From assembly GCA_964016885.1 (NCBI GenBank), contig OZ024757.1:62001-126000 (forward strand): DNA of 64,000 bases. Direction: 5' to 3'. The notes beneath the pieces are model-generated. The model made no database searches, was not told the DNA's origin, and saw only the letters and a program-made list of their open reading frames with translations. The DNA comes from Eledone cirrhosa. Its lineage: Eukaryota. The position numbers and the translations under genes are program-made. Positions 1-64,000 of the stretch are shown here, one piece after another (position 1 is the first letter of the stretch; every line of letters begins with the position of its first letter).

Positions 1-3000
1 TGAGATAGAGAAATTGGGCACAAGACAGTAGCTACTAGGGTGAGATAGTGAAATTGGGGTGAAGATAGTAGCAACTAGGGTGGGACAGTGACATTGGAGT
101 GAAGACAGTAGCTACTAGGGTGAGATAGTGATACTGTGGTGGTGACAGTAGCTACTAGGGTGAGATAGTGAAATTGGGGTGAAGACAGTAGCTATTTGGA
201 GAGATAGTGACATTGGGGTGAAGACAGCAGCTACTAGGGTGAGATAGTGACATTGGAGTGAAGACCGTAGCTACTAGGAAGATAGTGACATTGGTGTGAA
301 GACAGTAGCTACAAGGGTGAGATAGTGACATTGGGGTGAAGACAGTAGCTACTATGGCGAGATAGTGTCATTAGGGTGAAGACAGTAGCTACAAGGGTGA
401 GATAGTGACATTAGGGTGGAGACAGTAACTACTAGGGTGAGATAGTGACATTGGGGTGAAGGCAGTAGCTACTTGGGTGAGATAGTGACATTGGGGTGAA
501 GACAGTAGCTAATAGGGTGAGATAGAGACATTGGGCACAAGACAGTAGCTACTAGGGTGAGATAGTGAAATTGGGGTGAAGATAGTAGCAACTAGGGTGG
601 GATAGTGACATTGGAGTGAAGACAGTAGCTACTAGGGTGAGATAGTGACATTGGGGTAAAGACAGTAGCTACTAGGGTGAGATAGTGACATTGGGGTGAA
701 GGCAGTAGCCACTAGGGTGAGATAGAGAAATTGGGGTCAAGACAGTAGCTACTAGGGTGAGATAGTGAAATTGGGGTGAAGATAGTAGCTACTAGGGTGG
801 GATAATGACATTGGAGTGAAGACAGTAGCTACTAGGGTGAGATAGTGACATTGGGGTAAAGACAGTAGCTACTAGGGTGAGATAGTGACATTGGGGTGAA
901 GACAGTAACTACTAGGGGGAGATAGTGACATTCGGGTGAAGATAGTAGCTACTTGGGCGAGATAGTGTCCTTGGGGTGAAGACAATAGCTACTAGAGGGA
1001 GTTAGTGACATTAGGGTGAAGACAGTAGCTACTAGGGTGATGCAGTGACATTGTGGTGGAGCCAATAGTTATTAGAGTGAGATAGTGATATTGAAGTGGA
1101 AACAGTAACTACTAGAGTCAGAGAGTGACATTGGGATGAAGACATTAGCTACGAGGGGGAGATAGTGACATTGGGGAGGCGACAGTAGCTACTAGGGTGA
1201 GATAGTGACATTGGGGTGAAGACAGTAGCTACTAGGGTGAGATAGTGACATTGGAGTGAAGACATTAGCTACTAGGGTGAGATAGTGACATTGGGGTGAA
1301 GGCAGTAGCTTCCTGGGTGAGGTAGTGATATTGGGGTGGAGACAATAGCCACTAGGGGGAGACAGTGACATTGGAGTGAAGACAGTAGCTACTAGGTTGA
1401 GATAGTGACATTGGGGTGAAGACAGTAGCTACTAGGGTGAGATAGTGACATTAGGGTGAAAACAGTAGCTACTAGGGTGAGATCGTGACATTGGGGTAAA
1501 GACAGTAGCTACTAGGTTGAGATAGGGACATTGGGGTGAAGACCGTAGCTACTAGGGTGAGATAGTGACATTGGGGTAAAGACAGTAGCTCCTAGGGTGA
1601 GATAGTGACATTGGAGTGAAGACAGAAGCTATTAGGGTGAGATAGTGACATTGGAGTGAAGACAGTAGCTACTAGGGGGAGATAGTGAAATTGGGGTGAA
1701 GACAGTAGCTACTAGGGTGAGATAGTGACATTGGGGTGAAATCCGTAGCTACTAGGGTGAAATAGTGACATTGGGGTGACGATAGTAGCTACTAGGGTGA
1801 GATAGTGACATTGGGGTGAAGACAGTAGCTACACGGGTGAAATAGTGACATTGGGGTAAAGAGAGTAGCTACTAGGGTGCGATAGTGACATAGGGTTGAA
1901 GGCAGTAGCTACTAGGGTGAGATAGTGAAATTGGGGTGAAGACAGTAGCTACTAGGGTGAGATAGTGACATTGGGGTGAAGACAGTATCTACTAGGGTGA
2001 GATAGTGACATTGGAGTGACGATAGTAGCTACTAGGGTGAGATAGTGACATTGGTGTGAAGACAATAGCTACTAGGGTGAGATAGTGACATTGGGGTTAA
2101 GACAGTAGCTATTTGGGTGAGATAGTGACATTGGGGTGAAGACCGTAGCTACTAGGGTGAGATAGTGACATTGGGGGTAAAGACACTATCTACTAGGGTG
2201 ATATAGTGACATTGAGGTGAAGACACTAGCAACTAGGATGTTATAGTCACATTGGGGTGGAGACAATAGCTCCTAGGGTGAGATAGTGACATTGGAGTGA
2301 AGACAGTGGCTACTAGGGTGAGATAGTGACATTGGGGTGATGAGAGTAGCTACGAGGGTGAGATAGGGACATTGGGATGATGACAATAGCTACTAGGGTG
2401 AGATAGTGATATTGGGGTGGAGACAATAGCTACTAGGGTGAGACAGTGACATTTGAGTGAAGACAGTAGCTACTACGGTGAGATAGTGACATTGGGGTGG
2501 AGACAGGAGCTAATGGGGTGAGATAGTGAAATTGGGGTGAAGACAGTAGCTACTAGGGTGAGATAGTGACATTGGGGTGAAAACAGTAGCTACTAGGGTG
2601 AGATAGTGACATTGGGGTGAAGATAGTAGCTACTAGGGTGAGATAGTGACATTGGGGTGAAGATAGTAGCTACTACGGTGAGATAGTGATATTGGGGTGA
2701 AGAAAGTAGCTATTTGGGTCAGATAGTGACATTGGGGTGAAGACAGTAGCTACTAGGGTGAGATAGTGACATTGGGGTAAAGACAGTAGCTACACGGGTG
2801 AGATAGTGACATTGGGGTAAAGACAGTAGCTACTAGGGTGAGATAGTGACATAGAGTTGAAGGCAGTAGCTACTAGGGTGAGATAGTGAAATTGGGGTGA
2901 AGACAGTAGCTACTAGGGTGAGATAGTGACATTATGGTGAAGACAGTAGCTACTAGGGTGAGATAGTGACATTGGGGTGAAGACAGTATCTACTAGGGTG

Positions 3001-6000
3001 AGATAGTGACATTGGGGTGAAGAAAGTAGCTATAAGGGTGAGATAGTGACATTGGGGTGGAAACAGTAACTACTAGAGTCAGATAGTGACATTTGAGTGA
3101 AGACAGTAGTTACTAGCGTGAGATAGTGACATTACGGTGAAGACAGTAGCTACTAGGGTGAGATAGTGACATTGGGGAAAAGAGAGTAGCTATAAGGGTG
3201 AGATAGTGACATTGGGGTGAAGACAGTAGCTACTAGGGTGAGATAGTGACATTGGGGTGAAGGCACTAGCTACTAGGGGGAGATAGTTACAATGGGGAGG
3301 CGACAGTAGCTACAAGGGTGAGATAGTGACATTGGGGTGAAGACAGTAGCTACTAGGGGGAGATAGTTACAATGGGGAGGCGACAGTAGTTACTAGGGTG
3401 AGATAGGGACATAGGGGTGAAGGCAGTAGCTACTAGGGTGAGATAGTGAAATTGGGGTGACGATAGTATCTACTAGGGTGAGATAGTGACATTGGTGTGA
3501 AGACAATAGCTAATAGGGTGAGATAGTGACATTGGGGTTAAGACAGTAGCTATTTGGGTGAGATAGTGACATTGGGGTGAAGACTGTAGCTACTAGGGTG
3601 AGATAGTGACATTGGGGTAAAGACAGTAGCTACTAGGGTGATATAGTGACATTGGGGTGAAGACACTGGCAACTAGGGTGAGATAGTGACATTGGGGTGG
3701 AGACAATAGCTACTAGGTTGAGATAGTGACATTGGAGTGAAGACAGTAGCTACTAGGGTGAGATAGTGACATTGGGGTGAAATCCGTAGCTACTAGGGTG
3801 AGATAGTGACATTGGGGTGACGATAGTAGCTACTAGGGTGAGATAGTGACATTGGGGTGAAGACACTAGCTACACGGGTGAGATAGTGACATTGGGGTAA
3901 AGAGAGTAGCTACTAGGGTGAGATAGTGACATAGGGGTGAAGGCAGTAGCTACTAGGGTGAGATAGTGAAATTGGGGTGAAGACAGTAGCTACTAGGGTG
4001 AGATAGTGACATTGGGGTGAAGACAGTATCTACTAGGGTGAGATAGTGACATTGGAGTGACGATAGTAGCTACTAGGGTGAGATAGTGACATTGGTGTGA
4101 AGACAATAGCTACTAGGGTGAGATAGTGACATTGGGGTTAAGACAGTAGCTATTTGGGTGAGATAGTGATATTGGTGTGACGATAGTAGTTACTAGGGTG
4201 AGATAGTGACATTGGGGTGAAGACAGTAGTTACTAGGGTGAGATAGTGATATTGGTGTGACGATAGTAGTTACTAGGGTGAGATAGTGACATTGGGGTGA
4301 AGATAGTAGTTACTAGGGTGAGATAGTGACATTGGGGTGAAGACAGTAGTTACACGGGTGAGATAGTGACATTGGGGTAAAGACAGTAGCTACTAGGGTG
4401 AGCTAGTGACATTGGGGTGAAGACATTAGCTACTAGGGTGAGATAGTGACATTGGGGTGTAGACAGTAGCTACTTGGGTGAGATAGTGACATTGGGGTGA
4501 AGACAGTAGCTACTAGGGTGAGATAGTGACATTGGGGTGAAGACATTAGCTACTAGGGTGAGATAGTGAAATTGGGGTGGAGACAGTAGCTACTAGGGTG
4601 AGATAGAGACATTGGGATGGAGACAGTAGCTACTAGTGTGCGATAGTGACATTGGGGTCGTGACAGTAGCTACTAGGGGGAGATAGTGAGATTGGGGTAA
4701 AGACTGTAGCTACTAGAGTGACATAGTGACATTGGGGTGAAGGCAGTAGCTACTAGGGTGAGATAGTGATACTGTGGTGGTGACAGTAGCTACTAGGGTG
4801 AGATAGTGAAATTGGGGTGGAGACAATGGCTACTAGGGTGAAGACAGTAGATCCTAGGGGGAGATAGTGACAATGGGGAGGCGACAGTAGCTACTAGGGT
4901 GAGATAGTGACATTAGGGTGGAGACAGTAACTACTAGGGTGAGATAGTGACATTGGGGTGAAGGCAGTAGCTACTTGGGTGAGATAGTGACATTGGGGTG
5001 AAGACAGTAGCTAATAGGGTGAGATAGAGAAATTGGGCACAAGACAGTAGCTACTAGGGTGAGATAGTGAAATTGGGGTGAAGATAGTAGCAACTAGGGT
5101 GGGATAGTGACATTGGAGTGAAGACAGTAGCTACTAGGGTGAGATAGTGATACTGTGGTGGTGACAGTAGCTACTAGGGTGAGATAGTGAAATTGGGGTG
5201 AAGACAGTAGCTATTTGGAGAGATAGTGACATTGGGGTGAAGACAGCAGCTACGAGGGGGAGATAGTGACATTGGGGAGGCGACAGTAGCTACTAGGGTG
5301 AGATAGTGACATTGGTGTGAAGACAGTAGCTACAAGGGTGAGATAGTGACATTGGGGTGAAGACAGTAGCTACTATGGCGAGATAGTGTCATTAGGGTGA
5401 AGACAGTAGCTACAAGGGTGAGATAGTGACATTAGGGTGGAGACAGTAACTACTAGGGTGAGATAGTGACATTGGGGTGAAGGCAGTAGCTACTTGGGTG
5501 AGATAGTGACATTGGGGTGAAGACAGTAGCTAATAGGGTGAGATAGAGACATTGGGCACAAGACAGTAGCTACTAGGGTGAGATAGTGAAATTGGGGTGA
5601 AGATAGTAGCAACTAGGGTGGGACAGTGACATTGGAGTGAAGACAGTAGCTACTAGGGTGAGATAGTGACATTGGGGTAAAGACAGTAGCTACTAGGGTG
5701 AGATAGTGACATTGGGGTGAAGGCAGTAGCCACTAGGGTGAGATAGAGAAATTGGGGTCAAGACAGTAGCTACTAGGGTGAGATAGTGAAATTGGGGTGA
5801 AGATAGTAGCTACTAGGGTGGGATAATGACATTGGAGTGAAGACAGTAGCTACTAGGGTGAGATAGTGACATTGGGGTAAAGACAGTAGCTACTAGGGTG
5901 AGATAGTGACATTGGGGTGAAGACAGTAACTACTAGGGGGAGATAGTGACATTCGGGTGAAGATAGTAGCTACTTGGGCGAGATAGTGTCCTTGGGGTGA

Positions 6001-9000
6001 AGACAATAGCTACTAGAGGGAGTTAGTGACATTAGGGTGAAGACAGTAGCTACTAGGGTGATGCAGTGACATTGTGGTGGAGCCAATAGTTATTAGAGTG
6101 AGATAGTGATATTGAAGTGGAAACAGTAACTACTAGAGACAGAGAGTGACATTGGGATGAAGACATTAGCTACGAGGGGGAGATAGTGACATTGGGGAGG
6201 CGACAGTAGCTACTAGGGTGAGATAGTGACATTGGGGTGAAGACAGTAGCTACTAGGGTGAGATAGTGACATTGGAGTGAAGACATTAGCTACTAGGGTG
6301 AGATAGTGACATTGGGGTGAAGGCAGTAGCTTCCTGGGTGAGGTAGTGATATTGGGGTGGAGACAATAGCCACTAGGGGGAGACAGTGACATTGGAGTGA
6401 AGACAGTAGCTACTAGGTTGAGATAGTGACATTGGGGTGAAGACAGTAGCTACTAGGGTGAGATAGTGACATTAGGGTGAAAACAGTAGCTACTAGGGTG
6501 AGATCGTGACATTGGGGTAAAGACAGTAGCTACTAGGTTGAGATAGGGACATTGGGGTGAAGACCGTAGCTACTAGGGTGAGATAGTGACATTGGGGTAA
6601 AGACAGTAGCTCCTAGGGTGAGATAGTGACATTGGAGTGAAGACAGAAGCTATTAGGGTGAGATAGTGACATTGGAGTGAAGACAGTAGCTACTAGGGGG
6701 AGATAGTGAAATTGGGGTGAAGACAGTAGCTACTAGGGTGAGATAGTGACATTGGGGTGAAATCCGTAGCTACTAGGGTGAAATAGTGACATTGGGGTGA
6801 CGATAGTAGCTACTAGGGTGAGATAGTGACATTGGGGTGAAGACAGTAGCTACACGGGTGAAATAGTGACATTGGGGTAAAGAGAGTAGCTACTAGGGTG
6901 AGATAGTGACATAGGGTTGAAGGCAGTAGCTACTAGGGTGAGATAGTGAAATTGGGGTGAAGACAGTAGCTACTAGGGTGAGATAGTGACATTGGGGTGA
7001 AGACAGTATCTACTAGGGTGAGATAGTGACATTGGAGTGACGATAGTAGCTACTAGGGAGAGATAGTGACATTGGTGTGAAGACAATAGCTACTAGGGTG
7101 AGATAGTGACATTGGGGTTAAGACAGTAGCTATTTGGGTGAGATAGTGACATTGGGGTGAAGACCGTAGCTACTAGGGTGAGATAGTGACATTGGGGGTA
7201 AAGACACTATCTACTAGGGTGATATAGTGACATTGAGGTGAAGACACTAGCAACTAGGATGTTATAGACACATTGGGGTGGAGACAATAGCTCCTAGGGT
7301 GAGATAGTGACATTAGGGTGAAGACAGTGGCTACTAGGGTGAGATAGTGACATTGGGGTGATGAGAGTAGCTATAAGGGTGAGATAGTGACATTGGGGTG
7401 GAAACAGTAATTACTAGAGTCAGATAGTGACATTTGAGTGAAGACAGCAGTTACTAGGGTGAGATAGTGACATTAGGGTGAAGACAGTAGCTACTAGGGT
7501 GAGATAGTGACATTGGGGTGAAGACACTAGCTACTAGGGGGAGATAGTTACAATGGGGAGGCGACAGTAGCTACAACGGTGAGATAGTGACATTGGGGTG
7601 AAGACAGTAGCTACTAGGGGGAGATAGTTACAATGGGGAGGCGACAGTAGCTACTAGGGTGAGATAGTGACATAGGGGTGAAGGCAGTAGCTACTAGGGT
7701 GAGATAGTGACATTAGGGTGAAGACTGTAGCTACTAGGGTGAGATAGTGACATTGGGGTGAAGACAGTAGCTACTGGGGTGAGATAGTGTCATTGGGGTG
7801 ACGATAGTAGCTACTAGGGTGAGATAGTGACATTGGTGTGAAGACAATAGCTACTGGGGTGAGATAGTGACATTGAGGTTAAGACAGTAGCTATTTGGGT
7901 GAGATAGTGACATTGGGGTTAAGACTGTAGCTACTAGGGTGAGATAGTGACATTGGGGTAAAGACAGTAGCTACTAGGGTGATATAGTGACATTGGGGTG
8001 AAGACATTGGCAACTAGGGGGACATAGTGACATTGGGGTGGAGACAATAGCTACTAGGGTGAGATAGTGACATTAGTGTGAAGACAGTAGCTACTAGAGT
8101 GAGATAGTGATATTGGGGTGATGACAATAGCCACTAGGGTGAGACAGTGACATTTGAGTGAAGACAGTAGCTACTAGGGTGAGATAGTGACATTGGAGTT
8201 ACGATAGTAGCTACTAGGGTGAGATAGTGACATTGGGGTGAAGATAGTAGCTACTACAGTTAGATAGTGACATTGGGGTGAAGAAAGTAGCTATTTGGGT
8301 CAGATAGTGACATTGGGGTGAAGACAGTAGCTACTAGGGTGAGATAGTGACATTGGGGTAAAGACAGTAGCTACTAGGGTGAGATAGTGACATTAGGGTG
8401 AAGACAGTAGCTACTAGGGTGAGATAGTGACATCAGGGTAAAGACAATAGCTATAAGGGTGAGATAGTGACATTGGGGTGAAGACAGTAGCTACTAGGGT
8501 GAGATAGTGACATTGGGGTGAAGACAGTAGCTACTAGGGGGCGATAGTTACAATGGGGAGGCGACAGTAGCTACAAGTGTGAGATAGTGACATTGGAGTG
8601 AAGACATTAGCTACTAGGTTGAGCTAGTGATATTGGGGTGGAGACAGTAGCTACTAGGGTTAGATAGTAACATGAGGATGAAGCCAGTAGTTACTAGGGT
8701 GAGATAGTGACATTGGGGTGAAGACACTAACTACTAGGGTGAAATAGTGACATTGGGGTGAAGACAGTAGCTACTAGGGTGAGATAGTGACATTGGGGTG
8801 AAGGCAGTAGCTACTTGCGTGAGATAGTGACATTGGGGCGAAGACAGTAGCTACTAGGGTGAGATAGTGACATTGGGGTGAAGACAGTAGCTACTAGGGT
8901 GAGATAGTGAAATTGGGGTGAAGACAGTAGATACTAAGGTGAGATAGTGAAATTGGGGTGAAGACAATAGCTACTAGGGTGAGATAGTGACATTGGGGTG

Positions 9001-12000
9001 AAGACAGTAGCTATTTGGGTGAGATAGTGACATTGGGGTGAAAACAGTAGCTACTAGGGTGAGATAGTGACATTGGGTGAAGACAGTAGCTACTAGGGTG
9101 AGATAGTGACATTGTGGTGACGATAGAAGCTACTAGGGTGAGATAGTGACATTGGGTGAAGACAGTAGCTATTCGGAGAGATAGTGACATTGGGGGAAGA
9201 GATTAGCTACTAGGGTGAGATAGTGACATTGGGGTGAAAACAGTAGCTATTTGGGTGAGATAGTGACATTGGGGTGAAGACAGTAGCTACTAGAGTGAGA
9301 TAGTGACATTCGGGTGAAGACAGTAGCTACTAGGGTGAGATAGTGACATTGTGGTGACGATAGAAGCTACTAGGGTGAGATAGTGACATTGGGTGAAGAC
9401 AGTAGCTACACGGGTGAGATAGTGACATTGGAGTAAAGACACTAGCTACTACGGTGAGATAGTGACATTGGGGTGAAGAGAGTAGCTACGAGGGTGAGAT
9501 GGGGACATTGGGGAGAAGACAGTAGCTACTAGGGATAAATATTGACATTGGCGTGAAGGCAGTAGCTACTTGGGTGAGATAGTGACATTGGGGTGACGAC
9601 AATAGCTACTAGGGTGAGATAGTGACATTAGGGTGAAGACAGTAGCTACTAGGGTGAGATAGTGATATTGGAGTGGAGACAATAGCTACTAGGGTGAGAC
9701 AGTGACATTGGAGTGAAGACAGTAGCTACTAAGGTGAGATAGTGACATTGGGGTGGAGACAGTAGCTACTAGGTTTAAATAGTGACATTGGCGTGGAGAC
9801 AATAGCTATTAGGGTGAGATAGTGACATTGGGGTTAAGACAGTAGCTACTAGGGTGAGATAGTGACATTAGGGTGAAGTCAGTAGCTACTAGGGTGAGAT
9901 AGTGACATCAGGGTAAAGACAGTAGCTATAAGGGTGAGATAGTGACATTGAGGTGGAAACAGTAACTACTAGAGTCAGATAGTGACGTTTGAGTGAAGAC
10001 AGTAGCTACTAGGATGAGATAGTGACATTAGGGTGCAGACAGTATATTCTAGGGTGAGATAGTGACATTGGGGTAAAGAGAGTAGCTATAAGGGTGAGAT
10101 AGTGACATTTGGGTGAAGAGAGTAGCTACTTGGGTGAGATAGTGACATTGGGGTGAAGACAGTAGCTACTAGGGGGAGATAGTTAAAATGGGGAGGCAAC
10201 AGTAGCTACTAGGGTGAGATAGTGACATAGGGGTGAAGGCAGTAGCTACTAGGGTGAGATAGTGAAATTGGGGTGAAGACAGTAGCTACTAGGGTGAGAT
10301 AGTGACATTAGGGTGAAAACAGTAGCTACTAGGGTGAGATAGTGACATTGGGGTGAAGACAGTAGCTACTAGGGTGATATAGTGACATTGGGGTGACGAT
10401 AATAGCTAATAGGGTGAGATAGTGACATTGGTGTGAAGACAATAGCTACTAGGGTGAGATAGTGACATTGGGTTTAAGACAGTAGCTATTTGGGTGAGAT
10501 AGTGACATCGGGGTGAAGACAGTAGCTACTAGGGTGATATAGTGAAATTGGGGTGAAGACACTGGCAACTAGGGTAACATAGTGACATTGGGGTGGAGAC
10601 AATAGCTACTAGGGTGAGATAGGGACATTGGGAAGAAGACAGTAGCTACTAGGGTGAAATAGTGACATTGGCGTGAAGGCAGTATCTACTTGGGTGAGAT
10701 AGTGACGTTGGGCTGATGACAATAGCTACTAGGGTGAGATAGTGACATTAGGGTGAAGACAGTAGCTACTAGGGTGAGATAGTGATATTGGGGTGGAGAC
10801 AATAGCTACTAGGCTGAGACAGTGACATTTGAATGAAGACAGTAGCTACTACGGTGAGATAGTGACATTGGGGTGGAGACAGGAGCTAATAGGGTGGGAT
10901 AGTGAAATTGGGGTGAAGACAGTAGCTACTAGGGTGAGATAGTGACATTGGGGTGAAGATAGTAGCTACTAGGGTGAGATAGTGACATCGGGGTGAAGAT
11001 AGTAGCTACTACGGTGAGATAGTGATATTGGGGTGAAGAAAGTAGCTATTGGGGACAGATAGTGACATTGGGGTGAAGACAGTAGCTACTAGGGTGAGAT
11101 GGTGACATTGGGGTAAAGACGGTAGCTACTAGGGTGAGATAGTGATATTAGGGTGAAGACAGTAGCTACTAGGGTGAGATAGTGACATCAGGGTAAAGAC
11201 AGTAGCTACTAGGGGGAGATAGTTACAATGGAGAGGCGACAGTAGCTACAATTGTGAGATAGTGACATTGGAGTGAACAGAGTAGCTACTAGATTGAAAT
11301 AGTGACATTGGCGTGAAGGCAGTAGCTACTAGGGTGAGACAGTGACATTTGAGTGAAGACAGTAGCTACTACGGTGAGATAGTGACATTGGGGTGGAGAC
11401 AGTAGCTACTAGGGTGAGATAGTGACATTGGGGTGAAGATAGTAGCTAATAGGGTGAGATAGTGACATTGGGGTAAAGACAGTAGCTACTAGGGTGAGAT
11501 GGTGACATTGGGGTAAAGAGAGTAGCTATAAGGGTGAGATAGTGACATTGGGGTGACGACAGTAGCTACTAGGGGGAGATAGTTACAATGGGGAGGCGAC
11601 AGTAGCTACAAGTGTGAGAAAGGGGTGAAGAAAGTAGCTATTGGGGACAGATAGTGACATTGGGGTGAAGACAGTAGCTACTAGGGTGAGATAGTGACAT
11701 TGGAGTGAAGATAGTAGCTACTAGGGTGAGATAGTGACATTGGGGTGAAAACAGTAGCTACTAGGGTGAGATAGTGACATTGGGGTGAAGATAGTAGCTA
11801 ATAGGGTGAGATAGTGACATTGGGGTAAAGACAGTAGCTACTAGGGTGAGATGGTGACATTGGGGTAAAGAGAGTAGCTATAAGGGTGAGATAGTGACAT
11901 TGGGGTGACGACAGTAGCTACTAGGGGGAGATAGTTACAATGGGGAGGCGACAGTAGCTACAAGTGTGAGATAGTGACATTGGAGTGAACAGAGTAGCTA

Positions 12001-15000
12001 CTAGATTGAAATAGTGACATTGGCGTGAAGGCAGTAGCTACTAGGGTGAGACAGTGACATTTGAGTGAAGACAGTAGCTACTACGGTGAGATAGTGACAT
12101 TGGGGTGGAGACAGTAGCTACTAGGGTGAGATAGTGACATCGGAGTGAAAACAGTAGCTACTAGGGTGAGATAGTGACATCGGGGTGAAGATAGTAGCTA
12201 CTAGGGTGAGATAGTGACATTGGGGTGAAGATAGTAGCTACTACGGTGAGATAGTGACACTGGGGTGAAGAAAGTAGCTATTTGGGACAGATAGTGACAT
12301 TGGGGTGAAGACACTAGCTACTAGGGTGAGATGGTGACATTGGGGTAAAGACAGTAGCCACTAGTGTGAGATGGTGACATTGGGGTGAAGATAGTAGCTA
12401 ATAGGTTTAGATAGTGACATTGGCGTAAAGACAGTAGCTACTAGGGTGAGATAGTGACATTGGGTTGGAAACAGTAACTATTAGAGTCAGATAATGACAT
12501 TGGCATGAAGATAGTAGCTACTAAGGTGAGATAGTGACATTAGGGTGAAGACAGTAGCTACTAGGGTGAGATAGTGACATTGGGGTAAAGAGAGTAGCTA
12601 TAAGGGTGAGATAGTGACATTGGGGTGAAGACAGTAGCTACTAGGGTGAGATAGTGACATTGGAGTGAAGACAGTAGCTACTAGGGGGAGATAGTTACAA
12701 TGGGGAGGCGACAGTAGCTACAAGTGTGAGATAGTGACATTGGAGTGAAGACAGTAGCTACTAGGGTGAGATAGTGACATTGGGGTGAAGACAGTAGCTA
12801 CTAGGGCGAGATAGTGACATTGGGGTGAAGATAGTATCTATAAGGGTGAGATAGTGACATTGGGGTGGAAACAGTAACCACTAGAGTTAGATAGTGACAT
12901 TTGAGTGAAGACAGTAGCTACTAGGGTGAGATAGTGACATTGGAGTGAAGACAGTAGCTACTAGGGTGAGATAGTGACATGAGGATGAAGCCAGTAGTTA
13001 CTAGGGTGAGATAGTGACATCGGGGTGGAGACAATAGCTACTAGGGTGAGATAGTGACATTGGGGTGAAGACAGTAGCTACTAGGGTGAGATAGTGAAAT
13101 TGGGGTGAAGACAGTAGATACTAGGGTGAGATAGTGACATTGGGGTGAAGACCGTAGCTACTAGGGTGAGATAGTCACAATGGGGAGCCGACAGTAGCTA
13201 CTAGAGTGAGATAGTGACATTGGGGGGAAGACAGTAGCTACTAGGGTGAGATAGTGACATTGGGGTGAAGACACTAGCTACTAGGGTGAGATAGTGACAT
13301 TGGGGTGAAGGCAGTAGCTACTATGGTGAGATAGTGACATTGGGGTGAAGACAGTAGCTACTAGGATGAGATAGTGACATTGGGGTGACGATAGTAGCTA
13401 CTAGGGTGTAATAGTGACATTGGGGCGAAGACAGTAGCTACTAGGGTGAGATAGTGACATTGGGGTGAAGACAGTAGCTACTAGGGCGAGATAGTGACAT
13501 TGGGGTGTAGATAGTAGCTATAAGGGTGAGATAGTGACATTGGGTTGGAAACAGTAACTATTAGAGTCAGATAATGACATTGGCATGAAGATAGTAGCTA
13601 CTAGGGTGAGATAGTGACATTAGGGTGAAGACAGTAGCTACTAGGGTGAGATAGTGACATTGGGGTAAAGAGAGTAGCTATAAGGGTGAGATAGTGACAT
13701 TGGGGTGAAGACAGTAGCTACTAGGGTGAGATAGTGACATTGGAGTGAAGACAGTAGCTACTAGGGGGAGATAGTTACAATGGGGAGGCGACAGTAGCTA
13801 CAAGTGTGAGATAGTGACATTGGAGTGAAGACAGTAGCTACTAGGGTGAGATAGTGACATTGGGGTGAAGACAGTAGCTACTAGGGCGAGATAGTGACAT
13901 TGGGGTGAAGATAGTATCTATAAGGGTGAGATAGTGACATTGGGGTGGAAACAGTAACCACTAGAGTTAGATAGTGACATTTGAGTGAAGACAGTAGCTA
14001 CTAGGGTGAGATAGTGACATTGGAGTGAAGACAGTAGCTACTAGGGTGAGATAGTGACATGAGGATGAAGCCAGTAGTTACTAGGGTGAGATAGTGACAT
14101 CGGGGTGGAGACAATAGCTACTAGGGTGAGATAGTGACATTGGGGTGAAGACAGTAGCTACTAGGGTGAGATAGTGAAATTGGGGTGAAGACAGTAGATA
14201 CTAGGGTGAGATAGTGACATTGGGTTGAAGACAGTAGCTATTTGGGTGAGATAGTGACATTGGGGTGAAGACCGTAGCTACTAGGGTGAGATAGTCACAA
14301 TGGGGAGCCGACAGTAGCTACTAGAGTGAGATAGTGACATTGGGGGGAAGACAGTAGCTACTAGGGTGAGATAGTGACATTGGGGTGAAGACACTAGCTA
14401 CTAGGGTGAGATAGTGACATTGGGGTGAAGGCAGTAGCTACTATGGTGAGATAGTGACATTGGGGTGAAGACAGTAGCTACTAGGATGAGATAGTGACAT
14501 TGGGGTGACGATAGTAGCTACTAGGGTGTAATAGTGACATTGGGGCGAAGACAGTAGCTACTAGGGTGAGATAGTGACATTGGGGTGAAGACAGTAGCTA
14601 CTAGGGCGAGATAGTGACATTGGGGTGTAGATAGTAGCTATAAGGGTGAGATAGTGACATTGGGGTGGAAACAGTAACTACTAGAGTCAGATAGTGACAT
14701 TTGAGTGAAGACAGTAGCTACTAGGGTGAGATAGTGACATTAGGGTGAAGACAGTAGCTACTAGGGTGAGATAGTGACATTGGGGTAAAGAGAGTAGCTA
14801 TAAGGGTGAGATAGTTAGATTGGGGTGAAGACAGTAGCTACTAGGGTGAGATAGTGACATTGGGGTGAAGACAGTAGCTACTAGGGGGAGATAGTTACAA
14901 TGGGGTGGCGACAGTAGCTACAAGGGTGAGATAGTGACATTGGGGTGAAGACAGTAGCTACTAGGGGGAGATAGTTACAATTGGGAGGCGACAGTAGCTA

Positions 15001-18000
15001 CTAGGGTGAGATAGTGACATAGGGGTGAAGGCAGTAGCTACTAGGGTGAGATAGTGAAATTGGGGTGAAGACAGTAGCTACTAGGGTGAGATAGTGACAT
15101 TAGGGTGAACACAGTAGCTACTAGGGTGAGATAGTGACATTGGGGTGAAGACAGTAGCTATTTGGATGAGATAGTGACATTGGGGTGAAGACCGTAGCTA
15201 CTAGGGTGAGATAGTGACATTGGGGTAAAGACAGTAGCTACTAGGGTGATATAGTGACAATGGGGTGAAGACACTGGCAACTAGTGTGACATAGTGACAT
15301 TGGGGTGGAGACAATAGCTACTAGGGTGAGATAGTGACATTGGAGTGAAGACAGTAGCTACTAGGGTGAGATAGTGACATTGGGGTGAAGAGAGTAGCTA
15401 CGAGGGTGAGATAGGGACATTGTGCAGAAGACAGTAGCTACTAGGGTGAAATAGTGACATTGGCGTGAAGGCAGTAGCTATTAGGGTGAGATAGTGACAT
15501 TGGGCTGATGACAATAGCTACTAGGGTGAGATAGTGACATTAGGGTGAAGACAGTAGCTACTAGGGTGAGATAGTGACATTGGGGTGAAGACAGTAGCTA
15601 CTAGGGCGAGATAGTGACATTGGGGTGTAGATAGTAGCTATAAGGGTGAGATAGTGACATTGGGTTGGAAACAGTAACTATTAGAGTCAGATAATGACAT
15701 TGGCATGAAGATAGTAGCTACTAAGGTGAGATAGTGACATTAGGGTGAAGACAGTAGCTACTAGGGTGAGATAGTGACATTGGGGTAAAGAGAGTAGCTA
15801 TAAGGGTGAGATAGTGACGTTGGGGTGAAGACAGTAGCTACTAGGGTGAGATAGTGACATTGGAGTGAAGACAGTAGCTACTAGGGGGAGATAGTTACAA
15901 TGGGGAGGCGACAGTAGCTACAAGTGTGAGATAGTGACATTGGAGTGAAGACAGTAGCTACTAGGGTGAGATAGTGACATTGGGGTGAAGACAGTAGCTA
16001 CTAGGGCGAGATAGTGACATTGGGGTGAAGATAGTATCTATAAGGGTGAGATAGTGACATTGGGGTGGAAACAGTAACCACTAGAGTTAGATAGTGACAT
16101 TTGAGTGAAGACAGTAGCTACTAGGGTGAGATAGTGACATTGGAGTGAAGACAGTAGCTACTAGGGTGAGATAGTGACATGAGGATGAAGCCAGTAGTTA
16201 CTAGGGTGAGATAGTGACATCGGGGTGGAGACAATAGCTACTAGGGTGAGATAGTGACATTGGGGTGAAGACAGTAGCTACTAGGGTGAGATAGTGAAAT
16301 TGGGGTGAAGACAGTAGATACTAGGGTGAGATAGTGACATTGGGTTGAAGACAGTAGCTATTTGGGTGAGATAGTGACATTGGGGTGAAGACCGTAGCTA
16401 CTAGGGTGAGATAGTCACAATGGGGAGCCGACAGTAGCTACTAGAGTGAGATAGTGACATTGGGGGGAAGACAGTAGCTACTACGGTGAGATAGTGACAT
16501 TGGGGTGAAGACACTAGCTACTAGGGTGAGATAGTGACATTGGGGTGAAGGCAGTAGCTACTATGGTGAGATAGTGACATTGGGGTGAAGACAGTAGCTA
16601 CTAGGATGAGATAGTGACATTGGGGTGACGATAGTAGCTACTAGGGTGTAATAGTGACATTGGGGCGAAGACAGTAGCTACTAGGGTGAGATAGTGACAT
16701 TGGGGTGAAGACAGTAGCTACTAGGGCGAGATAGTGACATTGGGGTGTAGATAGTAGCTATAAGGGTGAGATAGTGACATTGGGGTGGAAACAGTAACTA
16801 CTAGAGTCAGATAGTGACATTTGAGTGAAGACAGTAGCTACTAGGGTGAGATAGTGACATTAGGGTGAAGACAGTAGCTACTAGGGTGAGATAGTGACAT
16901 TGGGGTAAAGAGAGTAGCTATAAGGGTGAGATAGTTAGATTGGGGTGAAGACAGTAGCTACTAGGGTGAGATAGTGACATTGGGGTGAAGACAGTAGCTA
17001 CTAGGGGGAGATAGTTACAATGGGGTGGCGACAGTAGCTACAAGGGTGAGATAGTGACATTGGGGTGAAGACAGTAGCTACTAGGGGGAGATAGTTACAA
17101 TTGGGAGGCGACAGTAGCTACTAGGGTGAGATAGTGACATAGGGGTGAAGGCAGTAGCTACTAGGGTGAGATAGTGAAATTGGGGTGAAGACAGTAGCTA
17201 CTAGGGTGAGATAGTGACATTAGGGTGAACACAGTAGCTACTAGGGTGAGATAGTGACATTGGGGTGAAGACAGTAGCTATTTGGATGAGATAGTGACAT
17301 TGGGGTGAAGACCGTAGCTACTAGGGTGAGATAGTGACATTGGGGTAAAGACAGTAGCTACTAGGGTGATATAGTGACAATGGGGTGAAGACACTGGCAA
17401 CTAGTGTGACATAGTGACATTGGGGTGGAGACAATAGCTACTAGGGTGAGATAGTGACATTGGAGTGAAGACAGTAGCTACTAGGGTGAGATAGTGACAT
17501 TGGGGTGAAGAGAGTAGCTACGAGGGTGAGATAGGGACATTGTGCAGAAGACAGTAGCTACTAGGGTGAAATAGTGACATTGGCGTGAAGGCAGTAGCTA
17601 TTAGGGTGAGATAGTGACATTGGGCTGATGACAATAGCTACTAGGGTGAGATAGTGACATTAGGGTGAAGACAGTAGCTACTAGGGTGAGATAGTGACAT
17701 TGGGGTGAAGACAGTAGCTACTAGGGCGAGATAGTGACATTGGGGTGTAGATAGTAGCTATAAGGGTGAGATAGTGACATTGGGTTGGAAACAGTAACTA
17801 TTAGAGTCAGATAATGACATTGGCATGAAGATAGTAGCTACTAAGGTGAGATAGTGACATTAGGGTGAAGACAGTAGCTACTAGGGTGAGATAGTGACAT
17901 TGGGGTAAAGAGAGTAGCTATAAGGGTGAGATAGTGACGTTGGGGTGAAGACAGTAGCTACTAGGGTGAGATAGTGACATTGGAGTGAAGACAGTAGCTA

Positions 18001-21000
18001 CTAGGGGGAGATAGTTACAATGGGGAGGCGACAGTAGCTACAAGTGTGAGATAGTGACATTGGAGTGAAGACAGTAGCTACTAGGGTGAGATAGTGACAT
18101 TGGGGTGAAGACAGTAGCTACTAGGGCGAGATAGTGACATTGGGGTGAAGATAGTATCTATAAGGGTGAGATAGTGACATTGGGGTGGAAACAGTAACCA
18201 CTAGAGTTAGATAGTGACATTTGAGTGAAGACAGTAGCTACTAGGGTGAGATAGTGACATTGGAGTGAAGACAGTAGCTACTAGGGTGAGATAGTGACAT
18301 GAGGATGAAGCCAGTAGTTACTAGGGTGAGATAGTGACATCGGGGTGGAGACAATAGCTACTAGGGTGAGATAGTGACATTGGGGTGAAGACAGTAGCTA
18401 CTAGAGTGAGATAGTGAAATTGGGGTGAAGACAGTAGATACTAGGGTGAGATAGTGACATTGGGTTGAAGACAGTAGCTATTTGGGTGAGATAGTGACAT
18501 TGGGGTGAAGACCGTAGCTACTAGGGTGAGATAGTCACAATGGGGAGCCGACAGTAGCTACTAGAGTGAGATAGTGACATTGGGGGGAAGACAGTAGCTA
18601 CTAGGGTGAGATAGTGACATTGGGGTGAAGACACTAGCTACTAGGGTGAGATAGTGACATTGGGGTGAAGGCAGTAGCTACTATGGTGAGATAGTGACAT
18701 TGGGGTGAAGACCGTAGCTACTAGGATGAGATAGTGACATTGGGGTGACGATAGTAGCTACTAGGGTGTAATAGTGACATTGGGGTGAAGACAGTAGCTA
18801 CTAGGGCGAGATAGTGACATTGGGGTGTAGATAGTAGCTATAAGGGTGAGATAGTGACATTGGGGTGGAAACAGTAACTACTAGAGTCAGATAGTGACAT
18901 TTGAGTGAAGACAGTAGCTACTAGGGTGAGATAGTGACATTAGGGTGAAGACAGTAGCTACTAGGGTGAGATAGTGACATTGGGGTAAAGAGAGTAGCTA
19001 TAAGGGTGAGATAGTTAGATTGGGGTGAAGACAGTAGCTACTAGGGTGAGATAGTGACATTGGGGTGAAGACAGTAGCTACTAGGGGGAGATAGTTACAA
19101 TGGGGTGGCGACAGTAGCTACAAGGGTGAGATAGTGACATTGGGGTGAAGACAGTAGCTACTAGGGGGAGATAGTTACAATTGGGAGGCGACAGTAGCTA
19201 CTAGGGTGAGATAGTGACATAGGGGTGAAGGCAGTAGCTACTAGGGTGAGATAGTGAAATTGGGGTGAAGACAGTAGCTACTAGGGTGAGATAGTGACAT
19301 TAGGGTGAACACAATAGCTACTAGGGTGAGATAGTGACATTGGGGTGAAGACAGTAGCTATTTGGATGAGATAGTGACATTGGGGTGAAGACCGTAGCTA
19401 CTAGGGTGAGATAGTGACATTGGGGTAAAGACAGTAGCTACTAGGGTGATATAGTGACAATGGGGTGAAGACACTGGCAACTAGTGTGACATAGTGACAT
19501 TGGGGTGGAGACAATAGCTACTAGGGTGAGATAGTGACATTGGAGTGAAGACAGTAGCTACTAGGGTGAGATAGTGACATTGGGGTGAAGAGAGTAGCTA
19601 CGAGGGTGAGATAGGGACATTGTGCAGAAGACAGTAGCTACTAGGGTGAAATAGTGACATTGGCGTGAAGGCAGTAGCTATTAGGGTGAGATAGTGACAT
19701 TGGGCTGATGACAATAGCTACTAGGGTGAGATAGTGACATTAGGGTGAAGACAGTAGCTACTAGGGTGAGATAGTGATATTGGGGTGGAGACAATAGGTA
19801 CTAGGCTGAGACAGTGACATTTGAGTGAAGACAGTAGCTACTACGGTGAGATAGTGACATTGGGGTGGAGACAGGAGCTAATAGGGTGAGATAGTGAAAT
19901 TGGGGCGAAGACAGTAGCTACTAGGGTGAGATAGTGACATTGGGGTGAAAACAGTAGCTACTAGGTTGAGATAGTGACATTGGGCTGATGACAATAGCTA
20001 CTAGGGTGAGATAGTGACATTAGGGTGAAGACAGTAGCTACTAGGGTGAGATAGTGATATTGGGGTGGAGACAATAGCTACTAGGCTGAGACAGTGACAT
20101 TTGAGTGAAGACAGTAGCTACTACGGTGAGATAGTGACATTGGGGTGGAGACAGGAGCTAATAGGGTGAGATAGTGAAATTGGGGGTGAAGACAGTAGCT
20201 ACAAGGGTGAGATAGTGACATTGGGGTGAAAACAGTAGCTACTAGGGTGAGATAGTGACATTGGGGTGACGATAGTAGCTACTAGGGTGAGATAGTGACA
20301 TTGGGGTGAAGAAAGTAGCTATTTGGGTCAGATAGTGACATTGGGGTGAAGACAGTAGCTACTAGGGTGAGATAGTGACATTGGGGTAAAGACAGTAGCT
20401 ACCAGGGTGAGATAGTGACATTAGGGTGAAGACAGTAGCTACTAGGGTGAGATAGTGACATCAGGGTAAAGACAGTAGCTATAAGGGTGAGATAGTGACA
20501 TTGGGGTCAAGACAGTAGCTACTAGGGTGAGATAGTGACATTGGGGTGGAAACAGTAACTACTAGAGTCAGATAGTGACATTGGCATGAAGACAGTAGCT
20601 ACTAGGGTGAGATAGTGACATTGGGGTAAAGAGAGTAGCTATAAGGGTGAGATAGTGACATTGGGGTGAAGACAGTAGCTACTAAGGTGAGATAGTGACA
20701 TTGGGGTGAAGACAGTAGCTACTAGGGGGAGATAGTTACAATGGGGAGGCGAGAGTAGCTACAAGTGTGAGATAGTGACATTGGAGCGAAGACATTAGCT
20801 ACTAGGTTGAGCTAGTGATATTGGGGTGGAGACAGTAGCTACTAGGGTGAGATAGTAACATGAGGATGAAGCCACTAGTTACTAGGGTGAGATAGTGACA
20901 TTGGGGTGAAGACACTAACTACTAGGGTGAAATAGTGACATTGGGGTGAAGACAGTAGCTACTAGGGTGAGAAAGTGACATTGGGGTGAAGGCAGTAGCT

Positions 21001-24000
21001 ATTTGGGTGAGATAGTGACATTGGGGCGAAGACAGTAGCTACTAGGGCGAGATAGTGACATTGGGGTGAAGATAGTAGCTACAAGTGTGAGATAGTGACA
21101 TTGGAGTGAAGGCAGTAGCTACCTGGGTGAGGTAGTGATATTGGGGTGGAGACAATAGCTACTAGGCTGAGACAGTGACATTGGAGTGAAGACAGTAGCT
21201 ACTAGGGTGAGATAGTGACATTGGGGTGGAGACAGTAGCTACTAGGGTGAGATAGTGACATTAGGGTGAAGACAGTAGCTACTAGGGTGAGATAGTGACA
21301 TTGGAGTGAAGACAGTAGCTACTAGGGTGAGATAGTGACATGAGGATGAAGCCAGTAGTTACTAGGGTGAGATAGTGACACCGGGGTGGAGACAATAGCT
21401 ACTAGGGTGAGATAGTGACATTGGGGTGAAGACAGTAGCTACTAGGGTGAGATAGTGAAATTGGGGTGAAGACAGTAGATACTAGGGTGAGATAGTGACA
21501 TTGGGTTGAAGACAGTAGCTATTTGGGTGAGATAGTGACATTCGGGTGAAGACCGTAGCTACTAGGGTGAGATAGTCACAATGGGGAGCCGACAGTAGCT
21601 ACTAGAGTGAGATAGTGACATTGGGGGGAAGACAGTAGCTACTAGGGTGAGATAGTGACATTGGGGTGAAGACACTAGCTACTAGGGTGAGATAGTGACG
21701 TTGGGGTGAAGGCAGTAGCTACTATGGTGAGATAGTGACATTGGAGTGAAGACAGTAGCTACTAGGATGAGATAGTGACATTGGGGTGACGATAGTAGCT
21801 ACTAGGGTGAAATAGTGACATTCGGGCGAAGACAGTAGCTACTAGGGTGAGATAGTGACATTGGGGTGAAGACAGTAGCTACTAGGGCGAGATAGTGACA
21901 TTGGGGTGTAGATAGTAGCTATAAGGGTGAGATAGTGACATTGGGGTGGAAACAGTAACTACTAGAGTCAGATAGTGACATTTGAGTGAAGACAGTAGCT
22001 ACTAGGGTGAGATAGTGACATTAGGGTGAAGACAGTAGCTACTAGGGTGAGATAGTGACATTGGGGTAAAGAGAGTAGCTATAAGGGTGAGATAGTGACA
22101 TTGGGGTGAAGACAGTAGCTACTAGGGGGAGATAGTTACAATGGGGAGGCGACAGTAGCTACAAGGGTGAGATAGTGACATTGGGGTGAAGACAGTAGCT
22201 ACTAGGGGGAGATAGTTACAATTGGGAGGCGACAGTAGCTACTAGGGTGAGATAGTGACATTAGGGTGAACACAGTAGCTACTAGGGTGAGATAGTGACA
22301 TTGGGGTGAAGGCAGTAGCTACTAGGGTGAGATAGTGAAATTGGGGTGAAGACAGTAGCTACTAGGGTGAGATAGTGACATTAGGGTGAACACAGTAGCT
22401 ACTAGGGTGAGATAGTGACATTGGGGTGAAGACAGTAGCTATTTGGATGAGATAGTGACATTGGGGTGAAGACCGTAGCTACTAGGGTGAGATAGTGACA
22501 TAGGGGTGAAGGCAGTAGCTACTAGGGTGAGATAGTGAAATTGGGGTGAAGACAGTAGCTACTAGGGTGAGATAGTGACATTAGGGTGAACACAGTAGCT
22601 ACTAGGGTGAGATAGTGACATTGGGGTGAAGACAGTAGCTATTTGGATGAGATAGTGACATTGGGGTGAAGACCGTAGCTACTAGGGTGAGATAGTGACA
22701 TTGGGGTAAAGACAGTAGCTACTAGGGTGATATAGTGACATTGGGGTGAAGACACTGGCAACTAGTGTGACATAGTGACATTGGGGTGGAGACAATAGCT
22801 ACTAGGGTGAGATAGTGACATTGGAGTGAAGACAGTAGCTACTAGGGTGAGATAGTGACATTGGGGTGAAGAGAGTAGCTACGAGGGTGAGATAGGGACA
22901 TTGGGCAGAAGACAGTAGCTACTAGGGTGAAATAGTGACATTGGCGTGAAGGCAGTAGCTATTAGGGTTAGATAGTGACATTGGGCTGATGACAATAGCT
23001 ACTAGGGTGAGATAGTGACATTAGGGTGAAGACAGTAGCTACTAGGGTGAGATAGTGATAATGGGGTGGAGACAATAGGTACTAGGCTGAGACAGTGACA
23101 TTTGAGTGAAGACAGTAGCTACTACGGTGAGATAGTGACATTGGGGTGGAGACAGGAGCTAATAGGGTGAGATAGTGAAATTGGGGCGAAGACAGTAGCT
23201 ACTAGGGTGAGATAGTGACATTGGGGTGAAGACAATAGATACTATGGTGAGATAGTGACATTGGGTGAAGACCGTAGCTACTAGGGTGAGATAGTGACAT
23301 TGGGGTGGAAACAGTAACTACTAGAGTCAGATATTGACATTGGCATGAAGACAGTAGCTACTAGGGTGAGATAGTGACATTGGGGTAAAGTGAGTAGCTA
23401 TAAGGGTGAGATAGTGACATTGGGGTGAAGACAGTAACTACTAGGGGGAGATAGTTACAATGGGGAGGCGAGAGTAGCTACAAGTGTGAGATAGTGACAT
23501 TGGAGCGAAGACATTAGCTACTAGGTTGAGCTAGTGACATTGGGGTGGAGACCGTAGCTACTAGGGTGAGATAGTAACATGAGGATGAAGCCAGTAGTTA
23601 CTAGGGTGAAATAGTGACATTGGGGTGAAGGCAGTAGCTACTAGGGTCCGATAATGACATTGGGGTGAAGGCAGTAGCTACTAGGGTGCGATAGTGACAT
23701 TGGGGTGAAGACAGTAGCTACTTGGGTGAGATAGTGACATTGGGGCGAAGACAGTAGCTACTAGGGTGAGATAGTGACATTGGGGTGAAGACAGTAGCTA
23801 CTAGGGCGACATAGTGACATTGGGGTGAAGATAGTAGCTACTAGTGTGAGATAGTGACATTGGAGTGAAGGCAGTAGCTACCTGGGTGAGGTAGTGATAT
23901 TGGGGTGGAGACAGTAGCTACTAGGGTGAGATAGTGACATTAGGGTGAAGACAGTAGCTACTAGGGTGAGATAGTGACATTGGAGTGAAGACAGTAGCTA

Positions 24001-25540
24001 CTAAGGTGAGATAGTGACATGAGGATGAAGCCAGTAGTTACTAGGGTGAGATAGTGACATCGGGGTGGAGACAATAGCTACTAGGGTGAGATAGTGACAT
24101 TGGGGTGAAGACAGTAGCTACTAGGGTGAGATAGTGAATTTGGGGTGAAGACAGTAGATACTAGGGTGAGACAGTGAAATTGGGGTGAAGACAATAGCTA
24201 CTAGGGTGAGATAGTGACATTGGGGTGAAAACAGTAGCTATTTGGGTGAGATAGTGACATTGGGGCGAAGACCGTAGCTACTAGGGTGTGATAGTGACAT
24301 TGGGTTGAAGACAGTAGCTACTAGGGTGAGATATTGACATTGGGGTGAAGACAGTAGCTACTAGGGTGAGATAGTGACATTAGGGTGAAGACAGTAGCTA
24401 CTAGAGTGAGATAGTGACATTGGGGGGAAGACAGTAGCTACTAGGGTGAGATAGTGACATTGGGGTGAAGACAGTAGCTACTAAGGTGAGATAGCGACAT
24501 TGGGGAGAAGACAGTAGCTTCTAGGGTGAGATAGTGACATTGGGGTGAAGACAGTAGCTGCTAGGGTGAGATAGTGACGATAGTAGCTACTAGGGTGAGA
24601 TAGTGACATTGGGTGAAGACAGTAGCTACACGGGTGAGATAGTGACATTGGAGTAAAGACAGTAACTACTAGGGTGAGATAGTGAAATTGGGGTGAAGAC
24701 AGTAGTTACTAGGATGAGATAGTGACATTGGGGTGACGATAGTAGCTACTAGGGTGAGATAGTGACATTGGGGAGGCGACAGTAGCTACTAGGGTGAGAT
24801 AGTGACATTGGGGTAAAGACAGTAGCTATAAGGGTGAGATAGTGACATTGGGGTAAAGACAGTAGCTACTAGGGTGAGATAGTGACATTGGGGTGGAAAC
24901 AGTAACTACTAGAGTTAGAGAGTGACATTGGGATGAAGACAGTAGCTACTAATGGGAGATAGTGACATTGGGGAGGCGACAGTAGCTACTAGGGTGAGAT
25001 AGTGACATTGGAGAGAAGACATTAGCTACTAGGTTGAGCTAGTGAATTGGGGGTGGAGACAGTAGCTACTAGGGTGAGATATTAACATGAGGATGAAGCC
25101 AGTAGTTACTAGGGTGAGATAGTGACATTGGGTTAAAGACAGTAGCTACTAGGGTGAGATAGTGACATTGGGGTGAAGGCAGTAGCTACTAGGGTGAGAT
25201 AGTGACATTGGGGTGATGACAGTAGCTACTAGGGTGAGATAGTGACATTAGGGTGAAGACAGTAGCTACTAGGGTGAGGTAGTGATATTGGGGTTTAGAC
25301 AATAGCTACTAGAGTGAGATAGTGACATTGGAGTGAAGACAGTAGCTATTAGGGTGAGATAGTGACATTGGAGTGAAGACAGTAGCTACTAGGGTGAGAT
25401 AGTGACATTAGGGTGGAGACAGTGACATTGGAGTGAAGACAGTAGCTACTAGTGTGAGATATTGACATTGGGGTGAAGACAGTAGCTACTAGGGTGAGAT
25501 AGTGATAGTGGGATGAAGACAGTAGCTACTAGGGCGAGAT
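1..25540 (+). repeat. 40-bp satellite array 1 (about 640 monomers, runs off the window start); consensus GGGTGAGATAGTGACATTGGGGTGAAGACAGTAGCTACTA
   Basis: Continuous head-to-tail 40-bp monomers with point variants. The array ends abruptly at ...agggcgagat|tacctgattg. Confidence 0.98.
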
Positions 25541-25994
25541 TACCTGATTGACTATGTAGGTGACTAGTTTGAAATCTACTTCCCCAGAACCTTTCAACAT
25601 CTCAGTTATTTCTAATGGACCAGCAGCTTTACCATTTTTATTCCCCTTGATTGCTTCTTTGACTCTATAACTATCTATTTCAATAGCTGGTCCGTCCTTG
25701 GGGTTAGTTGGAGATTGTCTCTCTTTTCAGTTATTTACCATTTTACAGGGTTAACTGTGTGTGATCCCTTCTATTCACTTGGGAACATATTCAACTTTGA
25801 TAATAAATTGACTAAATTAGTATATTCTATACCATAGCGTAGTTTCGATACAAGTCTTGGTTAGATCTTCTACAAATAAACTGTGACGAGAGTAATTTTT
25901 TAGTAAACCAGTTTTATTATGAACATTTACAACATAGGCGGTTTTGATCTTGTCTTATTGTGTTTGTTTCATTAAACAGCTTTTACAGGATAAT

Positions 25995-26892
<898 letters not shown>

Positions 26893-29598
26893 CTATGGTT
26901 TCTCTCCTATATGAATACGTTTGTGATTTCTTAAGACATTATTTTGAGAGAATGATTTACCACAGATATCACAGTGATAGGGCTTCTCTCCTGTATGGAT
27001 GAGATTGTGTGTTGCTAAGTTTCCTTTCTGAGAGAATGATTTACCACAGATATCACAATGGTATGGTTTCTCTCCTGTATGAGTAAGATTGTGTGTTAAT
27101 AAGTTTCCTTTCTGTGAAAATGACTTACCACAGATATTACAGTGATATGGCTTCTCTCCTGTATGAATAGATTTGTGAATTGTGAAGTAATTATATTGAG
27201 AGAATGATTTACTACAGATATCACAGTGGTATGGCTTCTCTCCTGTATGAGTAAAATTGTGTGTTAATAAGCTTCCTTTCTGTGAAAATGACTTACCACA
27301 GATATTACAACGGTATGGCTTCTCGCCTGTATGAATAAGATTGTGTAATGTCAAGTGTTTTTTCTGAGAGAATGATTTACCACAGATATCACAGTGGTAT
27401 GGTTTCTCTCTTGTATGAGTAAGATTGTGTGTTAATAAGCTTCCTTTCTGTGAAAATGACTTACCACAGATATTACAATGGTATGGCTTCTCTCCTGTAT
27501 GGATGAGATTGTGTGTTAATAAGCTTCCTTTCTGTGAAAATGACTTACCACAGATATTACACTGGTATGGCTTCTCTCCTGTATGAGTAAGATTGTGTGC
27601 TAATAAGTATCCTTTCTGTGAAAATGACTTACCACAGATATTACAGTGATATGGCTTCTCTTCTGTATGAATAGATTTGTGATTTGTTAAGACATTATTT
27701 TGAGAGAATGATTTACCACAGATATCACAGTGGTATGGTTTCTCTCCTGTATGAATACGTTTGTGATTTGTTAAGGCATTATTTTGAGAGAATGATTTAC
27801 CACAGATATCACAGTGGTAGGGCTTCTCTCCTGTATGGATGAGATTGTGTGTTGTTAAGTGTCTTTTCAGAGAGAATGCTTTACCACAGATATCACAGTG
27901 GTATGGTTTCTCTCTTGTATGAGTAAGATTATGTGTTAATAAGTTTCCTTTATGTGAAAATGACTTACCACAGATATTACAGTGATATGGCTTCTCTTCT
28001 GTATGAATAGATTTGTGATTTGTTAAGACATTATTTTGAGAGAATGATTTACCACAGATATCACGGTAGTATGGTTTCTCTCCTGTATGGATGAGATTGT
28101 GTGTTGTTAAGTGTCCTTTCTGAGAGAATGCTTTACCACAGATATCGCAGTGGTATGGTTTCTCTCCTGTATGAATACGTTTGTGATTTGTTAAGACATT
28201 ATTTTGAGAGAATGATTTACCACAGATATCACAGTAGTATGGTTTCTCTCCTCTATGGATGAGATTGTGTCTTGTTAAGTGTCCTTTCTGAGAGAATGAT
28301 TTACCACAGATATCACAATGGTATGGTTTCTCTCCTGTATGAATACGTTTGTGATTTGTTAAGACATTATTTTGAGAGAATGATTTACCACAGATATTAC
28401 AGTGGTATGGCTTCTCTCCTGTATGAATATGTTTGTGATCTGCTAAGACATTATTTTGAGAGAATGATTTACCGCAGATATCACAGAAGTATGGTTTCTC
28501 TCCTGTATGAATACGTTTGTGATTTGTTAAGACATTATTTTGAGAGAATGATTTACCACAGATATCACAGTGATAGGGCTTCTCTCCCGTATGGATGAGA
28601 TTGTGTCTTGTTAAGTGTACTTTCAGAGAGAATGATTTACCACAGATATCACAGTGGTATGGCTTCTCTCCTGTATGAATATGTTTGTGATTTGCTAAGA
28701 CATTATTTTGAGAGAATGATTTATCGCAGATATCACAGTAGTATGGTTTCTCTCCTGTATGAATACGTTTGTGATTTGTTAAGACATTATTTTGAGAGAA
28801 TGATTTACCACAGATATCACAGTGATAGGGCTTCTCTCCTGTATGAATACGTTTGTGACTTGTTAAGACATTATTTTGAGAGAATGATTTACCACAGATA
28901 TCGCAGTGATAGGGTTTCTCTCCTGTATGGATGAGATTGTGTATTGTTAAGTATCCTTTAAGAGAGAATGATTTACCACAGATATTACAATGGTATGGTT
29001 TCTCTCCTTTATGGATGAGATTGTGTGTTGTTAAGTTTCCTTTCAGAGAGAATGATTTACCACAGATATCACAGTGGTATGGTTTCTCTCCTGTATGAGT
29101 AAGATTGTGTGTTAATAGGCTTCCTTTCTGTGAAAATGACTTACCACAGATATTACAATGGTATGGCTTCTCTCCTGTATGGATGAGATTGTGTGTTAAT
29201 AAGCTTCCTTTCTGAGAGAATGATTTACCACAGATATCACAATGGTATGGCTTCTCTCCTGTATGGATGAGATTGTGTGTTGTTAAGTGTCCTTTCAGAG
29301 AGAATGATTTACCACAGATATCACAGTGGTATGGTTTCTCTCCTGTATGAGTAAGATTGTGTGTTAATAGGCTTCCTTTCTGTGAAAATGACTTACCACA
29401 GATATTACAATGGTATGGCTTCTCTCCTGTATGGATGAGATTGTGTGTTAATAAGCTTCCTTTCTGAGAGAATGATTTACCACAGATATCACAATGGTAT
29501 GACTTCTCTCCTCTATTCTTTGTTATCTCATTAGGAATACTAAAACCTTTAGGCAGTGTTTCACATTTAACCTTCTTCTCACCCAACTTATTTTCCAT
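26893..29598 (-). CDS. C2H2 multi-zinc-finger protein copy A: 901 aa from the first ATG, 31 tandem 28-aa fingers (finger 18 has C>R), no recognisable effector domain
   Basis: Uninterrupted ORF of CxxC-x12-HxxxH units with TGEKPY linkers. The first ATG is at 29598 (MENKLGEKK); the ORF-track start at 29619 is TTG. Confidence 0.9.
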
Positions 29599-30104
29599 AA
29601 TGTTTCTTCTTCTCACCAAAGTATATAGATGTTATTCTTGTGTTATATTTATATTATATTTCTAGAAATATTGTTTGATTCTATATTTCTATCAACTGTG
29701 ATCTCAGTTAATATCTGAAGATTATGAAAACTTCTTTGTCATCAAAGTTTAATTAAAATACAAAATCTTCATTCGAGATAGTGAAGAAACGAACATTTGC
29801 CAATAAACTCACTTCTGATGAAATATTTTACAGTAAGTCAGTCATAGATTTATATAATCAGTGTTATATCAGTTCTGTATAAAACACTTTAGTCTTTGAT
29901 GATAAATGTTTATGTATCCAAGGTTTAAAAATTTATCCCAATGTCATCTGGTATTCTGAAATAAGAAAGAAACAGTATGAGATAATAGAGAATACTGAAA
30001 AACTAGAGATAGATTTATTAGAGAAAATTTTAGACTTTTACATCAATAATCTCTAAATATAGACCTTTAATTGAAAAATCAACTTACTTTCGTTTTTAAT
30101 TTGT

Positions 30105-31100
30105 TATCAATATTACATCACACAACCTTGTATGATGTCTATATATACAGACATATATATACGTATGTCAATGTTACATCATACAACCTTGTGTGTTGTC
30201 TATATATACATATGTCAATGTTACATCATACAACCTTGTGTAATGTCTATATATACAGACATATATATATCATCATCAACGTTTAACGTCCGTGTTCCAC
30301 GCTTGCATGGGTTTGGATGGGGGTATTCCCACTTGAGGCAAGAGTGATTGTCTTGCTCGCATAGGACTGTCTGGCAGGTTTTCTACAGTTGGATGCCCTT
30401 CCTAACACCAACCACATTTACAGTGTGGGACTGGGAGGTTTTTACCGCGTTGCCTACACGGCCACATTACAGCGTGGACTGTGTGTTTTTTTTGTCGTGA
30501 CACCTACACGATCTCATTTGTTTCGGCCTGGATGTTGTGGCACCAACATAACTTTACATAGGAGGGGGTGGTGTGGATGGGGTGTGGGTGGTGGGGCGGG
30601 GGTGTATTTTGTTAGAGATGCCTACTGGCTGTAGTAGGTTTTACTATGTATTTAGGTAAGGCAGGTCTTCTCTATTACTGAGTACCGCCAAAGGTCTCGG
30701 TCCAGTGACATTGTCTTGGAAAGGTGTAAGTGTGTGAGGTCGGAGTTTATCAGCTCGTCCCAGGATTTTCTAGGTCTGCCTATATATATTACATTATATA
30801 ACCTTGTGTAATGTCTGTGTATATAGACATAAATATATATATATGTTACATTATACAACCTTGTGTGATGTCTATATATACAGACATATATATACATATG
30901 CCAATATTACATTATACAACCTTGTGTAATGTCTATATATAGACATATATATACATATGTCCATATTACATTATACAACCTTGTGTAATATCTATATATA
31001 TAGACATATATACATATGTTACATTATACAACCTTGTGTAATGTCTATATATATAGACATATATATACATATATCAATATTACATTATACAACCTTGTCA
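30105..31100. repeat. ~45-55-bp AT-rich minisatellite (ttacattatacaaccttgtgtaatgtctatatat..) split by the RTE 3' fragment; copy B ~50954-51949
   Basis: About 3 units left of 30268 and about 6-7 units right of 30780. Confidence 0.85.
30268..30780 (-). mobile_element. 5'-truncated RTE LINE 3' end (ORF C-terminus, 3'UTR, (TGA)n tail), copy A
   Basis: The minus strand encodes GRPRKSWDELINSDL...DRDLWR, typical of the RTE C-terminus. It ends in GGACGTTAAACGTTGATGATG. Confidence 0.8.
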
Positions 31101-31369
31101 TGCTCTACTATCTCAAGTATTGAGTACTCTGTAGAATAATGGTCTATATATATATATATATATATATAAAATAAACCTGTCGTGAGTTATGAATCAGAAT
31201 TTGTCGAATCTTACTGTTGCCAAATTGTTGTTTTGAGAAATGTAATGTATTTCACTTCATTTCCTTGTCTCTCCATGTTTCTTGGTCTAATTTACCTATC
31301 AGTATTTATATTGTCCCTTTAACTTTTCATAATGATGGTCGAATCTGTAGGTCCTTCATAAAAATAATC

Positions 31370-34010
31370 TTCTAGTTGGTACTATGAATGTAGCCACTTA
31401 AAAAGGTCGCTCTAACAAGGTTGTAGAGATGCTTCAACATGAGGAAGTTGATGTGTGTTGTGTCCAAGAGACCAGGTGGAGGGATGGGTCTGCTAGATTC
31501 ATTGTGGGTAAAAAACGATGCTATAAACTACTCTGGCTGGGAAATGACAATGGACTGGGTGGAGTAGGAATTATGTTAGCTGAAAAATGGGTAGATAAGG
31601 TAATTGACGTAAATAGAGTGAACAACAGAATAATTAAAATAAGACTAGTCCTAAATAGAACTACCGTGACAATAATATCCGCTTATGCACCCCAATCTGG
31701 ACTACCATTATAAAAGATTCTATGAGTCGCTAATGCTCACTACCTCCCAAATAACCGACAGTGACTACATAATTATTGCTGGTGACCTACATGGTCATGT
31801 TGGACAACATTGTGACGGCTATGGGTTTGGTACTAGAAATGAGAATCCTGGAATTCTGTGATGCAAATAACCTAACTATGTGTAACACAAACTTCAAAAA
31901 ACGAAACAATCACTTGATCACCTATAGATCAGGGGAACACTCCAGTCAGATAGATTATATCCTTACTAGAAGACGTGACAGAGTGTCTATTGTAAACACT
32001 AAATCCCTCCCCCGTGAAGAATGCACCTCCCAACATAGCCTCATAGTTAGTGACCTCATAGTCAGGACTAGACATACTCGACAATAGAATGCCTTGAGGA
32101 GAAGAATATGGAAATTGAAGGACCCCTCAGCCAGTAACAAATTTAAAAGCATATTACTTGATGCTTTTGACAGTAAGGAAGAGCAATTAGAGACATACAA
32201 TATAGAGGAATAGGGGGAATTCCTGAAAGTTAACCTGCTGAAGGCAAAAGATGAGATCAGTTGGTGGAGTAGACCTATAGGCAGGAAGAGAGTAACGTGG
32301 TGGTGGAACAGTAAGGTAGAGGAGTCAATCAAGGCCAAAAAACAGGCTTGGGAAGTATGGCAGGATGGGGGAAGTAGAGAACACTATCAAGTGGCCAGGA
32401 GAGAAGCTAGGAGACACATGTACTTTGCAAGAAGAGAAGCAGAGGACAGAAAGTTCAAGCATGTTCTACAACGCGAGGACCAAAAACGTGAGGTGTTTAG
32501 GATTGCTAGGCAATGTGTCAAGGAAAACCGTGATATTGTCAGGGAGAAGTGTTACCGTAATGATGATGGTGTACTTGCCATCACTGATGCTGATAAGAAG
32601 GTAGCTTGGAAGTGTCACTACGAGAGACTACTAAATGAGGAGAATAAATGAGAAAAAGATAGTCTGCCCCAAATTGATCCAATAGAGGGACCAGCAGTGC
32701 AAGTTAAACGTAGTATAATAAGTAAGGCAATCAAAGATATGAAGACAGGCAAGGCAGCTGGGCCTTCGGGGATAGTTGCTGAAATGCTGAAAGCATCTGG
32801 AATGGTGGGACACACTATGGTCACCCGGATAGTAAACCAAGTCATACAGAATGAGATCATACCAAATGACTGGCGTAGCAGCATCATCATTAACTGCTAC
32901 AAGGGTAAAGGAGATGCCCTAGATAGGGGAAACTATAGAGGCATTAAATCAGTTGACCAGGTCATGAAGGTCACAGAAAGAGTTATAGCACAACTAATCA
33001 GAGAGCGAATTGATCTAGATGAAATGCAGTTTGGGTTTGTGTCAGGTAAAAGTACCACAGATGCTCTTTTCCTTGTACAACAACTACAGAAGTACCTAGC
33101 TAAAAGTAAACCCCTATACTTAGCTTTTGTTGACTTGGAGAAAGCCTTTGACAGAGTCCCCCGCTCCATTATCTGGTCGGCTCTTAGAAAACTGGGTGTT
33201 GATGAATGGCTTGTGAGAGCTATACAAGCCATGTATAAAGAAACAGTCAGCAAGGTTAGAATTAACAATGAATATAGTGAAGAATTTAGCGTAAAAGTTG
33301 GTGTTCATTAAGGCTCTGTCTTTAGCCCCCTCCTATTTATTATTGCCGTTCAGGCTATAACAGAGGAGTTCAAGCCCATGGGAGCTTCCATACACAGATG
33401 ATCTAACTCTCATAGTAGAATCGATGGGTGAACTAGAGAAGAAATTCCAAACATGGAAGCATGGCCTAGAATCAAAAGGCCTTAAAGTTAACTTGTCTAA
33501 GACTAAAGTTCTAGTATGTAGAAAGGAAAATAGGGCACAGGTTCCATCTGGGAAATGGCCATGCTCAGTGTGTAGGAAAGGAGTAGGCAGAAATTCCATT
33601 TTATGTCCCAAATGCAAACTATGGGTACATAAAAGATGTAGAGGGATCACAGGTAAGCTATCTTAGAATGTAGATTTTATATGTGGCTGATGCTCAGGTG
33701 CAATAAGTAGCAAGTGCCCACAGGATACTAGCTCCTTCTATTGCCCAGATGGTTCTATAGAAATAGTGGACACCTTTCGTTACCTGGGTGACAAAATCAG
33801 CAGTGGTGGATGGGTGCTCTGAAAGTACAGTAGCCAGAGTCAGAATGGGGTGGAAAAAGTTCAGAGAGCTATTGGCCACTAAAGGTTTCTCTCTAAAAAT
33901 GAAAGGCAGATTATATGATGCCTGCATACGAACAGCAATGTTACATGGCAGTGAGACCTGGGCACTGTGCAGAGGACCTGCGCAGACTGGAGAGGAATAA
34001 AGCATGATCG
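31370..34010 (+). mobile_element. Degraded RTE-clade non-LTR retrotransposon (APE endonuclease + reverse transcriptase), lacking its 3' end, copy A
   Basis: APE motifs GTMNV, VCCVQETRW, SAYAPQ, GDLHGHVG, SQIDYIL. RT motifs KAAGPSG, NYRGI, QFGF, FVDLEKAFDRV, YTDDL. Cys/His segment CSVC..CPKC..HKRC and GSETWA. Many stops and frameshifts. Confidence 0.92.
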
Positions 34011-34315
34011 TGTCCACAAGACATGTATCAGACGGTGTTTCAGCTAACTCTATTAGAACCCTATTATGTACAGCCACCAACAAATGTCCCTTCACCATCA
34101 AAGCAGCTCCCTGATATACAGATACACAATCCCTACTTGGCTGGCTAATCTTGACATAGTCATAATTGTTTCTACTTTTGGCACAAGGCCAGTAATTGTG
34201 AGAGTGTATTACTGGTACTTTAGTCAATGAAACGAAACCCACGTTTAAATAAGTTTCAACCATAAGTAGATGAAGTGAATTAATTTGAAAGAGATTCAGA
34301 CTAAAACGACGATAA

Positions 34316-34532
34316 CTTTAATTTACGTCAAACAGCGAGGTACAGTTAAATATAAAATATATTTTAGAATATAAGGTAGTAAATAACATAATTAGATAGA
34401 CAGAGGTGATTGAAATAATAAAGATATCTTTAATTTACTTCAAACAACGAGGTACAGTTAAATATAAAATATATTTTATAATATAAGGTAGTAAATAATA
34501 TAAATAGACGGAGGTAATTGAAATAATAAAGA
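34316..34532. repeat. Two-copy direct repeat, period ~112 bp (copy B ~55165-55381)
   Basis: ctttaatttac..cgaggtacagttaaatataaaatatatttta..ttgaaataataaaga occurs twice. Confidence 0.85.
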
Positions 34533-34756
34533 CAGTCATGATAACAATATATTTTATATTACATGTTACAGTGGAATCTGTCTATTGAAAAATAACCCAT
34601 TTCAGTTTGGAAGTATTTTTCTCTATATATAAAATGACGAGGTTGAAATATCTTCTCCCAATGTTGTTATATAATTATTGTATCGTTGAAAGGTTCACAT
34701 AATTCTATTTTTTACATACATTAATATAGACTTCAAATGAATCTTTGTCAACTTAC

Positions 34757-34797
34757 CTCCTTCATATATAATCAATGTGTTGTGTTGTTAGTTTTTA
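34757..34797 (-). other. Putative 41-nt non-coding exon; upstream donor CCG|GTAAGA at 35270
   Basis: Acceptor atttcttttgttgtttAG at 34798 and donor GTAAGT at 34756 on the minus strand. Confidence 0.35.
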
Positions 34798-35371
34798 CTA
34801 AACAACAAAAGAAATAATCTCTTTGTTGTTAAATTAGAAATTTCAAAGATGTTATCAGCTTTATTTCAGGACATCAACGTTGGTGTAACTTCTTCATATT
34901 TAGTCATGAATTGATATCTTGTCAGAATAAAGTAGTGAGGCTGACTTTATGTCTTTAGCCAGAGATTTGATAGGAAATATGTATATATTAGGTTGATATG
35001 TGGTTTAAATATATATATTGTCTACAAATGACTGATAGCAGATATTCTGGTGAAATAGTCGTTTTTCTACTACAGATTATAATGGAACTCTTAGTAGACA
35101 CAATTGTAAAGTAAGAATAGATATGACAGTGTAAGACTGATGTCAGGGAAAGAAAATTATGTGTGTATATATATATAGTTAATTGTTACACAAGATATAA
35201 TTAGACTAATTAAAGTTGTAATGAAGACAGCATGTACGCGGTGGAGTTAACAAAGTTTCAACTTTCTTACCGGTGTCGTACGTTAAAAGTAACTGATATA
35301 ATTTAATCCATTCAAACACATTTCCAATCGTATCTAATTGATGGTAAATCGAAAAGTATCACTCAGTTAAA

Positions 35372-35379
35372 TATCGATA
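35372..35379. promoter_or_regulatory. DRE-like motif TATCGATA (copy B 56221-56228)
   Basis: Exact 8-mer ~100 bp upstream (minus strand) of the putative first splice donor. Confidence 0.3.
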
Positions 35380-35589
35380 AGGAAACATCTACGTAGTATC
35401 TCACACTGCTAGAAATAGCAGCTAAATTATCTTTTACAACTTTGCTTTTTGTTTAGACTCTCTTAATTTTGGTTATACAATCAACAATAGTAAGTCTTTT
35501 GTTCAGACTTCGGAATACGGTGGGAGACCTTCAGAAGATGCACGGGTGTGTGAATATATATACATATATATAAATACATGTTGAGGAAC

Positions 35590-35825
35590 ATGCGTTAGGG
35601 GTTAGATCGAAAGGTGATGTGTTGTGTCCTTGAGCAAGACACTTTATTGCCAAGATATATCGGCCATAGCCTTTCCGGTGGACATCACTGGTGGCGTGGA
35701 AAGTGAAAGGTGATATGCATGGTCGACTGTTGGTCTTATTAATACAACTTTGCCCGGACCTGTGCCTCAGAAGTAAACTTTCTAGGTGCAAATCACATGG
35801 GCATTTGTGACCAAAGGGGGTCTTT
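35590..35825 (+). mobile_element. SINE remnant (copy B ~56439-56674)
   Basis: Conserved SINE central motif GTTGTGTCCTTGAGCAAGACACTT and a 3' end ..ctttctaggtgcaa..gtgaccaaagggggtcttt that I recall from octopus SINEs. Not verified by search. Confidence 0.55.
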
Positions 35826-35828
35826 GAT

Positions 35829-36019
35829 ATGTATATATAATGTATTTTGCAATACACTTTATGCTTAATTAAAAGCATTTTGAAGACCGTAAGCTATTGT
35901 TTTAAAGTAGTGACAAATTCACTCACTTTGATCTCAGCAAACAGGGGAGATAAGCCGACGGTCTTCAAAATGCTTTTAATTAAGCATAAAGTGTATTGCA
36001 AAATACATTATATATACAT
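35829..36019. repeat. Perfect 62-bp inverted repeat with 67-bp spacer, MITE/fold-back-like (copy B 56678-56868)
   Basis: 35829-35890 is the exact reverse complement of 35958-36019. Confidence 0.9.
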
Positions 36020-36284
36020 CCATATATATATTGCTATTGACACACGAGTTGTGATATATTAGTAAAAAGGAAAAGAAAATGCTGACAAATTTTTCCCAGT
36101 GAAAAATAGTTCAATTAGGAATAAGTATAAATAAGTATTAATTAGTATTCAGTTTTAGTTTTAAGTTTTTACCGGTGGTTGCGCATTTCTTATGCTTTTC
36201 AAAAATAATTTTGAGATAGAGTGCTCGTGATTTTTGCTCTAATCTGATCAGTTTTATGTGAAAAAAGTGGCTTGAGAGGCATTA

Positions 36285-36445
36285 AAATTTGGTTGGTTGT
36301 TGAATGTCATGTGAATAAACGCTATAAAATTTGCGCCTATTCGTGTGGCATAAATTCTTGTCGTCAAAACAATTTTGATTGGTCGGTAGAAGTCACGTGA
36401 ATGTTTAAATTGATTTTAGCGCGAGCTGGTTTCGCGCCAAATGTA
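36285..36445. promoter_or_regulatory. Promoter-like cluster with reverse CCAAT, E-box and E2F sites (copy B ~57134-57294)
   Basis: ATTGG 36378-36382, GTCACGTGA 36392-36400, TTTAGCGCG 36415-36423, TTTCGCGCCAAA 36430-36441. Locally CpG-enriched. Confidence 0.5.
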
Positions 36446-36582
36446 GGTTTGTCGAAGAGTGATCTTTTCCGCTTGATTGAGTTGCAGTCATGTTGAGGGG
36501 TCAACAGTTCAGGTGTCTATATGTGTGTGTGTAGCAAAGTGGTTCATTGTTGTGATAAGGGAAATGAATCGGTCTGTAGGAA

Positions 36583-36625
36583 TGTGTGTGTGTGGGGGGG
36601 GGGGGGGGGGGGGGGGGGGAGGAGG
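36583..36625 (+). repeat. (TG)n followed by a G run; length differs between copies
   Basis: G26 in copy A; G18 with longer (TG)n and (AGG)n in copy B at ~57432-57473. Confidence 0.85.
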
Positions 36626-37238
36626 TTATTTTAACATGTTAAAACATATTTTTCAGCTCTTGTCTTATACGGAGAAGTGTGTGTGTCTGTCTGTATGTTA
36701 GTGTTCGAGTGTGTGTGTGTATGGACCAGTATTTTTGTGGTACTGGTAAAAATGGCGTACATTATATTCGATAATTTCAGTCATTTGCAAAAACGATTCT
36801 CACAAAAGAACATCAATAACATCAATAATAAAAGAGGTGAAATGATGTATAGTATTGTCATAACAACAAGGCGTGTGTGAGTCCAGATTGTACGTACTGC
36901 AAGGGGAATCCATTAGGCCCTACCGTATGGGATACTTGTGTACAAATATGTATGCACCCATCATTGTGCAATACATGTGTGTGTATGCGTATGTGTGCGT
37001 GTCGGCACGTGTGTATCTATAAACATCAAAAGGTATGCGAATTTGTGTATATTTGTGTTGCACCATAGAACATGTGTGTTTACGTATGTCATTGTGTTTA
37101 TATGTGGATAGAAATGTATGTAGGATGTATGCTGATGTAGATATGTATGTCAACGTGTGTATGTTGTGTGTTCGTCTTAGGAAGAAGTGTTTAGACGGGG
37201 TCCGTATTTGTTAATAAAGTGAGATTCTTTATATATAT

Positions 37239-37504
37239 ATATCAATGATATTAATAAATGGAAGCTATATTTATATAGCCATATTTATTCTATTATATAT
37301 ATTTCAAGAATCAGACCTTAACGGTTCAAGTTCCAGACGGAACTTGAACCGTTGAGGTCTCATTCCTGGATATGTCAGTATTTATAAAACAAACTTTGTA
37401 TTTTATCTGATGAGAGCGTACCAAAGTTTTGGTACTCTTGAAATATATATAATAGAATAAATATGGTTTTATAAATAGTTTCCATTTATTATCATCATTG
37501 ATAT
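37239..37504. mobile_element. Fold-back element, probably a Penelope-like pLTR remnant (copy B 58087-58352)
   Basis: ~70-bp imperfect inverted arms (37239-37310 / 37434-37504) enclose a 22-bp hairpin (37313-37360) and overlap the hammerhead. Flanked by (TA)n. Confidence 0.6.
37399..37459 (+). ncRNA. Minimal type I hammerhead ribozyme motif, copy A
   Basis: Stem I TATTTTAT/ATAGAATA, CTGATGA 37407-37413, hairpin stem II 37414-37439, GAAA 37440-37443, palindromic stem III ATATATAT, and predicted AUA cleavage after 37451. Confidence 0.75.
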
Positions 37505-37874
37505 TATACTCCAGAAAACCAGTCGAGTGCTCTGAATCTGTTATAAATATATCTGTTGAATTACCAACAAATTAAATATCACTTTGCTTATATATATATG
37601 TATATATAAACATGCATATATATATATGTATATATAAATATATATATATATATGTAAATATAAATATATATATATATATGTAAATTATTAAAAAAATAAT
37701 GAATAAACAAAGAAACAGTTCCTTATATTAAACAAAAAAAGTTCATTATTTTACGATCGTTTCTAGGATATATATGTGTTAGAATTGGTATGCATATTCT
37801 ATAGATCTATGTACAGTATTTATACAAACTATCAGAGGGAATATACATACCTTCACATATATATGCTGTCTTCA

Positions 37875-37962
37875 GAAATAATTGTTTCTACATTTGGCAC
37901 AAGGCCAGCAATTACCCAGTGTATTACTGGTACTTTATTTTATCGACCCCGAAAGGATGAAT
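37875..37962 (-). mobile_element. SINE fragment; related fragment at ~34160-34225 (copies ~58723-58810 and ~55009-55074)
   Basis: Both fragments share ataattgtttctac..ttggcacaaggccag..agtgtattactggtacttta. The continuation tttatcgaccccgaaaggatgaa resembles octopus SINEs (recall). Strand is tentative. Confidence 0.5.
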
Positions 37963-38156
37963 CAGAAATAATGATACTTGTTTATTGATAAGAACAAAGA
38001 TTCAATACAATAGGTCTGTTTGGGAACAGGTTTTGAATTGACCAATCAGGAGATAGTGAGGGTCAAGATAGATAGCATTAGGAGAACCTTAAATTATGGG
38101 TAGGGGAAGTAGATTTCAGTTTTGGAAGGAAAAGAGTATTATGAATGAAGGATTAT

Positions 38157-38325
38157 TTTAGGGAAGAAGTAGGTCATATGTTGACCTCAGAAATAATTTT
38201 AATTGTTCATTGAATAAAACCAACAAAGATCCATTATAATAATGGATTACTTTAGGGAAGAAGTAGGTCATATGTTGACCTCAGATATAAATTTATTTGT
38301 TCATTGACTAAAACCAACAAAGATC
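38157..38325. repeat. Two-copy ~75-bp direct repeat, period ~94 bp (copy B ~59005-59173)
   Basis: tttagggaagaagtaggtcatatgttgacctcaga..aaaaccaacaaagatc occurs twice. Confidence 0.85.
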
Positions 38326-38693
38326 AAATATATTCTGTCTGTTAATATTTGGCCAAATGGTAAAATAGTAGTAATTGAAACTTATTTTAGGGGTGAAATT
38401 AGGTCAGGTGGTCAGTAGAAGGTATACAAGCAGTTGCTGTTATAAAATAGTGATGCCAATACAAATATCTAGGGTGACCAGAGTTTTAAGATAAGGATGT
38501 TAGTGAAAAAAATACATCTATGAAAAGGATATAAAATTAATTTACTTCATGGGTACATATATATATATATATTTTTTGATAAAATTATACTAATACATAT
38601 AGATGTGATAAATAAGAGTTAGATGCAGTTTAAAAGTGCTGTTAAGGATGAGGGGAGATTAAAAGAATATAAAAATATAAAAATGATATATAT

Positions 38694-41600
38694 GACAGTA
38701 GCTACTAGGGTGAGATAGTGACATTGGGGTAAATACAGTAGCTACTAGGGTGAGGTACTGACATTGGGGTGAAGACAGTAGCTACTAGGGTGAGATAGTG
38801 ACATTGGGGTGAAGACAGTAGCTACTAGAGTGAGATAGTGACATTAGGGTGGAGACAGTAGATACTAGGGTGAGATAGTGACATTGGAGTGAAGACAGTA
38901 GCTACTAGGGTGAGATAGTGACATTGGGGTGGAGACAGTAGCTACTAGGGGTGAGATAGTGACATTGGGGTGAAGACAGTAGCTACTAGGGTGAGATAGT
39001 GACATTGGGGTGAAGACAGTAGCTACTTGGGTGAGATAGTGACATTGAGGTGAAGACATTAGCTACTACAGTGAGATAGTGACATTGGGGTGAAGACAAT
39101 AGCTACTAGGGTGCGATAGTGACATTGGGTGAAGACAGTAGCTACTAGGGTGAGAGAGTGACATTGGTGTGAAGACATTAGCTACTTGGGTGAGATAGTG
39201 ACATTGGCATGAAGACAGTAGCTACTAGGGTGAGATAGTGACATTGGGGTGAAGACAGTAGCTACTAGGGTGAGATAGTGACATTGGGGTGGAGAGAGTA
39301 GCTACTAGGGTGAGATAGTGACATTAGGGTGAAGACAGTAGCTACTAGGGTGAGATAGTGACATTAGGCTGAAGACAGTAGCTACTAGGGTGAAGACAGT
39401 AGCTACTATGGTGAGATAGTGACATTGGGGTGAAGACAGTAGCTACTAGGATGAGATAGTGACATTGGGGTGACGATAGTAGCTACTAGGGTGTAATAGT
39501 GACATTGGGGCGAAGACAGTAGCTACTAGGGTGAGATAGTGACATTGGGGTGAAGACAGTAGCTACTAGGGCGAGATAGTGACATTGGGGTGTAGATAGT
39601 AGCTATAAGGGTGAGATAGTGACATTGGGGTGGAAACAGTAACTACTAGAGTCAGATAGTGACATTTGAGTGAAGACAGTAGCTACTAGGGTGAGATAGT
39701 GACATTAGGGTGAAGACAGTAGCTACTAGGGTGAGATAGTGACATTGGGGTAAAGAGAGTAGCTATAAGGGTGAGATAGTTAGATTGGGGTGAAGACAGT
39801 AGCTACTAGGGTGAGATAGTGACATTGGGGTGAAGACAGTAGCTACTAGGGGGAGATAGTTACAATGGGGTGGCGACAGTAGCTACAAGGGTGAGATAGT
39901 GACATTGGGGTGAAGACAGTAGCTACTAGGGGGAGATAGTTACAATTGGGAGGCGACAGTAGCTACTAGGGTGAGATAGTGACATAGGGGTGAAGGCAGT
40001 AGCTACTAGGGTGAGATAGTGAAATTGGGGTGAAGACAGTAGCTACTAGGGTGAGATAGTGACATTAGGGTGAACACAGTAGCTACTAGGGTGAGATAGT
40101 GACATTGGGGTGAAGACAGTAGCTATTTGGATGAGATAGTGACATTGGGGTGAAGACCGTAGCTACTAGGGTGAGATAGTGACATTGGGGTAAAGACAGT
40201 AGCTACTAGGGTGATATAGTGACAATGGGGTGAAGACACTGGCAACTAGTGTGACATAGTGACATTGGGGTGGAGACAATAGCTACTAGGGTGAGATAGT
40301 GACATTGGAGTGAAGACAGTAGCTACTAGGGTGAGATAGTGACATTGGGGTGAAGAGAGTAGCTACGAGGGTGAGATAGGGACATTGTGCAGAAGACAGT
40401 AGCTACTAGGGTGAAATAGTGACATTGGCGTGAAGGCAGTAGCTATTAGGGTGAGATAGTGACATTGGGCTGATGACAATAGCTACTAGGGTGAGATAGT
40501 GACATTAGGGTGAAGACAGTAGCTACTAGGGTGAGATAGTGATATTGGGGTGGAGACAATAGGTACTAGGCTGAGACAGTGACATTTGAGTGAAGACAGT
40601 AGCTACTACGGTGAGATAGTGACATTGGGGTGGAGACAGGAGCTAATAGGGTGAGATAGTGAAATTGGGGCGAAGACAGTAGCTACTAGGGTGAGATAGT
40701 GACATTGGGGTGAAAACAGTAGCTACTAGGTTGAGATAGTGACATTGGGCTGATGACAATAGCTACTAGGGTGAGATAGTGACATTAGGGTGAAGACAGT
40801 AGCTACTAGGGTGAGATAGTGATATTGGGGTGGAGACAATAGCTACTAGGCTGAGACAGTGACATTTGAGTGAAGACAGTAGCTACTACGGTGAGATAGT
40901 GACATTGGGGTGGAGACAGGAGCTAATAGGGTGAGATAGTGAAATTGGGGGTGAAGACAGTAGCTACAAGGGTGAGATAGTGACATTGGGGTGAAAACAG
41001 TAGCTACTAGGGTGAGATAGTGACATTGGGGTGAAGATAGTAGCTACTAGGGTGAGATAGTGACATTGGGGTGAAGAAAGTAGCTATTTGGGTCAGATAG
41101 TGACATTGGGGTGAAGACAGTAGCTACTAGGGTGAGATAGTGACATTGGGGTAAAGACAGTAGCTACCAGGGTGAGATAGTGACATTAGGGTGAAGACAG
41201 TAGCTACTAGGGTGAGATAGTGACATCAGGGTAAAGACAGTAGCTATAAGGGTGAGATAGTGACATTGGGGTCAAGACAGTAGCTACTAGGGTGAGATAG
41301 TGACATTGGGGTGGAAACAGTAACTACTAGAGTCAGATAGTGACATTGGCATGAAGACAGTAGCTACTAGGGTGAGATAGTGACATTGGGGTAAAGAGAG
41401 TAGCTATAAGGGTGAGATAGTGACATTGGGGTGAAGACAGTAGCTACTAAGGTGAGATAGTGACATTGGGGTGAAGACAGTAGCTACTAGGGGGAGATAG
41501 TTACAATGGGGAGGCGAGAGTAGCTACAAGTGTGAGATAGTGACATTGGAGCGAAGACATTAGCTACTAGGTTGAGCTAGTGATATTGGGGTGGAGACAG

Positions 41601-44600
41601 TAGCTACTAGGGTGAGATAGTAACATGAGGATGAAGCCACTAGTTACTAGGGTGAGATAGTGACATTGGGGTGAAGACACTAACTACTAGGGTGAAATAG
41701 TGACATTGGGGTGAAGACAGTAGCTACTAGGGTGAGAAAGTGACATTGGGGTGAAGGCAGTAGCTATTTGGGTGAGATAGTGACATTGGGGCGAAGACAG
41801 TAGCTACTAGGGCGAGATAGTGACATTGGGGTGAAGATAGTAGCTACAAGTGTGAGATAGTGACATTGGAGTGAAGGCAGTAGCTACCTGGGTGAGATAG
41901 TGATATTGGGGTGGAGACAATAGCTACTAGGCTGAGACAGTGACATTGGAGTGAAGACAGTAGCTACTAGGGTGAGATAGTGACATTGGGGTGGAGACAG
42001 TAGCTACTAGGGTGAGATAGTGACATTAGGGTGAAGACAGTAGCTACTAGGGTGAGATAGTGACATTGGAGTGAAGACAGTAGCTACTAGGGTGAGATAG
42101 TGACATGAGGATGAAGCCAGTAGTTACTAGGGTGAGATAGTGACACCGGGGTGGAGACAATAGCTACTAGGGTGAGATAGTGACATTGGGGTGAAGACAG
42201 TAGCTACTAGGGTGAGATAGTGAAATTGGGGTGAAGACAGTAGATACTAGGGTGAGATAGTGACATTGGGTTGAAGACAGTAGCTATTTGGGTGAGATAG
42301 TGACATTCGGGTGAAGACCGTAGCTACTAGGGTGAGATAGTCACAATGGGGAGCCGACAGTAGCTACTAGAGTGAGATAGTGACATTGGGGGGAAGACAG
42401 TAGCTATTAGGGTGAGATAGTGACATTGGGGTGAAGACACTAGCAACTAGGGTGAGATAGTGACGTTGGGGTGAAGGCAGTAGCTACTATGGTGAGATAG
42501 TGACATTGGAGTGAAGACAGTAGCTACTAGGATGAGATAGTGACATTGGGGTGACGATAGTAGCTACTAGGGTGAAATAGTGACATTCGGGCGAAGACAG
42601 TAGCTACTAGGGTGAGATAGTGACATTGGGGTGAAGACAGTAGCTACTAGGGCGAGATAGTGACATTGGGGTGTAGATAGTAGCTATAAGGGTGAGATAG
42701 TGACATTGGGGTGGAAACAGTAACTACTAGAGTCAGATAGTGACATTTGAGTGAAGACAGTAGCTACTAGGGTGAGATAGTGACATTAGGGTGAAGACAG
42801 TAGCTACTAGGGTGAGATAGTGACATTGGGGTAAAGAGAGTAGCTATAAGGGTGAGATAGTGACATTGGGGTGAAGACAGTAGCTACTAGGGGGAGATAG
42901 TTACAATGGGGAGGCGACAGTAGCTACAAGGGTGAGATAGTGACATTGGGGTGAAGACAGTAGCTACTAGGGGGAGATAGTTACAATTGGGAGGCGACAG
43001 TAGCTACTAGGGTGAGATAGTGACATTAGGGTGAACACAGTAGCTACTAGGGTGAGATAGTGACATTGGGGTGAAGGCAGTAGCTACTAGGGTGAGATAG
43101 TGAAATTGGGGTGAAGACAGTAGCTACTAGGGTGAGATAGTGACATTAGGGTGAACACAGTAGCTACTAGGGTGAGATAGTGACATTGGGGTGAAGACAG
43201 TAGCTATTTGGATGAGATAGTGACATTGGTGTGAAGACCGTAGCTACTAGGGTGAGATAGTGACATAGGGGTGAAGGCAGTAGCTACTAGGGTGAGATAG
43301 TGAAATTGGGGTGAAGACAGTAGCTACTAGGGTGAGATAGTGACATTAGGGTGAACACAGTAGCTACTAGGGTGAGATAGTGACATTGGGGTGAAGACAG
43401 TAGCTATTTGGATGAGATAGTGACATTGGGGTGAAGACCGTAGCTACTAGGGTGAGATAGTGACATTGGGGTAAAGACAGTAGCTACTAGGGTGATATAG
43501 TGACATTGGGGTGAAGACACTGGCAACTAGTGTGACATAGTGACATTGGGGTGGAGACAATAGCTACTAGGGTGAGATAGTGACATTGGAGTGAAGACAG
43601 TAGCTACTAGGGTGAGATAGTGACATTGGGGTGAAGAGAGTAGCTACGAGGGTGAGATAGGGACATTGGGCAGAAGACAGTAGCTACTAGGGTGAAATAG
43701 TGACATTGGCGTGAAGGCAGTAGCTATTAGGGTTAGATAGTGACATTGGGCTGATGACAATAGCTACTAGGGTGAGATAGTGACATTAGGGTGAAGACAG
43801 TAGCTACTAGGGTGAGATAGTGATAATGGGGTGGAGACAATAGGTACTAGGCTGAGACAGTGACATTTGAGTGAAGACAGTAGCTACTACGGTGAGATAG
43901 TGACATTGGGGTGGAGACAGGAGCTAATAGGGTGAGATAGTGAAATTGGGGCGAAGACAGTAGCTACTAGGGTGAGATAGTGACATTGGGGTGAAGACAA
44001 TAGATACTATGGTGAGATAGTGACATTGGGTGAAGACCGTAGCTACTAGGGTGAGATAGTGACATTGGGGTGGAAACAGTAACTACTAGAGTCAGATAGT
44101 GACATTGGCATGAAGACAGTAGCTACTAGGGTGAGATAGTGACATTGGGGTAAAGTGAGTAGCTATAAGGGTGAGATAGTGACATTGGGGTGAAGACAGT
44201 AACTACTAGGGGGAGATAGTTACAATGGGGAGGCGAGAGTAGCTACAAGTGTGAGATAGTGACATTGGAGCGAAGACATTAGCTACTAGGTTGAGCTAGT
44301 GACATTGGGGTGGAGACCGTAGCTACTAGGGTGAGATAGTAACATGAGGATGAAGCCAGTAGTTACTAGGGTGAAATAGTGACATTGGGGTGAAGGCAGT
44401 AGCTACTAGGGTCCGATAATGACATTGGGGTGAAGGCAGTAGCTACTAGGGTGCGATAGTGACATTGGGGTGAAGACAGTAGCTACTTGGGTGAGATAGT
44501 GACATTGGGGCGAAGACAGTAGCTACTAGGGTGAGATAGTGACATTGGGGTGAAGACAGTAGCTACTAGGGCGACATAGTGACATTGGGGTGAAGATAGT

Positions 44601-46305
44601 AGCTACTAGTGTGAGATAGTGACATTGGAGTGAAGGCAGTAGCTACCTGGGTGAGGTAGTGATATTGGGGTGGAGACAGTAGCTACTAGGGTGAGATAGT
44701 GACATTAGGGTGAAGACAGTAGCTACTAGGGTGAGATAGTGACATTGGAGTGAAGACAGTAGCTACTAAGGTGAGATAGTGACATGAGGATGAAGCCAGT
44801 AGTTACTAGGGTGAGATAGTGACATCGGGGTGGAGACAATAGCTACTAGGGTGAGATAGTGACATTGGGGTGAAGACAGTAGCTACTAGGGTGAGATAGT
44901 GAATTTGGGGTGAAGACAGTAGATACTAGGGTGAGACAGTGAAATTGGGGTGAAGACAATAGCTACTAGGGTGAGATAGTGACATTGGGGTGAAAACAGT
45001 AGCTATTTGGGTGAGATAGTGACATTGGGGCGAAGACCGTAGCTACTAGGGTGTGATAGTGACATTGGGTTGAAGACAGTAGCTACTAGGGTGAGATATT
45101 GACATTGGGGTGAAGACAGTAGCTACTAGGGTGAGATAGTGACATTAGGGTGAAGACAGTAGCTACTAGAGTGAGATAGTGACATTGGGGGGAAGACAGT
45201 AGCTACTAGGGTGAGATAGTGACATTGGGGTGAAGACAGTAGCTACTAAGGTGAGATAGCGACATTGGGGAGAAGACAGTAGCTTCTAGGGTGAGATAGT
45301 GACATTGGGGTGAAGACAGTAGCTGCTAGGGTGAGATAGTGACGATAGTAGCTACTAGGGTGAGATAGTGACATTGGGTGAAGACAGTAGCTACACGGGT
45401 GAGATAGTGACATTGGAGTAAAGACAGTAACTACTAGGGTGAGATAGTGAAATTGGGGTGAAGACAGTAGTTACTAGGATGAGATAGTGACATTGGGGTG
45501 ACGATAGTAGCTACTAGGGTGAGATAGTGACATTGGGGAGGCGACAGTAGCTACTAGGGTGAGATAGTGACATTGGGGTAAAGACAGTAGCTATAAGGGT
45601 GAGATAGTGACATTGGGGTAAAGACAGTAGCTACTAGGGTGAGATAGTGACATTGGGGTGGAAACAGTAACTACTAGAGTTAGAGAGTGACATTGGGATG
45701 AAGACAGTAGCTACTAATGGGAGATAGTGACATTGGGGAGGCGACAGTAGCTACTAGGGTGAGATAGTGACATTGGAGAGAAGACATTAGCTACTAGGTT
45801 GAGCTAGTGAATTGGGGGTGGAGACAGTAGCTACTAGGGTGAGATATTAACATGAGGATGAAGCCAGTAGTTACTAGGGTGAGATAGTGACATTGGGTTA
45901 AAGACAGTAGCTACTAGGGTGAGATAGTGACATTGGGGTGAAGGCAGTAGCTACTAGGGTGAGATAGTGACATTGGGGTGATGACAGTAGCTACTAGGGT
46001 GAGATAGTGACATTAGGGTGAAGACAGTAGCTACTAGGGTGAGGTAGTGATATTGGGGTTTAGACAATAGCTACTAGAGTGAGATAGTGACATTGGAGTG
46101 AAGACAGTAGCTATTAGGGTGAGATAGTGACATTGGAGTGAAGACAGTAGCTACTAGGGTGAGATAGTGACATTAGGGTGGAGACAGTGACATTGGAGTG
46201 AAGACAGTAGCTACTAGTGTGAGATATTGACATTGGGGTGAAGACAGTAGCTACTAGGGTGAGATAGTGATAGTGGGATGAAGACAGTAGCTACTAGGGC
46301 GAGAT
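38694..46305 (+). repeat. 40-bp satellite array 2 (about 190 monomers), chimeric
   Basis: Same monomer. 38694-39393 matches the start of array 3, and 39394-46305 matches the last ~6.9 kb of array 1 variant by variant. Confidence 0.97.
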
Positions 46306-46759
46306 TACCTGATTGACTATGTAGGTGACTAGTTTGAAATCTACTTCCCCAGAACCTTTCAACATCTCAGTTATTTCTAATGGACCAGCAGCTTTACCAT
46401 TTTTATTCCCCTTGATTGCTTCTTTGACTCTATAACTATCTATTTCAATAGCTGGTCCGTCCTTGGGGTTAGTTGGAGATTGTCTCTCTTTTCAGTTATT
46501 TACCATTTTACAGGGTTAACTGTGTGTGATCCCTTCTATTCACTTGGGAACATATTCAACTTTGATAATAAATTGACTAAATTAGTATATTCTATACCAT
46601 AGCGTAGTTTCGATACAAGTCTTGGTTAGATCTTCTACAAATAAACTGTGACGAGAGTAATTTTTTAGTAAACCAGTTTTATTATGAACATTTACAACAT
46701 AGGCGGTTTTGATCTTGTCTTATTGTGTTTGTTTCATTAAACAGCTTTTACAGGATAAT

Positions 46760-47657
<898 letters not shown>

Positions 47658-50447
47658 CTATGGTTTCTCTCCTATATGAATACGTTTGTGATTTCTTAAG
47701 ACATTATTTTGAGAGAATGATTTACCACAGATATCACAGTGATAGGGCTTCTCTCCTGTATGGATGAGATTGTGTGTTGCTAAGTTTCCTTTCTGAGAGA
47801 ATGATTTACCACAGATATCACAATGGTATGGTTTCTCTCCTGTATGAGTAAGATTGTGTGTTAATAAGTTTCCTTTCTGTGAAAATGACTTACCACAGAT
47901 ATTACAGTGATATGGCTTCTCTCCTGTATGAATAGATTTGTGAATTGTGAAGTAATTATATTGAGAGAATGATTTACTACAGATATCACAGTGGTATGGC
48001 TTCTCTCCTGTATGAGTAAAATTGTGTGTTAATAAGCTTCCTTTCTGTGAAAATAACTTACCACAGATATTACAACGGTATGGCTTCTCGCCTGTATGAA
48101 TAAGATTGTGTAATGTCAAGTGTTTTTTCTGAGAGAATGATTTACCACAGATATCACAGTGGTATGGTTTCTCTCTTGTATGAGTAAGATTGTGTGTTAA
48201 TAAGCTTCCTTTCTGTGAAAATGACTTACCACAGATATTACAATGGTATGGCTTCTCTCCTGTATGGATGAGATTGTGTGTTAATAAGCTTCCTTTCTGT
48301 GAAAATGACTTACCACAGATATTACACTGGTATGGCTTCTCTCCTGTATGAGTAAGATTGTGTGCTAATAAGTATCCTTTCTGTGAAAATGACTTACCAC
48401 AGATATTACAGTGATATGGCTTCTCTTCTGTATGAATAGATTTGTGATTTGTTAAGACATTATTTTGAGAGAATGATTTACCACAGATATCACAGTGGTA
48501 TGGTTTCTCTCCTGTATGAATACGTTTGTGATTTGTTAAGGCATTATTTTGAGAGAATGATTTACCACAGATATCACAGTGGTAGGGCTTCTCTCCTGTA
48601 TGGATGAGATTGTGTGTTGTTAAGTGTCTTTTCAGAGAGAATGCTTTACCACAGATATCACAGTGGTATGGTTTCTCTCTTGTATGAGTAAGATTATGTG
48701 TTAATAAGTTTCCTTTATGTGAAAATGACTTACCACAGATATTACAGTGATATGGCTTCTCTTCTGTATGAATAGATTTGTGATTTGTTAAGACATTATT
48801 TTGAGAGAATGATTTACCACAGATATCACGGTAGTATGGTTTCTCTCCTGTATGGATGAGATTGTGTGTTGTTAAGTGTCCTTTCTGAGAGAATGCTTTA
48901 CCACAGATATCGCAGTGGTATGGTTTCTCTCCTGTATGAATACGTTTGTGATTTGTTAAGACATTATTTTGAGAGAATGATTTACCACAGATATCACAGT
49001 AGTATGGTTTCTCTCCTCTATGGATGAGATTGTGTCTTGTTAAGTGTCCTTTCTGAGAGAATGATTTACCACAGATATCACAATGGTATGGTTTCTCTCC
49101 TGTATGAATACGTTTGTGATTTGTTAAGACATTATTTTGAGAGAATGATTTACCACAGATATTACAGTGGTATGGCTTCTCTCCTGTATGAATATGTTTG
49201 TGATCTGCTAAGACATTATTTTGAGAGAATGATTTACCGCAGATATCACAGAAGTATGGTTTCTCTCCTGTATGAATACGTTTGTGATTTGTTAAGACAT
49301 TATTTTGAGAGAATGATTTACCACAGATATCACAGTGATAGGGCTTCTCTCCCGTATGGATGAGATTGTGTCTTGTTAAGTGTACTTTCAGAGAGAATGA
49401 TTTACCACAGATATCACAGTGGTATGGCTTCTCTCCTGTATGAATATGTTTGTGATTTGCTAAGACATTATTTTGAGAGAATGATTTATCGCAGATATCA
49501 CAGTAGTATGGTTTCTCTCCTGTATGAATACGTTTGTGATTTGTTAAGACATTATTTTGAGAGAATGATTTACCACAGATATCACAGTGATAGGGCTTCT
49601 CTCCTGTATGAATACGTTTGTGACTTGTTAAGACATTATTTTGAGAGAATGATTTACCACAGATATCACAGTGATAGGGCTTCTCTCCTGTATGAATACG
49701 TTTGTGACTTGTTAAGACATTATTTTGAGAGAATGATTTACCACAGATATCGCAGTGATAGGGTTTCTCTCCTGTATGGATGAGATTGTGTATTGTTAAG
49801 TATCCTTTAAGAGAGAATGATTTACCACAGATATTACAATGGTATGGTTTCTCTCCTTTATGGATGAGATTGTGTGTTGTTAAGTTTCCTTTCAGAGAGA
49901 ATGATTTACCACAGATATCACAGTGGTATGGTTTCTCTCCTGTATGAGTAAGATTGTGTGTTAATAGGCTTCCTTTCTGTGAAAATGACTTACCACAGAT
50001 ATTACAATGGTATGGCTTCTCTCCTGTATGGATGAGATTGTGTGTTAATAAGCTTCCTTTCTGAGAGAATGATTTACCACAGATATCACAATGGTATGGC
50101 TTCTCTCCTGTATGGATGAGATTGTGTGTTGTTAAGTGTCCTTTCAGAGAGAATGATTTACCACAGATATCACAGTGGTATGGTTTCTCTCCTGTATGAG
50201 TAAGATTGTGTGTTAATAGGCTTCCTTTCTGTGAAAATGACTTACCACAGATATTACAATGGTATGGCTTCTCTCCTGTATGGATGAGATTGTGTGTTAA
50301 TAAGCTTCCTTTCTGAGAGAATGATTTACCACAGATATCACAATGGTATGACTTCTCTCCTCTATTCTTTGTTATCTCATTAGGAATACTAAAACCTTTA
50401 GGCAGTGTTTCACATTTAACCTTCTTCTCACCCAACTTATTTTCCAT
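47658..50447 (-). CDS. C2H2 multi-zinc-finger protein copy B: 929 aa from the first ATG, 32 fingers
   Basis: Same as copy A plus one extra QNNVLTS finger (84 bp) and an S>L change at 48055. Confidence 0.9.
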
Positions 50448-51116
50448 AATGTTTCTTCTTCTCACCAAAGTATATAGATGTTATTCTTGTGTTATATTTA
50501 TATTATATTTCTAGAAATATTGTTTGATTCTATATTTCTATCAACTGTGATCTCAGTTAATATCTGAAGATTATGAAAACTTCTTTGTCATCAAAGTTTA
50601 ATTAAAATACAAAATCTTCATTCGAGATAGTGAAGAAACGAACATTTGCCAATAAACTCACTTCTGATGAAATATTTTACAGTAAGTCAGTCATAGATTT
50701 ATATAATCAGTGTTATATCAGTTCTGTATAAAACACTTTAGTCTTTGATGATAAATGTTTATGTATCCAAGGTTTAAAAATTTATCCCAATGTCATCTGG
50801 TATTCTGAAATAAGAAAGAAACAGTATGAGATAATAGAGAATACTGAAAAACTAGAGATAGATTTATTAGAGAAAATTTTAGACTTTTACATCAATAATC
50901 TCTAAATATAGACCTTTAATTGAAAAATCAACTTACTTTCGTTTTTAATTTGTTATCAATATTACATCACACAACCTTGTATGATGTCTATATATACAGA
51001 CATATATATACGTATGTCAATGTTACATCATACAACCTTGTGTGTTGTCTATATATACATATGTCAATGTTACATCATACAACCTTGTGTAATGTCTATA
51101 TATACAGACATATATA

Positions 51117-51629
51117 TATCATCATCAACGTTTAACGTCCGTGTTCCACGCTTGCATGGGTTTGGATGGGGGTATTCCCACTTGAGGCAAGAGTGATTGT
51201 CTTGCTCGCATAGGACTGTCTGGCAGGTTTTCTACAGTTGGATGCCCTTCCTAACACCAACCACATTTACAGTGTGGGACTGGGAGGTTTTTACCGTGTT
51301 GCCTACACGGCCACATTACAGCGTGGACTGTGTGTTTTTTTTGTCGTGACACCTACACGATCTCATTTGTTTCGGCCTGGATGTTGTGGCACCAACATAA
51401 CTTTACATAGGAGGGGGTGGTGTGGATGGGGTGTGGGTGGTGGGGCGGGGGTGTATTTTGTTAGAGATGCCTACTGGCTGTAGTAGGTTTTACTATGTAT
51501 TTAGGTAAGGCAGGTCTTCTCTATTACTGAGTACCGCCAAAGGTCTCGGTCCAGTGACATTGTCTTGGAAAGGTGTAAGTGTGTGAGGTCGGAGTTTATC
51601 AGCTCGTCCCAGGATTTTCTAGGTCTGCC
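51117..51629 (-). mobile_element. 5'-truncated RTE LINE 3' end, copy B
   Basis: Duplicate of 30268-30780. Confidence 0.8.
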
Positions 51630-52218
51630 TATATATATTACATTATATAACCTTGTGTAATGTCTGTGTATATAGACATAAATATATATATATGTTACAT
51701 TATACAACCTTGTGTGATGTCTATATATACAGACATATATATACATATGCCAATATTACATTATACAACCTTGTGTAATGTCTATATATAGACATATATA
51801 TACATATGTCCATATTACATTATACAACCTTGTGTAATATCTATATATATAGACATATATACATATGTTACATTATACAACCTTGTGTAATGTCTATATA
51901 TATAGACATATATATACATATATCAATATTACATTATACAACCTTGTCATGCTCTACTATCTCAAGTATTGAGTACTCTGTAGAATAATGGTCTATATAT
52001 ATATATATATATATATAAAATAAACCTGTCGTGAGTTATGAATCAGAATTTGTCGAATCTTACTGTTGCCAAATTGTTGTTTTGAGAAATGTAATGTATT
52101 TCACTTCATTTCCTTGTCTCTCCATGTTTCTTGGTCTAATTTACCTATCAGTATTTATATTGTCCCTTTAACTTTTCATAATGATGGTCGAATCTGTAGG
52201 TCCTTCATAAAAATAATC

Positions 52219-54859
52219 TTCTAGTTGGTACTATGAATGTAGCCACTTAAAAAGGTCGCTCTAACAAGGTTGTAGAGATGCTTCAACATGAGGAAGTTGA
52301 TGTGTGTTGTGTCCAAGAGACCAGGTGGAGGGATGGGTCTGCTAGATTCATTGTGGGTAAAAAACGATGCTATAAACTACTCTGGCTGGGAAATGACAAT
52401 GGACTGGGTGGAGTAGGAATTATGTTAGCTGAAAAATGGGTAGATAAGGTAATTGACGTAAATAGAGTGAACAACAGAATAATTAAAATAAGACTAGTCC
52501 TAAATAGAACTACCGTGACAATAATATCCGCTTATGCACCCCAATCTGGACTACCATTATAAAAGATTCTATGAGTCGCTAATGCTCACTACCTCCCAAA
52601 TAACCGACAGTGACTACATAATTATTGCTGGTGACCTACATGGTCATGTTGGACAACATTGTGACGGCTATGGGTTTGGTACTAGAAATGAGAATCCTGG
52701 AATTCTGTGATGCAAATAACCTAACTATGTGTAACACAAACTTCAAAAAACGAAACAATCACTTGATCACCTATAGATCAGGGGAACACTCCAGTCAGAT
52801 AGATTATATCCTTACTAGAAGACGTGACAGAGTGTCTATTGTAAACACTAAATCCCTCCCCCGTGAAGAATGCACCTCCCAACATAGCCTCATAGTTAGT
52901 GACCTCATAGTCAGGACTAGACATACTCGACAATAGAATGCCTTGAGGAGAAGAATATGGAAATTGAAGGACCCCTCAGCCAGTAACAAATTTAAAAGCA
53001 TATTACTTGATGCTTTTGACAGTAAGGAAGAGCAATTAGAGACATACAATATAGAGGAATAGGGGGAATTCCTGAAAGTTAACCTGCTGAAGGCAAAAGA
53101 TGAGATCAGTTGGTGGAGTAGACCTATAGGCAGGAAGAGAGTAACGTGGTGGTGGAACAGTAAGGTAGAGGAGTCAATCAAGGCCAAAAAACAGGCTTGG
53201 GAAGTATGGCAGGATGGGGGAAGTAGAGAACACTATCAAGTGGCCAGGAGAGAAGCTAGGAGACACATGTACTTTGCAAGAAGAGAAGCAGAGGACAGAA
53301 AGTTCAAGCATGTTCTACAACGCGAGGACCAAAAACGTGAGGTGTTTAGGATTGCTAGGCAATGTGTCAAGGAAAACCGTGATATTGTCAGGGAGAAGTG
53401 TTACCGTAATGATGATGGTGTACTTGCCATCACTGATGCTGATAAGAAGGTAGCTTGGAAGTGTCACTACGAGAGACTACTAAATGAGGAGAATAAATGA
53501 GAAAAAGATAGTCTGCCCCAAATTGATCCAATAGAGGGACCAGCAGTGCAAGTTAAACGTAGTATAATAAGTAAGGCAATCAAAGATATGAAGACAGGCA
53601 AGGCAGCTGGGCCTTCGGGGATAGTTGCTGAAATGCTGAAAGCATCTGGAATGGTGGGACACACTATGGTCACCCGGATAGTAAACCAAGTCATACAGAA
53701 TGAGATCATACCAAATGACTGGCGTAGCAGCATCATCATTAACTGCTACAAGGGTAAAGGAGATGCCCTAGATAGGGGAAACTATAGAGGCATTAAATCA
53801 GTTGACCAGGTCATGAAGGTCACAGAAAGAGTTATAGCACAACTAATCAGAGAGCGAATTGATCTAGATGAAATGCAGTTTGGGTTTGTGTCAGGTAAAA
53901 GTACCACAGATGCTCTTTTCCTTGTACAACAACTACAGAAGTACCTAGCTAAAAGTAAACCCCTATACTTAGCTTTTGTTGACTTGGAGAAAGCCTTTGA
54001 CAGAGTCCCCCGCTCCATTATCTGGTCGGCTCTTAGAAAACTGGGTGTTGATGAATGGCTTGTGAGAGCTATACAAGCCATGTATAAAGAAACAGTCAGC
54101 AAGGTTAGAATTAACAATGAATATAGTGAAGAATTTAGCGTAAAAGTTGGTGTTCATTAAGGCTCTGTCTTTAGCCCCCTCCTATTTATTATTGCCGTTC
54201 AGGCTATAACAGAGGAGTTCAAGCCCATGGGAGCTTCCATACACAGATGATCTAACTCTCATAGTAGAATCGATGGGTGAACTAGAGAAGAAATTCCAAA
54301 CATGGAAGCATGGCCTAGAATCAAAAGGCCTTAAAGTTAACTTGTCTAAGACTAAAGTTCTAGTATGTAGAAAGGAAAATAGGGCACAGGTTCCATCTGG
54401 GAAATGGCCATGCTCAGTGTGTAGGAAAGGAGTAGGCAGAAATTCCATTTTATGTCCCAAATGCAAACTATGGGTACATAAAAGATGTAGAGGGATCACA
54501 GGTAAGCTATCTTAGAATGTAGATTTTATATGTGGCTGATGCTCAGGTGCAATAAGTAGCAAGTGCCCACAGGATACTAGCTCCTTCTATTGCCCAGATG
54601 GTTCTATAGAAATAGTGGACACCTTTCGTTACCTGGGTGACAAAATCAGCAGTGGTGGATGGGTGCTCTGAAAGTACAGTAGCCAGAGTCAGAATGGGGT
54701 GGAAAAAGTTCAGAGAGCTATTGGCCACTAAAGGTTTCTCTCTAAAAATGAAAGGCAGATTATATGATGCCTGCATACGAACAGCAATGTTACATGGCAG
54801 TGAGACCTGGGCACTGTGCAGAGGACCTGCGCAGACTGGAGAGGAATAAAGCATGATCG
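52219..54859 (+). mobile_element. Degraded RTE-clade LINE, copy B
   Basis: Same ORF fragments as copy A at offset 20849. Confidence 0.92.
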
Positions 54860-57432
54860 TGTCCACAAGACATGTATCAGACGGTGTTTCAGCTAACTCT
54901 ATTAGAACCCTATTATGTACAGCCACCAACAAATGTCCCTTCACCATCAAAGCAGCTCCCTGATATACAGATACACAATCCCTACTTGGCTGGCTAATCT
55001 TGACATAGTCATAATTGTTTCTACTTTTGGCACAAGGCCAGTAATTGTGAGAGTGTATTACTGGTACTTTAGTCAATGAAACGAAACCCACGTTTAAATA
55101 AGTTTCAACCATAAGTAGATGAAGTGAATTAATTTGAAAGAGATTCAGACTAAAACGACGATAACTTTAATTTACGTCAAACAGCGAGGTACAGTTAAAT
55201 ATAAAATATATTTTAGAATATAAGGTAGTAAATAACATAATTAGATAGACAGAGGTGATTGAAATAATAAAGATATCTTTAATTTACTTCAAACAACGAG
55301 GTACAGTTAAATATAAAATATATTTTATAATATAAGGTAGTAAATAATATAAATAGACGGAGGTAATTGAAATAATAAAGACAGTCATGATAACAATATA
55401 TTTTATATTACATGTTACAGTGGAATCTGTCTATTGAAAAATAACCCATTTCAGTTTGGAAGTATTTTTCTCTATATATAAAATGACGAGGTTGAAATAT
55501 CTTCTCCCAATGTTGTTATATAATTATTGTATCGTTGAAAGGTTCACATAATTCTATTTTTTACATACATTAATATAGACTTCAAATGAATCTTTGTCAA
55601 CTTACCTCCTTCATATATAATCAATGTGTTGTGTTGTTAGTTTTTACTAAACAACAAAAGAAATAATCTCTTTGTTGTTAAATTAGAAATTTCAAAGATG
55701 TTATCAGCTTTATTTCAGGACATCAACGTTGGTGTAACTTCTTCATATTTAGTCATGAATTGATATCTTGTCAGAATAAAGTAGTGAGGCTGACTTTATG
55801 TCTTTAGCCAGAGATTTGATAGGAAATATGTATATATTAGGTTGATATGTGGTTTAAATATATATATTGTCTACAAATGACTGATAGCAGATATTCTGGT
55901 GAAATAGTCGTTTTTCTACTACAGATTATAATGGAACTCTTAGTAGACACAATTGTAAAGTAAGAATAGATATGACAGTGTAAGACTGATGTCAGGGAAA
56001 GAAAATTATGTGTGTATATATATATAGTTAATTGTTACACAAGATATAATTAGACTAATTAAAGTTGTAATGAAGACAGCATGTACGCGGTGGAGTTAAC
56101 AAAGTTTCAACTTTCTTACCGGTGTCGTACGTTAAAAGTAACTGATATAATTTAATCCATTCAAACACATTTCCAATCGTATCTAATTGATGGTAAATCG
56201 AAAAGTATCACTCAGTTAAATATCGATAAGGAAACATCTACGTAGTATCTCACACTGCTAGAAATAGCAGCTAAATTATCTTTTACAACTTTGCTTTTTG
56301 TTTAGACTCTCTTAATTTTGGTTATACAATCAACAATAGTAAGTCTTTTGTTCAGACTTCGGAATACGGTGGGAGACCTTCAGAAGATGCACGGGTGTGT
56401 GAATATATATACATATATATAAATACATGTTGAGGAACATGCGTTAGGGGTTAGATCGAAAGGTGATGTGTTGTGTCCTTGAGCAAGACACTTTATTGCC
56501 AAGATATATCGGCCATAGCCTTTCCGGTGGACATCACTGGTGGCGTGGAAAGTGAAAGGTGATATGCATGGTCGACTGTTGGTCTTATTAATACAACTTT
56601 GCCCGGACCTGTGCCTCAGAAGTAAACTTTCTAGGTGCAAATCACATGGGCATTTGTGACCAAAGGGGGTCTTTGATATGTATATATAATGTATTTTGCA
56701 ATACACTTTATGCTTAATTAAAAGCATTTTGAAGACCGTAAGCTATTGTTTTAAAGTAGTGACAAATTCACTCACTTTGATCTCAGCAAACAGGGGAGAT
56801 AAGCCGACGGTCTTCAAAATGCTTTTAATTAAGCATAAAGTGTATTGCAAAATACATTATATATACATCCATATATATATTGCTATTGACACACGAGTTG
56901 TGATATATTAGTAAAAAGGAAAAGAAAATGCTGACAAATTTTTCCCAGTGAAAAATAGTTCAATTAGGAATAAGTATAAATAAGTATTAATTAGTATTCA
57001 GTTTTAGTTTTAAGTTTTTACCGGTGGTTGCGCATTTCTTATGCTTTTCAAAAATAATTTTGAGATAGAGTGCTCGTGATTTTTGCTCTAATCTGATCAG
57101 TTTTATGTGAAAAAAGTGGCTTGAGAGGCATTAAAATTTGGTTGGTTGTTGAATGTCATGTGAATAAACGCTATAAAATTTGCGCCTATTCGTGTGGCAT
57201 AAATTCTTGTCGTCAAAACAATTTTGATTGGTCGGTAGAAGTCACGTGAATGTTTAAATTGATTTTAGCGCGAGCTGGTTTCGCGCCAAATGTAGGTTTG
57301 TCGAAGAGTGATCTTTTCCGCTTGATTGAGTTGCAGTCATGTTGAGGGGTCAACAGTTCAGGTGTCTATATGTGTGTGTGTAGCAAAGTGGTTCATTGTT
57401 GTGATAAGGGAAATGAATCGGTCTGTAGGAAT

Positions 57433-57463
<31 letters not shown>

Positions 57464-58246
57464 GAGGAGGAGGTTATTTTAACATGTTAAAACATATTTT
57501 TCAGCTCTTGTCTTATACGGAGAAGTGTGTGTGTCTGTCTGTATGTTAGTGTTCGAGTGTGTGTGTGTATGGACCAGTATTTTTGTGGTACTGGTAAAAA
57601 TGGCGTACATTATATTCGATAATTTCAGTCATTTGCAAAAACGATTCTCTCAAAAGAACATCAATAACATCAATAATAAAAGAGGTGAAATGATGTATAG
57701 TATTGTCATAACAACAAGGCGTGTGTGAGTCCAGATTGTACGTACTGCAAGGGGAATCCATTAGGCCCTACCGTATGGGATACTTGTGTACAAATATGTA
57801 TGCACCCATCATTGTGCAATACATGTGTGTGTATGCGTATGTGTGCGTGTCGGCACGTGTGTATCTATAAACATCAAAAGGTATGCGAATTTGTGTATAT
57901 TTGTGTTGCACCATAGAACATGTGTGTTTACGTATGTCATTGTGTTTATATGTGGATAGAAATGTATGTAGGATGTATGCTGATGTAGGTATGTATGTCA
58001 ACGTGTGTATGTTGTGTGTTCGTCTTAGGAAGAAGTGTTTAGACGGGGTCCGTATTTGTTAATAAAGTGAGATTCTTTATATATATATATCAATGATATT
58101 AATAAATGGAAGCTATATTTATATAGCCATATTTATTCTATTATATATATTTCAAGAATCAGACCTTAACGGTTCAAGTTCCAGACGGAACTTGAACCGT
58201 TGAAGTCTCATTCCTGGGTATGTCAGTATTTATAAAACAAACTTTG

Positions 58247-58307
58247 TATTTTATCTGATGAGAGCGTACCAAAGTTTTGGTACTCTTGAAATATATATAA
58301 TAGAATA
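58247..58307 (+). ncRNA. Minimal type I hammerhead ribozyme motif, copy B
   Basis: Same sequence as copy A, with CTGATGA at 58255. Confidence 0.75.
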
Positions 58308-59541
58308 AATATGGTTTTATAAATAGTTTCCATTTATTATCATCATTGATATTATACTCCAGAAAACCAGTCGAGTGCTCTGAATCTGTTATAAATATAT
58401 CTGTTGAATTACCAACAAATTAAATATCACTTTGCTTATATATATATGTATATATAAACATGCATATATATATATGTATATATAAATATATATATATATA
58501 TGTAAATATAAATATATATATATATATGTAAATTATTAAAAAAATAATGAATAAACAAAGAAACAGTTCCTTATATTAAACAAAAAAAGTTCATTATTTT
58601 ACGATCGTTTCTAGGATATATATGTGTTAGAATTGGTATGCATATTCTATAGATCTATGTACAGTATTTATACAAACTATCAGAGGGAATATACATACCT
58701 TCACATATATATGCTGTCTTCAGAAATAATTGTTTCTACATTTGGCACAAGGCCAGCAATTACCCAGTGTATTACTGGTACTTTATTTTATCGACCCCGA
58801 AAGGATGAATCAGAAATAATGATACTTGTTTATTGATAAGAACAAAGATTCAATACAATAGGTCTGTTTGGGAACAGGTTTTGAATTGACCAATCAGGAG
58901 ATAGTGAGGGTCAAGATAGATAGCATTAGGAGAACCTTAAATTATGGGTAGGGGAAGTAGATTTCAGTTTTGGAAGGAAAAGAGTATTATGAATGAAGGA
59001 TTATTTTAGGGAAGAAGTAGGTCATATGTTGACCTCAGAAATAATTTTAATTGTTCATTGAATAAAACCAACAAAGATCCATTATAATAATGGATTACTT
59101 TAGGGAAGAAGTAGGTCATATGTTGACCTCAGATATAAATTTATTTGTTCATTGACTAAAACCAACAAAGATCAAATATATTCTGTCTGTTAATATTTGG
59201 CCAAATGGTAAAATAGTAGTAATTGAAACTTATTTTAGGGGTGAAATTAGGTCAGGTGGTCAGTAGAAGGTATACAAGCAGTTGCTGTTATAAAATAGTG
59301 ATGCCAATACAAATATCTAGGGTGACCAGAGTTTTAAGATAAGGATGTTAGTGAAAAAAATACATCTATGAAAAGGATATAAAATTAATTTACTTGATGG
59401 GTACATATATATATATATATTTTTTGATAAAATTATACTAATACATATAGATGTGATAAATAAGAGTTAGATGCAGTTTAAAAGTGCTGTTAAGGATGAG
59501 GGGAGATTAAAAGAATATAAAAATATAAAAATGATATATAT

Positions 59542-62500
59542 GACAGTAGCTACTAGGGTAAGATAGTGACATTGGGGTAAATACAGTAGCTACTAGGGTG
59601 AGGTACTGACATTGGGGTGAAGACAGTAGCTACTAGGGTGAGATAGTGACATTGGGGTGAAGACAGTAGCTACTAGAGTGAGATAGTGACATTAGGGTGG
59701 AGACAGTAGATACTAGGGTGAGATAGTGACATTGGAGTGAAGACAGTAGCTACTAGGGTGAGATAGTGACATTGGGGTGGAGACAGTAGCTACTAGGGGT
59801 GAGATAGTGACATTGGGGTGAAGACAGTAGCTACTAGGGTGAGATAGTGACATTGGGGTGAAGACAGTAGCTACTTGGGTGAGATAGTGACATTGAGGTG
59901 AAGACATTAGCTACTACAGTGAGATAGTGACATTGGGGTGAAGACAATAGCTACTAGGGTGCGATAGTGACATTGGGTGAAGACAGTAGCTACTAGGGTG
60001 AGAGAGTGACATTGGTGTGAAGACATTAGCTACTTGGGTGAGATAGTGACATTGGCATGAAGACAGTAGCTACTAGGGTGAGATAGTGACATTGGGGTGA
60101 AGACAGTAGCTACTAGGGTGAGATAGTGACATTGGGGTGGAGAGAGTAGCTACTAGGGTGAGATAGTGACATTAGGGTGAAGACAGTAGCTACTAGGGTG
60201 AGATAGTGACATTAGGCTGAAGACAGTAGCTACTAGGGTGAGATAGTGACATTGGGGTGAAGACAGTAGCTACTAGCGTGAAATAGTGACATTGGGGTGG
60301 AGACAGTAGCTACTAGGATGAGATATTGACATTGGGGTGGAGACAGTAGCTACTAGGGTGAGATAGTGACATTGGGGTGGAGACAGTAGCTACTAGGGTG
60401 AGATAGTGACATCAGGGTGAAGACAGTAGCTACTAGGGTGAGATAGTGACATTGGGGTGAAGACAGTAGCTACTAGGGTGAGATAGTGACATTCGGGTGG
60501 AGACAGTTGAAACTAGGGTGAGATAGTGACATTAGGGTGAAGACAGTAGCTTCTAGGGTGAGATAGTGACATTCGGGTGAAGACAGTAGCTACTAGGGGT
60601 GAGATAGTGACATTGGGGTGAAGACAGTAGCTACTAGGGTGAGATAGTGACATTGGGGTGAAGACAGTAGCTACTTGGGTGAGATAGTGACATTAGGGTG
60701 AAGACATTAGCTACTACAGTGAGATAGTGACATTGGGGTGCAGACAGTAGCTACTAGGGTGAGATAGTGACATTAGAGTGAAGACAGTAGTTACTAGGGT
60801 GAGATAGTGACATTGGGGTGATGACAGTAGCTACTAGGGTGCGATAGTGACATTGGGGTGAAGACAGTAGTTACTAGGGTCAGCTAGTGACATTGGGGTG
60901 AAAACAGTAGCTACTAGGGTGAGATAGTGACATTGGGGTGAAGACAGTAGCTACTAGCGTGAGATAGTGACATTGGGGTGGAGACAGTAGCTACTAGGAT
61001 GAGATATTGAGATTGGGGTGGAGACAGTAGCTACTAGGGTGAGATAGTGACATTGGGGTGGAGAAAATAGTTACTAGGGTGAGATAGTGACATTAGGGTA
61101 CAGACAGTTGCTATTATCATGAGATAGTGACATTGGGGTGAAGACAATAGCTACTAGGGTGCGATAGTGACATTGGGTGAAGACAATAGCTACTAGGGTG
61201 AGATAGCGACATTGGTGTGAAGACAGTAGCTACTAGAGTGAAATAGTGACATTAGGGTGAAGACAGTAGCTACTAGGGTGAGATAGTGACATTAGGGTGA
61301 AGACAGTAGCTACTAGGGTGAGATAGTGACATTAGGGTGAAGACAGTAGCTACTAGGGTGAGATAGTGACATTCGGGTGGAGACAGTTGAAACTAGGGTG
61401 AGATAGTGACATTGGGGTGGAGACAATAGCTTCTAGGGTGAGATAGTGACATTCGGGTGAAGACAGTAGCTACTAGGGGTGAGATAGTGACATTGGGGTG
61501 AAGACAGTAGCTACTAGGGTGAGATAGTGACATTGGGGTGAAGACAGTAGCTACTTGGGTGAGATAGTGACATTAGGGTGAAGACATTAGCTACTACAGT
61601 GAGATAGTGACATTGGGGTGCAGACAGTAGCTACTAGGGTGAGATAGTGACATTAGAGTGAAGACAGTAGTTACTAGGGTGCGATAGTGACATTGGGGTG
61701 ATGACAGTAGCTACTAGGGTGCGATAGTGACATTGGGGTGAAGACAGTAGTTACTAGGGTCAGCTAGTGACATTGGGGTGAAAACAGTAGCTACTAGGGT
61801 GAGATAGTGACATTGGGGTGAAGACAGTAGCTACTAGCGTGAGATAGTGACATTGGGGTGGAGACAGTAGCTACTAGGATGAGATATTGAGATTGGGGTG
61901 GAGACAGTAGCTACTAGGGTGAGATAGTGACATTGGGGTGGAGACAATAGTTACTAGGGTGAGATAGTGACATTAGGGTACAGACAGTTGCTACTATCAT
62001 GAGATAGTGACATTGGGGTGAAGACAATAGCTACTAGGGTGCGATAGTGACATTGGGTGAAGACAATAGCTACTAGGGTGAGATAGTGACATTGGTGTGA
62101 AGACAGTAGCTACTAGAGTGAAATAGTGACATTAGGGTGAAGACAGTAGCTACTAGGGTGAGATAGTGACATTAGGGTGAAGACAGTAGCTACTAGGGTG
62201 AGATAGTGACATTGGGGTGAAGACAGTAGCTACTAGGGTGAGATAGTGACATTCGGGTGGAGACAGTTGAAACTAGGGTGAGATAGTGACATTGGGGTGG
62301 AGACAATAGCTTCTAGGGTGAGATAGTGACATTGGGGTGAAGACAGTAGCTACTAGGGGTGAGATAGTGACATTGGGGTGAAGACAGTAGCTACTAGGGT
62401 GAGATAGTGACATTGGGGTGAAGACATTAGCTACTACAGTGAGATAGTGACATTGGGGTGCAGACAGTAGCTACTAGGGTGAGATAGTGACATTGGGGTG

Positions 62501-64000
62501 CAGACAGTAGCTACTAGGGCGAGATAGTGACATTAGAGTGAAGACAGTAGTTACTAGGGTGAGATAGTGACATTGGGGTGATGACAGTAGCTACTAGGGT
62601 GCGATAGTGACATTGGGTGAAGACAATAGCTACTAGGGTGAGATAGCGACATTGGTGTGAAGACAGTAGCTACTAGAGTGAAATAGTGACATTAGGGTGA
62701 AGACAGTAGCTACTAGGGTGAGATAGTGACATCAGGGTGAAGACAGTAGCTACTAGGGTGAGATAGTGACATTGGGGTGAAGACAGTAGCTACTAGGGTG
62801 AGATAGTGACATTCGGGTGGAGACAGTTGAAACTAGGGTGAGATAGTGACATTAGGGTGAAGACAGTAGCTTCTAGGGTGAGATAGTGACATTCGGGTGA
62901 AGACAGTAGCTACTAGGGGTGAGATAGTGACATTGGGGTGAAGACAGTAGCTACTAGGGTGAGATAGTGACATTGGGGTGAAGACAGTAGCTACTTGGGT
63001 GAGATAGTGACATTAGGGTGAAGACATTAGCTACTACAGTGAGATAGTGACATTGGGGTGCAGACAGTAGCTACTAGGGTGAGATAGTGACATTAGAGTG
63101 AAGACAGTAGTTACTAGGGTGAGATAGTGACATTGGGGTGATCACAGTAGCTACTAGGGTGCGATAGTGACATTGGGGTGAAGACAGTAGTTACTAGGGT
63201 CAGCTAGTGACATTGGGGTGAAAACAGTAGCTACTAGGGTGAGATAGTGACATTGGGGTGAAGACAGTAGCTACTAGCATGAGATAGTGACATTGGGGTG
63301 GAGACAGTAGCTACTAGGATGAGATATTGAGATTGGGGTGGAGACAGTAGCTACTAGGGTGAGATAGTGACATTGGGGTGGAGACAATAGTTACTAGGGT
63401 GAGATAGTGACATTAGGGTACAGACAGTTGCTATTATCATGAGATAGTGACATTGGGGTGAAGACAATAGCTACTAGGGTGCGATAGTGACATTGGGTGA
63501 AGACAATAGCTACTAGGGTGAGATAGCGACATTGGTGTGAAGACAGTAGCTACTAGAGTGAAATAGTGACATTAGGGTGAAGACAGTAGCTACTAGGGTG
63601 AGATAGTGACATTAGGGTGAAGACAGTAGCTACTAGGGTGAGATAGTGACGTTAGGGTGAAGACAGTAGCTACTAGGGTGAGATAGTGACATTCGGGTGG
63701 AGACAGTTGAAACTAGGGTGAGATAGTGACATTGGGGTGGAGACAATAGCTTCTAGGGTGAGATAGTGACATTCGGGTGAAGACAGTAGCTACTAGGGGT
63801 GAGATAGTGACATTGGGGTGAAGACAGTAGCTACTAGGGTGAGATAGTGACATTGGGGTGAAGACAGTAGCTACTTGGGTGAGATAGTGACATTAGGGTG
63901 AAGACATTAGCCACTACAGTGAGATAGTGACATTGGGGTGCAGACAGTAGCTACTAGGGTGAGATAGTGACATTAGAGTGAAGACAGTAGTTACTAGGGT
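59542..64000 (+). repeat. 40-bp satellite array 3 (runs off the window end)
   Basis: Same monomer. It carries its own variants (agacagttgaaactag, cagacagttgctattatcat) with ~880-bp higher-order periodicity. Confidence 0.97.

Follow-up and report, generated by a model that had tools for sequence, protein, structure and literature searches.

A likely recent duplication of a zinc-finger gene cassette joined inside a cluster-private satellite array of Eledone cirrhosa

Tandem gene clusters undergo non-allelic homologous recombination (NAHR) between the paralogous flanks of their members. In the cluster of C2H2 zinc-finger (ZNF) genes at human 19p12, blocks of beta-satellite reportedly sit between the genes and have been duplicated along with them. 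Expansion of that cluster has been tied to its beta-satellite structures (Eichler et al. 1998, PMID 9724325), whose monomer is given as 68 bp in the literature cited on 19p12. In Drosophila, 29 of 29 Dox-family copies are flanked by the 359-bp (1.688) satellite, and ectopic recombination has been proposed (bioRxiv 10.1101/2021.08.05.454923). Satellites derived from transposable elements (TEs) are also known (PMC12628747; 10.1101/158386), and euchromatic satellites have been suggested to contribute to rearrangements (PMC7919458). A sequence-only reading of the locus described here had proposed a satellite-mediated ZNF gene duplication, a mechanism not known to it from cephalopods. The available portions of papers on ZNF expansion, cephalopod ones included (PMC10547256, PMC9795677, PMC13218726), do not mention a satellite-interleaved ZNF arrangement, and the literature other than subscription papers and supplements yielded no description of satellite-interleaved ZNF clusters in cephalopods. 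The concept itself is known outside cephalopods.

The stretch of DNA analysed (the window, 64 kb) is C18:62,001-126,000 of the 3.0-Gb assembly, and the context analysed is C18:1-1,056,000; coordinates below are those of the window unless prefixed by C18 or said to lie on it. The window contains three co-oriented arrays of a 40-bp satellite, on the plus strand, and two cassettes between them, each with a long C2H2 open reading frame (ORF) on the minus strand. Array 1 (1-25534), the window part of a 48-kb array (C18:39,497-87,534), is built of nested higher-order duplications that have periods of ~1.08, 2.12, 3.2, 5.02, and 7.3 kb and are 99%+ identical. It is followed by the non-satellite part of cassette 1 (25535-38693), array 2 (38694-46299), the non-satellite part of cassette 2 (46300-59541), and array 3 (59542-64000), which measures 5.8 kb in all and ends at C18:127,374. 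No N occurs anywhere in the window, so the junction within array 2, described below, has no gap. A young dispersed repeat (37962-38600; 94-99% identical to copies on C1, C3, C4, C5, and C8) lies before arrays 2 and 3, in the place that the shared left flank occupies in other cassettes. The interval 25,000-39,500 has no PstI or SbfI site.

The two cassettes are 99.9% identical. Over 20.6 kb, 18771-39393 and its copy are set apart by 15 substitutions, one additional finger of 84 bp, and a poly-G tract of 26 versus 18; the net gain of DNA is 20.8 kb, just as had been claimed. The coding exon of the ZNF ORF is intact in both copies. Copy 1 (26893-29598, minus strand) encodes 901 aa from the first ATG, with 30 motif matches, and copy 2 (47658-50447, minus strand) encodes 929 aa. 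The extra finger of copy 2 falls in the region 28650-28860 versus 49500-49700, and a single S-to-L change lies at 27290/48055; the duplicate proteins thus already differ. In both copies, degenerate finger-like repeats of 78-84 bp run on past the stop codon (26033-26890 in copy 1). Protein matches are generic: among those covering 90% or more, identity peaks at 59%, against a protein of Octopus sinensis, which lends weak support to the cephalopod lineage. The 25 best of the 29 Pfam families in the analysed DNA include no KRAB domain. Cassette 1 also contains a LINE reverse-transcriptase fragment (RVT_1; 32652-33308, plus strand). A block at 34560-35000 is conserved upstream of ZNF ORFs of this cluster and appears again, at a distance of a few kb from the ORFs, in three of five other sampled regions; it may be a 5' exon or a promoter region, and the 5' end of the gene likely lies there. 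A splice-acceptor-like stretch 5' of the ORF (29937-29995) has a contig depth of 3,000-8,000 versus ~7.5 per copy, which suggests that it is common to several hundred to a thousand ZNF loci.

Array 2 is a chimera. Its left arm (38694-39393, plus strand) reproduces the start of array 3 as far as 60241, in agreement with the sequence-only reading: exact-match analysis shows that 38713-39393 equals 59561-60241 over 681 bp, with one SNP at 38712. The monomer that begins at 39374 is, as was also noted at the outset, 19 bp short; at 21 bp, it is the only one of its length among the 190 monomers of array 2. To the right of this monomer (39395-46299, plus strand), array 2 keeps the order of array 1 to its end, and 60-mer painting assigns the first 2 bins to array 3 and the other 17 to array 1. 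The entry point into array 1 had been placed at ~18660. That register must be discarded, since the copy there gives a match of no more than 41 bp and departs by one monomer and several SNPs, whereas from 39397 a higher-order copy at 16552 (16550-17697) or an equally good one at 14432 (14430-15577), both on the plus strand, matches 1146 bp exactly. Array 2 shifts onto the 18771 register only within 40080-40542. Near the junction the arrays are 92% identical in register, and arrays 1 and 3 lie on the same strand.

The junction (39374-39408, plus strand) comprises the 21-bp monomer (39374-39394), the word GGGTGA (39388-39393), an A at 39396, and a 12-bp overlap (39397-39408). The phase shift at the switch is exactly 19 bp, the spacing between two GGGTGA words, and a 21-bp monomer is missing at this point from both assembled donors. 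All six donor-type monomers of the window (6/6) have G where the junction has A; moreover, the version of the junction monomer pair with A occurs at the junction only, while that with G is present in three donor copies. Had the join formed in one step at GGGTGA, 39396 would be G. In contrast, all of the junction bases are reproduced if the 18th monomer of array 3 slipped by 19 bp between GGGTGA words and an in-register exchange took place at 39397-39408. Both models require a second change at the switch point, suggesting one compound event. Since the donors may have been other alleles, the exact base of the switch cannot be fixed.

Monomers of 21 bp recur. They make up 239 of 12,965 monomers across the cluster (1.8%), in 53 array-by-sequence types, and the half-monomer was therefore rejected as a unique scar of the junction. 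One of them, at 4822-4842 (plus strand), is repeated 5,019 bp upstream within array 1; it lies inside a ~5.02-kb internal duplication and marks no gene-duplication junction. Even against the 1.8% background, the coincidence of such a monomer with the switch point is unlikely to be due to chance.

The reading that we favour, with somewhat more confidence than doubt, is that an unequal exchange of recent date between arrays 3 and 1 brought the two cassettes into tandem, with their join in a hybrid array, and that the satellite likely began as a short passenger of the gene cassette. The duplication is tandem and direct, its junction falls inside a repeat, and co-oriented homologous repeats lie on both sides of the duplicated unit. 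It did not, however, arise by a clean in-register crossover that leaves no scar, as the 19-bp loss at the switch needs a second slip. The original proposal of unequal recombination between co-oriented arrays through GGGTGA thus fits the overall structure of array 2, an array-3 start joined to an array-1 tail, but a single GGGTGA join leaves the A at 39396 unexplained. The duplication is likely real and very recent, working like known satellite-associated gene amplification.

An out-of-register monomer suits a microhomology template switch about as well as it suits unequal exchange. A real duplication could have arisen in one step, through a microhomology join or a replication template switch at GGGTGA, with the satellite contributing a 6-bp word and, at 58% of the cluster, a large target, but not extended homology. 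The short word shared at the out-of-register join, the movement of phase by exactly the distance between two such words, and the missing 21-bp monomer in both assembled donors are all as this explanation would have it. Nevertheless, it does not give the junction letter for letter from the two donors: an additional G-to-A change at 39396 is required, although an unsampled allele could differ there. Furthermore, the identical 19-bp loss is seen 239 times with no gene duplication attached. We consider a one-step join unlikely, if still a serious competitor.

It is improbable that two haplotypes of one cassette were assembled in tandem by way of the satellite. The divergence of 0.07% and the patchy SNP density are allele-like, the join sits in a repeat close to the start of the contig, and entire higher-order units distinguish the right arm from array 1. 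Against such an artefact, the join is free of gaps, and the 21-bp monomer and the base at the junction are absent from both donors. Depth was considered using contigs from three public runs (one sample, possibly that of the assembly itself), which were compared with two non-satellite stretches that exclude the junction. Of 48 contig rows listed, 26 were used, after removal of high-copy pieces and of those with no identified version, and were assigned by assembled k-mer multiplicities. On the model of two real cassettes, depth per assembled copy is 5.7-9.2 over the 26 rows. The one piece that is nearly specific to the cassettes, 29645-29721, gives 8.0 on that model and 13.5 if they are two haplotypes, where the other 25 rows give 6.6-11.0. 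The sequence-only reading had named half-depth coverage as the mark of two haplotypes; the value of 8.0 suits two copies more than one, whereas the overall fit barely separates the models (standard deviation of log depth 0.144 with both real, 0.140 if heterozygous, and 0.157 with two haplotypes). Contig depth is not a copy number, and a single piece in a single run is informative here; the support that it gives to a real duplication is mild. A third cassette allele in the reads was considered and rejected, as the variants at 34297, 35439/35445, and 35655/35657 match assembled paralogues; an extra variant at 31484 matches nothing among the paralogue alignments compared.

The window is part of a 0.9-Mb cluster (C18:39,497-931,586) in which 18 ZNF loci alternate with 13 arrays of a single satellite private to it. 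The arrays range from 0.4 to 144 kb and total 518.5 kb, 58% of the cluster span. All 891 exact genome matches of the consensus monomer fall within C18:1-1.056 Mb, as do 10,099 of the 10,116 matches of a 25-mer at up to 2 mismatches (C18:1-1,056,000), with 17 elsewhere. At 13 of the 18 loci an array lies 1.4-5.4 kb from the 3' end of the gene; its orientation is fixed and is kept where genes are inverted. The orientation of the cluster flips past ~660 kb. The left flank is common to 8 of the 13 arrays and the right flank to 5 of the 13, and the monomer order of two 0.4-kb arrays (at 715 and 755 kb) is kept at the ends of arrays of 94 and 22 kb.

Several other features of the cluster were observed. 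One ZNF locus (C18:774,023-778,570) is split into eight short ORFs with internal repetition and is likely a pseudogene. An 884-bp segment is identical between two cassettes 420 kb apart (C18:155,677 and 574,314), which likely reflects recent gene conversion. Arrays 3 and 5 match exactly over 331 bp at their ends, and array 4 (C18:148,041-151,357), with an array-5-like start, a different end, and the ancestral right flank, may be a second chimeric array. Beyond a 200-N gap lies a different satellite of ~12 kb with a 35-bp period (C18:931,797-943,660), and a satellite with a 45-bp period is found near 986-991 kb. No run of telomere hexamers is present in the first 1.056 Mb of C18.

The cassettes were compared by all-against-all BLAST with repeats masked, the unmasked run having been swamped by repeats. 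Block-wise nearest neighbours reveal a mosaic ancestry in which older events are blurred by apparent gene conversion. Two older junctions were mapped. In a ~40-kb duplication at C18:685-757 kb, the parent switches at ~716.4-717.0 kb, 0.8-1.5 kb outside a 0.4-kb array that was copied whole, with both flanks and its monomer order. In a two-gene duplication at C18:289-590 kb, the switch is at ~478.3 kb, 1.3 kb before an array, with 30 versus 5 informative sites beyond; the position of this switch is less certain, since gene conversion has turned the cassettes into mosaics. Thus, one of three mapped junctions lies inside an array, a small sample in a cluster where arrays now take up 58% of the span. 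Cassette 1 does not have the flank block that both older junctions used: outside ZNF coding repeats (69-76%), the DNA left of array 1 shares with it no match longer than 605 bp (86%). With no long shared flank beside cassette 1, long homology of high identity was left in the arrays alone, which are 92% identical.

The pairing of satellite and ZNF genes does not extend to five other ZNF regions that were sampled. Their 600 kb contain 26 ORFs with at least 5 fingers, among them close relatives at C18:17.6 Mb. No monomer-like match was found at up to 4 mismatches, and none of the 26 ORFs adjoins a long array, the largest tandem repeats measuring 1-3.7 kb. A sister cluster (C18:17,575,923-17,667,236) has five related ZNF genes (up to 97% identical at the 5' coding end) and no satellite. 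The sequence-only reading had named the lack of a genome-wide association between satellite and ZNF genes as a refutation, and the association is absent for the 40-mer; unsampled clusters could carry other satellites. That satellite-bracketed cassettes were a copy-number amplifier behind the C2H2-ZNF expansions of cephalopods is very improbable, despite the arrays within 5.4 kb on the 3' side of 13 of 18 loci and the break of the youngest duplication within one, given just 17 of 10,116 25-mer matches outside the first 1.056 Mb of C18, 0 of 26 ORFs elsewhere with a monomer or long array, and two of three junctions outside arrays. A general amplifier of ZNF clusters is not supported. The duplication in the window broke inside a satellite, yet the satellite does not explain genome-wide ZNF expansion.

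The 13 off-contig matches that were listed are single copies within a dispersed repeat that aligns with the right flank of the arrays at 62-72%. Monomer and flank are thus homologous to a dispersed element, and fragments of LINE reverse transcriptase or endonuclease lie nearby. Pfam searches of five ORFs of this repeat gave nothing in 3 of 5 and an endonuclease match below cut-off. The LINE in question presumably belongs to an RTE-like clade. Sequence comparison suggests a single origin of the satellite, in a LINE remnant on the 3' side of an ancestral gene, after which it was copied with the cassette and grew separately in each copy. The satellite is likely to be mostly a passenger of ZNF cassette duplication.

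Under the favoured reading of unequal exchange, events would have proceeded as follows. A decayed LINE on the 3' side of the ancestral gene would have supplied a 40-bp piece that became a minisatellite of ~10 copies, which was copied with each duplication of the cassette, the older exchanges passing through the shared flank beside the array. The arrays would then have expanded independently, up to 144 kb. At cassette 1, which lacked the shared flank, the ~92% identical arrays would have been alone in offering long homology of high identity and the same orientation on either side. An in-register exchange at 39397-39408, together with a GGGTGA slip that removed 19 bp, may have produced the junction in one event. 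A higher-order difference of 2.08 kb or 4.2 kb in the right arm would be allelic or a later deletion. As a conjecture that we hold only tentatively, this sequence may amount to a feedback loop, in which a LINE-derived minisatellite that spreads only by ZNF duplication balloons up to 350-fold next to some of the gene copies and, when large enough, replaces the unique flank as the substrate for exchange; the cluster would behave as an accordion, with a gene number that varies between individuals, convergent with human 19p12.

The locus provides a base-level example of a gene duplication broken inside a satellite, readable since monomer variants act as a barcode. In addition, the 13 sister arrays of 0.4-144 kb, grown from one seed, form a natural series, and whether satellites drive or ride ZNF expansion is now directly testable. 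So far, satellites in the Eledone cirrhosa genome mostly ride the expansion of the ZNF cluster.

Set beside the known systems, NAHR between paralogous flanks explains the two older junctions, which lie in shared flank. The event in the window differs from it in its substrate, satellite of ~92% identity, and in the phase shift of 19 bp at the join. As in other TE-derived satellites, monomer and flank align with a dispersed LINE-like repeat; this satellite differs in that it stayed in one gene cluster and spread by gene duplication. In Drosophila, copies of Dox, Ptpmeg2, and mkg are, like the genes here, flanked by one satellite. Dox copies, however, insert into pre-existing, dispersed satellite blocks, whereas here the array was inherited with the cassette and the duplication is tandem. 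A further parallel is human 19p12: both are tandem clusters of C2H2-ZNF genes with satellite blocks, here 13 arrays among 18 ZNF loci. At 19p12, beta-satellite is reportedly paired with KRAB genes, while the cluster described here has a 40-bp monomer and genes for which KRAB is absent from the best 25 of 29 Pfam families. Beta-satellite is found at many human loci; the 40-bp satellite belongs to one cluster alone and can be traced to a LINE. By this comparison, the cluster is best regarded as an analogue, not a member, of the 19p12 system, and one in which, unlike 19p12, a junction is resolved to ~20 bp.
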